Position numbers and translations under genes: made by a program
Shown: positions 1 to 51,441 of the stretch, in pieces
Layout of the letters: the number at the start of each line of letters is the position of its first letter
Numbering within the stretch: position 1 is the first letter of the stretch
Notes under the pieces: generated by a model
What the model saw: only the letters and a program-made list of their open reading frames with translations
The model's database searches: none
Told to the model about the DNA's origin: nothing
Source of the DNA: a virus
Lineage: Duplodnaviria; Caudoviricetes
DNA length: 51,441 bases
Strand: one strand, 5' to 3'
Virus record (IMG/VR): IMGVR_UViG_3300022074_000068
Coordinates: 1 to 51,441 of that record

Positions 1-298
1 AAGAAACGGACTTGCAACCCCCGGTACACTTGCAGGCTTTAGTTGCTACAAGTCTACTGCATTAAATAGTACAGCAGGTACTGACCAAGTAACATTATCA
101 GGTGTCGCTACAGACGCTTCTGAAAATATTATTATGGCAGGACATATTTCTGCTGCGGCTACAGCGTCTCACATCGCTAAGACCGAAGTGGTACGTTCAA
201 CTGAATCATTCTCTGATGTTGTTAGAGGGTTACACGTTTTTGGAAGAAAAGTCCTTAGACCTGAAGCTCTTGTACGTGGCATCATAGACTTTGCTTAA
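1..298 (+). CDS. major capsid protein, C-terminal part (5' truncated by window)
   Basis: Open frame from nt 2 (RNGLATPGTLAGF...GHISAAATASHIAKTEVVRSTESFSDVVRGLHVFGRKVLRPEALVRGIIDFA*) resembles the end of P22-type podovirus coat proteins; the scaffold-like gene at the window end would precede it. Missing from the ORF track. Confidence 0.85.
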   Translation, partial: RNGLATPGTLAGFSCYKSTALNSTAGTDQVTLSGVATDASENIIMAGHISAAATASHIAKTEVVRSTESFSDVVRGLHVFGRKVLRPEALVRGIIDFA

Positions 299-313
299 TA
301 GGGAGGATTAACT

Positions 314-787
314 ATGGCTACAATAGATAGAACTCCTAATGGAGGAACTGCAGGTCATCCGGGTAATGTCGCAAGACCTTACGTGGTGACATCTAAAGTT
401 CATGACACTGCAGATGGTGGTGCAGGAGGAGACGTCATTCAATTGATTGATGTTCCTGCTGATACTATGATCGTTGCAGGTGTTCTTGAAGTTTTAGAAG
501 CTAGAGGTAACACAGACATCACTTTAGATGTGGGTATTACAGGTGGCGATGTGGACTGTTTTGTTGACGGTTCAGTATTGGCTGCAGGTTTTACACCTTT
601 TCTAGAAGCTGCTGTGGGTGCTTCAGGTGCTAATGCTAGAGTATTAACTTCAGCAGACACAATCGATGCGTTAATCATCGATGGTGGATCAACAGGTGAA
701 AGTGCTGCCAGATTTAGAATACACGTTGTTCTAGCTGACATCTCTGCAAACCCTGTCGAAACTGCTACAGTTTCTACTGGAACATAA
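314..787 (+). CDS. putative capsid decoration / minor capsid protein
   Basis: 157 aa, acidic and beta-rich; GGGAGGA RBS; lies directly after the capsid gene and before a terminator. Confidence 0.6.
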   Translation: MATIDRTPNGGTAGHPGNVARPYVVTSKVHDTADGGAGGDVIQLIDVPADTMIVAGVLEVLEARGNTDITLDVGITGGDVDCFVDGSVLAAGFTPFLEAAVGASGANARVLTSADTIDALIIDGGSTGESAARFRIHVVLADISANPVETATVSTGT

Positions 788-797
788 AACTATTATA

Positions 798-829
798 GGA
801 GAGCAGGGCAACTTGCTCTCTTATCTTTT
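798..829 (+). terminator. intrinsic terminator after the capsid operon
   Basis: GGAGAGCAGG-GCAA-CTTGCTCTCT hairpin with a GNRA loop, followed by TATCTTTT. Confidence 0.7.
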
Positions 830-863
830 AAGGGGGTAAATGTCATATATGCGAGGGTAACAT

Positions 864-1541
864 ATGTCATACCTAATAAGTAACATACCACACTTTAAGT
901 GTTGGGTACGAAAAGAATTTACACATAACCACCAAATGTATCACGGTGAATATTTACACGCACTAGCAATAGCCGTGAACACAGTGCCAGACAGATGTCT
1001 TAGCTTTCAGGTTGTATTTACAGGATGTGAAAGTGATGACGATGAGAACGAACAAAACGTACACGGTGGTGCAATGTGGGCAAGGATGCCGATAACAGCA
1101 CTCGTTGCTGATATACCGTACGAAGAGTGGCCGCAGAAAATGCCAACGCATTTGGCTCAACCGTGGGATTGCAGTTCACATCATCATTCGGTAATGAAGT
1201 TAGATAGAGTTAGTTCTTCTCCGTGGATTTGCAAGATAGACGGAGAGTTTCACAAAGGACAATATCTGTTTACTGTAGACTACACAGAAAGTGACATAGC
1301 AGATGATCCTGCACAACATAAACAAAGTCACGTACTACAGTTAATAGACGCAGGAGATTGGACAGGTAACATCGTTGCCCTACCAAACAACAGAGTCAGA
1401 GCAACAAGTCCTGCACTCTGGGAGACTGGCGAAGGACCTCCAGACTTTAGACCTAGCCAGTATATACACAATGCAGAGATTCACGAAACTTATCTTGATC
1501 CTGCAATAACGTTTGATAACTTATATTCGGAGAATGACTAA
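864..1541 (+). CDS. conserved marine phage protein of unknown function
   Basis: 225 aa, rich in Trp/His/Cys (GAMWARMPI, QPWDCSSHH, QHKQSH); GAGG RBS. Confidence 0.75.
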   Translation: MSYLISNIPHFKCWVRKEFTHNHQMYHGEYLHALAIAVNTVPDRCLSFQVVFTGCESDDDENEQNVHGGAMWARMPITALVADIPYEEWPQKMPTHLAQPWDCSSHHHSVMKLDRVSSSPWICKIDGEFHKGQYLFTVDYTESDIADDPAQHKQSHVLQLIDAGDWTGNIVALPNNRVRATSPALWETGEGPPDFRPSQYIHNAEIHETYLDPAITFDNLYSEND

Positions 1542-1759
1542 TGATGGGCAAGAAGAAAATGATGATGGGTGGTGGCAAAGCTAAAAAGATGATGAAAGGT
1601 GGCGGCAAAACCAAAAAGTACATGGCTAAAGGTGGAGCTATGGGTGGCATGAAAAAACCAACTATGATGTCAAAAGGTGGCAAAGCAGGTGGTAAGATGA
1701 CTTTAGCTTCTGTAAGATCTGCTGCTAAGAAAATGGGATACAAGCTAGTAAAGGCTTAG
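1541..1759 (+). CDS. small Lys/Met/Gly-rich basic protein with tandem xxGG repeats
   Basis: TAATG overlap with the upstream stop; GGAG RBS; repeats MMMGGG, MMKGGG, MAKGG, MSKGG. Confidence 0.8.
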   Translation: MMGKKKMMMGGGKAKKMMKGGGKTKKYMAKGGAMGGMKKPTMMSKGGKAGGKMTLASVRSAAKKMGYKLVKA

Positions 1760-1762
1760 TCA

Positions 1763-2053
1763 ATGACCAAGAAACGTGGGAGCATGAAAGGGTACACCAT
1801 CAAGAGTGGTGACAAACGACCCACCAAGTCTGGTGCAGGGATGACCAAGAAAGGTGTTGCAAAATACCGTAAAGAGAATCCCGGAAGTAAGCTCAAGACT
1901 GCTGTAACAGGCAAGGTCAAACCCGGAAGTAAAGACGCAAAGAGACGTAAGTCCTTTTGTGCTAGATCTGCAGGGCAAATGAAAAAGTTCCCCAAAGCTG
2001 CTAAGAATCCAAATAGCAGATTACGACAAGCAAGGAGACGATGGAAGTGTTAA
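1763..2053 (+). CDS. small basic phage protein (RRKSFCAR motif family)
   Basis: 96 aa, K/R-rich; GMTKKGVAKYR...RRKSFCAR...ARRRWKC pattern recalled from marine phage late regions. Confidence 0.75.
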   Translation: MTKKRGSMKGYTIKSGDKRPTKSGAGMTKKGVAKYRKENPGSKLKTAVTGKVKPGSKDAKRRKSFCARSAGQMKKFPKAAKNPNSRLRQARRRWKC

Positions 2054-2063
2054 GGAGACACAC

Positions 2064-2507
2064 ATGACAAAGCAGTATATGAAAGAGAGATCTGGAAAGG
2101 ATAGTAATGTAGAGTTCCAATCTGGTGCAACTAAAGTTACAAAACCAAAACTACGACCTAAAAGTATAAAAGAACCAGACTTTAGAGGAGTAGATAAACT
2201 CTATTCTAATCCACCAAGAAAACCTATGATGTCAGAGCAGAAAAAAGCTACTACGTACACAGGAAGAGTATACAATCCTGAACCTAAACCAAAAGCACCT
2301 AAGAAAAATTTACCTCTTAGTGGTAAGAAAAAAAGAATGGATAAAGGTAGATCTAGGCTAAATCCTTTTATAACTTATGATGATAAGAAAAAGAAAGCTA
2401 AACCCCCTCTCAAATTTAAGTCTCCTGCAGGTAATGAGGGTGGATCAGACGCACTGTACAGAGTGCCACAATTAAGTAGAAACAAAAAGAAAAAATTAAA
2501 AACATAG
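2064..2507 (+). CDS. basic, probably disordered hypothetical protein
   Basis: AAGGAG RBS; K/P-rich; contains YSNPPRKPM. Confidence 0.7.
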   Translation: MTKQYMKERSGKDSNVEFQSGATKVTKPKLRPKSIKEPDFRGVDKLYSNPPRKPMMSEQKKATTYTGRVYNPEPKPKAPKKNLPLSGKKKRMDKGRSRLNPFITYDDKKKKAKPPLKFKSPAGNEGGSDALYRVPQLSRNKKKKLKT

Positions 2508-2515
2508 GATATCAA

Positions 2516-2623
2516 ATGTTAACTGAAATTAATTTTATATTGTTTAAGTTTTTTAATAAAATTAGTAATAATTTTTACAGACGCTATGTAAATATGCTAC
2601 ACAAGTCTCAAGGGAGAATCTAG
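2516..2623 (+). CDS. 35-aa micro-ORF
   Basis: MLTEINFILFKFFNKISNNFYRRYVNMLHKSQGRI*; AGGA RBS; fills the gap, and its TAG overlaps the next GTG start. Confidence 0.5.
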   Translation: MLTEINFILFKFFNKISNNFYRRYVNMLHKSQGRI

Positions 2624-3015
2624 TGTTATCGGCTCTTATAGGACCTATTAGTAGTCTCGCAGGCACTTGGTTTGAAAACAAACTTGCAAAGACAAAGGCA
2701 GACGGACAGGCTAAAGTTGCAGAAGCTAAAGCTCGTGCGACTGTTGCAGAAAAGGTTGCAACAGGTCAGGTTGCATGGGAAGGCAAGATGGCTGATGCTA
2801 CAGTGGATTCTTGGAAAGACGAGTTTGCGTTAGTTGTGCTACTTGCTCCTGCCATACTTGTGTTCATCCCCGGAATGAGAGACTATGTAAAAGAAGGGTT
2901 TGAGATACTAGCAACGTTACCTGAATGGTATCAATACTTATTATATATAGCAATTTCTGCATCGTTTGGTATCAAAGGTGTAGGTCAAGCAGCAAAGATG
3001 TTAAGGAAAAAATAA
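2623..3015 (+). CDS. putative holin (3TM / GTA-type holin-like)
   Basis: Amphipathic N-terminus, SWKDE motif, hydrophobic segments FALVVLLAPAILVFIP and LPEWYQYLLYIAISASFGI, basic C-terminus; near the endolysin. Confidence 0.65.
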   Translation: MLSALIGPISSLAGTWFENKLAKTKADGQAKVAEAKARATVAEKVATGQVAWEGKMADATVDSWKDEFALVVLLAPAILVFIPGMRDYVKEGFEILATLPEWYQYLLYIAISASFGIKGVGQAAKMLRKK

Positions 3016-3422
3016 TGGAAGAGCAGTACAGAGATTATTTTGGAAATCCCATAACCAAAAAAAAATATAAAGAACAAATGGATTATAAGAAAAAAGCAAT
3101 TAAAAAACGTAAAGAAGAAGAAAGAAAAAGATTACAAAAAAAATTTCATGATGATGGACCTGATGGTGGTCAAAAATTAAGAAACGTAATTAAAAGAGAC
3201 GAAAGAAAAAAAGCTTACGATAGAAGTGGTAAAGTTATTAAATATAAAAAAGATGAATACAAAGCTAAAATAAAAAATTACGCTCAACCTAGAAGTAGTG
3301 ATATGAGTATGGAACAATTGCTTGAAAGTTTAAAAAAACAAGAACAAAAATTACAAAAAAAAGAAGATAGAGAAACAAAACTATTTGGTAGACCTAAGAA
3401 AAAAGGAGAACTAGGAATATGA
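3015..3422 (+). CDS. highly charged Lys-rich hypothetical protein
   Basis: Start moved to ATG 3015 (TAATG overlap, AAGGA RBS); contains NYAQPR. Confidence 0.65.
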   Translation: MEEQYRDYFGNPITKKKYKEQMDYKKKAIKKRKEEERKRLQKKFHDDGPDGGQKLRNVIKRDERKKAYDRSGKVIKYKKDEYKAKIKNYAQPRSSDMSMEQLLESLKKQEQKLQKKEDRETKLFGRPKKKGELGI

Positions 3423-3616
3423 AAACTTATTATAATAGTGGATCTGGCATGTCAGGTGGTGGAAAAGCAAAAAAGAAGAGTGGCTCTAAGCCAAAAAATC
3501 CATCATTATACGCTAGAGTAAAAGCAGAAGCAAAGCGTAAGTTCAAGGTTTACCCAAGTGCATATGCAAACGCATGGCTTGTGCGTACATACAAGAAACG
3601 TGGTGGCACTTACTAA
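3419..3616 (+). CDS. small basic protein (YPSAYANAW...YKKRGG motif; DUF5872-like N-terminal half)
   Basis: ATGA overlap; motif P.N..LY..VK..AK.KF..YPSAYAN.WLV..YKKRGG.Y. Confidence 0.7.
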   Translation: MKTYYNSGSGMSGGGKAKKKSGSKPKNPSLYARVKAEAKRKFKVYPSAYANAWLVRTYKKRGGTY

Positions 3617-3879
3617 TGAGTCTAACCAAGTGGTTTAAAGAGGATTGGCGTGATGTCAAGACTGGCAAGAAATGTGGTCGGTCTGGCAAAGAAAAGAAAA
3701 CACGACCCTATCCTGCATGTAGACCCAAAGCCGTTGCAGGTAAGATAAGCAAAAAAGAAGCAAGTAAGAAAACAGGACCTAAAGCAGTGAAGTGGTCTGT
3801 TACTGCATCAGGTAGACGAAGAAAGAAAGCTGCAGAGGGTGGTAGAATACATAGAGGTAGAAAGGTAGAGATTGCATGA
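3616..3879 (+). CDS. small basic protein (L.KWF.E.W.D...CGR...YP.CRP motif; DUF5872-like C-terminal half)
   Basis: Start moved to ATG 3616 (TAATG overlap): MSLTKWFKEDWRDVKTGKKCGR...YPACRPK...KKAAEGG. Confidence 0.7.
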   Translation: MSLTKWFKEDWRDVKTGKKCGRSGKEKKTRPYPACRPKAVAGKISKKEASKKTGPKAVKWSVTASGRRRKKAAEGGRIHRGRKVEIA

Positions 3880-4502
3880 ATGATAAAAAATATTCTAATC
3901 AACCTAGAAAACCCATGTTCACTGGCGAAGAATTAGCAAGAGCTATAAAATCAGCACCAACTTTTTCAAAACAAAGACCTCCAATTCAAAGACGTAAAAA
4001 ATCAAAAATTAGTGGTCGTCTAGATATTAAAGCTAAAAACAAAACAACAAAAGAATCTTTAACACCATACTCTGATGTTCCTGATTTTCGTATAGATACA
4101 GAAGTTAAAGAAAAACTACGACAAATACAGGGTGATGTTAGTTTTGATCTAAGACCTTTACGTTTAACAGGATTTGGTGCTAGAACAAAAGTGACAGGCA
4201 CTGCAAAAGAAAAAGGCACTTATAAAGGAGTGCCAACTGGAACTTATGAAGAGACATGGAAAAGTATAGAAAATAATATAGGTGGTGCTTTAGGTTATCA
4301 AATAAATGAAAACAATAGAATTGGTGTACAGTTAAGCAAAAGATTTTTTGAAAATCAAAAAGGTAGTGATAATCAAATTACATTAGATTACAATGTATCA
4401 GACATAGGAAATGGTAATCTTAATGTTAGTTTAACAGGAATAGATCCTATGAGTGGTAAAAAAACAAAAGCAATGAATTTACAATACAGAGTGGATTTTT
4501 AA
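3876..4502 (+). CDS. hypothetical protein with a beta-barrel-like C-terminal region
   Basis: Basic N-terminus with YSNQPRKPM; amphipathic beta strands; ends in LQYRVDF. Confidence 0.6.
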   Translation: MNDKKYSNQPRKPMFTGEELARAIKSAPTFSKQRPPIQRRKKSKISGRLDIKAKNKTTKESLTPYSDVPDFRIDTEVKEKLRQIQGDVSFDLRPLRLTGFGARTKVTGTAKEKGTYKGVPTGTYEETWKSIENNIGGALGYQINENNRIGVQLSKRFFENQKGSDNQITLDYNVSDIGNGNLNVSLTGIDPMSGKKTKAMNLQYRVDF

Positions 4503-4503
4503 A

Positions 4504-4998
4504 ATGAAGTATGACGCAGATGAATTTGTAGAAATGGTTGCCAAGCATGAAGGTGTGGTGCTTGAACCGTATAGAGACATCTTAGGTATAAGCACAATCG
4601 GCATAGGTAGAAACTTAGAAGATGGTGGCATCACAGATGTTGAGTTAAATTACATAGGTAAGACACTTGAAGATATACTTGAACAGGGTCTTACACGAGA
4701 AGAAGCATATTATCTGTGTCGAAACGATATAAGCAATGTAGAAAAAGAATTACTCGAAAGAAAACCTGTTGTAAATCAACTTGATTCTGTACGACAGATG
4801 TGCCTTGTAGATATGGGATTTAATATGGGTGTTCCTCGTCTTATGAAATTTGTTAAGATGTGGGGAGCTATAGAGGTGGGTGATTTCTACGAAGCAAGCG
4901 AGCAGATGCTTGACTCACGTTGGGCAACTCAGGTTGGAAAACGCAGCGAGGGTTTAGCAGAGATGATGAAGTTGGGGTATGAGTTTTATGGCAGGTAA
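4504..4998 (+). CDS. endolysin, T4-like lysozyme (GH24)
   Basis: Catalytic triad E-x8-D-x5-T in HEGVVLEPYRDILGISTIGIG; also MGFNMG and SRWATQVGKR. Confidence 0.9.
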   Translation: MKYDADEFVEMVAKHEGVVLEPYRDILGISTIGIGRNLEDGGITDVELNYIGKTLEDILEQGLTREEAYYLCRNDISNVEKELLERKPVVNQLDSVRQMCLVDMGFNMGVPRLMKFVKMWGAIEVGDFYEASEQMLDSRWATQVGKRSEGLAEMMKLGYEFYGR

Positions 4999-5131
4999 AA
5001 AACGATGCGAGACTTGCGAATGTTACGACTGCGATTGCGAAGAATGTTCATGCGATTGTCATCACAATGATAGAGTTTCTCCTGATCTTCATGATCGACA
5101 CGAGAGTGATAAACCAAACACAGAGATTTGA
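4988..5131 (+). CDS. 47-aa Cys-rich metallothionein-like peptide
   Basis: MAGKKRCETCECYDCDCEECSCDCHHNDRVSPDLHDRHESDKPNTEI*; below the ORF-track length cut-off. Confidence 0.6.
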   Translation: MAGKKRCETCECYDCDCEECSCDCHHNDRVSPDLHDRHESDKPNTEI

Positions 5132-5243
5132 CAACATTGACACGTGTCTTTACTTTGCAGAACGTTTAACTAAACAATCAACAATACCATATAAGGATGG
5201 CAATAGAAAAATAACGGCTTATTGTAAGCCAGTAAACAAGTAA
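5067..5243 (+). CDS. 58-aa small protein with hydrophobic N-terminus and two Cys
   Basis: MIEFLLIFMIDTRVINQTQRFDNIDTCLYFAERL...ITAYCKPVNK*; fills the gap up to the next RBS. Confidence 0.65.
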   Translation: MIEFLLIFMIDTRVINQTQRFDNIDTCLYFAERLTKQSTIPYKDGNRKITAYCKPVNK

Positions 5244-5253
5244 GGGGAATACT

Positions 5254-5679
5254 ATGTTAGCAGAACTTGCAGCGGCAAACGCTGCTTTTTCGGTGATCAA
5301 ACAATTTGTATCCAACGGAAAAGAACTTTCAGGTTGTGCTAAACAGATTAGTGATTTTGTATTTGCAAAAGAACAAATAGAAAAGAAAGCAAGTAGCAAA
5401 CAAGGTGCAAGTGGTGATTTAGAAGAGTTCATGGCTCTTGAGCAAATAAAAGAAAAAGAAGAAGAACTCAAGAAAATCATGATATATTTAGGTAGACCGG
5501 GATTGTGGCAAGATTGGCAAGCCTTTCAAGGTGAAGCACGTAAGTCTAGACGCTACGCAGAAAAGGTAAAAGCGAAAAGACGTGAAGAGATATTTGAATA
5601 TATTACGTATACCATAGTATTTCTTATGATAATAGGCTTTGTTTGTTTACTAGCTCTTGTATATATAAACCATAAATAG
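5254..5679 (+). CDS. membrane-anchored hypothetical protein
   Basis: AGGGG RBS; helical/coiled-coil body; C-terminal TM segment YITYTIVFLMIIGFVCLLALVYI. Confidence 0.8.
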   Translation: MLAELAAANAAFSVIKQFVSNGKELSGCAKQISDFVFAKEQIEKKASSKQGASGDLEEFMALEQIKEKEEELKKIMIYLGRPGLWQDWQAFQGEARKSRRYAEKVKAKRREEIFEYITYTIVFLMIIGFVCLLALVYINHK

Positions 5680-5680
5680 A

Positions 5681-5709
5681 TTGACATTTAGGCAGTCTAT
5701 CTGTATAAT
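5681..5709 (+). promoter_or_regulatory. consensus sigma70 promoter
   Basis: TTGACA (5681-5686), 17-nt spacer, TATAAT (5704-5709). Confidence 0.8.
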
Positions 5710-5727
5710 CCTAAAAAGGAGTACCCC

Positions 5728-5937
5728 ATGAAGAAATTAGCCGCACAAGCATTAGCTTTTCAATATCAACTACAAATTGAAAACGCACAAGCCGTATTAA
5801 ACAACAGTAACGCTGCGTTAAATTTAATTGATCAATCTTTGAACGATATCATAACTGCCAATGAAAAACTAAAAACATTAAATACTATGATGTCTAGTGC
5901 TATCAAAGAAATAAAAGAAGAAGAAAAAGCTTCATAG
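5728..5937 (+). CDS. small coiled-coil hypothetical protein
   Basis: AAGGAG RBS; 69 aa, helical. Confidence 0.7.
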   Translation: MKKLAAQALAFQYQLQIENAQAVLNNSNAALNLIDQSLNDIITANEKLKTLNTMMSSAIKEIKEEEKAS

Positions 5938-6227
5938 TGACTAAGAAAAAAGACCCTAAAGTAGGCACAGGTAAGAAACCTAAAGGTAGTGACAGACGTT
6001 TATACACGGATGAGAATCCTAAAGATACGGTTAGAATCAAATTTGCTACTCCGTCTGATGCCAGAGCAACGGTTGCGAAAGTTAAAAGAATCAATAAACC
6101 GTATGCGAGAAAGATACAAATTCTTACAGTCATGGAACAACGTGCAAAAGTAATGGGTAAAACGGAAGTTGTTGCAATAGCAAAGCGAGCCAAAGAGCAA
6201 TTAAAGAAGGCACGTAAAAGTGGGTAA
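5937..6227 (+). CDS. small basic protein (RRLYTDENPKDTV motif)
   Basis: GTG start overlapping the upstream TAG; K/R-rich. Confidence 0.75.
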   Translation: MTKKKDPKVGTGKKPKGSDRRLYTDENPKDTVRIKFATPSDARATVAKVKRINKPYARKIQILTVMEQRAKVMGKTEVVAIAKRAKEQLKKARKSG

Positions 6228-6482
6228 CTACAGAATAATTAAATTAAAAAAAAAATTTACGTTTACTAATACCTGTTGATACCAAACCTTACAAACTACT
6301 GACTCCTGAAGAAGTAGTGGATATCAACAAAAAGCTAAATAGTCCGTTACGCAAAGCTCAAAAAAGACGACACTATTTAGAAATTAAAAAAGTTCAAGAG
6401 AAACTTAAACATGGCAAGCAGTTATCTAGTATTAATCAACAACGTACTAAGAGATCTAAACGAAGTAGAACTAACAAGTAGT
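6220..6482 (+). pseudogene. basic ORF interrupted at an A10 run (frameshift or sequencing error)
   Basis: GTG 6220 reads VGNYRIIKLKKK and stops early; removing one A from 6246-6255 gives a continuous frame LRLLIPVDTKPYKLLTPEEVVDINKKLNSPLRK...TNK*. Confidence 0.45.
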
Positions 6483-7097
6483 AACTTTAGTTCATCACGT
6501 GGTGTACAAACTGCAGTAAAAGACTACGTTAATCGTGGAATAGATGACATAATAAATGCAGATACCGAATGGCCCTTCACAGTTATTAACAAAAGTTTTA
6601 CGACTACTGCAGGCACACGTCTTTATACTAGATCTGCACTAAGCACAACAAACACAAAAACAGTAGACTTCGACAGTTTTACATTTCTTGAAGCTGCAGA
6701 TAAAAAAGAAATTACACTTGAGTATATAACTTACAGTGAGTATCTCGACAACTATCACGAAAGAGATACAGATCCAACAGGCAACTCACGAGCCATACCT
6801 GTCTATGTTTATGAAGATCCTGAAAACAATATAGGTTTGTCTCCTGTTCCTGACAAAGCAACATATACTGTAAAATACTACTACTATGCTACACACACGG
6901 CACTAAGTGCGTCAACCGATACATCTTCTATACCAACTCGCTTTGAAAACGTAATAATAGAAAGAGCAAAGTATTATGCGTATACTTTGCGTGGTGATGT
7001 ACAAAATGCACAACTTGCACAGATGCAATTTGATAAGTCAATCAAGCGTATGCGTGTCGAGTTAATTAACAAACAATTATACATGAGAGCCGTCTAA
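6411..7097 (+). CDS. tail tubular protein A / head-tail adaptor
   Basis: 228 aa; YL.LIN.VL..LNE start and WPF motif, typical of T7 gp11-like or P22-type adaptors; first gene of the tail module. Confidence 0.7.
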   Translation: MASSYLVLINNVLRDLNEVELTSSNFSSSRGVQTAVKDYVNRGIDDIINADTEWPFTVINKSFTTTAGTRLYTRSALSTTNTKTVDFDSFTFLEAADKKEITLEYITYSEYLDNYHERDTDPTGNSRAIPVYVYEDPENNIGLSPVPDKATYTVKYYYYATHTALSASTDTSSIPTRFENVIIERAKYYAYTLRGDVQNAQLAQMQFDKSIKRMRVELINKQLYMRAV

Positions 7098-8623
7098 TGC
7101 CAGAGTTGAGTCAGACAGGTGCGTTTCCATTTGTATGTGAAGGTGGGTTAGTTCTTAACCAATCTACATTTATAATGAAACCCGGTCAAGCTCTTGAACT
7201 TCTTAACTTTGAGCCTGACATCGAAGGTGGCTATCGAAGGATAAATGGTTTTAGCAAATATGTAACTGCCGTTGTACCACAGACAAGTTCAGCAGATGAA
7301 GAAATACTTATGACTGCAACGTTCGGATCAAGTGTTGTTGCTGCACGTGGAGAGAAGATATTTACAGCTACTCCCGGTGGGTCAAGTTGGACAGAACGAG
7401 ATACAGGTCGTACCAATGCAAGTCGATACTCTTTTGAAAGATTTAACTTTGATGGGAACGACAAATTAATAGTTGTCGATCAAACAAACGCACCTACTGT
7501 ATTTAACTCTTCATTTAGTGCAACAGATGTAAGTGAAAGTGCAGTAGCAGGTTCTAAGTTTGTGGTTGCATTTAAGAATCATATGTTCTATGCAGGCAAA
7601 TCTACCACACCTCAAGAAGTTATATTCAGCCAACCGTTTGATGAGGATGCGTTTAGTAGTGGGTCTGGTGCAGGTAGTATAAAAGTTGACGACACTGTGA
7701 CAGGACTTAAAACATTCCGTGACAGTTTGTTTATATTTTGCGAAAACAGAATATTCCAAGTAACAGGTTCATCCCTATCTGATTTTGCAGTAAAACCTGT
7801 AACAAGAAACATAGGGTGCATAAACGGATCAACTATTCAAGAATTTGCAGGTGACCTTATATTCTTAGGTCCTGATGGATTACGTACCATCGCAGGTACT
7901 GCAAGAATTGGTGACGTTGAATTGGGAACAATAAGTTCTAACGTGCAAAGTTTGTTTGATGCAAACTTGTCTGACGCATCTAATTTTACATCTCTTGTTA
8001 TACCTGACAAAACACAGTACAGAATATTCTTTACAAAGAGTGGTTTAGCAGAGTCAAAAACAAAAGGTGTTATTTGTGTTCTTAGAGGTCAGCAGTTTGA
8101 GTTTTCGGAGATGCAAGGTATAAAACCCACTGCCACAGATACATTTGTATCAGCAGGAGATGTTATAGCTATACACGGAGCAGATGACGGATTCATATAC
8201 AGGCAAGAGTCAGGTAATGATTTTGATGGAACTGCCATACTAGGAAGATATCGTAGTCCAGATCTTACAATGAATGACCCCGGAATACGTAAAAATATGC
8301 AACGAGTTATTATTAACTATGCACCTGAATCGTCTATCGATGCAGATTTATTTGTTAGATATGATTATGAAAGTAAAGATGCCGCACGACCTGCAGCTTA
8401 CGCTTTAGATTCAACTGATGTTCAAGCTATATACGGAACATCTACATACGGAGCAACATCATCTGTTCCGGGAACATACGGTGGTCCTTCACAACCATTA
8501 GTTCGACAGCCTGTAGAAGGATCAGGTTTTGCTGTAGCCGTTAGAGTTAACGATGGTGGAACATCAGCACCTTATTCACTAAAAGGATTTCAATTAGAAT
8601 ATCAACTGGGAGCAAGAAGATAA
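7097..8623 (+). CDS. tail tubular protein B / nozzle (stabilisation protein)
   Basis: 508 aa, beta-rich; GGL start, IGC and GDLIFL..DGLR motifs; follows the adaptor. Confidence 0.7.
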   Translation: MPELSQTGAFPFVCEGGLVLNQSTFIMKPGQALELLNFEPDIEGGYRRINGFSKYVTAVVPQTSSADEEILMTATFGSSVVAARGEKIFTATPGGSSWTERDTGRTNASRYSFERFNFDGNDKLIVVDQTNAPTVFNSSFSATDVSESAVAGSKFVVAFKNHMFYAGKSTTPQEVIFSQPFDEDAFSSGSGAGSIKVDDTVTGLKTFRDSLFIFCENRIFQVTGSSLSDFAVKPVTRNIGCINGSTIQEFAGDLIFLGPDGLRTIAGTARIGDVELGTISSNVQSLFDANLSDASNFTSLVIPDKTQYRIFFTKSGLAESKTKGVICVLRGQQFEFSEMQGIKPTATDTFVSAGDVIAIHGADDGFIYRQESGNDFDGTAILGRYRSPDLTMNDPGIRKNMQRVIINYAPESSIDADLFVRYDYESKDAARPAAYALDSTDVQAIYGTSTYGATSSVPGTYGGPSQPLVRQPVEGSGFAVAVRVNDGGTSAPYSLKGFQLEYQLGARR

Positions 8624-10450
8624 ATGGGAGCAACCTATACAAGACAATCTTCTTACACTGACGGAGATGTAATAACTGCGGCTCAAACCAACAATGAGTT
8701 TGATCAGTTATTAGCAGCCTTTCAAGCATCGACTGGACACACTCACGATGGCACAGCCAACGAGGGTGGACCTATTACAAAGCTATTAGGCAACACGCTT
8801 ACGTTCGGTGCAGGAACTGCAGGCACAGATATAACAATTACATTTGATGGCGAAACATCAGATGGTGTCCTTAAATGGATGGAAGATGAGGATTATTTTG
8901 AGTTTAGTGACGACATACTTATTGCTTCTACAGAGAAGTTGCAATTCAGAGATACAGCAATATACATCAATTCGAGTGCCGATGGACAACTCGACATCAT
9001 CGCAGACACAGAAGTACAAATAGCAGCCACTACCATAGATATAAATGGTAACGTAGATATATCAGGCACACTGACAATAGGTGGTGCAGGCATATCTGAA
9101 GCAGAGCTTGAAATACTTGATGGTGCTACTGTAACAACTACAGAGATAAACATACTTGATGGTGACACAAGTGCATCATCAGTAACGGTAGCAGATGCAG
9201 ATAGAGTTGTACTCAACGATAATGGTACAATGAAACAGGTGGCAGTCACTGATTTATCTGCTTACTTTGACGATGAAATAACTGCAATGCCTAATCTTGT
9301 AACTACTGCGGCCACGACTGTTGGTGCGTTAAACTCTGGTAGCATTACGAGTGGCTTTGGTACGATTGATACAGGCTCATCCACAATCACAACTACAGGT
9401 TTAATTACAGGTGGTTCACTAGATATAGACGATGTTGTTATAAACGGAACAACTATTGGACACACAGATGACACAGATTTACTAACACTCACTAGTGGTG
9501 TGGTTACTGTAGCAGGTGAAGTATCCATGACTACACTTGATATCGGTGGAACGAATGTAACTTCTACTGCTGCAGAACTTAACATACTTGATGGTGTGAC
9601 ATCCACTGCAACAGAATTAAATATCATGGATGGTAATACTTCAGCATCATCAACTACGCTTGCAGATGCAGACAGAGTTGTAGTCAACGATGCAGGCACA
9701 ATGAAGCAAGTTGCCTTAACTGACTTTGAGACTTATTTTGAATCTGCACTAGATACATTATCAAATGTAACAACAGTAGGTGCATTAAACTCTGGTAGCA
9801 TTACGAGTGGTTTTGGTGCTATAGACAACGGCTCATCAGCCATAACAACTACAGGCACAGTCACATATGGTAGTTTATCAGACGGTAGTATAACTATCAC
9901 AGCATTTGTTGACGAAGATAACATGGCATCCAACAGTGCTACTCTTGTACCAACACAACAGTCTGTAAAAGCTTACGTTGATACACAGTTAACTGCAGAA
10001 GATTTAGATTTCCAAGCTGACAGTGGTGGTGCGTTAAGCATTGACTTAGATAGTGAAACCTTAACATTTACAGGTGGCACAGGTATTGATACGAGTGGCA
10101 GTGGTAATGCTGTTACTTTTGCAATAGATTCTACTGTGGCTACGTTAGCAGGTACACAAACATTTACAAATAAAACATTAACATCGCCAAAGATAAATGA
10201 AGATGTAGCAGTTACATCCACTGCAACAGAATTAAATATACTCGATGGAGTAACTTCGACTACAACAGAACTAAACATCATGGATGGTAATACATCTGCT
10301 TCTTCTACCACATTAGTAGATGCAGACAGAGTGGTAACAAACGACAACGGAACAATGAAGCAAGTTGCTTTATCTGATGTTAAAACATATTTAAGTAGTG
10401 CAGGATTTACAACGGATGATCCAACTGCACTTGCAATAGCGTTAGGATAA
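8624..10450 (+). CDS. long tail fibre protein with internal repeats
   Basis: N-terminal YTRQSS...GHTHDG; repeated ELNILDG and ADRVV.ND.GTMKQVA units; ends TALAIALG. Confidence 0.8.
   Translation: MGATYTRQSSYTDGDVITAAQTNNEFDQLLAAFQASTGHTHDGTANEGGPITKLLGNTLTFGAGTAGTDITITFDGETSDGVLKWMEDEDYFEFSDDILIASTEKLQFRDTAIYINSSADGQLDIIADTEVQIAATTIDINGNVDISGTLTIGGAGISEAELEILDGATVTTTEINILDGDTSASSVTVADADRVVLNDNGTMKQVAVTDLSAYFDDEITAMPNLVTTAATTVGALNSGSITSGFGTIDTGSSTITTTGLITGGSLDIDDVVINGTTIGHTDDTDLLTLTSGVVTVAGEVSMTTLDIGGTNVTSTAAELNILDGVTSTATELNIMDGNTSASSTTLADADRVVVNDAGTMKQVALTDFETYFESALDTLSNVTTVGALNSGSITSGFGAIDNGSSAITTTGTVTYGSLSDGSITITAFVDEDNMASNSATLVPTQQSVKAYVDTQLTAEDLDFQADSGGALSIDLDSETLTFTGGTGIDTSGSGNAVTFAIDSTVATLAGTQTFTNKTLTSPKINEDVAVTSTATELNILDGVTSTTTELNIMDGNTSASSTTLVDADRVVTNDNGTMKQVALSDVKTYLSSAGFTTDDPTALAIALG
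9100..10380 (+). repeat. intragenic direct repeats in the tail fibre gene
   Basis: Three copies of the E.NI.DG.TSASS.T..DADRVV.ND.GTMKQVA unit and two of TTVGALNSGSITSGFG (about 9315-9362 and 9770-9817); coordinates approximate. Confidence 0.8.
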
Positions 10451-10454
10451 TAAC

Positions 10455-10811
10455 ATGGCAAATACATTTAAATTAACAACAAGGGATGTTGCACCTGCAA
10501 GTGCAGGAACTTTTGAAGAGATATATGATTGTCCAGACAACACCACTGCTGTTGTTATAGGACTGACACTCGCAAATGTTCACACAGCACAAGTTACGGC
10601 TTCTGTTAAACTAGTAAGTACAACAAACCAATCAGGCTCAACACAGAATACTACAGCACATCTTATAAAAGACGTACCTATACCTGTAGGTTCATCTGTA
10701 GAGATTATGTCAGGTAACAAGATTGTTTTAAATGCTGATGACAGAGTATCTGTAGACTGTTCTGTAGCAGATAAAGTTTCAGTAGCAATGAGTTATATGG
10801 AGATTACATAA
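10455..10811 (+). CDS. small tail fibre connector/adaptor protein
   Basis: MANTFK...IKDVPIP.GSS.E...GNKIVL...S.MEIT pattern; follows an AIALG-ending fibre; AGGA RBS. Confidence 0.65.
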   Translation: MANTFKLTTRDVAPASAGTFEEIYDCPDNTTAVVIGLTLANVHTAQVTASVKLVSTTNQSGSTQNTTAHLIKDVPIPVGSSVEIMSGNKIVLNADDRVSVDCSVADKVSVAMSYMEIT

Positions 10812-10812
10812 T

Positions 10813-11970
10813 ATGCCATACATAGGAAAGAAACCTGAAAATATAATTGCAACTGCCATTGATTCAACCACAGGTACGTTTAGTGGTGATGTAACGTCAG
10901 CAGGAACAGTTAATGTTACAGGAGACACTGCAGCAGGTGACGATGCAGCAATAGGATTTACAAGTGCTGAAGGTTTGATACTTACAGGACAAGGGTCTAC
11001 CTCTGATATAACTGTTAAGAACGATGCAGATGCTACTGTGTTTACTGTGCCAACTGGTACGGATGATATACTGTTTCCTGACAATGCAAAGGTAATGTTT
11101 GGTGCAGGTCCTGATTTAAGAATATTTCATGATGGTTCAAATTCCTATATAGAAGAGAATGGAACTGGGGATTTAATTGTACAAACCAATGGTGCTAATT
11201 TCTTAGTAGAGAATACTGATGGTGATGATATGATTAAAGCTATATCTGATGGTGCAGTAGAAATTTCTCACAATAATGTTAAAACGTTTGAAACAACTTC
11301 AACTGGTATAGATATAACTGGAAATCAATCAAATTTTACAGCTAGTTCTGTAAATGCACCATCAGGTGGAAATGGAATTATAGACTTAGTTTGTGCTACT
11401 GCTCGGAGTAGTGGCTTTGGACCTTATATAGGTTTTAGAGTTCCTAATTCTACTGGTAGTACAACTACTGAAGATATGGGAGTAATAGGATTTGTAGCTC
11501 CAGACTCTACTGATGGGTCAAGAAAAGCAGACTTTATTGTAAACACACGAAATACTTCTTTTTCTGAAAAGTTTAGAATTGCAGCTAATGGAGATATAAC
11601 TGCCACAGATACAAGTATTGGCTCAAACTCTGATTCAAGATTAAAAAAAGATATTACTGATTATACATATGATTTAACAAAATTTAAATCTTATGATGTT
11701 AAAAAGTTTAATTGGAAACACCCAGAACTTCATATGGATAAAACAAATCAAATAGGATTTTTAGCTCAAGATTTGCAAAACATAGATACACAATGGGTAT
11801 CTCAAGTTCCTCTTACTCCACTAGACGAAGATGGAAACACACACATAGAAGCACAATATTTAGACGAAGATTTAATGGCATTGACATCTAAACTTGGTGA
11901 AAAAGATGCAATGTATATATCTGTAATACAACAGTTAATAGCACGTATTGAAGCATTGGAGAACGCATAA
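10813..11970 (+). CDS. tail fibre/spike with C-terminal intramolecular chaperone (peptidase S74)
   Basis: MPYIGKKP start; SDSRLKKDI, GFLAQDL and terminal coiled coil IQQLIARIEALENA. Confidence 0.85.
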   Translation: MPYIGKKPENIIATAIDSTTGTFSGDVTSAGTVNVTGDTAAGDDAAIGFTSAEGLILTGQGSTSDITVKNDADATVFTVPTGTDDILFPDNAKVMFGAGPDLRIFHDGSNSYIEENGTGDLIVQTNGANFLVENTDGDDMIKAISDGAVEISHNNVKTFETTSTGIDITGNQSNFTASSVNAPSGGNGIIDLVCATARSSGFGPYIGFRVPNSTGSTTTEDMGVIGFVAPDSTDGSRKADFIVNTRNTSFSEKFRIAANGDITATDTSIGSNSDSRLKKDITDYTYDLTKFKSYDVKKFNWKHPELHMDKTNQIGFLAQDLQNIDTQWVSQVPLTPLDEDGNTHIEAQYLDEDLMALTSKLGEKDAMYISVIQQLIARIEALENA

Positions 11971-13421
11971 TGGCATACTTAGGAGTATCTCCATCTAACG
12001 GAGTACGACAGAAACATACATACACTGCTACTGCATCCCAAACATCATTCAGTGGTGCAGGTGCAGAGAATATCACGTTAAGCTACAAAGACAGTAACTA
12101 CGTTGATGTGTACCAAAATGGTGTGAAGCTAAGTGAAGCTGACTACACAGCTACTACAGGCACGACTGTTGTACTCGCTACAGGTGCTACTGTAAGTGAC
12201 ATGATTGAAGTTGTAGTCTACGATGTATTCTCGGTAGCAGACACTGTAAGTAAAGCAGATGGTGGTACATTTGATGGCAATGTTACGATGGGTGGTACTC
12301 TTGATGTAACAGGTAATGGCACAGTAGGTGGTACATTAGGTATCACAGGTGCAGTTACAGCCAATGCAGGTGTTAATATAGATAACATAACTATAGATGG
12401 CACAGAGATTGACTTATCAAGTGGTAATTTAACGATAGATGTAGCAGGTCAATTAGTAATAAATTCAGATTCTGGTCAAGTAGTATTACAAGATGACACA
12501 GTTAATTGGGGTAATCTTCAAAACTCATCAGGTGATTTTGTTATTGAATCATTAGGTGCAGACAAGGATATAATATTTAAAGGTCTTGATGGTTCTTCTA
12601 CTATTGAAGCTGCACGATTTGATATGTCTGGTGCAGGTTCTTTATTAGTAGGAAAAGCAAATACAACTGCAGGTGTTACTGGTATAGAGCTAGAAACAAG
12701 TGGAACGATAGTTTCTACAAGAGATGGCAATACTAATATATTTCTTAATAGAACATCAAGTGCTGGAAATCTTATAGAATTTAGAAAAGATAACACTGCT
12801 GTAGGCACTATTTCTACAGACTTTGACACTATAGCAATTACTGGTAATGCAACCACAGCTTCACATACTAGTGGTCTTGCTTTTGTGTCAAGTTCTTCGG
12901 CACAAAGAATTGTCCCTTGTCAACAAGGTACTAGCATTGCTGATGATACTATGAATTTAGGTGGTAGTGGTCAAAGATTTGATGATATTCATGCAAGTAA
13001 TGGAACAATACAAACTTCAGACAGAAATGAAAAACAAGATATAGAAGAACTTAATGATGCAGAAAAACGAGTTGCTGTAGTTGCTAAAGGTCTAATGAGA
13101 AAGTTTAGATGGAAGTCTAAAGTAGAAATTAAAGGTGATAATGCAAGAACTCATTTTGGTATTATAGCACAAGACTTAGAAGATGCTTTTAAAGCAGAGG
13201 GTTTAGATGCAACTAAGTATGCAATGTTTTGTTCTGATACTTGGTGGGAAAAAGAAATAACTGTAGATGCAGTAGAAGCTGATGAAGAAAAAGGTATAGA
13301 AGCAAAAGATGCTTATACACGCAGAGATGTCAGGGAAGAAGCTACTGAAGGCTACACAGAAAAAACAAGATTAGGTGTAAGATATAGTGAATTATTAGCC
13401 TTTATCATATCGGCTATATAG
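11970..13421 (+). CDS. tail fibre with C-terminal intramolecular chaperone (peptidase S74)
   Basis: MAYLG start; V.VYQNGVKL..DYTAT.GT.VVL domain; TSDRNEKQDI, HFGIIAQD, GVRYSELLAFII. Confidence 0.85.
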   Translation: MAYLGVSPSNGVRQKHTYTATASQTSFSGAGAENITLSYKDSNYVDVYQNGVKLSEADYTATTGTTVVLATGATVSDMIEVVVYDVFSVADTVSKADGGTFDGNVTMGGTLDVTGNGTVGGTLGITGAVTANAGVNIDNITIDGTEIDLSSGNLTIDVAGQLVINSDSGQVVLQDDTVNWGNLQNSSGDFVIESLGADKDIIFKGLDGSSTIEAARFDMSGAGSLLVGKANTTAGVTGIELETSGTIVSTRDGNTNIFLNRTSSAGNLIEFRKDNTAVGTISTDFDTIAITGNATTASHTSGLAFVSSSSAQRIVPCQQGTSIADDTMNLGGSGQRFDDIHASNGTIQTSDRNEKQDIEELNDAEKRVAVVAKGLMRKFRWKSKVEIKGDNARTHFGIIAQDLEDAFKAEGLDATKYAMFCSDTWWEKEITVDAVEADEEKGIEAKDAYTRRDVREEATEGYTEKTRLGVRYSELLAFIISAI

Positions 13422-13431
13422 GGAGCAAACA

Positions 13432-14685
13432 ATGACAAGAGCAAGTGATACAGCAAAACTGATAGGAGCAGGTGCTACCATATTAGATGGTACAACTATA
13501 AGTACTGCTGATAATACAGACCAACTTACACTTACATCTACTGATGCAGATGCTAGTGAAGGACCAAATCTTGTATTTTATAGAAACTCTAGTTCTCCTG
13601 CAGATGGTGATGATTTATCTACTATAGATTTTATAGGCAGAAATGATAACTCTCAAAATGTAACTTATGGACAAATAAAAACAGTTCTTCTTGATGCTTC
13701 TGACGGAACTGAAGATGCAAGGTTAGAGTTCTATCGTATGATAGGTGGTGTTTCTTCACCAGATTTACAATTAAATTCTGAAGGTGTTGTCATAAATGAA
13801 GGGTCAAACGACATAGACTTTCGTGTTGAATCAAATGGCAATGCTAATATGTTGTTTGTTGATGGTGGTAACAATCAAGTTGGTATAGGCACTAACAGTC
13901 CTACTGGCACACTTACTGTATCTGGTGGCTCAATACATCTTAGCAATAATGGTGAAGCTGTTGTATTTGGCACTGGCACAAACACAAACAATGCAGTTTT
14001 TGGTAATGCTACTTCTAATTTTGTAGCAATAATGACTGCTGGGTCGGAACGTACAAGAGTTAATGCAGATGGTCATTTTTATGTAAATACTAGTGGAGTA
14101 GAACCTAGTGCTTCACAAGTTGGAGTAAGAGTAAGTGGTACTCAAGGTCAAAACTTTTGGAAAAGTGCTAACTCTGGAACTAGTGGTTATGACCATCTTG
14201 TTTTTTTTAATGGCAATGGGTCAGTGGGAAGTATATTTACTAATGGCTCTGCAACAACTTACTCTACAAGTTCTGATTATCGTTTAAAAGAAAATGTAAC
14301 GTATGATTTTGACGCAACAACAAGACTAAAACAACTCAAACCATCTCGTTTTAATTTTAAAGCAGATGCAGATACTACAGTAGATGGTTTTCTTGCACAT
14401 GAGGTTTCAAGCATTGTGCCTGAAGCTATTAGTGGAACTAAAGATGGAACAGAAGATATAACTAATGTTGTTCTTAATGCAGATGGTATAGTCCTTAATA
14501 CAAACGTATCTGAAGAAGATTGGACAATAGGTAAATCTGATGGAACATATGCAAATAATACATCTTGGGTTGCTAGTAAAACTGTACCAAAATATCAAGG
14601 CATAGACCAAAGCAAACTTGTACCTCTACTAGTAAAAACTATACAAGAATTAGAAGCAAGAATAACAGCACTAGAGAACGCATAA
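13432..14685 (+). CDS. tail fibre with C-terminal intramolecular chaperone (peptidase S74)
   Basis: MTRA start; DFRVES and VGIGT.SP repeats; SSDYRLKENV, GFLAHEV, IDQSKLVPLLVKTIQELEARI. Confidence 0.9.
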   Translation: MTRASDTAKLIGAGATILDGTTISTADNTDQLTLTSTDADASEGPNLVFYRNSSSPADGDDLSTIDFIGRNDNSQNVTYGQIKTVLLDASDGTEDARLEFYRMIGGVSSPDLQLNSEGVVINEGSNDIDFRVESNGNANMLFVDGGNNQVGIGTNSPTGTLTVSGGSIHLSNNGEAVVFGTGTNTNNAVFGNATSNFVAIMTAGSERTRVNADGHFYVNTSGVEPSASQVGVRVSGTQGQNFWKSANSGTSGYDHLVFFNGNGSVGSIFTNGSATTYSTSSDYRLKENVTYDFDATTRLKQLKPSRFNFKADADTTVDGFLAHEVSSIVPEAISGTKDGTEDITNVVLNADGIVLNTNVSEEDWTIGKSDGTYANNTSWVASKTVPKYQGIDQSKLVPLLVKTIQELEARITALENA

Positions 14686-14686
14686 C

Positions 14687-14923
14687 ATGGACAGCATAGA
14701 CCCAATGTTATTTTGGAACATAATCCTGACTATGGTCGTTGTACCATTCGGTTGGGCATTTAACAAGATGTTCCAAGAGGTCAAACGCATACAGATACTC
14801 TTGAACAAGACACGAGAAGATTATGCACGTAAGGATGATGTGAAAGATGATATGCACAATCTTATGGATGCACTCAAAAGATTAGAAGATAAGTTGGATA
14901 AGATACTGATTGGAAATAGATAA
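14687..14923 (+). CDS. small membrane protein (TM plus coiled coil)
   Basis: LFWNIILTMVVVPFGWAF followed by LLNKTREDY...RLEDKLD. Confidence 0.75.
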   Translation: MDSIDPMLFWNIILTMVVVPFGWAFNKMFQEVKRIQILLNKTREDYARKDDVKDDMHNLMDALKRLEDKLDKILIGNR

Positions 14924-16257
14924 TGGCAACAATAACTACAGACGATCAACTCAAACAAGAAATAGGTAAGCTTGCTAGTGGACAACAGGGGGTTATGCCT
15001 AAAGTTGAACCTGTACTGCCTACCGTAAAACAAGATGAGTTACAAACAACAACAGGAACAACCGTAACTGGTGATGTAGTTTCACCTGTTGCACCTACAA
15101 TAACTCCCATCACTCCTGCAAAACCTGTTGGTCAAGAAGGTATAGGACAGATAAGTTCCGTTGCAACGAATGTACCACAGATAGGTGAAGCAAAAGTTGC
15201 ACAGATATCAGATCCTAAAGCTGTTATATCTGACATACCACAAGGAACTGTTAGTCAGCAATCTATAGTTGATCCTGCACAAGCCGAACTAGATCAAAGA
15301 GCTACAGTAAAATTTCAACTCGGTAGTCTGTTTGAATCTCTTAAAGAGGGTGAAGATTTACCTGCATGGGCAACGCCTGCCGTTCGTAAAGTATCAGCAG
15401 TTATGCAGGCAAGAGGTCTGGGTGCATCAAGCATGGCTTCTGCGGCCATAACGCAAGCCGTCATGGAATCAGGTATTCCGATTGCAGTCCAAGATGCAAA
15501 CAAGTATGCGACTATACAATTACAAAACCTAAACAACGCACAACAGGGTGCTTTAGCTAATGCGGCCACATTCGCTGCGATGGATAAAGCAAACCTATCT
15601 GCACGATTACAGGGTGCTGTGACGAACGCACAGTCACTATTATCTGTAGATACAGCCAATCTATCTGCACAACAAAAGTCAAACGAACTTAGTTACAGTG
15701 CATTGACACAGGGTTTATTCAAAGACTCTGCAGAAGAAAATGCACGAAGAGAGTTCAATGCAAAGAATGAAACACAAGTACAAGAGTTCTTTGCAGAGCT
15801 TGGATCACAAGTCGAAACAGCCAATGCAAACAGAACTGCTGCAGTAGAACAGTTTAACGCAGGCGAAACAAATGCTATGAATCAATTTAATTCATCTATG
15901 AGAGATGCACGTGATAAGTTCAATGCCAATATGAAGTTTGCAATCGATCAGTCAAACACACAGTGGAGACGACAGATAAATACTGCAGATACAGCATTAC
16001 AAAATGAAACCAACAGAATAAATGTTCAGAATCAATATAATCTTACACAAACTGCATTGTCTCAGTTGTGGCAAAAATACAGAGATAATGCAGCTTGGAA
16101 CTTTCAAAAGTCAGAATCACAATTACAAAGACAACACGAGATAGGTGTTATGGCTATGGAATTTGCAAATACTAAAGAATTGTATGATAAAGAGATGAAA
16201 GACTCAATAGCTACAGGAGTTGGCAATTGGCTTGGAACGTGGATAAGAGAAGGTTAA
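14923..16257 (+). CDS. putative internal virion (ejection) protein
   Basis: 444 aa, rich in A/Q/N, helical; RGLGASSMA..A motif; follows the tail genes. Confidence 0.65.
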   Translation: MATITTDDQLKQEIGKLASGQQGVMPKVEPVLPTVKQDELQTTTGTTVTGDVVSPVAPTITPITPAKPVGQEGIGQISSVATNVPQIGEAKVAQISDPKAVISDIPQGTVSQQSIVDPAQAELDQRATVKFQLGSLFESLKEGEDLPAWATPAVRKVSAVMQARGLGASSMASAAITQAVMESGIPIAVQDANKYATIQLQNLNNAQQGALANAATFAAMDKANLSARLQGAVTNAQSLLSVDTANLSAQQKSNELSYSALTQGLFKDSAEENARREFNAKNETQVQEFFAELGSQVETANANRTAAVEQFNAGETNAMNQFNSSMRDARDKFNANMKFAIDQSNTQWRRQINTADTALQNETNRINVQNQYNLTQTALSQLWQKYRDNAAWNFQKSESQLQRQHEIGVMAMEFANTKELYDKEMKDSIATGVGNWLGTWIREG

Positions 16258-16269
16258 AGGAGTTTTAAT

Positions 16270-16842
16270 ATGGGTCTTTGGCAAGATTTAACAGGTTGGA
16301 TTGATCCTACAGTGAATTGGGTTGCAGAAGCACTAGATTATACTGCTGAAGCTAAAAGCACATTAGATGAGTATGGTGTTACAGTTCCGGGAGATCTTAT
16401 GACTGCAGGAGATTACCTAGTAGATGACATTAAAGATGTAGTTGGATTTGCAAAAAAAGGTTACAAAGTGTATAGTGAAGTAGCAGGTCTTTACGATAAA
16501 ACAACAGGCAAAAGAACAGATAAACAGTATTTTAGTCAACCATCATTTAGAAAGCAAGCTAGATCAGTTGGAGACTTAACATCTGGATCTAGAGCTTACA
16601 CACGAACAAGTCCTGCGACAGGTAATCCTGTAAATATAGGGTATGCCAATCCTGACGTTAGATCATATCTAACACAATTAGCACAAAGTTCGTATAATCA
16701 ACAAATGAATAATATGTTTTCAAGTTATCTTGTATCACCAACCAAAGTAACAGGACAAAAAACAATAGGTATAGGATCGACTACTGTTAAAGGCGTAGCA
16801 AAGAAAACAAAAACATCTAGAAAATCAAGAGGTTTAGAATAA
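16270..16842 (+). CDS. hypothetical virion-associated protein
   Basis: AAGGAG RBS; in the ejection-protein cluster. Confidence 0.65.
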   Translation: MGLWQDLTGWIDPTVNWVAEALDYTAEAKSTLDEYGVTVPGDLMTAGDYLVDDIKDVVGFAKKGYKVYSEVAGLYDKTTGKRTDKQYFSQPSFRKQARSVGDLTSGSRAYTRTSPATGNPVNIGYANPDVRSYLTQLAQSSYNQQMNNMFSSYLVSPTKVTGQKTIGIGSTTVKGVAKKTKTSRKSRGLE

Positions 16843-17408
16843 TGATTGAGGGTATGAATGAAGAGATGCAACCCATGAGAGGTTCAGTAGAAGCAAAAGA
16901 TGAATTTGCTGTAGCACCTCCCGGTCATTCTCTTACCACAGATAACACACGATGGTCGTGGGGTAATCCACCTGTAGATGTAGATCCAGAGATAGTTTTA
17001 ACTAGAGCTATAAGTTCACTCAAAAAACCAAAAGTGCGTAACGAGATGATAAAACTACTTATTGGTGGCGTGTCAGTAGAAACTATGGTTGAGGGTTATA
17101 TACTGCAAGGTTTTCATGATGGTAGATTTACACCTGATGTTGGATTACTCATAAAACCTGCTTTAGCTACCGTTGTAGCAGGAATGGCAGAAGAAGATGG
17201 AGTGCCGTACCGTATGTTTGAAAATAAAGATGCAGGTGAAGAAGATACAATGGATGATAAAACATTCTTTAAGATGATTAAAACAAACAACCCACGTATG
17301 TTTGCATTTATAAAAGAAAATGTAAATCAGTCTATACGTGAAGGTAACAAACCTCTTGAAGAAAACTTTTTAAACGCAGAATTAAAAACGGAAGAAGATG
17401 AACAATGA
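16842..17408 (+). CDS. conserved hypothetical virion-associated protein
   Basis: APPGHSLT...W.W..PP and G.FTPDVGLL motifs; TAATG coupling. Confidence 0.7.
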   Translation: MIEGMNEEMQPMRGSVEAKDEFAVAPPGHSLTTDNTRWSWGNPPVDVDPEIVLTRAISSLKKPKVRNEMIKLLIGGVSVETMVEGYILQGFHDGRFTPDVGLLIKPALATVVAGMAEEDGVPYRMFENKDAGEEDTMDDKTFFKMIKTNNPRMFAFIKENVNQSIREGNKPLEENFLNAELKTEEDEQ

Positions 17409-19669
17409 GTATCGGTTTAGGATTCATAAAAGGTTTAGTTGGTGGTTTTACACAAAATATAGCACAAGAGCAACAAGCACGTGGTGCTGACGATCAACGA
17501 ATTGCTGATGTAGAAAACTTGATATTACAAGCGTCTTTAGATCCTAAAAAAAGAGTTCCTGAAGAAGTAGGAGCTATGTTAAAAAAAGCAAAATCAGATA
17601 TTAGTCAAAGAGGTGGTATTGATCTTTTTGGTAGAGCAGGACCTAGATTAAAACTTGATATGGATAACATAGCAAAGAGTTTAAGTGACATTGATCCTAG
17701 TGACGATGATCAAAAGTTTTTACAATTTGGCAGAGTTAAAATACCTGTTAGTGCAAAATATCAAACAGGAACAGGTAAAGCTTCGTTTATAAATGATTCT
17801 AAACTTGCATTAGATGCAGTACAAAATTATTATTTAAACAATCCTGCATTTTTAACAAGAGACAAAGCTTATTTTGATCAAACTCCTGTTGTAGGCACTG
17901 CTTTTAAAAACTTCTTACAAGCTCAAGGAGAGAATTTTTCTTTAGGATCTGCTAGTGCTGTCAACCCAGATGAGGGTGATAAATATGTAAGTGTGCCATC
18001 TCCGTTTCATCAACATCCATTTATAAGAGATAGTTTTATGTTGAGTATGAACCCAATACTTAAAGAATCTAGTATAGCCTACAACAGTGCTATGAAAAAA
18101 TTAAATGAATCTAAGATGACAGAATCAAGTTTTGAAAATACAGTTTTATTGCCATTTGCAGAATCTGAAGATGATAAAAGTTTGGTATTTTATCCATACA
18201 AATTTGGTGATAAAACAACTGTTCCAATACTAGAAAAGATAGCAGACATAAATAACTTTCCTACAATAGGTGAGTACTTATATAACTATAGAAAAAATGC
18301 ACAAATAGATTTACCCATAGTCACAGACGATCTTAGTCCGACTGGTGCTACTTTGTTTCCAAAGACAACATTTCAACAGTTTTTTCCTAGAGTTATGCAC
18401 GCAGTTGAGTTATATAAATTAAATGCGTGGAAAAAACCTATAAATCAAACAACCGATGATGTTATAAAAATTGTAGGTTATATGAATAGTTCAAGCAATT
18501 TTGATCAATCAGATCCTGCTGAAAAAATAAAAGCATTGGCTATGGTTCAAACTATAGATCCTGCAGATTTACTTTCTCAACAATATGCTAAATTTTCAAC
18601 TTACGATTTTAAAGATGACGATATAAGTGATGCAAGAAATAAAGTCTTTAAAAGATATACAGATGTTAGTATAGAGGATTTTCAAAAAAGATTTAAAGCA
18701 AACAGTGATGTTGTACTAAAACTTGATAGTTTTGTTAAAAATGAATTAAAGGAAGATACAAGTGCAGGAGGTATCACAAGAGGTATAAAGAAAGTGTTAG
18801 GAGGTATAACAGCACCTAGTGGTCAGTTTCAACAAGTTTTTGATTTCTTTACTGGTGGTGCAGGTAACTTATCAGGAGGAGATTTAAAAAAGGGAACTAC
18901 TTTTCAAACTTTAAAAGCAATAGTTGAAAAAGTAAAAAGTAAAGGTGGCTTAGAAAGTGAATTAGCATTTATCCAACAAAACGAAGCTCTTATGATAGTT
19001 TTAGCAGCCAATATGGCAAGAGCATTAGATCCTGCAGGTAGATTATCTAACCAAGATTTTGAAGTTCAATTGACTAGATTAGGTGCATCAAAATGGTTCG
19101 GAACTAAGAAAGGAAGTTTAGCTGCACTAGAATCTGTTGTAGATGAGTTTAACACAGAGTACGGTAAAATTAAAATGATTGATACGGTGCTTATAAACTC
19201 TAGTAGAGGATTTAACAAAGATCAATTGCAAGTATTATCTGCAAACAGATTGTTTAATAGTATTCAACAGACATCATTAGTTCAACAAACTATTTTAGGT
19301 GAGACTGACGAAATTCAATTTGTAGAAGATGAAACGGTTGTGTCTAAAAACCTTGTAGGTCCTAACGGATTGCCAATAACTTATAAAGTAGACGTTAACG
19401 GTAACGACTATTATTTTGAAAACGGTGTTCAAATTTCTAAAGAACAAATAAAATCTGTAAGTCAAACAATTACTAATACAAACGTTGAAGTAAAACCAAA
19501 CACGCAAGAAGTAAAACCAAAAAATGAAGTACAAGTTGATCAAAAACAAACTTTAAAAATTAATATGAAAGATATAACAGGTGGTAACAATGTTGATGGA
19601 TTTACAATAAAAGGATTAGACTACAAAGTAAAACAATTACCAAACGGTGAATTTATTAGAGTTGATTAA
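17405..19669 (+). CDS. putative internal virion (ejection) protein
   Basis: 754 aa; amphipathic Gly-rich N-terminus; MARALDPAGRLSNQD motif. Confidence 0.65.
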   Translation: MSIGLGFIKGLVGGFTQNIAQEQQARGADDQRIADVENLILQASLDPKKRVPEEVGAMLKKAKSDISQRGGIDLFGRAGPRLKLDMDNIAKSLSDIDPSDDDQKFLQFGRVKIPVSAKYQTGTGKASFINDSKLALDAVQNYYLNNPAFLTRDKAYFDQTPVVGTAFKNFLQAQGENFSLGSASAVNPDEGDKYVSVPSPFHQHPFIRDSFMLSMNPILKESSIAYNSAMKKLNESKMTESSFENTVLLPFAESEDDKSLVFYPYKFGDKTTVPILEKIADINNFPTIGEYLYNYRKNAQIDLPIVTDDLSPTGATLFPKTTFQQFFPRVMHAVELYKLNAWKKPINQTTDDVIKIVGYMNSSSNFDQSDPAEKIKALAMVQTIDPADLLSQQYAKFSTYDFKDDDISDARNKVFKRYTDVSIEDFQKRFKANSDVVLKLDSFVKNELKEDTSAGGITRGIKKVLGGITAPSGQFQQVFDFFTGGAGNLSGGDLKKGTTFQTLKAIVEKVKSKGGLESELAFIQQNEALMIVLAANMARALDPAGRLSNQDFEVQLTRLGASKWFGTKKGSLAALESVVDEFNTEYGKIKMIDTVLINSSRGFNKDQLQVLSANRLFNSIQQTSLVQQTILGETDEIQFVEDETVVSKNLVGPNGLPITYKVDVNGNDYYFENGVQISKEQIKSVSQTITNTNVEVKPNTQEVKPKNEVQVDQKQTLKINMKDITGGNNVDGFTIKGLDYKVKQLPNGEFIRVD

Positions 19670-19679
19670 AGGTATGTAA

Positions 19680-22600
19680 ATGGCAGAAGTGCAAACACAA
19701 ATAAAAGACGATACCGAAGAAGATAAAGTTGAAGAAAACAAAGTTGTGAAAGACAATGTAGAAGAGAACAAAGTCATCACTCCTTCTGTTAATGATAATT
19801 CAACTATGGATATTGTTGTCAATCCTACAGCTAATTTAGGCGATCCTAAAATAAAAAAAATTGTTAAAGAGGATATAGTCACACAAGGAGAAGAGGGCAA
19901 GATAACCTATGATAAGATTATTTCAGGAGAAGTAGATCAAATAGGTGGTCAAAAAATAGACTTTGTTACAAAGACATTAGCACAAGAAGGTCATGTTCCC
20001 TCTATTATAAAAATAGAAAAGTTAGCAAAGGATGCTCCTAAACCAACTGACGTTAAGATAGGTGGTATTAGGAAAGGCGAAGTCATGTCTTTCACAGGAT
20101 TATCCGAAGATCAAGTTACAGACTTAACCCAGTATGCAACAGGTAGATTAAGAGTTCTTAATGCTTTACAAGCAGAAAATCCTCAAACTGGCGAATCTCG
20201 TGTTCAAGATAAAAGAATACAACAGTTGCTCGTTGATTATTATAGCACTGGTCAATTCTACACAGAAATAGCTAAAAGATTAGCAGAGTCTGGTAGAGGT
20301 TTAACTTTGACACCTGTCCTTGCAAACATGGCGTATCATCTTGTGGGTGCTGCCACGGATGCAGTAGATTTACCTGACAATGCACAAAGACTTTTTGGAT
20401 TTACAGTTGAAGATGAGACATTTGCTGACTCGTGGAACAAACGATCTCCTGCAATGGCAGAGTTTTATCAACAGTATAAGGCAATGATTGAAGAAGATCT
20501 AGGAGCGTCTGGATTAACAACAGCTTCTGCAATGAATGATGATCTAAAAAAGATATACGTAGAGGTGTATGGTCAAGAAGAGTACGATAAAAGATATAAA
20601 ATAACAAATCCTGTAACAGGTAAAAAAGTAGAACTTCCTATAATAAGTGAAGAGCTAGGTCAAGATCTTTTAAAAATAGCGTTTGATGAATTACCTATAG
20701 AGCAACGTGTAGCTACAATGATATTAGAAAATGTAGGTATAGGTGGTATTATAGCTAAAGCAAGATTGTACAATGGTAAGTTTGATCTTAAAAAAGCTCA
20801 AGATCTAAGAAAAAATGAGCCAGAAGAATATGGTGGTTTAACTAATATTCAAATCCTAAGAAAGTCAAATATAAAAAATGCGTCAAATGGATTTACTAAA
20901 GCTTGGTACAAAACAACAGCTAACATAGGCAGACGATTTAAAATGAGAGGTGCTGTTGATTCAGCACAACATAATTTGGATAGAGACAATGCTGTTCGTT
21001 TACTAGATAAACAGATAGGAGATGTTCAAAAAGAATTAAATGGATCAAAATTAGATACGTTTAATAAAAACAGACTTCTTAATAAGTTAGAAAATTTAGA
21101 AACACAAAGAACTAAATTTGTTTTTCCCTTTCCTCGTAAAACATTTATGACTGGTGTATTTAAAGATGAATTAGTTATAGGACTCGGACAAGGAGCAGGA
21201 TATGAAATTAGTAGATTTTATGGCTTTAATACAGATGCAGGTGAAGTAATAGGTGCTTTGTCTACGGCAACAGGAGTTCCACAATTTTTAATTAAAAAAT
21301 CACTTGTAGGAAAATACGCACCTTTAACACTTGCAAATAATTGGACTGGAGGTGCATTAACAAACTTTGCATCAACTATAGAGATGTTACCTTTTATAAA
21401 GAAAGGTACATTTATTGATCGCAGATTTGAAACTCTAGAGGATGAACTTGGCGTTCCGTTAACAATAGAGCAAAAAGTAGCTGTAGAAGAAACATCAAGA
21501 ATTATAAAAAACTTGAATCCTGAACAAAGAGAGATGATATGGAACTCAATAAATGAGTATCAACGAGTAAGAGATAGAATTGTAAATTCTTTTAAAGATC
21601 CTGAAAAAAGAAAAGAAGCTAGAAGATTGTTTCAATTAAGTTTTGCTCACATATCAGGATTAGCACCATTACAAGCCTTACAAGCAAAAGCTTCAGGTAA
21701 ATTAAGTGCAACAGGTAGAAACCTTGAAGATGCTATAGGGTATCAATTACAAGCAGAAAATACAGTTGCTGCGGCCACAGCTGCAATAAATAATCTTAGA
21801 AGAATGGTAAGAGATGACTTAACTGTTGATACTGAAGATAGAGAAGTTTTAACAACGTTTGTAGAAAACTTTCAAAAAGCATCAGACAATTATACTTTAA
21901 TGGTCAACGAAAATAAAATAGACTATATGAAGCAACTTCAAGAATTAAAAAATAATATAATAAAAGATCCAACTAAAAGTTTACCTTCCAACTTAATATC
22001 ATCACTGGCAGAGATGGAAGTAAAAATAACTGCAGGTGCAGCTAACAATCTTGAGAAAAAACGTGATATATATATTGAAACAACTAAAGATGTATTTAAA
22101 CAACTAAATCTTAGAGGTAAAAATTTACAACTTCTAAGGGGTACACCTGAATACAAATTTCAATTAGGTAAATACATAGAGGAAGTATACGATGCTCGTG
22201 ACGAAAGTATTTATCTTCAAAGTAAACTTTTGTATCAACCCATAGATGCTGATGGTGATCTCATTAATATATCAAATGTAGTTGCAGACTTAATGGGTAG
22301 AGAAAAAAGGTTATCTGGAAAAGAATTAAAACAATTTTTTTCAGCAGAAGGAGATTTATTCAGAAGTAGATCTGGTAGATATCTTAGACAATCCATGAAC
22401 TCTATGGCAAAAAGAAATCTTAAAAAAGAATTAGGTTTAGAAGATGATGATTTTACTCAACTACAAGCGTACCATGCTAATCCTGAACTATTGAAAGGTG
22501 CTGACAAAGAGGACTATTTAGTAGATCCTAGTCCGTTAAACATAGCTTTTTTATACATGCAAAAGTCAAAAGGAGATGCAGAAAAAGCTAGATTTTCACC

Positions 22601-24377
22601 ATTCAAAGGCACGGTATCTGAAGTTGAGGATTTAAGACGACACCTTGTAAATTTAAGTATGCGAACTAAAGAATCAAATCCTAGTTTAAGTAAACAGTAC
22701 GGTGATCTCGCAGAAACGGTCAACTCTTCTTTGATGGCAGATTCAAGAGCAGAAGATATACTTAACGCACGTAAGGGATATAAAAAATTAAATTTTGATC
22801 CAGTAAGAAAAGGTGGCATAGGTCAAAAATTAGATACAGCTAGAAATAATCAACCTGCTAAAGAATTTGTTGCAGAAAACGAGTATAAATATCAATACGT
22901 AACAGGGTTTCAACCAGAAAACTTTCATGATGGATTTGGCAAAAACATGGAAAAAATCCTAAAGAAAGACGATCCTACTGCAGTAACTGCTTTGATGAAA
23001 GAAAAAAGGGAGTTGGTAGAATTTTGGACTGCAGACTCATCTGTGCCTAGAGTTTTTGATTTGACAACAGAAGAGGGAAGAGAAAAGTTAGCTACTGTTT
23101 CTAGTTTGGTATCGGCAAGTATATATGAACATTGGGGAACAGCTAGAGATGCAGTTTTAGAAAAATTGCGTAGACAACAAAGAGCAGGTATATCTGTAGG
23201 TCCTGAAGATTATGATTTTACTAGTGCTGAACGAATACAACAACTACAAAATCTTCTTACAGTGCAAGTGAAAACAGCACCCACCAAAGTTGGCACTCGT
23301 GGAATGGAAATCCCCGGAGAAATACAAACTGTCAAATTAGTTGATCTATCTCAAATAGTTAATGAAGAAAAAGAATTACTTAACTTACTTGATGTCAGTT
23401 CAAGAGCTAGAAAAGAACTAAAAGATTTAACAGACGAATTAAACGACACAACAAGTTTGTTAAATGAACGTGCAGCAGCAAAGTTTAAAATACAAGATAA
23501 AGGAAGTAAGGAGCTTGAAAAAGTAGCTAATATAAGAGACTCTGAACAGTTTTACAAAATGTATGTAGAACAAGGATCTCCTAGCATGATAGCAACTTTA
23601 CGAGAAAATTATATTACTTCTAGAATTTATGATGGTAAAGTTACACGTGAAGAAGCTCTAGCAGAATTTAAACAAGGCATGGTATTTCATATAACAGAAG
23701 GTCTTTTAAAAAGAGCAGGGAAACAAAGATCAGAAAATACATTGACAGGTATAGATGGATTACCTTTTCAACTTACAGAGTTTACAAATGCAGGTCAATT
23801 AGCTACAGATCTTACTGATACTAACACACAAAAAATATTGAGTGTTATTGGCTTTGAGGATAAACACATTCAACATCTCGAAGATTTAGGTAGGTTCTTT
23901 GAATATGCTCAAGGTTCTAGTTTAGCTAGATACGATGTCTACGGTGGTGTTAGATCAATATCGCCCAATGAATTAATAAGTCGTGCATTTAATTTAGCTA
24001 GAGGTATGGTAAGTCCTACATATGTTGCAGGAGAATTTAGTGCAAGAATACTAATATCTAAGCAACAAGAACTAATAGCTCTTGCAGCTCAAAGTAAAGA
24101 AGCTGCGAGGATACTTGGTGATGTGTTGCAAAATCCAACAGCAGTAGTTGCTAATGATATAAAGACATTAGCTGTTCTCTTAAAAGAATTTGCTGCTACA
24201 AAGCTACTACAACTTGGAGCAAAAGCACCATCTTACTTACCTGCTAGTGATCTACAAGCTGCCTATTTAGAAACTCAAGGAGTTGATTTTAGTTCAGTTC
24301 TTGAAGATCCCAAACGTAAAAAACAACCATTAGAAAAACTATATGAAGAGGAAAAAGTTAATGAAAATGTACAATAA
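19680..24377 (+). CDS. large internal virion (ejection) protein
   Basis: 1565 aa, helical; last large gene of the structural arm; ISRAFNLARGMVSP.YVAGE near the C-terminus. Confidence 0.7.
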   Translation: MAEVQTQIKDDTEEDKVEENKVVKDNVEENKVITPSVNDNSTMDIVVNPTANLGDPKIKKIVKEDIVTQGEEGKITYDKIISGEVDQIGGQKIDFVTKTLAQEGHVPSIIKIEKLAKDAPKPTDVKIGGIRKGEVMSFTGLSEDQVTDLTQYATGRLRVLNALQAENPQTGESRVQDKRIQQLLVDYYSTGQFYTEIAKRLAESGRGLTLTPVLANMAYHLVGAATDAVDLPDNAQRLFGFTVEDETFADSWNKRSPAMAEFYQQYKAMIEEDLGASGLTTASAMNDDLKKIYVEVYGQEEYDKRYKITNPVTGKKVELPIISEELGQDLLKIAFDELPIEQRVATMILENVGIGGIIAKARLYNGKFDLKKAQDLRKNEPEEYGGLTNIQILRKSNIKNASNGFTKAWYKTTANIGRRFKMRGAVDSAQHNLDRDNAVRLLDKQIGDVQKELNGSKLDTFNKNRLLNKLENLETQRTKFVFPFPRKTFMTGVFKDELVIGLGQGAGYEISRFYGFNTDAGEVIGALSTATGVPQFLIKKSLVGKYAPLTLANNWTGGALTNFASTIEMLPFIKKGTFIDRRFETLEDELGVPLTIEQKVAVEETSRIIKNLNPEQREMIWNSINEYQRVRDRIVNSFKDPEKRKEARRLFQLSFAHISGLAPLQALQAKASGKLSATGRNLEDAIGYQLQAENTVAAATAAINNLRRMVRDDLTVDTEDREVLTTFVENFQKASDNYTLMVNENKIDYMKQLQELKNNIIKDPTKSLPSNLISSLAEMEVKITAGAANNLEKKRDIYIETTKDVFKQLNLRGKNLQLLRGTPEYKFQLGKYIEEVYDARDESIYLQSKLLYQPIDADGDLINISNVVADLMGREKRLSGKELKQFFSAEGDLFRSRSGRYLRQSMNSMAKRNLKKELGLEDDDFTQLQAYHANPELLKGADKEDYLVDPSPLNIAFLYMQKSKGDAEKARFSPFKGTVSEVEDLRRHLVNLSMRTKESNPSLSKQYGDLAETVNSSLMADSRAEDILNARKGYKKLNFDPVRKGGIGQKLDTARNNQPAKEFVAENEYKYQYVTGFQPENFHDGFGKNMEKILKKDDPTAVTALMKEKRELVEFWTADSSVPRVFDLTTEEGREKLATVSSLVSASIYEHWGTARDAVLEKLRRQQRAGISVGPEDYDFTSAERIQQLQNLLTVQVKTAPTKVGTRGMEIPGEIQTVKLVDLSQIVNEEKELLNLLDVSSRARKELKDLTDELNDTTSLLNERAAAKFKIQDKGSKELEKVANIRDSEQFYKMYVEQGSPSMIATLRENYITSRIYDGKVTREEALAEFKQGMVFHITEGLLKRAGKQRSENTLTGIDGLPFQLTEFTNAGQLATDLTDTNTQKILSVIGFEDKHIQHLEDLGRFFEYAQGSSLARYDVYGGVRSISPNELISRAFNLARGMVSPTYVAGEFSARILISKQQELIALAAQSKEAARILGDVLQNPTAVVANDIKTLAVLLKEFAATKLLQLGAKAPSYLPASDLQAAYLETQGVDFSSVLEDPKRKKQPLEKLYEEEKVNENVQ

Positions 24378-24693
24378 CGGACAACGCCCACAAAAAATGT
24401 ATGGTGGTGGTATGGCTATGAGAAAACCTATGATGATGGGTGGACTTGCTGAAAAGAACAGAAGCCAAAATACCATGACACCTAAAGCAACAGACTCAAT
24501 GGGTATGATGACCCAACAGAAGAAGTTTGGTATGGGTTACAATCTTGGTGGTGCGATTAAAAAGTTTGAAAATAAAAGTAGTGGTGGTAAGCTTACAGGC
24601 AAGAAAAAAGAGTTGGCAGCAATGTATGGCAATCCAAATGAGATAACACGTGGTGACATAATTACTGCGGCCAAAAAGAAAAAGAAATCTTAA
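24361..24693 (+). CDS. small basic Met/Gly-rich protein with xxGG motifs
   Basis: Start moved to ATG 24361 (GAGGA RBS); MYGGG, MMMGG, YNLGG; ends ITRGDII.A.KKKK. Confidence 0.7.
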   Translation: MKMYNNGQRPQKMYGGGMAMRKPMMMGGLAEKNRSQNTMTPKATDSMGMMTQQKKFGMGYNLGGAIKKFENKSSGGKLTGKKKELAAMYGNPNEITRGDIITAAKKKKKS

Positions 24694-24911
24694 ATATAGT
24701 TTCGTGAACCACTCATTATATCATCAGCACTCTTCCTCAAGTACCGAAGCAGTGATGCAACCTGACTTGTGCCACTATACATAGGCAACCCAGTATTCAA
24801 TTCTCGTTCGAGATCGTCAGGGGTAACTGCTTCGTAGTTCATCTCCACATTCCCCTCTTTATTTAAAAATACTTCTAATGAAAATAGTTTAGCTTTAGTT
24901 TTTGATATCAT
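24690..24911 (-). CDS. hypothetical protein
   Basis: 73 aa; last gene of the replication arm, converging on the structural arm. Confidence 0.6.
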   Translation of the reverse strand: MISKTKAKLFSLEVFLNKEGNVEMNYEAVTPDDLERELNTGLPMYSGTSQVASLLRYLRKSADDIMSGSRNYI

Positions 24912-25380
24912 GGCAAGGACTCAATTGACTTATCTGTAGGTTATAACAATCAGCCTTGAATGTATAGCCGTTGTTATAATCAATATCCCCTTTTCTGTAT
25001 AGGGTGGCTTCTTTGTAAAAGCTCTGTTTGGATATGCCACCAAGAATCCAAGCTTTAGTTAAATCTGTAAGTATGCGAACAAACACATACGCATCACAAT
25101 CTTGTTTAGTTCCATGCAACGCTACAGAACAATCATAAAAAGGTTTAGGCTTAGAGTTACAACGCTTGGTCTTAACATCTATTCTCATCCCATCCTTCAC
25201 AAGATCGTAATCGTATGTATTCATCTGCTCTGCTTCAATACTATCAGCAACAATTATCTCACCTATCGCACCTACAACGTTGCTAGTGCCACCTGTAATA
25301 CTTCCCTGCAATATGCCCACAGTAGAAGCTTTTTCCCTCGCACGGTTCATATAATCGTCATTGATCGGTATCTCTATCAT
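24895..25380 (-). CDS. PD-(D/E)xK-like hypothetical protein
   Basis: GAIGE...YDYDL.....IDVKTK. Confidence 0.65.
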   Translation of the reverse strand: MIEIPINDDYMNRAREKASTVGILQGSITGGTSNVVGAIGEIIVADSIEAEQMNTYDYDLVKDGMRIDVKTKRCNSKPKPFYDCSVALHGTKQDCDAYVFVRILTDLTKAWILGGISKQSFYKEATLYRKGDIDYNNGYTFKADCYNLQISQLSPCHDIKN

Positions 25381-27308
25381 TAGCTTGAACTCAAGTCCAC
25401 GACTTCACAGGCATCTGCTGTACAGGCTAACTCACGAGATCCACTTGTATTATCTTCCTTTTCATACATAGAGAACTTAGTCCAGTCGAGTGACGATGGT
25501 ACACGCCCATTCCATTCGAGATATTCATCTGCATCTATGTCCTGATAAGGAGCTTGTTGGTAGGTGTGATCAGAGAATGGTAAGAATGATACCCCTGATG
25601 CAATATCAAAGTTCTCATACAACCATGCACCCACTTCCATCCATTCACTTTCTTTTACAGAAATAGTAACAGACGGCTTGTGTTCACACCAATAAAGTGC
25701 ATAGACTTTCCATAACTCTAGTTGTTCTATTGCACTCATCTCTGTCCTAGTGATAGCACCACTAGGGGATTTCATTGGAAACGAAAAGACAGTAACACTA
25801 TCAGGTTTTGTGATATCAGGTTCGTAAGGTATGTTTTCTTCTTTCATGAATTGTGTAAGTGGATCTTTGTTATCACCACGTACAGTTCTTACATAAAAAG
25901 GATTGTGTCTAGCGTGTATACCTGACGCTGAATCAGTCAGTTGCGATACAGTACCACTTGGCTTTACACATGTAATAGCCGTACTTCTTGGTATGCCAAT
26001 CTTCTGTGCATACTCTTTGTTTGTATCTACTGCAACTTGTTTCATTTCCTGTAACCAAACCTTTGAATCTGTCTGTCTAGCCAACACATAATTATCCATG
26101 ATACCAGTTAATGAAACACCTAACAAGCGTTCTTCTTCAGTATTTGTTTTCCATATCTTTCGTAAGTATTTTAAATCTGTAAGAGTAGATTGAAATGTAC
26201 CCAAGATAGTTGCAATCCTTACTTTGGATCGTAAGCTTATCAAGTCATCACCCTCACGAACTACAACTTCAGATAGATTACAGAACTGGTACGGTCTAAG
26301 TATAATCTCACTACATGGATTAGTACCCCACATATGCCCTGTCTGTCGTCTACCATTCTTAGCAACTTGATCATCTGCAGCCTTACGGTTGAACATACCA
26401 CGTTCACCTGACTTAGACTCATACAAGGCTAACCATTCTCTCATGTAAGTTTCCATACTTGGCTTACCTTTATATGCTACAGAGTTGTTAGCTAAAGATC
26501 GTTGTCCTTCGTTTTCCCACCATTGACCTGTCTTAGCGTGAGCCATTTGATCATCATTCAGGTTAGATAGACTGATCAATGCAGATCGTCTCACTCCACC
26601 TACAACAACAACCTCACCAACTTTGCACATGATATCGTGACACTCGATAGGAAATAGTTTTCTACCTTTTGCTTCTTTGAACTTATCTATTGTAAACTTA
26701 AATAAGTTGACCAACGGATCAGGTCCTGATGCTCTACCACCCATAACTTTTAGTCTTGCACCTGCAGGTCTAACATTAGATATATCCCAAGACGGTATCA
26801 TCCCTGAATAGAGCAATGCAACAAGTTCACGAAATGACTTTGCCCATCCTGCTTTGCTATCTTCTACAATAATAACAACGTCAGAGTCTTGCATGTTTTC
26901 GCTGATGATAGGTAGCTTGTCTACATTCTCACGTTCAACACTAAATCCCACACCTGTACCACACATAAGTATGTACATCGCTTCATCGAAAGATCGTGGA
27001 CTATCCACAGGTAAATAGCTACAGTTGTAACCACACACGTTATCTCTTTTCAATGCCTGTCCTGCAGTCATCAAAGCTCTCATAGACGGCATAACACTAA
27101 GGTTGGTTATGTATTCTTCTATGGCTTGTTTATCTACCTTATCTATCTTGTAGTTGTGCTTTTCAAGTAAAGCTTCTTCCATAAAGTTTATGTATCTTGA
27201 AACTGTTTCACCCCAGTTTTCTCTTCTTCCTTCTTCATCAAGCCAACGAGCATATCGTGATTTGTGGATGAACTCTTGGTATGATGTTGGTAACATATTA
27301 GACGACAT
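25380..27308 (-). CDS. nrdJ: class II (adenosylcobalamin-dependent) ribonucleotide reductase
   Basis: VMPSMRAL, YNCSY, LMCGTGVGFS, GGVRRSA, TNPCSEI, TCVKPSGTVSQL and C-terminal ACTADACE; no NrdB partner in the window. Confidence 0.92.
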   Translation of the reverse strand: MSSNMLPTSYQEFIHKSRYARWLDEEGRRENWGETVSRYINFMEEALLEKHNYKIDKVDKQAIEEYITNLSVMPSMRALMTAGQALKRDNVCGYNCSYLPVDSPRSFDEAMYILMCGTGVGFSVERENVDKLPIISENMQDSDVVIIVEDSKAGWAKSFRELVALLYSGMIPSWDISNVRPAGARLKVMGGRASGPDPLVNLFKFTIDKFKEAKGRKLFPIECHDIMCKVGEVVVVGGVRRSALISLSNLNDDQMAHAKTGQWWENEGQRSLANNSVAYKGKPSMETYMREWLALYESKSGERGMFNRKAADDQVAKNGRRQTGHMWGTNPCSEIILRPYQFCNLSEVVVREGDDLISLRSKVRIATILGTFQSTLTDLKYLRKIWKTNTEEERLLGVSLTGIMDNYVLARQTDSKVWLQEMKQVAVDTNKEYAQKIGIPRSTAITCVKPSGTVSQLTDSASGIHARHNPFYVRTVRGDNKDPLTQFMKEENIPYEPDITKPDSVTVFSFPMKSPSGAITRTEMSAIEQLELWKVYALYWCEHKPSVTISVKESEWMEVGAWLYENFDIASGVSFLPFSDHTYQQAPYQDIDADEYLEWNGRVPSSLDWTKFSMYEKEDNTSGSRELACTADACEVVDLSSS

Positions 27309-27312
27309 TCTT

Positions 27313-27600
27313 TTACCCCTTTTTTATTTCTATTAGTTTATTTAAATACCATCGTGCTTTTTCTAAATCCTCTACACCATTCTTGTATGGGTATCTGCAT
27401 AAATACTTCATAATATTTCCTTGTAGATAAAATTCAAAACCATCTCCAGTTACAGAACCTATCATATCTATAGTTTCTATACTGGTTGCATTGTAGTGTG
27501 GTGGATGGTCAACCATACTACTCATCTCTATATTATCAGACTGCATATGTGCCTGTTCTTCTTTCATCTTTTTCCTCATGTACTCTATATGCCTTAACAT
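27313..27600 (-). CDS. DUF3310 family protein (T7 gp1.7-like nucleotide kinase domain)
   Basis: VDHPPHY...IETID...GNIMKYLCRY..KNGVEDLEKARWYL. Confidence 0.85.
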   Translation of the reverse strand: MLRHIEYMRKKMKEEQAHMQSDNIEMSSMVDHPPHYNATSIETIDMIGSVTGDGFEFYLQGNIMKYLCRYPYKNGVEDLEKARWYLNKLIEIKKG

Positions 27601-27947
27601 TATTCTTTACCAAAATCAACTTTAATTACATTATCTTTGTATTTTATTGTTTTACCTTCTTCATCAAGCACTTCACCAAACATTCGTTTAGATACATAGT
27701 TGTATGCAAGTTCTGATGTACCAAAGTTAAATACTTCTTCGCTCTTACCCATAAGTAATCCAACAAGACCCTCATGTATTATTGATCCTACAGAGTGATC
27801 GATCTCAGACTTATATTCTTTCTCTGTCGTATCATAAGCACTCATCTTGAATTTATCATCACCAACATCCGTAAGTATAATATAGTAGTGACCCTTTTGT
27901 AAATTCATTTTCTTTGCAAATTCTATTGCATCTTTTTCACTTTCCAT
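27600..27947 (-). CDS. hypothetical protein
   Basis: Start moved to ATG 27947 (MESEKDA); ends NVIKVDF. Confidence 0.7.
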   Translation of the reverse strand: MESEKDAIEFAKKMNLQKGHYYIILTDVGDDKFKMSAYDTTEKEYKSEIDHSVGSIIHEGLVGLLMGKSEEVFNFGTSELAYNYVSKRMFGEVLDEEGKTIKYKDNVIKVDFGKE

Positions 27948-28311
27948 TTTTGTACCACTCCACAGGTATTGACTTCTCTGCCCATCTGTAATCGTGCTTG
28001 TTGCACCAATCAGCATAGGTTGTTTTACTACCCTTGTATATTTTGTTACGTGCGTTCATAAAAACAAAACGTATATCCAAATCTTTGTGTTGTTGTTTTA
28101 CCAAAGCCATCTTCACTCTATCTGCCTTATCAAAATGTCCTTTTGCTTCTACATAAATACCACTCTCGACTATATAGAAATCAGGAGTGTACGTTCTTGG
28201 CTTGGGTATGTAAAGAAACTTCTTTGATTCATACTCAAACTTAACTTTGTTTTGAGCCAAACCTTTTGCAAGATGCAACTCAAAGCGTGATCTGTATTTC
28301 ATTCTGTTCAT
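27937..28311 (-). CDS. endonuclease I (T7 gp3-like Holliday junction resolvase)
   Basis: YRSRFE, YTPDF, EAKG, DIRFVF, KTTYADWC; start moved to ATG 28311. Confidence 0.9.
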   Translation of the reverse strand: MNRMKYRSRFELHLAKGLAQNKVKFEYESKKFLYIPKPRTYTPDFYIVESGIYVEAKGHFDKADRVKMALVKQQHKDLDIRFVFMNARNKIYKGSKTTYADWCNKHDYRWAEKSIPVEWYKNGK

Positions 28312-28694
28312 ATGTTCTTTTTCAACCCTAAAGACTGCAGTCGTTTTTTTACATATCCTGCCAGTTTGGGGGATTGTTTTTCTAGTATAAGAAGTTCTTC
28401 TGTTAATCCAAGTATCGGAAGGCATATTACTTTACCCTGACTGCTGACGTAGTTTATTGTTTGAAATTGATTTTCTATTTTTACTATATCTCTTTTTTCT
28501 GTGTGGGAGGTGAGAGTTCCGTTGTCTGAAAAGTTTTCACGAAGAGTAAGGGGAATACCTCTTTCATGTTGACGTAAATGAACAACGTCTCTCCCACCAC
28601 CTGTCTCCACATGGGAGTCTATATAAACGTGGTACAAGTCCTCGTTTAATCCTAAAAGATCTATATGAAATTGATGGACATAAATAATTGCCAT
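28308..28694 (-). CDS. hypothetical protein
   Basis: 128 aa, translationally coupled on both sides. Confidence 0.7.
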   Translation of the reverse strand: MAIIYVHQFHIDLLGLNEDLYHVYIDSHVETGGGRDVVHLRQHERGIPLTLRENFSDNGTLTSHTEKRDIVKIENQFQTINYVSSQGKVICLPILGLTEELLILEKQSPKLAGYVKKRLQSLGLKKNI

Positions 28695-29584
28695 TACAGT
28701 GACTTCCTCTTCAATCTAGAATACCAAACTTGAGGTGGCTGTTTAGCTTTCGATGTTATCTTATCGTGTACTACTGCATCTTTCCAACAGTGTGCTTTGT
28801 ATCCACACATAGTACACGGTTTAGGTAGCAATTTGTTTCCTGTCCTGATTTCTTGACCATCTTGTTTGTACACCTCAAATACATCTTTGAATGGTACTTT
28901 GAACTCAAGTGATTCATCTGTCAATACTTTAATTCGTTCTTTGGCATCTGCCATATATTCTTTTCTATCGTTTGCTTGCCAATCAGGTGCTTCAACTACA
29001 GCTACTTCACCACTTGATTTGTTTATCACAATCCAACCACCAAACGGTAATCCTGTTGCTTCTCCATACAGATGCCCTTGCATGATGTAGCCAAATGGGT
29101 CATCCTCTTTTATTTTTTCGTATCCACCGTAACCTGTATACTTAAACTTGTATGCCCACTCACTTGCAGACTTTATATCCCAAACCTTATCTTGTCCAAA
29201 CTCATCACGTATAATCAAATCTAACGTGCCACTTACATCTGTACCATCTATGTTTAGACTGACGGCTTTCTGTTTGTCTATGATATCAACACCTGCCTGT
29301 TCTAACACAAGCACGGCTATTGCTTCTACAATATCACCAAACAAAAACCTGAATAACATATTGTATTGTATCTCTTGTTGTATGCCTTTCTTCTCAAGAA
29401 GTTGTTGACACACAGGTCTACCAAGACCTGACATTCTAATCTTGTAATGTCTTTCTTTATTTAACTGTTTACTGACAGCTTCTTCGCAAGACTTAGTAAA
29501 GTCTAAAACGGCTTCAGGGGGAAGGTCAACTTCCCCCCTACTTGCACGTTCCATATAGTCTTGTATTTTAAACAGGAGTAGCAT
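28694..29584 (-). CDS. Cas4/AddB-like PD-(D/E)xK exonuclease with probable Fe-S cluster
   Basis: RMSGLGRPVC, GTLD, DIKSAS, Q..LY, and C-terminal CTMCGYKAHC (1+3 Cys arrangement). Confidence 0.8.
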   Translation of the reverse strand: MLLLFKIQDYMERASRGEVDLPPEAVLDFTKSCEEAVSKQLNKERHYKIRMSGLGRPVCQQLLEKKGIQQEIQYNMLFRFLFGDIVEAIAVLVLEQAGVDIIDKQKAVSLNIDGTDVSGTLDLIIRDEFGQDKVWDIKSASEWAYKFKYTGYGGYEKIKEDDPFGYIMQGHLYGEATGLPFGGWIVINKSSGEVAVVEAPDWQANDRKEYMADAKERIKVLTDESLEFKVPFKDVFEVYKQDGQEIRTGNKLLPKPCTMCGYKAHCWKDAVVHDKITSKAKQPPQVWYSRLKRKSL

Positions 29585-30422
29585 TGAAATCGTCTGCCAA
29601 GCTTTCTTCTCCGACCACTACCTGTAGCTTTGCAGATTCTCTGTTCTGCTCTAACACATACTGATTGGCTGCCTTGACTGTATCGGCAAACTTTTTCATT
29701 AACTCCTTATCTTCTGTAGATATATCAGTTTCACTTTGAAGAGTTGGAACAGGTGTCCAATAGGTAACCGATCCCTTCTTCTGTCTAGCCGTAGCCATAT
29801 TGATCCAACATTTCTGCATAATCTTTTTCTGTTTGGTTAGGCTTTCAATAAAATTCTTCATGGGTACAAACCCTGACTTCTTGAAGTAAGCTACAACAGG
29901 ATGTCTATCTATAGCCACTTTGTCTTTATTACCTTTGACGAAATCGCCTGAGATAATACAGTACAACACTTGGTTACAGACTGCCAATCGTGATCTTAAC
30001 TTGACTGGATCATCATCTTTGAGTTGCTCTTCTTCTGCTACAGATAAACGACCACATTTGTTGCCACCCTCTGTATCAGGAAAGTCACCTGACATGGTTG
30101 GTTTCTGTACAGACTTACAAGAAAACGTTCCTTGCTCCTGATCAAACACACTCCATTCATAGGTTCGTAGTATTGGTCTAATTTTAACTGTCTTGGCGTA
30201 GACCATTTCGCCCTCGTACATCATTTTCCAATCGCCACGAGTTAGGGAGACACCATCTTCGGTTTCCATATCGTAGTTGATGTTTAATCTTGAGAGTCCT
30301 TGACTTGATTTTTGTGAAGGTGTTTGACCTGTCAATGCCATCAAAGATTCTATGTCGTCAGTACTAAAAGAATTAACAATGTTATCAATTTCAGTACTCA
30401 TACTAGTTTGTAAGTTTTCCAA
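29568..30422 (-). CDS. putative single-stranded DNA-binding / recombination protein
   Basis: TTG start with AAAGGA RBS; between polymerase and exonuclease; acidic C-terminus. Confidence 0.55.
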   Translation of the reverse strand: MENLQTSMSTEIDNIVNSFSTDDIESLMALTGQTPSQKSSQGLSRLNINYDMETEDGVSLTRGDWKMMYEGEMVYAKTVKIRPILRTYEWSVFDQEQGTFSCKSVQKPTMSGDFPDTEGGNKCGRLSVAEEEQLKDDDPVKLRSRLAVCNQVLYCIISGDFVKGNKDKVAIDRHPVVAYFKKSGFVPMKNFIESLTKQKKIMQKCWINMATARQKKGSVTYWTPVPTLQSETDISTEDKELMKKFADTVKAANQYVLEQNRESAKLQVVVGEESLADDFNATPV

Positions 30423-30467
30423 TTTAAATATCCTTTTCTATTTATTTAAGGTTAACGTAATCAGAGG

Positions 30468-31997
30468 TTACAGATCTACTTCAGATAAGTCAAGCCAATT
30501 CTTTCCTATTTTTAATTCGATGCCTACAGGCATATCGTATTCTATGCCATACCTACGTTTCGTCTCACTTGGCAAACACAACATTGCTTCAGATAATACA
30601 TCAATACACTGTTGCTTTTCATTCGGATGAACATCAAGAACAATAGAATCGTGTACTGTGTTGCAAATAACCGACTGCATTTTTAGTTCTCTCATCTGTC
30701 TATCTAGCTCCACCAACGCAATAGGCAATAGATCAGCCGTAGCGAACCCCTGAACAGGGTAATTACAAATAGCAGTACGATTGGTAGCTGTACCCCATTC
30801 TGTCCATCTAGCGTCAGGAAAACAGTATTCTCTTCCTGACGGTAATTTTATAATTTTTGTAGTCACAGCCTGCTTCTCAAGTTCTTTGTGCCACTCACTT
30901 ACCTGTTCATACTTCTCTTTAAATCTTCTGTAGTACGCTTGCTGACTTTGTGTACCACTGACACCACCGTACAATGGTTTGAATGTGTGTGCTTTTGCTT
31001 CCTGTCTAGAGCAGCCGATGATAGATGCAGTATAGCTGTGAACATCTGTGCCTTTCTTTACATCATCATATACCTGATTATCTTTAGAAAGAAAGCCTGC
31101 CACCCTGAACTCCAACTGTGAGTAATCACCCTCAAGTATGAAGCCATCATCAAATCTACTTTCGACAACCTTACGTATGGCAAACGTAGAACCACGTGGC
31201 ATGTTTTGAAAGTTAGGATTACGACTAGACAACCTACCTGTTGCTGTTACACATTGCATAAACTCAGGATGAATAAAATTGTAGTCATCCACATTGTTTT
31301 TCATACCCTCTACAAAGGTAGACAGATAGGTACGCAAAGCATTGTATCGAACATAAGCTTCACAAAACTCACGTGCATCACCACTTAGTTCAGATAGCCT
31401 ATCTTCTAGGGTTACCTTGTCTGTCTTGAAACCTGCTGATGCTGTATCTCTTGGTGTACGAGGTATGATTTTAAAACCTGCTACCTCGCCTGTAGATGTA
31501 TAGACTACACCTTTACCCTCACAAACTTTACATATTCGTTTAGCTTTACCAACACTACCGTCTTTCTTGAGAGGTGTTATCCTACCTGATCCACGACAAG
31601 TTTCACATTGACGACCGATTGTTTTGTAAACTATGTCAGTCATACGCCTGACGTACTGTACAAAGTCTTTGTTCTTCATACGTGTACGCATCTTAGGTTT
31701 GATTGTATTGCCACGCATCTCATGTCCAAGATTAAATGTAAGCGACCAAAGAGATTTGTCTTTTACTTTTCGTGAGTAAAGCAACACACTCTTGTCATCA
31801 GGACTTGCAAGATTGATAGGAGTATCTCCCATTGCGTTCTTGGCTAGTCTGTTCAGCTTAGTTTCCAACATGGTCATCTCATCCATGTACTGCTTTTCAA
31901 TATCTTCTAAGGTATCTGTGTTTATCTTTAGTCCGTTGTGTTCTATCCTAGATAGCGTGTTCGTCATCTCGAACGACAGTTTCAGTGTTTGTTTCAT
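30468..31997 (-). CDS. polA: DNA polymerase family A, polymerase subunit with DnaJ-like zinc-finger insert
   Basis: TATGRLSSRNPNFQNMPR, motif A DYSQLEFR, motif B RQEAKAHTFKPLYG, NYPVQG, motif C VHDS; CETCRGSG...CKVCEGKG insert. Confidence 0.92.
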   Translation of the reverse strand: MKQTLKLSFEMTNTLSRIEHNGLKINTDTLEDIEKQYMDEMTMLETKLNRLAKNAMGDTPINLASPDDKSVLLYSRKVKDKSLWSLTFNLGHEMRGNTIKPKMRTRMKNKDFVQYVRRMTDIVYKTIGRQCETCRGSGRITPLKKDGSVGKAKRICKVCEGKGVVYTSTGEVAGFKIIPRTPRDTASAGFKTDKVTLEDRLSELSGDAREFCEAYVRYNALRTYLSTFVEGMKNNVDDYNFIHPEFMQCVTATGRLSSRNPNFQNMPRGSTFAIRKVVESRFDDGFILEGDYSQLEFRVAGFLSKDNQVYDDVKKGTDVHSYTASIIGCSRQEAKAHTFKPLYGGVSGTQSQQAYYRRFKEKYEQVSEWHKELEKQAVTTKIIKLPSGREYCFPDARWTEWGTATNRTAICNYPVQGFATADLLPIALVELDRQMRELKMQSVICNTVHDSIVLDVHPNEKQQCIDVLSEAMLCLPSETKRRYGIEYDMPVGIELKIGKNWLDLSEVDL

Positions 31998-32544
31998 ATA
32001 ATTCCTCGAATGTTAAGCCAAAGGCTTCTAGTTGTTTTAATGCAACCTGTTCAGTTGCGACTACATCGGCAATGCCGTATTCTTCTACTATCTCTGCAGG
32101 TATGTCATAGAATGTCTTACCATCTTTGAGATACGGTTTAACCAAGTCTACTTCTTTTTGAGTAACATCGTATCGTTTTGCAAGAGACTCAAGTGATAAA
32201 GACCAACGCCTACCTTTTGATCTTAGGTATTCTGCTACCATAGTATCATACAGAACACCATCAAAAGTAAAACCACATGATCGCAGCCATGTTATGTCAA
32301 ACTTTATATTTTGTCCAACAAGAACATCTGCTCTGTCTAAATCTTTTTGTATCAAGTTTACAATATCTGACTCATAATTGTACTCGTTGTCTTTGTGATA
32401 GAAAAACTTGTAGTTAACGTGATCGTTTAACAACCACTTCCAACCCACTGATACTAATCGGTTATTGAAGTAGGGTAGTGCAGTAGTGCCACCCCCCTCT
32501 TTGTCTTGGTGTGTAGTTTCTACATCTAAAGTTAACACGTTCAT
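31948..32544 (-). CDS. 3'-5' proofreading exonuclease, separately encoded PolA N-terminal domain
   Basis: ExoI LDVET, ExoII GQNIKFD, YDTM, ExoIII YGIAD; start moved to ATG 32544 (TAATG overlap with helicase stop). Confidence 0.88.
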   Translation of the reverse strand: MNVLTLDVETTHQDKEGGGTTALPYFNNRLVSVGWKWLLNDHVNYKFFYHKDNEYNYESDIVNLIQKDLDRADVLVGQNIKFDITWLRSCGFTFDGVLYDTMVAEYLRSKGRRWSLSLESLAKRYDVTQKEVDLVKPYLKDGKTFYDIPAEIVEEYGIADVVATEQVALKQLEAFGLTFEELYETNTETVVRDDEHAI

Positions 32545-33770
32545 TAATAATATATCCCCCTTGAAATATCTATTTGAGCATTGATCATACCATGCCACCC
32601 ATTGATCTTGTTCTTAGATATACAGATGTGTCGCACTATGTTATCTATCTCACTTGATCCTGTCTTGCCTATACCTATAATGATGTCAGCTTCACCTGCC
32701 TTACCTGTCTTGGAATTGTCAAGCATAGCATAGTCAATAAACTGTCTGTCGTGTGCATCGTAACTTGCTTGGCTTACTGCCCACACAAGACACAGATTTC
32801 GTTTAGCTATCTCTCTTGCAGACACATAAGTTTCCTTCAAACGTTCATCTCCACGATTGTACTCACCACGTATTCTAAATTTGTCTAGCTGATCACAAAA
32901 CATGACATCAGGTTTGTTCAGCTTGGCATACTCATCTACCTCTTCTACAGATGTACCTACCGAATCCATAATAGTCAGATACGGTTCTATCTCTGTCTTG
33001 TATCTATCAAGGAGACTAAACCTCTGTGCTACCATATCTTCCTTTGTCAGTTCAAAGTATGATTGAATGATACGTAACTTGATTCGCTTGGCAGGTTCTT
33101 CGTTTGCCCAATACACAACCTGAAACCCTTGACGTATGTACGATGATGCAAGAAAGCAACAGAACGTTGTCTTACCCACTTCAGGTCTTGCAAACAAGAT
33201 ACCTAAGTTGCCACGATCTAAACCTTTGATGTTCTCATTTATTAAGTTGAATGTGAATGGGAAATCATTGTCACCTGCTTCTTCAGATAACAGTTCGTTC
33301 AGATCTTTGTCAACAATGGTGTAGGTGGTCTTGTCACCTATCCTGCCATCATCTACACTTTCGATGAGTTTCTTTAACTCACCAAACTCATCACTGTCAC
33401 CAGTGAATATGTCTAATGCTTTCTCTCCTATCTGCCTTGCTTTGTCTCGCAGCCACAGGTTATTTACAATGTCAGTGTGTAACTCATCGCTTTCTTTTGG
33501 TGCAACGAGTTGTACAATCATATCCTGTACACGATTCCTAGCTGAATCAGGCATGGCAGGATTACGGTCATTAAATATTGTGGACAGTTCAGGAACAGAC
33601 AGACTACGGTCATACTTGGTATGTGAATAGACTATCGTATCAAATATATCTTTGAGTTCATTGTCGAACATAGTCCGATCAATTTTATTTTTTACTTTAT
33701 TGAAGAAATCAATATTGAGACAAAAACCTATTACTTGTCTGTCAATTGATATAACGCCTGATGAAGTCAT
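32544..33770 (-). CDS. DnaB/T7 gp4-like replicative helicase
   Basis: Walker A ARPEVGKT, NEE, DQLDK, VSQA, KAGEAD, SKNK. Confidence 0.9.
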   Translation of the reverse strand: MTSSGVISIDRQVIGFCLNIDFFNKVKNKIDRTMFDNELKDIFDTIVYSHTKYDRSLSVPELSTIFNDRNPAMPDSARNRVQDMIVQLVAPKESDELHTDIVNNLWLRDKARQIGEKALDIFTGDSDEFGELKKLIESVDDGRIGDKTTYTIVDKDLNELLSEEAGDNDFPFTFNLINENIKGLDRGNLGILFARPEVGKTTFCCFLASSYIRQGFQVVYWANEEPAKRIKLRIIQSYFELTKEDMVAQRFSLLDRYKTEIEPYLTIMDSVGTSVEEVDEYAKLNKPDVMFCDQLDKFRIRGEYNRGDERLKETYVSAREIAKRNLCLVWAVSQASYDAHDRQFIDYAMLDNSKTGKAGEADIIIGIGKTGSSEIDNIVRHICISKNKINGWHGMINAQIDISRGIYY

Positions 33771-34524
33771 TTCTTTCCCCTTTTTCCATATCTTTTAAAT
33801 CCTTGTTCAAAACAATTAACTTAGTTGGAACATAGTTCCGTAACTTTCTTATCATCATGTATGCCTTAGACGTTGCATCTTTGTCAAGAGCTACATAAAC
33901 TTTCTTGAATTTTTTTATCACGTTGATGTGTTCATCTAACAATGTCGTACCCATCAATCCTATTCCTGATGCAATGTTACTAACACAGCAAGCACTAGGA
34001 CAATCTTCGACAATAATTCCACAAAATCCGTTTCCAGATAAAAAAGGATATCTGCTATTTCCATATCTTCTCCATTTTGGTTTACTTCCATTCAAACTTC
34101 TACCTGTACCATCTATTGTCTTTCCATCTTTCTTGACTAGGTACACTACTCTATCTTGTTGAAAGTCATATCGTATGTCAGCCAATCCATTTAGGTAAGC
34201 ATCGTACGATCCTACTTTCTTTACATACGCTTCTGCTTCTTTACTTCGTGAAAGCGAAACAAACGTATCAGGAATAACAAACTCTGTATCATCTACTTTC
34301 TTTTCAACACGTTCTTTAAATGCAACCTTTGAGTTCTCTTTAGTGAGTTGCACTCCTGTAGATCCCTTAGTGTGACAGTCAGCATGAAAGCAATACCATA
34401 GTCTTTCAAATCCTGTATCAGTTACACTAAAGGTGTTACTCCTATGACAAACAGGGCAATCACCCCTAAAACGCCCATAAGATACAACATGTAAATTTCC
34501 CACATAATTCTTTATCCATTCCAT
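33742..34524 (-). CDS. DNA primase (zinc finger plus TOPRIM)
   Basis: CPVC...CFHADC zinc finger; IIVED and ALDKDA TOPRIM motifs; start moved to ATG 34524. Confidence 0.85.
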   Translation of the reverse strand: MEWIKNYVGNLHVVSYGRFRGDCPVCHRSNTFSVTDTGFERLWYCFHADCHTKGSTGVQLTKENSKVAFKERVEKKVDDTEFVIPDTFVSLSRSKEAEAYVKKVGSYDAYLNGLADIRYDFQQDRVVYLVKKDGKTIDGTGRSLNGSKPKWRRYGNSRYPFLSGNGFCGIIVEDCPSACCVSNIASGIGLMGTTLLDEHINVIKKFKKVYVALDKDATSKAYMMIRKLRNYVPTKLIVLNKDLKDMEKGERNDFIRRYIN

Positions 34525-34531
34525 TTCCAAA

Positions 34532-34602
34532 CCATTACTACGCAATAAACTTTATGTCAAATAAAAAAATAATTTGACGTAATTTTAAATACGTGGTATG
34601 TG
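34532..34602. promoter_or_regulatory. divergent sigma70-like promoter pair
   Basis: Minus strand: TTGACA (34560-34555)-17-TAATGG; plus strand: TTGACG (34574-34579)-17-TATGTG; located at the strand switch. Confidence 0.6.
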
Positions 34603-34630
34603 TGTGAAACCCTTTGGGAGAACACACACT

Positions 34631-34897
34631 ATGACACATTCAGTAACTAAAACGAAACAAAAATACGTACTTAAAAGCTACGTAGATGAGGAAGGATTTG
34701 ATGCAGACGGCATAGGCGACTATACGTATGTCGCTGAAAGATACCAAAGCTTCGATTCAAAAGAAGAGATACTATCCTATCTACAAAAGAACATTAGATA
34801 TGACTACAAAAATGTCAAACCTAATTTTAGTACAATAAAAGAATATTGTGATACATTTGAATTTGAATTGTTTGAAAGGGCAGAAAAGTATGACTAG
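34631..34897 (+). CDS. hypothetical protein
   Basis: Start moved to ATG 34631 (GGGAG RBS). Confidence 0.65.
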   Translation: MTHSVTKTKQKYVLKSYVDEEGFDADGIGDYTYVAERYQSFDSKEEILSYLQKNIRYDYKNVKPNFSTIKEYCDTFEFELFERAEKYD

Positions 34898-35117
34898 ACC
34901 AAACAAGATATTTCAAGATACAACATCTTACAATTTAAAGATAGAAAAAAAAGATTACGAAGAACTAAAAAAGTACTCGACAAAAGAATCGGATACGTTT
35001 AACATGCAAGTAAGCATTGCAGATTTAATTCGTACATCTGTAAAATTATATTTAGAGGATTTACGTAAGCTATATGGAAAAGAAACAAACAAAGACAAGT
35101 GTGCAACAGAGAAGTGA
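34890..35117 (+). CDS. ribbon-helix-helix (CopG/Arc-like) DNA-binding protein
   Basis: Beta strand YNLKI, helix KKDYEELKKYS, then SIADLIRTSVKLYL; start moved to ATG 34890. Confidence 0.6.
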   Translation: MTRPNKIFQDTTSYNLKIEKKDYEELKKYSTKESDTFNMQVSIADLIRTSVKLYLEDLRKLYGKETNKDKCATEK

Positions 35118-35346
35118 CGGTATGTGGATTGTCGATGCAAAGTTGTCAGCAGTACGTATAGGATTACAAGACAAGGAATTTGTCAAACGTGGACACAATA
35201 CAGATTACAGATTATGGGTAACCTGTTTTGTAGCCAAGACAAAAAATGCTTGTGTTGATTGGCTAAGAGACAATATGGCTATGCTAGATAAGCGAAGTCA
35301 GAAGTACTCTGTTAATGTCAGGCAACATAAGGAAAGCACTAACTAA
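35074..35346 (+). CDS. hypothetical protein
   Basis: 90 aa, overlapping the upstream gene. Confidence 0.6.
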   Translation: MEKKQTKTSVQQRSDGMWIVDAKLSAVRIGLQDKEFVKRGHNTDYRLWVTCFVAKTKNACVDWLRDNMAMLDKRSQKYSVNVRQHKESTN

Positions 35347-35438
35347 CTTTTCCTTTCATAAGTTGGTGCTTTCAAGCTCATAATTTCTCCTTACGTTGAA
35401 GAGGGGAGCAACCCAAAAAGTTGCTCCTCTTTTTTTTT
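35332..35438 (+). ncRNA. candidate small regulatory RNA / structured 3' UTR with anti-Shine-Dalgarno loop
   Basis: 13-bp stem (35332-35344 with 35361-35373, one U-G pair) around loop AACUUUUCCUUUCAUA; second pyrimidine tract UUUCUCCUU; ends at a terminator. Confidence 0.5.
35399..35438 (+). terminator. intrinsic terminator
   Basis: AGAGGGGAGCAAC-CCAAAAA-GTTGCTCCTCT followed by a T run. Confidence 0.85.
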
Positions 35439-35439
35439 G

Positions 35440-35469
35440 TTGACAAGTGTTTTTAGTTAGTTGTATAAG
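35440..35469 (+). promoter_or_regulatory. sigma70-like early promoter
   Basis: TTGACA-18-TATAAG directly after the terminator. Confidence 0.6.
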
Positions 35470-35504
35470 TTTCCCTGACACTAATTTAATCGAAAGGAAA
35501 TATC

Positions 35505-35738
35505 ATGTCAAAGAAAACAGAATGGGAAATAGAGAGAGATAAGCAAGTCGCTTTACGAACAAAGGCTATGAAGTCTCTTACTCCTGAACAATTACAGACA
35601 CTTGAAAAAGTTCACATAACATTAGATACAGTTTTGCATAACATAAGAGAGATAGACGATATCTATTTGACAGATATAAAAGAGTTAGATATTTGTATGT
35701 GGCAATTAAAGAATCAATTTAATTTGGGGAAAGACTAA
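35505..35738 (+). CDS. hypothetical protein
   Basis: GAAAGGAAA RBS; 77 aa. Confidence 0.75.
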   Translation: MSKKTEWEIERDKQVALRTKAMKSLTPEQLQTLEKVHITLDTVLHNIREIDDIYLTDIKELDICMWQLKNQFNLGKD

Positions 35739-35908
35739 TGGCTAAATCACAAGAATACAAATTAGGTTGGAGATACATAGTTTGGGTTGGTGGTTGTGAT
35801 GACTATTACAAAAGTCGTAAAGATGCACAACACGCTTATGATGGTTGGATTGCACAAGGTTATACAGATGTACAGATAGAAAGGATAGAGAAAGATGAAT
35901 TGGCTTAA
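35738..35908 (+). CDS. 56-aa hypothetical protein
   Basis: MAKSQEYKLGWRYIVWVGGCDDYY...W...GY.DV.IE; TAATG coupling; not in the ORF track. Confidence 0.7.
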   Translation: MAKSQEYKLGWRYIVWVGGCDDYYKSRKDAQHAYDGWIAQGYTDVQIERIEKDELA

Positions 35909-37028
35909 TTTATGTAGTGGTGGCGAGATAGGTCGTCAGTCTGTAAAAGAGTTGGGGTTACCTGTAACTAATTGGCTTAGTTCGGAGATAGATAAGTTTG
36001 CTATCAAAGTAGCTCAAGATAATCATGATGACATAACTCATTTAGGCGACATAAAAAATCTAGTGAAGTGTTTGGATTGGAACAAATTTCCTAAAATAGA
36101 TGTTATTCTATGTGGATCACCTTGTCAGGGATTTTCTGTGGCAGGCAAAGGGTTAAACTTTGAACACCCTCAATCGAAGTTGTTCTTTGATTTTGTCAAG
36201 ATATATAAATACCACTACAATCGTAATCCAAAATTAAAATTGTTATTTGAAAATGTACGTATGAAAAAAGAATGGCAAGACATTATCCTAAATACATTAC
36301 AAGAGATCAATCCTAATTTAAAACTTTATATGATCAATTCATCTATTGTATCTGCACAGAACAGACTACGTATGTACATAACAGATTTTGAGTTCGACAT
36401 ACCTGAAGATAGAAATGTCAAACTTCGTGACATAATAGAGTGTGGTTGTGTAGATAGGGAAAAGTCTTATTGTTTAGATGCAAACTATTGGAAAGGTGGT
36501 AACTTAAAAATGTATTTTGAGAAGTCACGCAGACAGTTGGTATTTGGAGATGGTTGCAAACAGGTTGGGATAGCTGATCTGAATGGACATGACATACTAA
36601 AGCGTGTCTATTCTGTAGAGGGTAAAGCTCCTACGCTGAACAGTTGTAATGGTGGCAATCGTGAACCTAAGATACTTTGTAATTCTGCATCAATCACAGG
36701 TCGTAGACTAGACAGACAAGGTATACGTAAGGATAACGATCTAACTGTTCCAATTACCCAAACCTTAGAAGTATCTGATTCAGGTAAGTCACGGTGCTTA
36801 TCTACATTGACTAAAGATACAGTTGTGTCGCCTTTGCCAAAAGGTAGGTATCCTGATGCTTATGGAGAAAATGCTTTACATTGGAGAAAGTTGACTGTAA
36901 AGGAATGTTGTAGGTTGCAAACGTTACCTGATGATTACTGTAAGTCAGTTAGTAATAGTCAAGGCTACAAGATACTTGGGAACGGTTGGACTAACGAAGT
37001 CATTAAGTTTATTTTGAAAGGAAAATAG
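35895..37028 (+). CDS. C5 cytosine DNA methyltransferase
   Basis: SEIDK, GDI, GSPCQGFS (catalytic PC), FENV, AQNR.R, RKLT..EC.RLQ, LGNGW. Confidence 0.92.
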   Translation: MNWLNLCSGGEIGRQSVKELGLPVTNWLSSEIDKFAIKVAQDNHDDITHLGDIKNLVKCLDWNKFPKIDVILCGSPCQGFSVAGKGLNFEHPQSKLFFDFVKIYKYHYNRNPKLKLLFENVRMKKEWQDIILNTLQEINPNLKLYMINSSIVSAQNRLRMYITDFEFDIPEDRNVKLRDIIECGCVDREKSYCLDANYWKGGNLKMYFEKSRRQLVFGDGCKQVGIADLNGHDILKRVYSVEGKAPTLNSCNGGNREPKILCNSASITGRRLDRQGIRKDNDLTVPITQTLEVSDSGKSRCLSTLTKDTVVSPLPKGRYPDAYGENALHWRKLTVKECCRLQTLPDDYCKSVSNSQGYKILGNGWTNEVIKFILKGK

Positions 37029-37029
37029 T

Positions 37030-37182
37030 ATGACAGATAAAAAGAAAGATACAAAAAAGTATCACGATTGGGTGTACATGGCAGATGATCAAATAAACCA
37101 TGTATTAAAGTATGTTATCATTTTAGTATTTGCTTGTGGTGGTATAGCTATTATAAGTGATTTAATTAAACGATTTATATAG
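37030..37182 (+). CDS. 50-aa single-TM membrane protein
   Basis: TGAAAGGAAAA RBS; hydrophobic YVIILVFACGGIAII; not in the ORF track. Confidence 0.65.
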   Translation: MTDKKKDTKKYHDWVYMADDQINHVLKYVIILVFACGGIAIISDLIKRFI

Positions 37183-37192
37183 GGGAAAGTTA

Positions 37193-37924
37193 ATGTACGA
37201 AAGTCAAGTAAATAGAGTAAGTCAATTAATTCATGATCTACATGAAGAGATAGATGAGGTAAGAAAACAAAACGTTGGCTTACGAAATGCAAACGAGATA
37301 TATAGTAAACAAAATATTGATCTACGTAAAAACCAAGATCAAGATGATCTGAATAGACAGATTACAGAACTCAAGAAAGAGAATATCAAACTTGTAGCTC
37401 AATTAGAAAATGATGAACACAACGTTGGGCATCTAGATGAGAAGATGAAAAGGCTAGACTATTTAGAAAAGATATTCTCTGAAAACAGGTATGTGTTTAG
37501 CGATATACCTAACACACCTGAAAACATGAAGATGGTGAAGTTGATGAAGAAACATATCAACAAAAGAAAATACACTATGCGTTGGCGTGGTCAGTATCTT
37601 ATTGATGGAGAGGATTGGAGAAAGTATACAGATGGACAACCTTTGTCAAAGTCCAAATGTATTCGTGTCTACATAGATAACAAACCTTACCAAATAGATA
37701 ACGTTGAAGGATTCAATGCAAACGAAGTCGATACAATCATAGATGCTCTGAACTGTTGGGAGAATGAACTATCTAGCGATCACTACAAGAGTGACACAGT
37801 AACACAGTTGCTTAACTATTTTGAATCCATGCGACTACACCTTGAGAACTCTGCTTCGAAACCTATTAAGGATAACGTCAACATTGTTATTCCAAAGGGA
37901 GACAAACAATGTCACACCAAATGA
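37193..37924 (+). CDS. hypothetical protein with N-terminal coiled coil
   Basis: AGGGG RBS; heptads in aa 5-95; YVFSDIPN...RWRGQYL...IRVYID domain. Confidence 0.75.
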   Translation: MYESQVNRVSQLIHDLHEEIDEVRKQNVGLRNANEIYSKQNIDLRKNQDQDDLNRQITELKKENIKLVAQLENDEHNVGHLDEKMKRLDYLEKIFSENRYVFSDIPNTPENMKMVKLMKKHINKRKYTMRWRGQYLIDGEDWRKYTDGQPLSKSKCIRVYIDNKPYQIDNVEGFNANEVDTIIDALNCWENELSSDHYKSDTVTQLLNYFESMRLHLENSASKPIKDNVNIVIPKGDKQCHTK

Positions 37925-38103
37925 ATGACAAAGTGTTCGACTTTATAAACGATAGATGGCTTGAAATGAGTGTCGAGGATTTTAAAGATTGGCTCAAAAC
38001 TCATAGGGATACAGATATGGTTGCAAAAGTTGTCCACGATAATCTAGATAGTTTAGAGGAGAAATGGAAACAGGAGAAACTTGACAGTTATCCATATGTT
38101 TGA
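37909..38103 (+). CDS. hypothetical protein
   Basis: GGGAG RBS; 64 aa. Confidence 0.6.
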   Translation: MSHQMNDKVFDFINDRWLEMSVEDFKDWLKTHRDTDMVAKVVHDNLDSLEEKWKQEKLDSYPYV

Positions 38104-38139
38104 TAACAATAATCTGAACAGACAAAGAAAGGAACACAG

Positions 38140-38727
38140 ATGTCTAACACAGATAGAGTAAGAGCTTATTACAATCTACACCGAAAGTGCTTTTCTGTAC
38201 AGGATTACAAAACAGGATTGGTAATCGAACACACTAACAAGTTGTGCTTTACCAACGCTATGTTTGTCGTCAGGAAGTCAGGCAACGAAAGGGTAAAGAA
38301 AGAGGGCAGAAAGAATGTCCATGCTTTTGTAAATGGAATACGCAATGACAAATGGAATGACACTAACCATTTGAAAGTTAGAGAACGTGTCGCTAATTTT
38401 TTCAGGGTAAAGTATGATCCTCATACAATGGATTACTTTCACTACAAAAGAATTAATGATTGGCTACCAATCGATAGACATTGGATAGGTAACGTTTGGC
38501 TATTTATGGAGGGAGATCGCCCAAGAGTTGTAGCCAACATAGACAGATTAGATGACACTAAAATCTATGACATTGACAAACCAAGCGACACTAAAAAAGA
38601 ACCTATCTATGTAATTAAAGATGAAACTTGTATTAAAAGGCTTTACGAGGGTGGTGGATTTTCAATGGAATTTTTAAGAAAAAAGCAAAAGCAAATAAAT
38701 AATAAAAAGAAATTATTTACAATCTAA
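38140..38727 (+). CDS. conserved phage hypothetical protein (Y.NLH...FSV...RKNVHAFV motif)
   Basis: GAAAGGAA RBS; TTGACA-17-TAACAA candidate promoter at 38081-38109. Confidence 0.75.
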   Translation: MSNTDRVRAYYNLHRKCFSVQDYKTGLVIEHTNKLCFTNAMFVVRKSGNERVKKEGRKNVHAFVNGIRNDKWNDTNHLKVRERVANFFRVKYDPHTMDYFHYKRINDWLPIDRHWIGNVWLFMEGDRPRVVANIDRLDDTKIYDIDKPSDTKKEPIYVIKDETCIKRLYEGGGFSMEFLRKKQKQINNKKKLFTI

Positions 38728-38784
38728 TCTAGATAGTTTACAAATTAACTACGTTCAATTTTAATTTAACTGAAAGGAAATAAA

Positions 38785-39795
38785 ATGAACTATATAGCTA
38801 ATGACTTCAATCATGAAGTAAAAACACATAGAGATTTTCAAGATGTAAGTTTCTATGAAGATAATTCTAAAATAACTAAAGTTGATCTTCAGGCTATGTT
38901 ACCTGTTCCAAATGACGATCCTGACTTTGGCGTAGTAACAACGCCTGAAGATTTAAAAGGTTATTTTGGTTTGTACAATTCTAGTCTAGATAAGTTATTA
39001 AATACACGCCCTGTATCTAATACTTATCAGCTTGTACCTCATCATGAATTGTTTAATGAACAAGCTAAAATACTTGGTCAATCTGATTTACCTTTAGAAA
39101 ATATAACTGTAAAAGATCAGCTTTATAAAGATGGATTACAAGCTCATCGAACTATATTTTTTCATGATCTAGAAACTACCGTATCCAATAATAAAGATAA
39201 GGTTTTATCTAGAATTGATATCTTTAACAGTTGTGATATGTCTTGGTCGTTCCAAGTTTTCTCAGGTGCGTACCGTGATCTATGTAGAAATACTTTAGTT
39301 TTTGGTGGACAAAAAGCGTATCATCAACAAGCCAAACATACTAGGAATTTATCGACTACGGCTTTAATGACTAAGGCAAGTATTGGTTTGGAATTTTGGA
39401 ATAACCAAAAAGAAACTATGTTAAATTGGAGAGCAAAAGATATGTCGCCTGAACAGTTTGGCAACATTCTTAAACAGACTATTTGTAAAAAGAAAAGTAA
39501 ATCTGCTGAACTTAATTTAACTAATCCAATTAATGAAACTAAGATGAATTATTTATTGGATAGGTTCGAAAAAGAAACACCTGATTTGGGAAAAACTATG
39601 TGGGCAGGCTATAATGCTTTAACACATTGGGCAACTCATACTGACGAAACTATCGAAAAAGAAATCGATAATAAGTTAGTCAAAATTAGATCAGGTAAAT
39701 CAACGGCAGATGTTCCAAGCGTTCAAAGAACACGCAATGACGAAGTAAGACAAGTTATTGAATGTGAGCATTGGAAAGAGTTAGAGTTAGCTTAA
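38785..39795 (+). CDS. DUF932-family protein
   Basis: VS..YQLVPH, NS.D.SW.F, GAYR.LC.N, HT, T.WA.YNA.THWATH; TGAAAGGAAA RBS. Confidence 0.8.
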   Translation: MNYIANDFNHEVKTHRDFQDVSFYEDNSKITKVDLQAMLPVPNDDPDFGVVTTPEDLKGYFGLYNSSLDKLLNTRPVSNTYQLVPHHELFNEQAKILGQSDLPLENITVKDQLYKDGLQAHRTIFFHDLETTVSNNKDKVLSRIDIFNSCDMSWSFQVFSGAYRDLCRNTLVFGGQKAYHQQAKHTRNLSTTALMTKASIGLEFWNNQKETMLNWRAKDMSPEQFGNILKQTICKKKSKSAELNLTNPINETKMNYLLDRFEKETPDLGKTMWAGYNALTHWATHTDETIEKEIDNKLVKIRSGKSTADVPSVQRTRNDEVRQVIECEHWKELELA

Positions 39796-39887
39796 TGAAT
39801 GGTGGCTTAGAACTCGCTTATATCTTATACAGAATAGTTGTGGTTATACTATTCTGTTTAATTATTTACGCAATTATTCAATGGTAA
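39795..39887 (+). CDS. 30-aa membrane peptide
   Basis: MNGGLELAYILYRIVVVILFCLIIYAIIQW*; TAATG coupling. Confidence 0.55.
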   Translation: MNGGLELAYILYRIVVVILFCLIIYAIIQW

Positions 39888-39902
39888 ATGAAAGGAAATC
39901 TT

Positions 39903-40139
39903 ATGAAAGATAACCATATAGACAAAACCAAACTACACGTTTGTGTTATTTGTGCTGAAACAATTAAACCGAAATTGTTGGGTTTGGATAATGATGGTAA
40001 CAAACATTATTGGTATGATGGCAATAATGCTGAACCTGTTGCTAACGGTAAATGTTGTGACAATTGTAACGCCACAGTTGTAATTCCACAAAGGTTTACT
40101 GATTTACAAATGTCAATTATTGAAAGGAAAATGATATGA
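39903..40139 (+). CDS. small zinc-binding protein
   Basis: CVIC...GNNAEPV..G.CCD.CN..VVIP.R; start moved to ATG 39903 after TGAAAGGAAA. Confidence 0.75.
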   Translation: MKDNHIDKTKLHVCVICAETIKPKLLGLDNDGNKHYWYDGNNAEPVANGKCCDNCNATVVIPQRFTDLQMSIIERKMI

Positions 40140-40486
40140 AAACATTGACAGACATTGATACACAAATAGACGCTTTAAAAGAAGTGTCTAGTAATGCTTT
40201 ACTTAAACACGGTTTTAGTAGATCAAGACAAAGAATATTTGACTTATCAAAATCACTTGACCAAACATGGCAAGACTATAAAGCGATACATGGCAAAACA
40301 TATTACAAGGAACTTACGCTATTTGTAATTACACGTTCTGCAATTGGCTTACGCTATAAAACAATTGTAAAACGGTCAGGTTTAAACGGTGTAGTTGTTC
40401 ATGATTGTTTAACTGATTTATTAAATGAAAAGTTAATCTATAAAAAAATAGTTGATGATAAGCTTATCTATCGTGCAAAAAAATAA
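40136..40486 (+). CDS. putative winged-helix DNA-binding protein
   Basis: GLRYKTIVKRSGL....VHDCL.DLL.EKLI.K...YR pattern; TGAAAGGAAAA RBS. Confidence 0.55.
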   Translation: MKTLTDIDTQIDALKEVSSNALLKHGFSRSRQRIFDLSKSLDQTWQDYKAIHGKTYYKELTLFVITRSAIGLRYKTIVKRSGLNGVVVHDCLTDLLNEKLIYKKIVDDKLIYRAKK

Positions 40487-40487
40487 C

Positions 40488-40550
40488 TTGCATTAAATAA
40501 AAAAATAAATTTATAATTAGGCTAGGTTAGGAATTAACTTAGCCTTTTTT
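40488..40550 (+). promoter_or_regulatory. sigma70-like promoter overlapping a terminator hairpin
   Basis: TTGCAT-18-TATAAT (40488-40517) followed by AGGCTAGGTTA-GGAAT-TAACTTAGCCT-TTTTT. Confidence 0.55.
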
Positions 40551-40573
40551 ATGTTTAGAAAGGATTTCTTCCA

Positions 40574-40936
40574 ATGGAAACAAAAACATATTTAATTAAA
40601 ACTAAGTTTGATTATTCAACAAATGAACTTGTAAATGTTGACGGTAATAATTTAACTATTGAATTTAAAATTATGGATAAATATACCATGATTGAAATAA
40701 TAGGAAGATTAAAAGACCGAACGGTTGAAGAATTTAAACATCAAATAATTTGTAATAAAAATCAAAATATTCAGGTGTTAACAAATCGTAATGATCAGGT
40801 TGAAAAAGAAAACGAACCTATTAATGAAAATGTTGATAGAGTACATTTTGATCAGGTATTTAAAAACGATTATCAATTAGGCTTGCACGGTCAATTAGAT
40901 TTAGAAGATTTAATTAATGAAAAGGTGAAACAATGA
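40574..40936 (+). CDS. hypothetical protein
   Basis: GAAAGGA RBS; ends GQLDLEDLI. Confidence 0.7.
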   Translation: METKTYLIKTKFDYSTNELVNVDGNNLTIEFKIMDKYTMIEIIGRLKDRTVEEFKHQIICNKNQNIQVLTNRNDQVEKENEPINENVDRVHFDQVFKNDYQLGLHGQLDLEDLINEKVKQ

Positions 40937-41058
40937 AATACTTTTTAAAAGAACTGTTAGAGCTTGTTAAATGGCTTTCCGTTGGGTTTGTTTGTGCTTA
41001 TGCTCTTGCAAGTTATCACGGTTTGGATACAAGCTTTAGTAATCTAATAGGTGCTTAA
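40933..41058 (+). CDS. 41-aa membrane peptide
   Basis: MKYFLKELLELVKWLSVGFVCAYALASYHGLDTSFSNLIGA*; AAGGTG RBS; ATGA overlap. Confidence 0.55.
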   Translation: MKYFLKELLELVKWLSVGFVCAYALASYHGLDTSFSNLIGA

Positions 41059-41059
41059 T

Positions 41060-41242
41060 ATGGCTTATTATTTTGAATGTGAAACTTGCAATACTAAAGA
41101 GTATTTTAATTATGTAATGCAATCTGAGTATTACGGCTTAAAGACTCCCAAAGCAAAAAAACAATCATATGAAACCGTTATTTGTAAATCTTGCATATCT
41201 AAAAAGGTAAGGTTAAAAGGTAACTATATTATAATTAAATGA
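41060..41242 (+). CDS. small zinc-ribbon protein
   Basis: CETC...CKSC; start moved to ATG 41060 (AGGTG RBS). Confidence 0.65.
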   Translation: MAYYFECETCNTKEYFNYVMQSEYYGLKTPKAKKQSYETVICKSCISKKVRLKGNYIIIK

Positions 41243-41253
41243 AAGGAAATAAA

Positions 41254-41643
41254 ATGAACTATCCATCAAGTATAAACAGTAATGTTAGAGCAAATAAAAC
41301 TATGTTTAGTAGTAATTTAACTCTTGAAGATATACCTCATAGAGATCATAAGTTAAGAAATATCGCAAAGGTTGAGAATTGCAAAAGCACTAGATCAGGT
41401 AAAGCAATAGCAAATCAATTTATTATTACTTTACAAAATGGTATTAAGATATTTCAATCTTATGATACTATTATTGCAATAAAAGCAAATGGTGAGACTT
41501 ACCTTGATTATGAATGTTGGAACTATTCAAATACTACTTCAAGATATCGTAAAGAGTTTCTTGGTGAAGATACTAGAACAACAAAAAATAAAATAGATCA
41601 AGGTAAATATATACTTGAATATTTAAATAAAAAGCTTTATTAA
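41254..41643 (+). CDS. conserved phage early protein of unknown function
   Basis: ANQFII...FQSY.TIIA...W.YS.TT..YR..FLG; TGAAAGGAAA RBS; start moved to 41254. Confidence 0.75.
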   Translation: MNYPSSINSNVRANKTMFSSNLTLEDIPHRDHKLRNIAKVENCKSTRSGKAIANQFIITLQNGIKIFQSYDTIIAIKANGETYLDYECWNYSNTTSRYRKEFLGEDTRTTKNKIDQGKYILEYLNKKLY

Positions 41644-41661
41644 TAAAACTTCCTCCATGTT

Positions 41662-41696
41662 AAAGCACTTTAGATTAGTTTCTAAGGTGCTTTTTC
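41662..41696 (+). terminator. intrinsic terminator ending the early gene block
   Basis: AAAGCACTTTAGA-TTAGTT-TCTAAGGTGCTTT followed by further T residues. Confidence 0.75.
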
Positions 41697-42120
41697 ATTT
41701 CATAGCCTGATATATCCTTAAATAATTGTTTTGTTTATGTATTCGCCTTAAACGGTGTTTGGCGTATTGCTCGCAATAGTGACAGTAAAAGGTATTAATC
41801 GAGGGTTAGTTATACAGTTAACTAAATGACAAAAAGAATTACATGGGCGTATGCGTGCGAAGTTAACCTTTTGTTGTTGTGGTGGGTGTTGTGGTGGGTG
41901 GTTTGTTAGCCTGTGGTATTGATTGGTTTTATCATTGATATGATCGTAAAGATTTCTGCCGTGTACGCACGCAAGAGCCACCCGGGGCCCCACCGTATTT
42001 GCATGCAATGTCGGCATATTTTTACTAGAATGAGTTAGTTGTACAGGTAACGGTGCATCCCTTTGGGATAGCGTATTGGGAAGGAGGGGATATAGTGTAT
42101 TTCCCCGGAGGTTCTACTCC
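41697..42120. other. non-coding region, probable genome terminus / pac region
   Basis: Longest gene-free stretch; GC- and G/T-skewed patches; lies upstream of the terminase operon. Confidence 0.45.
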
Positions 42121-42121
42121 G

Positions 42122-42196
42122 ATTGTACTGACCTATTCCTGTTCTGTCAATAAAATAATTATTTTTCTTGACGTATTCGTGCAAAGTTCTTATTAT
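42122..42196. promoter_or_regulatory. divergent sigma70 promoter pair
   Basis: Minus strand: TTGACA (42150-42145)-17-TACAAT (42127-42122); plus strand: TTGACG (42168-42173)-17-TATTAT (42191-42196). Confidence 0.75.
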
Positions 42197-42304
42197 AAAG
42201 GTAACAAAGTGTCATTTAAAGCACATACAACCAACAATTACCTGAAAAACAAGTGTAATAGGCTTTATTTGTTTGATTCTTTGTCAATTTAACGAAAGAA
42301 AGTA

Positions 42305-42526
42305 ATGTTTCAAGCATTTGTACTCATATGCCTTATAGGTATGCCCACTGAAAATAGATATTGTGAAGAATTAGCCGACACAAGAGGACCATACATGCTG
42401 CACGACAAGTGTCTTGCACGAGTATATGAGATAAAAGAGGAATTGCACCTCTACAAACCTAACATGCAAGCACGAGCATACCGTTGTGATGAATTTACTC
42501 CCCAAACAGAAAAGCAAAGCACGTGA
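42305..42526 (+). CDS. small Cys-containing protein with hydrophobic N-terminus
   Basis: MFQAFVLICLIG...C...GPY....CLAR...YRC. Confidence 0.7.
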   Translation: MFQAFVLICLIGMPTENRYCEELADTRGPYMLHDKCLARVYEIKEELHLYKPNMQARAYRCDEFTPQTEKQST

Positions 42527-42896
42527 AATAAGTCCTCAACAGGAGCAATTTCTAGAAGTACTCTTTGAAAATGGTGGAAACGTAACTGATGCAGCCCTCA
42601 AAGCAGGATATGCAAAGGGATCAGTGACGTGGCTACGCACATCTTTAGCAGATGAGATCATAAACCGTACAAAGAACATACTATCTATGAACGCATTTAA
42701 GGCAGCTACACGTCTTGTAACTACTATAGACAACCCAATACCTGAAAGAGGGGATGACCTACGCTTCAGGGCGGCAGAATCGCTGTTAAACAGGGTAGGA
42801 CTGGGTAAACAGGAAACAACCAACGTAAATGTACAGGCAGTACACGGAATAGTTCTGTTGCCGCCTAAGAAAGACGTTGTAATCGATGGAAACTAA
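42486..42896 (+). CDS. terS: terminase small subunit
   Basis: HTH-like Q..FL..LFE.GGN...AA.KAGY; AAESLLNRVG; C-terminal GIVLLPPK; directly upstream of TerL. Confidence 0.8.
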   Translation: MMNLLPKQKSKAREISPQQEQFLEVLFENGGNVTDAALKAGYAKGSVTWLRTSLADEIINRTKNILSMNAFKAATRLVTTIDNPIPERGDDLRFRAAESLLNRVGLGKQETTNVNVQAVHGIVLLPPKKDVVIDGN

Positions 42897-44568
42897 GAAG
42901 CGTGGTCGCCCAAAGAAAGACCCTAACGCACCCAAACAAAGATACAACTATTCATCTGCAATCAAAGCTCGTAAACAGACACAACGTAGACTTACTGAAG
43001 CCAAAAAACGAGCAACAAAGATAACGAGACAAGCAGAAAGTAAAAGAAGATATGCCAGAAAACTCGAAGAAAAAATCACCAAAGTCGACAAAGCTCTCAA
43101 TCAAAAAGAGACTACTGTTATCGACAAAACGGATCTGCAACAGCTTCCAGACGTTGTTGAGCAACTGGTGGATGGGCGTGAAATTATTTTTCAGCCGAAT
43201 GAAGGACCTCAAGAAGAGTTTCTTTCCTCAAGTGAAAGAGACGTTCTTTACGGTGGTTCGGCAGGGGGTGGCAAAAGCTTTGCCTTACTTGCAGACCCCT
43301 TACGGTATTGCCATAATAGCAACCATCGTGGGCTTCTTCTTAGGCGTACTCTGGATGAGCTAACAGAACTTATTGACAAGTCACGTCAGCTATATCCCAA
43401 AGCTTTCCCCGGTGCAAAGTTCCGGGAGTCAAAGTCAACGTGGCACTTTCCATCAGGTGCAACAATATGGTTTACCTATCTTGACAAAGACAAAGACGTA
43501 ACAAGATTTCAGGGTCAGTCGTTTAACTGGATAGGCATAGATGAGATAACCCAATATCCCTCGCCTTATGTTTGGGATTATCTCCGTTCACGACTAAGGG
43601 CAACTGATCCTGAACTGCAAAAACATCTGTACATGCGTTGTACAGCAAACCCCGGAGGAGTCGGAGGTTGGTGGGTCAAGAAGATGTATATCGATCCATC
43701 TGAACACAACTCGACTTTTCCTGCAATAGACATCGAAACAGGCAAAGCTTTCTTGTGGCCGCAAGGACATGAAAAAGCAGGTGAGCCACTCTTCTATCGT
43801 AGGTTTATACCTGCACGTTTGACTGACAATCCATACTTGTTGGCTGACGGACAATACGAAGCGATGCTACGATCCCTACCTGAAGTTGAACGTAAGCGAC
43901 TTCTTGAAGGCGACTGGGAAGTAACGGAAGGTGCAGCCTTTCCTGAATTTAGTAGAAGTAAACATGTGGTCCCGAATTTTGACCTTCCACCGAATTTCCC
44001 CAGAATACGTGCCGCTGACTATGGGTATGCGAGTCCTTCTTGTGTCCTGTGGGGTGCTATTGACTGGGATAACAATATATGGGTTTATCGTGAACTGTAT
44101 GTAAAACAGTTGACAGCAGAGCAGTTAGCAGATAGAATACTACAAGTAGAACAAGAAGATCCGACCCCCCACTATACTGTACTTGACTCATCGTGTTGGA
44201 ACAAGACAGGCTTTGGTCCTTCCATAGCAGAGACAATGATGAGATGTGGAGTGCGTTGGATGCCATCGGACAGAAACCGACTTCAAGGCAAAATGGAAAT
44301 ACATCGTAGGCTTGCCGATGACCCACGAACAGATGAACCTAGATTACGAGTATTTCCGAACTGTGTCAACCTTATCAAACAACTATCAGGTATACCTCTT
44401 AGCAAAACAAATGCAGAGGATGTGGACACAAAGGCAGAAGATCACGCATACGATGCACTACGATATATGCTAATGACAAGGATGACAGGATATGTGTCGA
44501 TTCATAAAACGCTTGGTGGTATTAAGAATCAAGTCTATCAAATGCAAGACCAAACATTTGGGTATTAA
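42886..44568 (+). CDS. terL: terminase large subunit
   Basis: Walker A YGGSAGGGKS, Walker B IGIDE, TANPGG, DYG, VYRE, DHAYDALRY. Confidence 0.93.
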   Translation: METKKRGRPKKDPNAPKQRYNYSSAIKARKQTQRRLTEAKKRATKITRQAESKRRYARKLEEKITKVDKALNQKETTVIDKTDLQQLPDVVEQLVDGREIIFQPNEGPQEEFLSSSERDVLYGGSAGGGKSFALLADPLRYCHNSNHRGLLLRRTLDELTELIDKSRQLYPKAFPGAKFRESKSTWHFPSGATIWFTYLDKDKDVTRFQGQSFNWIGIDEITQYPSPYVWDYLRSRLRATDPELQKHLYMRCTANPGGVGGWWVKKMYIDPSEHNSTFPAIDIETGKAFLWPQGHEKAGEPLFYRRFIPARLTDNPYLLADGQYEAMLRSLPEVERKRLLEGDWEVTEGAAFPEFSRSKHVVPNFDLPPNFPRIRAADYGYASPSCVLWGAIDWDNNIWVYRELYVKQLTAEQLADRILQVEQEDPTPHYTVLDSSCWNKTGFGPSIAETMMRCGVRWMPSDRNRLQGKMEIHRRLADDPRTDEPRLRVFPNCVNLIKQLSGIPLSKTNAEDVDTKAEDHAYDALRYMLMTRMTGYVSIHKTLGGIKNQVYQMQDQTFGY

Positions 44569-44571
44569 TAA

Positions 44572-46290
44572 ATGGCAGAAGATATAAAACTAGATAAAAA
44601 TCTCACTATCAATCAAGTTCTTCAGTTGACTGGGCGTGGTCAAACTGGAACGTTAAAACAAGCTATACAAAACGCAGGCTTGTCTCTTAATGATAAATTT
44701 TCTAGGATGCGTGAAACTGCGTTTTTAAAAAAATTAAATGAGGTGGGTGTTGAAGGTCATTTTACAGAATTAAATGCTGTAGAAAACTCTTTACGTGAGA
44801 TGTTTGATATAAGTGATGATGCAGGAGAGTTTCCACTAAAGAAAAAAACATTTGGTGCAAAAAGTAAATCAAGAAGTAAAACTTTAAACTTAAAAAAAGC
44901 AGACCAAGCACGTAAAGCTATAAAAGTTGAACTACCTTCTATAAAAGAAATAAATCAAAGTATACATACTGCAACTCAAAGACTAATAGCACAAGGAGAC
45001 ACTGCTACTAAAAAGCAAAAACTTAAAGACGCTACAAAATTTTATGAAGCTGCAGCTCTTCTTCAAATAAAACATCATAGTGGATTAAGAACAACAGAGA
45101 TAGTTAATTTAACAACTGGTAAACCTGCAGAAGGTGCTAAATACGGAACTGTGGTCAGAGGTTCAGACACTCTTGTTCAAATAAGTAATAAAGGTGATAG
45201 AACTAACTTTAGACTGTCATCTATGCCGATGGGTATACTACAAGATTTAGCAGAACGAAACGCATCTAACGATCTAAACAAATCTGCAAAATTATTTAAA
45301 ACAGGAAAAGGAACTCTTGAAAGCACAATAAACGAAGCTGTAAACGATGTGTTTAAACAAAATGAATTGATAATACGAGATCAAGACACAGGATTATCTA
45401 AAAAATTTACTGTTGGATTATTACGTAAAAATGTTTTTAGTGCCATAGACGATGAGTTTGGCACAGGTGTGGCTAACAGAGTACTAGGTCATTCTATCAA
45501 AGGAGATGTAGGATTAACTCACTACAAAGTAACAAGAACTTCACGAGCTAAACTTGATATTAATACTTTGGCTGCTGAAAGATTCAACAGCACATACTTA
45601 GCTGATATAGGACAGTCAAGTCCAAAAGCAGTTATGTCATCGTACAAGTTTGGAGAAAACTTCTTTCCAACTGAGCCTGTTGCAAAATTAGTAACACCTA
45701 GTCCAGTTGAAGAAGCAGCACAAAAAACAGGATTAAATTTAGAAACAAAGTCAGTTCAGGTAGGTGCTAACGTAGATAATCTTCTAAAAGATACTAACAA
45801 GAATATCGGACAGCTAGAAAAACAATTAGATAAGTTACAAGGACTTCAAACTCAAGTAGACGATTTAAAGAAAGATTCTAAAACAAAAAAAAGTTTATTA
45901 GAAACACCCTCATCTTCAGATGACATAAGCCAATCTATAAAAGATAAATTAGGAAAATTTGGTATTTTTCTTGGTAAGAAATTACCGTTGGTTGCTGCAG
46001 GTATTGTATATGCAGAACAAAAAGAAGCAGGTGCATCAACTGCAACAGCTTTAGGATACGCAGGTAGTGAGTTCCTTCCTGTATCAGCTTCTGATGTAGA
46101 CACGGCAGGTGCATTTGTAACAAAGGCACGTCAAGAGGGATTACCTGAAGCTATAGGTCTTGATACTGAAAAACAAAAACAAATGAATATCACAAGAAAA
46201 CAGAGATTAGCTGATAGAGTTAGACAAAACACATCAGTTACACCCCCCCTCGAAGAAGGGTTCATAAACCAAAACCAAATGGGAGAATAA
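44572..46290 (+). CDS. tyrosine recombinase-domain protein with long C-terminal extension
   Basis: SGLRTTEI (R), SNKG (K), GLLRK (HxxR-like), VLGHS (H), THY (Y); followed by a coiled coil and Gly/Ala hydrophobic helices. Confidence 0.75.
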   Translation: MAEDIKLDKNLTINQVLQLTGRGQTGTLKQAIQNAGLSLNDKFSRMRETAFLKKLNEVGVEGHFTELNAVENSLREMFDISDDAGEFPLKKKTFGAKSKSRSKTLNLKKADQARKAIKVELPSIKEINQSIHTATQRLIAQGDTATKKQKLKDATKFYEAAALLQIKHHSGLRTTEIVNLTTGKPAEGAKYGTVVRGSDTLVQISNKGDRTNFRLSSMPMGILQDLAERNASNDLNKSAKLFKTGKGTLESTINEAVNDVFKQNELIIRDQDTGLSKKFTVGLLRKNVFSAIDDEFGTGVANRVLGHSIKGDVGLTHYKVTRTSRAKLDINTLAAERFNSTYLADIGQSSPKAVMSSYKFGENFFPTEPVAKLVTPSPVEEAAQKTGLNLETKSVQVGANVDNLLKDTNKNIGQLEKQLDKLQGLQTQVDDLKKDSKTKKSLLETPSSSDDISQSIKDKLGKFGIFLGKKLPLVAAGIVYAEQKEAGASTATALGYAGSEFLPVSASDVDTAGAFVTKARQEGLPEAIGLDTEKQKQMNITRKQRLADRVRQNTSVTPPLEEGFINQNQMGE

Positions 46291-46291
46291 A

Positions 46292-46510
46292 ATGGCAGAC
46301 AATCTTAATCAAGGTGCAGCCTATATAATGGGATCAGACAAAGTATCAGTTGATGATGCTCAAGGATCTAACAGCTTATATAGAGAAGGTCTTGAGTTTA
46401 CTATGGAAGTAAATCAAGATGCGTTGCAAGTTGACATGCCAAAGAAGCAAACAAAACCTACTGTTGAAGCTTCTTTATTTGCAATGGCTGACGACAAAAA
46501 CTACTTCTAA
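46292..46510 (+). CDS. small acidic hypothetical protein
   Basis: GGGAG RBS; GAAYIM..DK...LYRE motif. Confidence 0.7.
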   Translation: MADNLNQGAAYIMGSDKVSVDDAQGSNSLYREGLEFTMEVNQDALQVDMPKKQTKPTVEASLFAMADDKNYF

Positions 46511-46525
46511 ATTATAGGATAAATC

Positions 46526-48649
46526 ATGGCTGATGAGAGTTTTCTTCAACCTGATGACGATACCCCTGTATCTATTGAAAATCCACAAGATCAGATGCCC
46601 GGATTGGCAGGGTACGTTAAATCTAAGTTTGAAGATGCAGAGAACGGCAGACGTTCTCACGAACTAAAATGGTTACAGTCTTATAAAAACTTTAAAGGTA
46701 TTTACGATTCTACAACTCAGTATCGTGATTCCGAAAGATCAAAAGTATTTATCAAGATAACCAAAACTAAAGTTCTTGCTGCGTATGGACAAATAGTGGA
46801 TATACTATTTAGTAATAAAAAGTTTCCACTTGTTGTAGAACCTACTCCTATGCCTGAAGGCATCGAGGAGTTTGCTCACATGAAAACTCCATTAGATGAA
46901 GCTGAACAGCCAGTTGATCCGTTTGGCTTTGAAGGCGATGGTAGAGAGTTATCTCCCGGAGCCATGTCGGCTAGTGAACCACACAAGTTAGGAACATACG
47001 GTAAAGATTTTCCTGACATGTTGGCATCAGGACCTGCGAAGATGGGTGAGCCACAAGTTAAGCCTGCACAGAAGATGGCTATGAATATGGAGAAATGTAT
47101 TCATGATCAACTTATGGACAGTAACGCAGTCAACGTATTTCGTAAAGCTATATTTGAATCAGCACTACTTGGAACAGGCATAGTCAAAGGTCCGTTAAAC
47201 TTTTATAAACGTGTTCACAACTGGCAGATGAATCCTGACAGTGGACAAAAAGAATACAGTCCTTATGAAAAGATAATGCCACGTATTGAGTATGTATCTC
47301 TGTGGGATTTTCACCCTGATCCATCTGCAACAAGTATTGAAGATTGTGAATACGTAATACAAAGACATCGTATGAATCGCCAACAACTTCGTGGTCTGAT
47401 TAAACGACCATACTTTGATGCGTCAGCTATTGAAGAGTGTCTTGCAAAAGGACCTAACTACGAAGATAAATACTACGAAGATACCATACGTGAAGATGAT
47501 ACTGAACCTTACTATCAAGAAAACAGATACGAAGTTCTGGAGTATTGGGGTGTCATAGATAAAAAACTTGCAGATGAAGTTGGTATGGAAAATGCCAATG
47601 ATATGTCAGAGTTTGATCAGTTGCAAGTCAATGTATGGGTATGTGGTGGTATGGTAATTAGGTGTGTTGCAAATCCATTTACACCTGCACGATTACCTTT
47701 CCAAGCTTTTCCATTTGAGATAGATCCTTATCAAATATGGGGTGTCGGTGTTGCCGAGAATATGGAATACTCACAAAAGTTAATGAATGGTCACTATCGT
47801 ATGGCTATTGATAACTTAGCACTTGCAGGTAATCTTGTATTTGATGTAGACGAAGCAAGCTTAGTTCCCGGTCAAAACATGGATATATTCCCCGGTAAGA
47901 TATTTAGACGACAGTCAGGTGTAACAGGCACAGCAATCAACGGACTAAAGTTTCCAAACACTGCACCAGAAAACATACAGATGTATCAGATATCAAGACA
48001 ACTCGCTGATGAAGATACAGGTATACCATCTATACTACACGGACAAACAGGTGTAACAGGAACTGGTAGAACCGCTGCAGGACTATCCATGTTGATGGGT
48101 TCAGCAGGACTGGCAATGAAAACAGTTATAAAGAATATAGATGATCATTTACTAAAGCCACTAGGCGAATCTTTGTTTCAATGGAACATGCAGTTTAATG
48201 ATGATTTGGGGGAGATAAAAGGGGATCTAGAAATAAAACCTCGTGGGGTTGCAGCAGTTATGCAAAAAGAAGTGCGTACACAAAGATTAACTGCTTTGCT
48301 TCAAACCGTATCTAACCCAATGCTTGCACCTTTTATTAAGATACCTAACTTGATAAGAGAACTTGCAATAGCACAGGATATTGATCCTGATACGTTAGTC
48401 AATGATGCCAACGAAGCACAACTATACGCTGAAATGTTAAAAGGAATGATGGCTAATGTACAACAAGGAGCAGGCGAGGATGCTGTCGCCACTAATCAAC
48501 AGCAAGGAATGGGTCAACCTAGTGGAGTACCTCAACAACCTGAAGGAACTGACAGTCAAGGGTCTGGTAACGGCACAATCGGAGTCGGAGCTACGCCAAC
48601 TGCAGGGGAAACTGGCTTTACTGGAAATGCTCCTAGAGTTGAAGAATAA
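46526..48649 (+). CDS. portal protein
   Basis: 707 aa; S.VFIKITKTKVLAAYGQ, LGTGIVKGP, WG.GV.ENM...Q, RTA.GLSMLM; disordered Q/G-rich tail; between terminase and scaffold. Confidence 0.88.
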   Translation: MADESFLQPDDDTPVSIENPQDQMPGLAGYVKSKFEDAENGRRSHELKWLQSYKNFKGIYDSTTQYRDSERSKVFIKITKTKVLAAYGQIVDILFSNKKFPLVVEPTPMPEGIEEFAHMKTPLDEAEQPVDPFGFEGDGRELSPGAMSASEPHKLGTYGKDFPDMLASGPAKMGEPQVKPAQKMAMNMEKCIHDQLMDSNAVNVFRKAIFESALLGTGIVKGPLNFYKRVHNWQMNPDSGQKEYSPYEKIMPRIEYVSLWDFHPDPSATSIEDCEYVIQRHRMNRQQLRGLIKRPYFDASAIEECLAKGPNYEDKYYEDTIREDDTEPYYQENRYEVLEYWGVIDKKLADEVGMENANDMSEFDQLQVNVWVCGGMVIRCVANPFTPARLPFQAFPFEIDPYQIWGVGVAENMEYSQKLMNGHYRMAIDNLALAGNLVFDVDEASLVPGQNMDIFPGKIFRRQSGVTGTAINGLKFPNTAPENIQMYQISRQLADEDTGIPSILHGQTGVTGTGRTAAGLSMLMGSAGLAMKTVIKNIDDHLLKPLGESLFQWNMQFNDDLGEIKGDLEIKPRGVAAVMQKEVRTQRLTALLQTVSNPMLAPFIKIPNLIRELAIAQDIDPDTLVNDANEAQLYAEMLKGMMANVQQGAGEDAVATNQQQGMGQPSGVPQQPEGTDSQGSGNGTIGVGATPTAGETGFTGNAPRVEE

Positions 48650-48677
48650 TCACGAAAGAATAAATAAGAATGTCTGA
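48456..48677 (+). CDS. small helical protein overlapping the portal 3' end
   Basis: W..L.EYL...ELRQLQGK..LL..L..LK pattern typical of the small gene after the portal; AAAGGA upstream. Confidence 0.65.
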   Translation: MYNKEQARMLSPLINSKEWVNLVEYLNNLKELTVKGLVTAQSESELRQLQGKLALLEMLLELKNNHERINKNV

Positions 48678-51153
48678 ATTTTTTGACTTTGCTTTAGATT
48701 TTGGTCTTACTTACTTTGAACCACCTTCAGAGAAGAAAGATGTATTGTCAAGGGAACGTTACAGCAAAGGCAATGTAGATTTCTACGAGCAAAGTTTAGA
48801 TGACACTTTAGGAACTGGTATTGATCTTAAATTTAGAGACGATGATGATGAAGATGATAAAGAAGATGATATAAATGTAAATGTTGTAGGCGATTCAGGA
48901 GAAGATCAATCAACTTTATCATTTTCTGAAATGGAATCTTCATTTGATAAAGATCAGATTAGTTCTTCAAATATATATGATATGAGTATAGGAACTTATG
49001 GAGATGCACTATCAAAAGCAGGGTTTGCTGATAAGACACCATTCAATGTTTTTGGAAAAGACATATATACAGCAGGTGTACCAAAGACAACAGCAGAAGC
49101 AAAGGAAGGACTTGAAAAATTTATATCTAAAGAGGGTCTAGTAAACAAAGCTGTTAAAACAGGAGCTAGAATGTTAGGTATGAATCCTATGATAACAGGT
49201 GTGACTATGGGTTTTGCAAACGGTAAAACAGTAGAAGATCCATTAGGCAATCCAAGTTTTAGACCTAATCATTTTGCATTAGGTGCTATTCACGATATAA
49301 ATATGTCTATACAGTACGACAATATAAGTGCCATACAAGCATCGTTGCGAGATCCAAAAAGTAACATGAGGGGGTTTGCACAATATATAAACGGTCAACT
49401 TGTATCACGGGCCCCGGGAGAGTTTGCGTATAGTGGCACTGGTGCGATAGGACTAGATCAAGAAACATTAAACAGAATAGATGCTTTGTCAAAGGGTATC
49501 GTTCCAAGCACGTACGATTACAAAACTGAAACTGGAATAGCAGGAACACCTACAGGAAAAGGTGGTATGTATGACAGCAATGGCATGTATCATAATGTTT
49601 ATGGAACATATGGTATGGGGCCTCGTTCAGCATCTGAAGCTTTAGGTAAAAGTTCAGGACTTGGAACTGAAAAGATAGAAGAAATATTAGCTGAAGTAAG
49701 AGCAGATAAAAATAAAAATTTAAATGCAGAAATAGCAAAGGCACAAGCTGCAAATTTTGAGGAAGCACAAAGAAAACAAAGAGAAGAAGTAGAAAGACAG
49801 ATACGAGAGAAAGAAGCTGATACAAGTATTCCAACTGGACCTGATGATTATGGTGTTACAGATGATATATATTCAGCCTTTCAAGATACAACTCCTCAAG
49901 TAGACTACAGTTCTTATTATGATAATAATGATAATGATGACAGTCCGGGGGGAGGAAGTAGTTCTGGTGGTGATTCATCAGATATGGGATTCTCTACACG
50001 GTATGGTGGACAGATTGGTAAAGGTATGCAAGAGGGAGGTCCTGCAGGATTTATAGGCGGCCCACCAGAAAACTATAGCGATCAAACAACCATTGCAGAT
50101 GACATACCTCTAGAAGTCAAAGACGGTACTTTTGTTATAAATGCTCCTGCTGTAGAATATGCAGGATCAGATGATATTAGCGAAATGTTAACAAAAGCGT
50201 ACGAAAAAGCAGGACAAGCTATTGACAAATCTGGACAAAGGACTACAATACCAAGTAAGGAACAGATTAATATAATGATCTCACGAGGTGAGGTCGTAGT
50301 TCCTCCCCAAATAGCAAAGATCATAGGGTACGATCGTTTAGAGAAAATAAACAATCGTGGTAAAAAAGAAGTTACCAGACGACAGAAGCAAGGTAATCAA
50401 GAAAAGCCACAAGCTAGACAAGCTAACGAAGGTGGTATAATAACTATAGATGACATAAAATATAAAGAACGTTATCCAACTGCTGACAAAGCCAGAGAAG
50501 AAACAGAAAAAATATTACGATCTATACCCCTAGCTGACGCACTATCAATTATGATGTATGAAGAAGCAAATGTTTTAGGTGATAAAGGTATGGAGGGCGT
50601 AGCTCACGTATTTATGAATAGAGCAGATGCTGAAGGTTACAAAGATTTTGGTAAATCTTTAATTAATGAACTTTTAAAACGAACGTATACTAAAAACAGA
50701 ATATTTCAATTTAATGCTCTTGAACCAACTAAATTTAGAAATACTTTAAAAGTATTTAAAAAGAATAAAAATAAATATTTGAGCATACGTAATATAGCAG
50801 AAGAAGTCATCGCAGGTGCTAGAGAGGATTTTACAAAGGGAGCTTTGTTTTTTAAAAATCCTAAAGACTCTACTGAAAAAGGTTTTGCAAAAAGAGTAGC
50901 TTCTGGTGAACTTACTGAAACAGATAGAAGCAAAAAAGTGGGTGGTATTTTTCAACATATATATTACAGACCTAAAGACTTTGGCTTTGTTATGCAAGAA
51001 CCCTTGCCTGACACAGCTTCTGCACCAAAAGGTTTTATAGAAATACCAGAACGTAAAAGTCAAAATAGATTAAGAATACCTGAATCAAAGGGTGGATCAT
51101 TTCTGTTTAGAGGAAGTGATTATGAAAGAGGTGGAGCAACACCTGCTTTCTAA
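48670..51153 (+). CDS. multidomain virion protein with C-terminal SleB/Hydrolase_2 cell-wall hydrolase
   Basis: MMYEEA..LG.KGM.GVAHV.MNR, QFNAL, D.TKGALFF.NP, HIYY; central ADDIP...GTFVINA and ISRGEVVVP units. Confidence 0.75.
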   Translation: MSEFFDFALDFGLTYFEPPSEKKDVLSRERYSKGNVDFYEQSLDDTLGTGIDLKFRDDDDEDDKEDDINVNVVGDSGEDQSTLSFSEMESSFDKDQISSSNIYDMSIGTYGDALSKAGFADKTPFNVFGKDIYTAGVPKTTAEAKEGLEKFISKEGLVNKAVKTGARMLGMNPMITGVTMGFANGKTVEDPLGNPSFRPNHFALGAIHDINMSIQYDNISAIQASLRDPKSNMRGFAQYINGQLVSRAPGEFAYSGTGAIGLDQETLNRIDALSKGIVPSTYDYKTETGIAGTPTGKGGMYDSNGMYHNVYGTYGMGPRSASEALGKSSGLGTEKIEEILAEVRADKNKNLNAEIAKAQAANFEEAQRKQREEVERQIREKEADTSIPTGPDDYGVTDDIYSAFQDTTPQVDYSSYYDNNDNDDSPGGGSSSGGDSSDMGFSTRYGGQIGKGMQEGGPAGFIGGPPENYSDQTTIADDIPLEVKDGTFVINAPAVEYAGSDDISEMLTKAYEKAGQAIDKSGQRTTIPSKEQINIMISRGEVVVPPQIAKIIGYDRLEKINNRGKKEVTRRQKQGNQEKPQARQANEGGIITIDDIKYKERYPTADKAREETEKILRSIPLADALSIMMYEEANVLGDKGMEGVAHVFMNRADAEGYKDFGKSLINELLKRTYTKNRIFQFNALEPTKFRNTLKVFKKNKNKYLSIRNIAEEVIAGAREDFTKGALFFKNPKDSTEKGFAKRVASGELTETDRSKKVGGIFQHIYYRPKDFGFVMQEPLPDTASAPKGFIEIPERKSQNRLRIPESKGGSFLFRGSDYERGGATPAF

Positions 51154-51163
51154 AAAAGAATTA

Positions 51164-51226
51164 GTCAGCTACCCACACACGTGGCCCTGACAAACCGAAG
51201 CAGCTACCCACAGCCAGTGGCACTGC
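51164..51226 (+). promoter_or_regulatory. tandem hairpin RNA elements in the scaffold leader
   Basis: GTCAG-CTAC-CCAC-ACAC-GTGG-CC-CTGAC and GCAG-CTAC-CCAC-AGCCA-GTGG-CA-CTGC. Confidence 0.6.
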
Positions 51227-51245
51227 ATTAATGAGGTATAAAACT

Positions 51246-51441
51246 ATGGCAACACAAGTAAAGGGCGTAAGAGCCAACAAACCAAACGATTCATTTGGAG
51301 TAACAAACAACGACAATCTTTATCGTGGCAAATATCGTGAAGATGTTTACAAAGATGAAGAGGAACAAACAGAAGAAACTCAAGACCCCACACAAGTGGC
51401 TACTCAAGAGAAACCAAAACCTTCTGAAAATAGTTTTGCAG
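51246..51441 (+). CDS. putative capsid scaffolding protein (3' truncated)
   Basis: GAGG RBS; MATQVKGVRANKPNDSFG...LYRGKYREDVYKDEEEQTEE...; acidic; gene order portal, then scaffold, then capsid. Confidence 0.65.
   Translation, partial: MATQVKGVRANKPNDSFGVTNNDNLYRGKYREDVYKDEEEQTEETQDPTQVATQEKPKPSENSFA

Follow-up and report, generated by a model that had tools for sequence, protein, structure and literature searches.

A conserved RNA structure with an anti-Shine-Dalgarno loop at the end of a phage operon as a candidate regulator of the adjacent gene block

The first rightward operon of an uncultured marine phage genome ends in a structured RNA that is real, recurs in about forty related sequences and is, as far as the searches reach, newly described. 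A function directed against ribosome-binding sites (RBSs) is plausible for this RNA and is partly supported by comparison with relatives. The approximately 107 nt at positions 35332-35438 of the plus strand would constitute a regulatory RNA module at the 3' end of this operon (operon 1), composed of a hairpin showing a UUUUCCUUUC loop, an unpaired tract, UUUCUCCUU, and an intrinsic terminator that ends in a long run of U. It is proposed, with a rough probability of 45%, that this module acts as a 3'-UTR-embedded anti-Shine-Dalgarno (anti-SD) regulatory RNA that represses the gene block located immediately downstream.

The window, i.e. the whole stretch of DNA that was analysed, comprises an entire virus record of 51,441 bp with a G+C content of 36.8% and an estimated genome completeness of about 96% (CheckV). 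Its large terminase shares 48-58% identity with counterparts in the HMO-2011-type marine podoviruses, namely Roseobacter CRP phages and Pelagibacter HTVC phages, and the cultured phages nearest to the window infect alphaproteobacteria. At the DNA level, a search of positions 34500-36000 against the INPHARED cultured phages returned zero matches in either near or distant mode; Pelagibacter phage HTVC033P has another gene layout, and its first 16 kb are without a comparable element. Late and structural genes are found on the plus strand, in a stretch that begins at about 42.0 kb, passes over the record ends and extends to 24.7 kb, and the replication and nucleotide genes (24.7-34.5 kb), among them those for ribonucleotide reductase, a Cas4-like nuclease, DNA polymerase, helicase and primase, lie on the minus strand. 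These are followed on the plus strand by operon 1, the first rightward operon, with three small genes (34631-35346), and by a block of 13 mostly small genes (35505-41643) that includes genes for a C5 methylase, an L5 gp82-like protein and a DUF932 protein. A search for tRNA genes in the window was negative, and its annotated ORFs include no integrase. A search for a T7-type RNA polymerase with PF00940 gave no match in the window, which is a weak negative, as control genomes were equally silent.

Two promoters can be proposed for this region. A candidate promoter of operon 1, P1 (34574-34602, plus strand; TTGACG, 17 nt, TATGTG), was read by eye in the intergenic region from which the replication genes and operon 1 diverge. 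It is missing from the promoter scan list because TATGTG fails the scan rule, and TTGAC(G/A) recurs at the matching position in two of the related genomes introduced below (G002 and G005). Promoter P2 of the downstream block (35440-35477, plus strand) consists of TTGACA at 35440-35445, an 18-nt spacer and TATAAG at 35464-35469, followed by GTTTCCCTG; it is near-invariant among relatives, lies directly 3' of the terminator U run and, according to the promoter consensus, would drive transcription of the block. The block was presented as early in the preliminary description, and the consensus promoter together with the gene content suggests that it may be.

Hairpin 1 (35332-35373, plus strand) is built from a 13-bp stem, which reaches 14-15 bp in some relatives, and a 16-nt loop. 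Its arms, GAAAGCACTAACT (35332-35344) and AGTTGGTGCTTTC (35361-35373), form 13 pairs, one of which is a U-G pair that is valid on the plus strand only. The loop (35345-35360, AACTTTTCCTTTCATA) holds a first anti-SD seed, UUUUCCUUUC (35348-35357), the exact complement of GAAAGGAAAA. A second seed (35384-35392), the tract named above and also given as TTTCTCCTT, is located in the single-stranded linker and reads UUYCUCCU across the loop-bearing clade. The structure at 35398-35438 displays the G+C-rich stem (14-15 bp), short loop (7 nt) and U run (nine U) of an intrinsic terminator. Stem, loop, second CU tract and terminator, as named in the preliminary description, were all recovered by sequence inspection and folding. 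Folding of hairpin 1 in isolation yields -17.2 kcal/mol (z -4.5), a value that 0 of 200 shuffles equalled, and the terminator reaches -21.2 kcal/mol (z -4.1). For a 126-nt stretch of the plus strand, a fold of -41.5 (z -5.1) was equalled by 0 of 200 shuffles, and the corresponding minus strand folds worse (z -3.1; 3 of 200 shuffles as good). Loop and linker remain unpaired in both the minimum-energy and the centroid structure. In a scan of the whole 51 kb for inverted repeats (minimum length 12 nt, within 40 nt), only one other spaced pair attains, like hairpin 1, a complementarity of at least 90% among the 25 repeats listed out of 30, and there is one element copy per genome. Searching the whole window against Rfam 15 yielded no matches at the curated gathering score. 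Below this threshold, the top-scoring match, Plastid-psbA-3 (24.2 vs 48.4), covers the terminator hairpin only, the best relevant ones are Aar (21.1 vs 60) and DapZ (20.3 bits vs a cut-off of 56; E 0.22), and no match to C4 or to the ar family (AbcR/ar15) appeared up to E 10.

Evidence for a conserved RNA structure was obtained from related loci. The last gene of operon 1, which encodes a 90-aa protein, has homologs at 61 loci (20 from IMG/VR and 41 from metagenomes), and a scan for the downstream promoter contributed 41 stretches, roughly half of them from this phage group; as many loci are duplicate contigs, distinct sequences were counted. In a MAFFT alignment of 15 distinct elements, 6 of the 14 pairs of helix 1 are changed on both sides and 96.7% of cells remain paired, a covariation score that 0 of 500 column shuffles reached; sliding the partner by 1-3 columns as a control lowers pairing to 43-63%. 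A larger set of 31 distinct elements, taken from 34 loci chosen for the long hairpin and aligned to a covariance model (R1) that leans toward the structure, gave a similar picture: 6 of 14 pairs of helix 1 are compensatory with 96.5% of cells paired, the terminator shows 2 compensatory pairs out of 13 with 99.8% paired, and the whole element reaches 98.1% (0 of 500 shuffles). RNAalifold finds both helices on its own, with eight compensatory pairs. G-U or U-G pairs are frequent at four stem positions (e.g. UG:10, UG:10 and GU:12 at three pairs) and, since these would be A-C mismatches on the minus strand, the structure is read as plus-strand RNA. Amino-acid-changing substitutions in the coding 5' arm (GAA to CAA, E to Q; GAAAGC to GGGAGC, KES to KGS-type) are matched, or tolerated as G-U wobble, by the non-coding 3' arm. 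All 34 aligned elements share an identical loop core, UUUUCCUUUC, even though 10 of 14 stem pairs vary, and UUYCUCCU is retained in their linker. In all 31 variants, the predicted unpaired probability is 0.99-1.0 for the loop seed and 0.67-1.0 for the linker seed. Covariation, G-U pairs, the invariant loop and the shared terminator of the aligned sequences support the earlier suggestion of a plus-strand RNA, and the hairpin is considered to be under selection as such. A DNA-level inverted repeat, such as an operator or origin, was rejected on account of the G-U pairs, which point to plus-strand RNA. Likewise rejected was a minus-strand gene that uses the loop as its RBS: no ORF of at least 30 aa starts just below 35345, the only start found there by eye gives about 13 codons, and the G-U pairs also favour the plus strand.

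The gene for the 90-aa conserved viral protein (35074-35346, plus strand) overlaps the element. Its stop codon (35344-35346) is positioned inside hairpin 1 at the top of the 5' arm, so this arm is coding sequence. The protein belongs to no Pfam or PHROG family, has zero tblastn matches in cultured phages and falls only into viral hypothetical clusters of the ESM Atlas; its AlphaFold model (pLDDT 56.9) is too poor for a fold search. Among 45 distinct sequences, codons 58-62 and 67-73 show almost no synonymous change, which might be the mark of an overlapping signal, and elsewhere the coding sequence upstream of the hairpin is rich in synonymous change.

The proposed targets are nine RBSs of the GAAAGGA(A) type on the plus strand (35492-41247), which start at 35492, 35879, 37016, 38127, 38772, 39890, 40122, 40558 and 41241. 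GAAAGGA occurs 11 times on the plus strand of the window; nine of these occurrences lie at 35492-41247, each 5-10 nt before a start codon, and its single occurrence on the minus strand is the hairpin loop itself. With gene starts called by an in-house heuristic, the motif precedes 9 of the 13 block genes (four are without it), and none of the 13 replication genes, 41 late ORFs or three operon-1 genes, where RBSs of the GGAG, GGGG, GAGG or AGAGGA type are used. The restriction of this RBS class to the block and the use of GGAG/GAGG-type sites by late genes, both noted previously, were borne out by these counts per gene class. For GAAAGGAA, nine matches compare with 2.96 expected, and 2 of 100 shuffles reach nine. 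Contiguous complementarity between the loop and the block RBSs extends over 7-11 nt; the eight matches listed in the preliminary description proved genuine over this length and a ninth, at 35879, was added. The leaders of the genes at 37030, 39903 and 41254 are of the GAAAGGAAA type. GAAAGGA also lies within the ordinary complement of the consensus 3' tail of 16S rRNA, i.e. it is ordinary Shine-Dalgarno sequence, and any CU-rich tract would for this reason pair with it, which makes the complementarity of the loop partly generic. The complementarity reaches past this consensus tail, via the 3' AAA and the 5' U or AU.

Calculated duplex energies distinguish the block from the remaining genes. 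The mean loop-duplex energy is -10.8 kcal/mol for the initiation regions of the block (n=13; median -11.6 kcal/mol), compared to -7.6 kcal/mol for late regions (n=36, i.e. the 41 ORFs minus five short or doubtful ones starting at 102, 5091, 6317, 14768 and 48998) and -8.1 kcal/mol for replication regions (n=13). The block differs from the other initiation regions with a Mann-Whitney p of 2e-4, and 0 of 2000 shuffled loops are as good as the observed block mean. At the nine GAAAGGA(A) sites, energies range from -9.7 to -13.7 kcal/mol. By these values, the predicted binding of the loop to the initiation regions of the block is better than that to other genes, and better than the binding predicted for shuffled loops. 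Once the energy with a consensus 16S tail is subtracted, the block still stands apart, but the difference is modest (-2.2 for the block vs -0.8, p 0.03). No preference for the block is shown by the linker tract (-9.0 vs -10.7 for late genes). Duplexes of the element with operon 1 range from -8.6 to -11.5 kcal/mol (mean -9.6), and the exact 10-11-nt complement of the loop is absent from operon 1 and present only in the downstream block.

A comparison of relatives indicates that presence of the loop coincides with the type of RBS. Three of six genomes compared carry the loop and have GAAAGGA within 8 kb after the promoter at 9/11 (window), 9/10 (G001) and 6/7 (G002) sites. The loop-less genomes show this motif within 8 kb at 0/2 (G003, linker only), 2/3 (G004, no element) and 0/1 (G005, linker only) and present (A)AGGGGAAA in the block at 3/4, 4/4 and 2/2, respectively. 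Loop-less relatives use RBSs of the GGGGAAA or CAUAGGAGAAAA type and loop-bearing ones GAAAGGA. Counted over distinct loci, GAAAGGAA stands just before ATG 71 times in 29 loop-bearing loci (77.9 kb), in which AGGGGAAA precedes ATG six times; the corresponding numbers are 0 and 11 for six linker-only loci (18.0 kb) and 0 and 2 for two loci without the element (7.5 kb). Orthologous genes differ in their RBS by clade, as exemplified by the DUF932 gene (336-338 aa), for which the loop clade has UGAAAGGAAA, G005 has ACAUAGGAGAAAA, and both G003 and G004 have AGAAAGGGUUUU. Relatives that lack the long hairpin retain the related tracts UUUUCCUCC, UUUUUCUCC and UUUUCCUCUC. In G005, the linker AUAUUUUCCUCCUAUGU finds matches of at least 8 nt to the CAUAGGAGAAAA sites of its own block in 7 of 12 initiation regions, compared to 0-2 in the blocks of other genomes and 0 of 26 own non-block ORFs, and for the loop tracts the reverse was observed. 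Such a pattern would be expected if seed and target co-evolved.

The independence of these observations is limited by the phylogeny. In a tree built from the 90-aa gene, a single change (97/97 support) suffices to explain the loop label, and the association of loop and RBS therefore represents one event, not 29. Two lineages (G004/L039/L060 and L040) have lost the element and both keep a block-specific GGGGAAA purine RBS, from which it follows that the RBS class is independent of the RNA. Fine covariation between loop variants (..CAUA vs ..CGAU) and the base 5' of GAAAGG was not seen, and the first block gene of the window (UCGAAAGGAAA) would be better suited to the loop variant that the window lacks. 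Of the covariation between stem-loop and RBS anticipated in the preliminary description, the coincidence of loop presence and RBS type was observed, but it reflects a single event on the tree and does not extend to the variants. A broader and less probable proposal is that of a class-wide address code, by which a widespread lineage of marine podoviruses akin to the HMO-2011 type, in which no RNA polymerase was detected, would time a gene block by an RNA with two anti-SD seeds from the 3' end of its first operon. Seeds and RBSs would then co-evolve between clades, UUUUCCUUUC with GAAAGGAAAA and UUUUCCUCCUAUGU with ACAUAGGAGAAAA.

For the favoured reading, i.e. an anti-SD RNA that represses the block, the following mechanism is hypothesized. 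The loop seed, and perhaps the linker seed as well, would pair with the extended SD (A)UGAAAGGAAA(A) of the mRNAs driven by P2, and this pairing would block binding of the 30S subunit and lower translation of the whole block through the motif present at 9 of its 13 genes; host mRNAs are possible additional targets. The acting species could be a piece released from the operon-1 mRNA or the 3' UTR of this mRNA itself. Ribosomes terminating at the stop codon within the hairpin would be expected to mask the loop on a translated mRNA, so that a released or untranslated species would be favoured and its activity would be coupled to the translation of operon 1. Release, pairing in vivo, repression and timing are the parts of this scheme that we infer.

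Several other roles could account for the conserved structure. The element might be solely a cis-acting 3' UTR, the hairpin and terminator of which protect the operon-1 mRNA from 3' exonucleases and the anti-SD tracts of which pair with the SDs of operon 1 in an icaR-type 3'UTR-5'UTR autoregulation, with no action on other mRNAs. Physically it is the 3' end of operon 1, with the terminator in common; pairing is possible between UUCUCCU of the linker and GGGAGAA of the first gene, and between the loop and GAAAGGG of the second, at the energies given above for operon 1, and it is the linker tract, not the loop, that is kept in all element-bearing lineages. This explanation is nevertheless unlikely, given that only the downstream block offers the exact complement of the loop, that the operon-1 mean remains weaker than the block median, that protection of a 3' end needs no invariant 10-nt loop, and that terminating ribosomes would presumably cover the loop on a translated mRNA. 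It could also be argued that the region is an ordinary gene-end hairpin with a terminator and has no regulatory role, its loop being conserved for reasons unrelated to the RBS, e.g. recent common descent. The loop-bearers do form one clade, many of their elements are at least 90% alike and two lineages do without the element. Within this same clade, however, the stem has changed at 10 of 14 pairs with compensation and the 10-nt loop core never, the upstream coding sequence has accumulated plentiful synonymous change, and none of the 2000 shuffled loops matches the block as well, which renders the absence of any role quite unlikely.

A function in protein binding or attenuation, in which a phage or host RNA-binding protein recognizes the pyrimidine loop and tract, or the CU tract pairs with the purine-rich 5' arm of the terminator as an anti-terminator that controls read-through from operon 1 into the block, is very unlikely. 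An invariant loop on a variable stem is also typical of protein-binding hairpins, and seven pairs between UCUCCUU (35386-35392) and GAGGGGA (35401-35407) can be drawn by hand, likewise in the L007 group. This alternative pairing is, however, absent from the minimum-energy and centroid structures, in line with the largely unpaired tract (0.67-1.0), and on our own reading the short-hairpin relatives cannot form it; a strong conserved promoter right after the terminator makes control of read-through unnecessary, and no RNA-binding protein was identified nearby using Pfam, PHROGs, AlphaFold and the ESM Atlas. Finally, the RNA could be mainly host-directed, with seeds that bind many host SDs or sponge a host RNA for takeover and a match to the phage block that reflects no more than SD usage in common. 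Anti-SD seeds are inherently generic, SDs of the AAGGAG type are complementary to the linker tract, and excerpts of the paper on cuckoo RNAs leave global versus specific repression as a question (PMC4615179). Yet the loop fits the extended motif of the block, beyond the SD core, better than it fits other phage genes, and the late and replication genes of the phage, which need translation, would be hit too, so a mainly host-directed function appears very unlikely.

The repressor of the block proposed here resembles known systems in different aspects. Enterobacterial 3'-UTR-derived sRNAs of the DapZ, CpxQ and SroC type are located at a gene end, use the terminator of the mRNA, have a conserved seed 5' of this terminator and end in a long U tail. 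The element is similar in these traits: its location corresponds to a 3' UTR, with a stop codon inside hairpin 1 and a shared terminator ending at 35438, it is designed as a seed, an A/U-rich linker and a terminator with 8-10 U, and its conserved seed is, by prediction, accessible and complementary to targets. The match to DapZ itself is sub-threshold only. In the icaR mRNA of Staphylococcus aureus, a pyrimidine anti-SD motif of the 3' UTR pairs with an SD; that pairing takes place within one mRNA, whereas the best complements of the element belong to another transcription unit. The RegA protein of phage T4 shuts off a class of phage early mRNAs post-transcriptionally via their initiation regions, and in contrast to this protein, the effector proposed for the element is an RNA. 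Cuckoo RNAs (RSs0680/C14/alpha-r14-type) and AbcR-type sRNAs, to which the preliminary description had pointed, likewise combine variable, compensating stems with a conserved pyrimidine anti-SD loop and a proposed occlusion of the RBS. According to the excerpts of that paper, the cuckoo family is characterized by two to four adjacent hairpins, each with CCUCCUCCC in its loop (PMC4615179). The element lies outside this family, as its loop carries UUUUCCUUUC, CCUCCUCCC is found nowhere in it, only one of its hairpins bears a seed while the second seed is in the linker, and it is encoded by a phage. The closest phage RNA in logic is the c4 antisense RNA of P1 and P7 (cf. CI RNA of P4), a structured RNA from a transcript upstream of its targets, which is described in excerpts of a paper as a phage RNA whose loops pair around the RBSs of its own downstream genes (PMC12197685). 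However, c4 acts in the immunity of temperate phages and shares a transcript with its targets; here, the RNA and its candidate targets are set apart by a terminator and a new promoter, up to nine genes share a common site, an integrase is missing from the annotated ORFs and a match to the C4 family is absent.

Among the papers listed by searches for a precedent, and judging from titles and abstract openings, none is on a phage sRNA that represses a block of its own genes at the RBS. The words sRNA, promoter and terminator do not occur in the main text of the main paper on HMO-2011-type phages (PMC9038755). Control at the post-transcriptional level by phage-encoded RNA is little explored, with mostly enterobacterial prophages or lambda as studied cases according to titles, abstracts and excerpts from PMC12197685. 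The present candidate belongs to an abundant group of uncultured marine phages and its covariation support is unusually clean. Its predicted targets are genes of the phage itself, and the genome sequence directly reveals the target set. If the proposed repression is true, a phage without its own RNA polymerase would switch off a gene class by translation, not transcription, and a seed together with its matching RBS class would represent a sequence signature for finding similar circuits in metagenomes. Should the more doubtful address code also hold, it would be an RNA counterpart of T4 RegA, a class-wide translational switch that is legible from sequence alone.

Public sequencing runs provide some information on the transcription of the region. 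A run search returned 20 runs that contain the region, from 10 studies; six of these runs are RNA libraries. Four RNA runs were examined as Logan contigs, which have a depth of 2-8 and show no ends, strand or level. Three of the runs, which belong to two studies (X16 and X19 to one, X17 to the other), have contigs that cover the hairpin. In X16, the bin of the hairpin has the highest summed word depth (17.8), and short pieces run into the Illumina adapter at 35272 and 35390, including one 83-nt piece that corresponds to 35308-35390. None of this is evidence for a discrete RNA. In X14, 26 of 30 bins are covered on both gene strands, possibly owing to DNA carry-over. A promoter scan and our own reading gave no convincing match to an internal sigma-70 promoter upstream of the hairpin. 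In X16, the bin of the hairpin has the highest summed word depth (17.8), and short pieces run into the Illumina adapter at 35272 and 35390, including one 83-nt piece that corresponds to 35308-35390.

Directly after the terminator of the proposed anti-RBS RNA lies a candidate promoter (P2, window 35440-35477, + strand), in which TTGACA, 18 nt and TATAAG are followed by GTTTCCCTG. This promoter is near-invariant among the relative loci (L021-L061 and L075-L115), even in the presence of a different first downstream gene. At locus L054, operon 1, the set of three small genes that precedes the element in the window, is absent and the candidate promoter is located directly within a divergent intergenic region. 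A conserved leader module, composed of the hairpin GAGTGATAYACACTC and then TATACTAAGAACAGTTAA, is found 3' of the promoter in many of the relatives (L001, L004, L008, L010-L012 and L015). The window does not contain this module, and L040 carries part of it upstream of the promoter, not downstream. L040 is also one of two lineages, the other being relative genome G004 (L039/L071) together with L060, in which the interval between the 90-aa gene, the last of operon 1, and the promoter is devoid of hairpin, linker and terminator; both lineages retain the GGGGAAA-type RBS that is specific to the downstream gene block.

This block of 13 mostly small + strand genes (35505-41643) encodes a C5 cytosine methylase (35895-37028), a protein similar to mycobacteriophage L5 gp82 (38140-38727) and a DUF932 protein (38785-39795), while none of its remaining ORFs, all small, received a family assignment. 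No Pfam family was found for a 1565-aa ORF of the late region (19680-24377), and ORFs of 572, 754 and 444 aa had no Pfam or PHROG matches. Since a 14-nt inverted repeat with 93% complementarity (39825-39861) occupies the gap 3' of the DUF932 gene and two terminator-like hairpins (40519-40545 and 41662-41693) are present within the block, the block may comprise several transcription units.

Within the 90-aa gene, codons 58-62 (35248-35262) and 67-73 (35275-35295) display near-zero synonymous variation among 45 distinct sequences, and the codons neighbouring these two stretches vary freely at synonymous sites. Judged from this pattern of substitutions, the stretches may harbor an overlapping signal, for example a promoter or a processing site for the RNA 5' end. 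Further upstream, the first gene of operon 1 has its SD sequence (GGGAGAA) flanked on both sides by the arms of an inverted repeat (GUGUGUG...CACACAC, 34600-34629), which also contains a small inner CCC/GGG stem. This repeat has a predicted folding energy of -12.6 kcal/mol (z -2.4) and may form a leader hairpin governing translation of the gene.

Follow-up and report, generated by a model that had tools for sequence, protein, structure and literature searches.

Positions 44572 to 46290 (plus strand) of a 51,441-nucleotide viral DNA (IMGVR_UViG_3300022074_000068, the whole of which we call the window) encode a protein of 572 amino acids that, as judged from its predicted fold, its conserved residues and its relatives, is a highly divergent two-domain tyrosine recombinase with a C-terminal extension. 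The gene stands between those of the large terminase subunit and the portal in what is apparently a lytic HMO-2011-type marine podovirus. We tentatively propose that the protein is an active recombinase, which is made together with the head proteins, loaded into the capsid via its C-terminal tail and delivered with the DNA. The packaging, the ejection and the DNA substrate in this proposal are speculative. HMO-2011-type phages rank with the most abundant viruses in surface ocean waters (PMC9038755); an entire clade of them has a recombinase that is invisible to standard annotation, at a place where an integrase would not be expected.

Fold, catalytic residues and family of the recombinase

An earlier note, made from the sequence alone, had called the open reading frame, its start 3 nt past the terminase gene (which ends at 44568) and its identity as a tyrosine recombinase. 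The reading frame is genuine, the start stands, and the identity is backed by the fold, by the conserved catalytic residues and by a sequence bridge to PF00589. The N-terminal core-binding (SAM-like) domain (aa ~5-118; 44584..44925) aligned in VIA-align with the integrase N-terminal domains 2kj5, 2khv and 2kj8 over 81-84 residues (Z = 5.6-6.0; rmsd 2.8-3.1). The catalytic domain (aa ~119-370; 44926..45681), delimited by fold match and residue conservation, matched 3nkh (Z = 11.7; 170 aa; rmsd 4.4), the lambda Int core (Z = 9.3), XerA (Z = 9.0), XerH (Z = 8.8), Cre (Z = 7.9), XerD (Z = 7.6) and more than 20 further chains of recombinases or type IB topoisomerases (TopIB). The first 28 rows of the VIA-align result held only tyrosine recombinases, type IB topoisomerases, prophage regulators with the tyrosine recombinase (TR) fold and integrase N-terminal domains; the fold of the predicted model is that of a tyrosine recombinase. 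The best matches in Foldseek were lambda Int, Tn1549 Int, Cre, Xer and IntI, with probabilities of 0.97-1.00; the protelomerase TelA came at rank 28 (E = 0.16), and the longest palindromes between 41000 and 46600, looked for as protelomerase targets, were 12-14 nt long.

The catalytic residues that the earlier note had listed were found in the order given: R173 (codon 45088-45090), K207 (45190-45192), R285 (45424-45426), H307 (45490-45492) and Y318 (45523-45525), all on the plus strand, with G282 in place of the usual histidine. K207 is placed by the predicted model in the turn between the strands 200-206 and 209-214. The residues are kept in at least 90% of 22 aligned homologues. Of the 101 family proteins, 66 cover the catalytic region in the alignment; R173 is retained in 64 of these, K207 in 63, R285 in 52, H307 in 63 and Y318 in 50. 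A divergent subgroup with alignment gaps accounts for the misses. With the pentad R173-K207-R285-H307-Y318 in place, the recombinase is apparently catalytically competent. At position 282 the same 66 proteins have G (30), K (10), S (4), R (4), N (3), A (1) or a gap (14), and in no case the histidine that normally opens the HxxR motif. Since this residue also varies in TopIB and in some recombinases, its replacement does not bar the protein from the superfamily.

Pfam, PHROG and NCBIfam had no match to the 572-aa protein (none to PF00589 at E ≤ 1), and a search with PF00589 across the genome found nothing. The family profile, however, recovered P0038 (E = 1.2e-44), which scores 37.8 bits against PF00589 and thus lies above the cut-off of 27.1. 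Below it follow P0115 (27.0 bits), P0027 (23.4 bits) and the homologues in the contigs L020 and L021 (20.2 bits), the last two being matched over model positions 6-166 of 172. The link to PF00589 is therefore transitive: members of the family match, whereas the window protein itself stays below the cut-off. A tblastn search of 50,697 phage records with the window protein and P0038 gave no match, and a sequence search of the PDB with the protein and the family profile returned coiled-coil noise only. Whatever its role, the family widens the known sequence range of the superfamily and provides compact recombinases, presumably of varied site specificities.

Behind the catalytic domain follows a coiled-coil helix (aa ~389-438; 45736..45885), in which DSSP assigns a helix of 42 residues (394-435) that in the predicted model resembles coiled coils (VIA-align, Z ~5.5), as the earlier note had read it; K393, I412, L415 and L425 are near-invariant among the aligned homologues. 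The remainder is a variable tail of type a (aa 440-572; 45889..46287; pLDDT below 50), which behaves as a portable cassette (see below). The extension of about 250 residues after the tyrosine claimed before does exist; the true extension is only about 200 aa long, since some 50 residues (319-370) are confidently modelled helices of the recombinase domain. The Gly/Ala hydrophobic stretch pointed out within it is below membrane-helix grade (best 19-residue Kyte-Doolittle mean 1.47).

Locus, transcription signals and distribution

The features around the gene all lie on the plus strand. The upstream gene block ends with a terminator-like hairpin (41662..41693; a 13-pair stem followed by a T run); L007 and L010 have an equivalent hairpin of different sequence. 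A sigma-70-like promoter (42168..42196; 10/12 consensus matches), whose -35 TTGAC and -10 region are aligned and kept in 5/5 relatives, precedes the series ORF42305-TerS-TerL, composed in its latter part of the terminase small subunit (42486..42896; weak match to phrog_51, E = 4.7e-5) and the terminase large subunit (42886..44568; PF03237, E = 3.1e-10; phrog_979, E = 4.1e-62). A second promoter-like site (44110..44138; 11/12 consensus matches) lies within terL towards its 3' end, about 430 nt before the recombinase gene starts. Both its hexamers are kept in 20/20 close loci (13 distinct versions); none of the 4 third-codon positions inside the hexamers varies, as against 7 of 11 outside.

One nucleotide after the recombinase stop begins the gene of a small acidic pre-portal protein, s72 (46292..46510), found in all 22 recombinase-bearing loci that reach that far. 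s72 was considered as a dedicated partner of the recombinase and rejected, because s72-like proteins also occur in genomes free of the recombinase (L026, E = 8.7e-8; weakly in L030 and HTVC033P). The portal protein (46526..48649; PF23899, E = 2.3e-27) is 44-51% identical to the portals of HMO-2011-type phages of Pelagibacter, Roseobacter and Puniceispirillum. It is followed by an 827-aa protein (48670..51153) with a cell-wall hydrolase domain (PF07486, 31.5 bits, cut-off 27; aa 638-737), which we take for a putative internal virion protein because of this domain and its position; its AlphaFold model, with a mean pLDDT of 41, was unusable.

That the gene is expressed with the late genes and outside a lysogeny module, as had been claimed, agrees with the tight spacing, the lack of terminator-like sites between TerL and the portal, the two conserved upstream promoters and the lack of lysogeny genes. 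The recombinase is thus probably co-expressed late with the portal and head genes. Contigs of the RNA-library run X15 are identical to three pieces of the gene, and one of them spans recombinase, s72 and portal; they are not counted as expression because DNA carry-over is possible and the contigs have no transcript ends. Rfam found no family in the whole window.

The order TerL - recombinase - s72 - portal was held in 23/23 related viral contigs (18/18 from the first viral scan and 5/5 from scans with distant alleles), scored wherever the flanks were present, some contigs being cut at one flank. At 50% identity the recombinase family falls into 77 clusters. The gene is absent from the cultured HMO-2011-type phages examined and from 28 of 28 more distant HMO-2011-type contigs from genome assemblies, which makes it an accessory gene and not a core part of the virion. 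In other lineages the slot is empty or holds small ORFs, a basic protein of 347 aa or one of about 195 aa.

The recombinase evolves far faster than its neighbours, with identities down to 33% where TerL stays at or above 78%. In the virome X2 one contig comprises exactly the gene (44539-46318) at a depth of 73.7, compared with ~120-170 in the flanks; loose ends at both gene borders run into other sequences, and several recombinase alleles are found on the same flanks. No other gene of the packaging/head operon is as variable.

Lysogeny, packaging and mobility as alternatives

The main rival reading, which we estimate as unlikely, is that the protein is an unconventional lysogeny integrase, with which a temperate phage inserts itself into the host chromosome. 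The tail would then be an additional arm that binds DNA or protein, and attP would lie away from the gene, within coding sequence or in the noncoding region of 650 nt some 2.3 kb upstream. The full integrase-like two-domain fold with its intact pentad, the lack of any other integrase in the genome and the label 'integrase' that two relatives bear in a source all speak for this reading. Integrase modules commonly swap alleles at a fixed locus, and such swapping among related phages is typical of ordinary temperate phages too. According to PMC9038755, tyrosine integrases occur in other HMO-2011-type subgroups and CRP-3 integrates; the integrases it describes, however, lie upstream of the replication module, not at the place found here. 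The locus itself also argues against an integrase. Its gaps of 3 nt (to TerL) and 1 nt (to s72) offer no att-like intergenic space, and none of the 36 ORFs scanned with PHROGs matched a repressor or an excisionase, both as the earlier note had stated for the vicinity; nor did any of them match an integrase, and ARAGORN found no tRNA gene in the window.

The search was extended to bacterial genomes. The family profile detected no member in sampled genomes of two host groups (0/401 and 0/401, together 802; positive control 5/5). Relatives were likewise missing from 185,579 species genomes in a narrow-pattern scan. In 401 SAR11-order genomes no att-like identity was seen, only many short AT-rich chance matches. 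The one match of the attB search that recurred was discarded: it falls in a Lys-rich part of a housekeeping ORF of 347 aa, and no tRNA lies close by. Two noncoding blocks (41996-42013 and 42104-42128) are conserved in close relatives only, all recombinase-free genomes being too distant to align. They are unchanged across loci with different recombinase alleles and do not follow the allele, so that as recombinase sites they are rather disfavoured by the sequence comparison. Together with the 0/28 related contigs, these host, att and context negatives weaken the case for an integrase as far as the sampled genomes go. Were the protein an ordinary integrase after all, lineages now held to be strictly lytic may be temperate.

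Still less probable is a recombinase or topoisomerase that acts late inside the cell and is not packaged, preparing replicated phage DNA for packaging, for example by resolving multimers in the manner of Xer or Cre or by relaxing DNA at the packaging site, while its tail tethers it to terminase, portal or procapsid. The gene directly follows terL within one operon, its catalytic residues are intact, and the fold likeness reaches type IB topoisomerases (Z = 7.5-8.7); moreover, 10/66 members have lysine at the first-His position, which is the arrangement of poxvirus topoisomerase IB. Against this, sister lineages including all cultured isolates package their DNA without the gene, and a diversity of alleles as extreme as that within the single virome is unusual for a housekeeping maturation enzyme. 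The phage also encodes an endonuclease/Holliday-junction-resolvase-like protein of its own and a Cas4-like exonuclease; the former makes the recombinase less needed for the resolution of concatemers.

A selfish mobile recombinase in a permissive terL-portal hot spot, or a host-directed or anti-defence effector under conflict-driven turnover, would fit the variable content of the slot, the divergence relative to TerL and the several alleles on the same flanks, yet we hold it to be improbable, as the gene has been retained vertically in 23/23 loci through a deep divergence of the clade, its catalytic residues are clearly constrained, its borders show neither flanking repeats nor target duplications, and the effector form overlaps delivery in the virion if the protein is ejected.

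Exchangeable tails, delivery with the virion and known systems

Delivery inside the virion, the reading we prefer, draws on the tails. The type-a tail of the window protein recurs with 77% identity on P0025, there attached to a different recombinase domain. P0004 and P0115 have tails that are 78% identical over 116 aa (E = 7e-56), whereas their N-terminal parts of about 430 aa show no BLASTP similarity. At least three tail types are found on both types of recombinase domain. Recombinase-domain alleles and C-terminal tails are thus shuffled independently. Shufflon-like silent tail cassettes were looked for and rejected, there being no second tail copy among the window ORFs of at least 80 aa.

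Tails of type b are 41-43% identical over 54 aa to the C-terminal ~50 aa of the L007 post-portal protein (E = 2e-5 to 2e-4). Compared with the post-portal proteins of L007 and L008 they gave z = 6.1-11.2, with 0-1 of 1000 shuffles reaching the score, and the type-e tail of L020 gave z = 5.5 (0/1000 shuffles) with the C-terminus of the window's own 827-aa protein. In sister phages, recombinase tails and post-portal C-termini carry a homologous cassette. The terminal EEGFI echo between the two proteins of this genome, from which the earlier note had drawn the likeness, came out at chance level (z = -0.6; 734/1000 shuffles reach the score). A search of the ESM Atlas with the tail gave scores of at most 0.80 and TM values below 0.5 and thus no lead; an uncontrolled prediction of how the tail (aa 440-572) would assemble with portal and s72 scored 0.00, which speaks neither for nor against such a contact.

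We propose that the gene would be transcribed together with the portal and head genes and that the tail, or coiled coil and tail together, would dock onto the capsid or the portal. By this means the procapsid would take up a few copies of the enzyme together with the post-portal cell-wall-hydrolase protein; entering the next host cell along with the DNA, the enzyme would act there at once on DNA, most likely the incoming phage genome. It might join or circularise terminally redundant ends at specific sites, or carry out topological or end processing. In a variant the enzyme would be attached, covalently or non-covalently, to the genome end, and the DNA would be rejoined, circularised or integrated upon entry into the cell. 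The reading that the recombinase is packaged and ejected gains indirect support from the gene's position in the head operon and from the portable tails, which in sister phages occur also on the post-portal hydrolase protein. The fuller statement, in which polymorphic recombinases are loaded by interchangeable tails shared with a cell-wall-degrading internal protein and are delivered inside the virion, we consider possible but doubtful. Between the recombinase and known ejection proteins there was no link in sequence or fold. Nor did any sequence emerge as a candidate recombination site; the conserved noncoding blocks ahead of TerS, as noted above, do not differ between loci with different recombinase alleles. 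Insertions of many kinds of genes between terminase and portal also count against packaging; non-structural genes are described as often inserted there in other phages (PMC7302621, PMC5513430).

If packaged, the enzyme would be the first tyrosine recombinase known as cargo of a phage virion, and its tail a natural portable tag for capsid loading; if virion delivery holds true, it would be a phage counterpart of retroviral integrase or of the topoisomerase IB packaged by poxviruses.

Among known systems the closest are the tyrosine integrases (PF00589) of lambda, Brujita, S. aureus (3nkh) and Tn1549, which have the same two-domain architecture, carry R, K, R, H and Y in the same order on the same structural elements and are the best fold matches (Z = 11.7, 10.8, 9.3 and 8.9 among them). 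The window protein differs from them in having no Pfam match, no first His and an H-to-Y spacing of 11 residues (about 9 is usual), in the roughly 200 aa of coiled coil and tail that it adds, and in a gene that belongs to a packaging/head operon without attP-like space or lysogeny genes.

P1 Cre/lox and Xer share superfamily and fold with the window protein. Cre joins or resolves P1's own DNA after entry via lox, and the role proposed here is similar. Cre is not encoded in a head operon and is not known to be packaged; unlike Cre and Xer, the window gene has no lox- or dif-like site identified at it.

The type IB topoisomerases (Leishmania, variola, human, bacterial) have the catalytic fold in common with the window protein (Z = 7.5-8.7) and combine R-K-R-H-Y with a non-His residue at the extra position, as does the window family (Lys in 10/66). 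However, integrases outscore topoisomerases against the window protein, and its N-terminal domain fits the integrase core-binding domains, not the TopIB clamp. Delivery of this fold by a particle has a precedent in the poxviruses, whose virions contain packaged TopIB.

With the ejection proteins of podoviruses, such as the vRNAP gp50 of N4 and gp60 of H66 with its methylase domain, only the concept is shared: as Hardies et al. (PMC4819975) put it, internal virion proteins bear passenger enzyme domains destined for the cytoplasm, the enzyme being attached to a helical or coiled-coil part that targets the virion, and its gene lying among those of structural proteins. The window gene adjoins the portal and not the block of tail and internal virion proteins.

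The polymorphic internal proteins of T-even phages have a common capsid-targeting sequence that is N-terminal and cut by the prohead protease. In the window family it is the C-terminal part that is shared, and the analysis identified no protease. In both, unrelated or very divergent alleles occupy one locus between conserved genes and are joined to a short conserved part, which in T-even phages targets the cargo to the capsid.

Fold and catalytic residues

The 572-aa ORF at 44572-46290 on the plus strand, delimited as the earlier note had described it, encodes with high confidence a divergent two-domain tyrosine recombinase. No family in Pfam, PHROG or NCBIfam matches it, a tblastn search against 50,697 phage records gave no match, and a sequence search of the PDB returned nothing meaningful. 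Its relatives amount to 26 other proteins in a collection of 5.8 billion, and the family profile found 77 clusters at 50% identity, mostly of 550-880 aa, among 1.84 billion representatives.

The AlphaFold2 model, built from a 22-sequence alignment, is confident for residues ~10-370 and poor for 306-326 and 373-572. Foldseek against the PDB placed nearly exclusively tyrosine recombinases at the top of its list (lambda Int, Tn1549 Int, Cre, Xer, IntI, TelA), the best match having E = 4.4e-3 and probability 1.00. Agreement on the fold was clearer with VIA-align (48,161 chains), which is independent of Foldseek: rows 1-28 held only tyrosine recombinases, type IB topoisomerases, TR-fold prophage regulators and integrase N-terminal domains, with Z = 11.7 for 3nkh (170 aa, rmsd 4.4), 10.8 for Brujita Int, 9.3 for the lambda Int core and 9.0 for XerA. 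By the same method residues 5-118 resembled three integrase core-binding domains (Z = 5.6-6.0). A sequence-level bridge from the family to the tyrosine recombinase superfamily is formed by the homologue P0038, which matches the family profile with E = 1.2e-44 and PF00589 with 37.8 bits (cut-off 27.1), and by further PF00589 matches: 4 of 22 aligned members at E <= 1, the best being the homologue P0027 (E = 5.6e-5), and the homologue in each of two related contigs over model positions 6-166 of 172 (20.2 bits).

The residues that had been picked as catalytic from the sequence are the right ones. In the model K207 lies in the turn between strands 200-206 and 209-214, R285 within a helix, and H307 and Y318 inside the low-confidence loop 306-326. 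When 101 family proteins were aligned to the family HMM, 66 spanned the catalytic domain residues. Of these 66, 64 have R173, 63 K207, 52 R285, 63 H307 and 50 Y318; the misses lie in a divergent subgroup with alignment gaps. The first-His position of the HxxR motif is occupied by G (30), K (10), S (4), R (4), N (3) or A (1), and in none of the 66 by His. The window recombinase is probably active.

Genome type, locus and expression

The recombinase gene starts 3 nt after the gene of the terminase large subunit TerL (42886-44568, +) and is followed after 1 nt by s72, a 72-aa ORF (46292-46510, +), then by the genes of the portal (46526-48649, +) and of an 827-aa post-portal protein with a cell-wall hydrolase domain (48670-51153, +). 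Portals of the Pelagibacter phages HTVC033P, 103P, 104P and 115P, the Roseobacter CRP phages and the Puniceispirillum phage HMO-2011 share 44-51% identity with the window's, which makes the window an HMO-2011-type marine podovirus. It is a complete IMG/VR record of 51,441 bp with a completeness estimate of 96%. PHROG scans of 36 window ORFs revealed a methyltransferase, tail genes and a minus-strand replication module (primase, helicase, DNA polymerase in two ORFs, Cas4-like exonuclease, endonuclease/Holliday-junction-resolvase-like protein, nucleotide kinase, ribonucleotide reductase). None of the 36 matched a major capsid protein, so the coat gene may belong to the ~4% of the genome that is absent. 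ORFs are cut at both record ends (1-298 and 51231-51441), and the assembly behind the record is probably permuted or broken. The two overlapping polymerase ORFs (30468-32598, -), a 216-aa exonuclease part (31948-32598) and a 509-aa polymerase part (30468-31997), could mean that the gene is truly split, that a programmed shift joins the two parts, or that the assembly is wrong here.

The order TerL, recombinase, s72, portal was found in 18 of 18 loci of the first viral scan, wherever flanks were present, in four loci with a P0038-type allele and in the distant locus L057 (TerL 57% and portal 62% identical to the window's). Across the loci of the first scan, identity to the window is 33-78% for the recombinase, 78-97% for TerL and 68-96% for the portal. 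The recombinase gene is absent from the cultured relatives HMO-2011, where terL directly adjoins the portal gene, and HTVC033P and HTVC115P, where three or four small ORFs fill the slot. Nor was a family member found at HMM E <= 1e-3 in any of 28 more distant HMO-2011-type contigs from genome assemblies, in which the slot is empty or holds unrelated ORFs. Such ORFs encode a 347-aa Lys-rich protein (L026:162-1202) and a conserved ~195-aa protein common to three contigs (L028:5113-5709, L039:2613-3215, L046:9380-9955). The slot is a general accessory-gene hot spot in HMO-2011-type lineages.

In virome X2 one contig consists of exactly the recombinase gene (44539-46318, zero differences) at a depth of 73.7 versus ~120-170 for the flanks, and at both gene borders loose ends run into other sequences, as would be seen in a population that carries several alleles between common flanks.

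A role of s72 as dedicated partner of the recombinase was rejected because s72-like proteins also occur in genomes lacking it. Together with s72 they make up a family of small acidic proteins, encoded ahead of the portal, in which a C-terminal motif is conserved (e.g., L026:1202-1432). One is duplicated in tandem (L030:2091-2549) on an HMO-2011-type contig with a portal 52% identical to the window's and no family recombinase; this contig comes from a single-cell genome assembly labelled Pelagibacteraceae, a hint at SAR11 as host of this sister lineage.

No terminator-like site was found among terL, recombinase, s72 and portal genes; taken as a whole, the region has about as many promoter-like and terminator-like sites as expected by chance. 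Three signals are notable. A terminator-like hairpin (41662-41693, +) ends the upstream gene block, and 5 of 5 aligned relatives retain a sigma-70-like promoter (42168-42196, +). A second promoter-like site, inside terL (44110-44138, +), is kept in 20 of 20 close loci, with 0 of 4 third-codon positions variable inside the hexamers versus 7 of 11 outside (1 of 12 versus 15 of 33 for all positions); it is absent from the distant L057. The simplest reading is that the recombinase is co-expressed with the portal and head genes.

The 650-nt noncoding stretch upstream of TerS (41644-42304), matched by no Rfam family, contains blocks strongly kept in close relatives. A 10-bp perfect palindrome lies in one of them (~41996-42013), and in another (42104-42128) a spacer of 6 nt separates the arms of a 5-bp inverted repeat. 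Candidate functions are those of packaging site, origin and regulatory site.

The exchangeable tails

The recombinase fold stops near residue 370. The ~200 residues beyond comprise a linker, a 42-residue helix (394-435) matching coiled coils and a low-confidence tail (440-572); the top 19-residue Kyte-Doolittle window of the extension, 1.47, is below membrane-helix grade. At least five tail types occur, at least three of them on both major recombinase-domain types. The tail boundaries are sharp: between the homologues P0004 and P0115 the tail is 78% identical over 116 aa (E = 7e-56), while the recombinase parts (~430 residues) are without BLASTP similarity. The window's tail type is also carried by P0025 and P0027, type b by P0114 and P0115, and the tail of P0015 by P0038 and the proteins of the related loci L053-L055.

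Type-b tails and the post-portal protein share a homologous C-terminal segment, which makes up the final ~50 residues of these tails. When all ORFs >= 80 aa of the window and 21 loci were searched with them, type-b tails matched the post-portal protein of locus L007 with 41-43% identity over 54 aa (E = 2e-5 to 2e-4) and that of L008 with E = 9e-4 to 0.04. Shuffle testing covered 35 tail-protein pairs: type-b tails against post-portal C-termini gave z = 6.1-11.2, a score equalled in no more than 0-1 of 1000 shuffles. Against the end of the window's 827-aa protein, z was 5.5 (0 of 1000) for the L020 tail, which is of type e, and a weaker 3.4 (6 of 1000) for the tail of L016. The window's own tail and own 827-aa protein are not significantly similar (z = -0.6, 734 of 1000), and so the argument of the earlier note from a terminal EEGFI echoed at the end of the 827-aa protein fails for the window.

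A cell-wall hydrolase domain in such a gene position is typical of virion-borne lysins. The post-portal protein, which has PF07486 at 31.5 bits (cut-off 27) and is encoded after the portal gene and before the 3'-open ORF in which the record ends, is a putative internal virion protein. X2 contigs also join across 1,284 nt (48719-50004) and 719 nt (50436-51156) of its gene at depths of 94 and 78, which points to coexisting length or module variants of this protein too.

Possible roles

To be explained are a recombinase core that is intact and under constraint, a gene position in the packaging/head operon that does not change, alleles that turn over at an extreme rate, tails that are portable and the lack of a lysogeny apparatus. 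Because of these features, and because the tails are common to the likely internal virion protein, we tentatively prefer the recombinase as capsid cargo as the best-fitting reading. Against packaging, the gene is accessory within the phage group and a search for a recombination site found none; gene position by itself means little, because in other phages many non-structural genes lie between terminase and portal genes, as parts of two reports describe (PMC7302621, PMC5513430).

That the enzyme is an unconventional integrase is unlikely. Its fold would suit this role. According to the sections of PMC9038755 concerned, HMO-2011-type phages that have an integrase encode it upstream of the replication module, and none is present in subgroups IV-X. 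The window has no PF00589 match and no tRNA, and its 36 scanned ORFs include no repressor, excisionase or integrase. The family profile recovered 5 of 5 positive-control records, the most divergent alleles among them. It found nothing in 401 genomes sampled from the order to which a Pelagibacteraceae assembly belongs, or in 401 sampled from the family of a Rhodobacteraceae assembly. A DNA search with 41400-46600 against the same 401 SAR11-order genomes gave short AT-rich matches only; the sole recurrent one was a Lys-rich stretch in a housekeeping ORF with no tRNA nearby. These results, from samples of genomes in putative host groups, weaken the integrase reading.

Less probable still is a late DNA-processing enzyme that is not packaged. 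The window has its own endonuclease/Holliday-junction-resolvase-like protein (27937-28425, -) and Cas4-like exonuclease (28694-29584, -), which bear on the processing of replicated phage DNA. A selfish or conflict-driven cassette is the most doubtful, and the four readings together leave some of the probability unassigned.

The tyrosine recombinase superfamily itself is already known. A prior description of this family was not found in the literature searched, though it may appear among the hypothetical protein groups in the supplementary gene tables of PMC9038755; undescribed in that literature are the Pfam-invisible core, the extension of coiled coil and tail, the constant slot next to the portal gene and the way in which alleles and tails are shuffled combinatorially.

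As capsid cargo, the recombinase would be docked into the procapsid by its tail, be ejected together with the DNA and act immediately afterwards. Poxviruses package a type IB topoisomerase, and the T-even internal proteins are encoded at a polymorphic locus with a common capsid-targeting sequence. Internal virion proteins of podoviruses host passenger enzymes destined for the cytoplasm, as set out in part of the study by Hardies et al. (PMC4819975).
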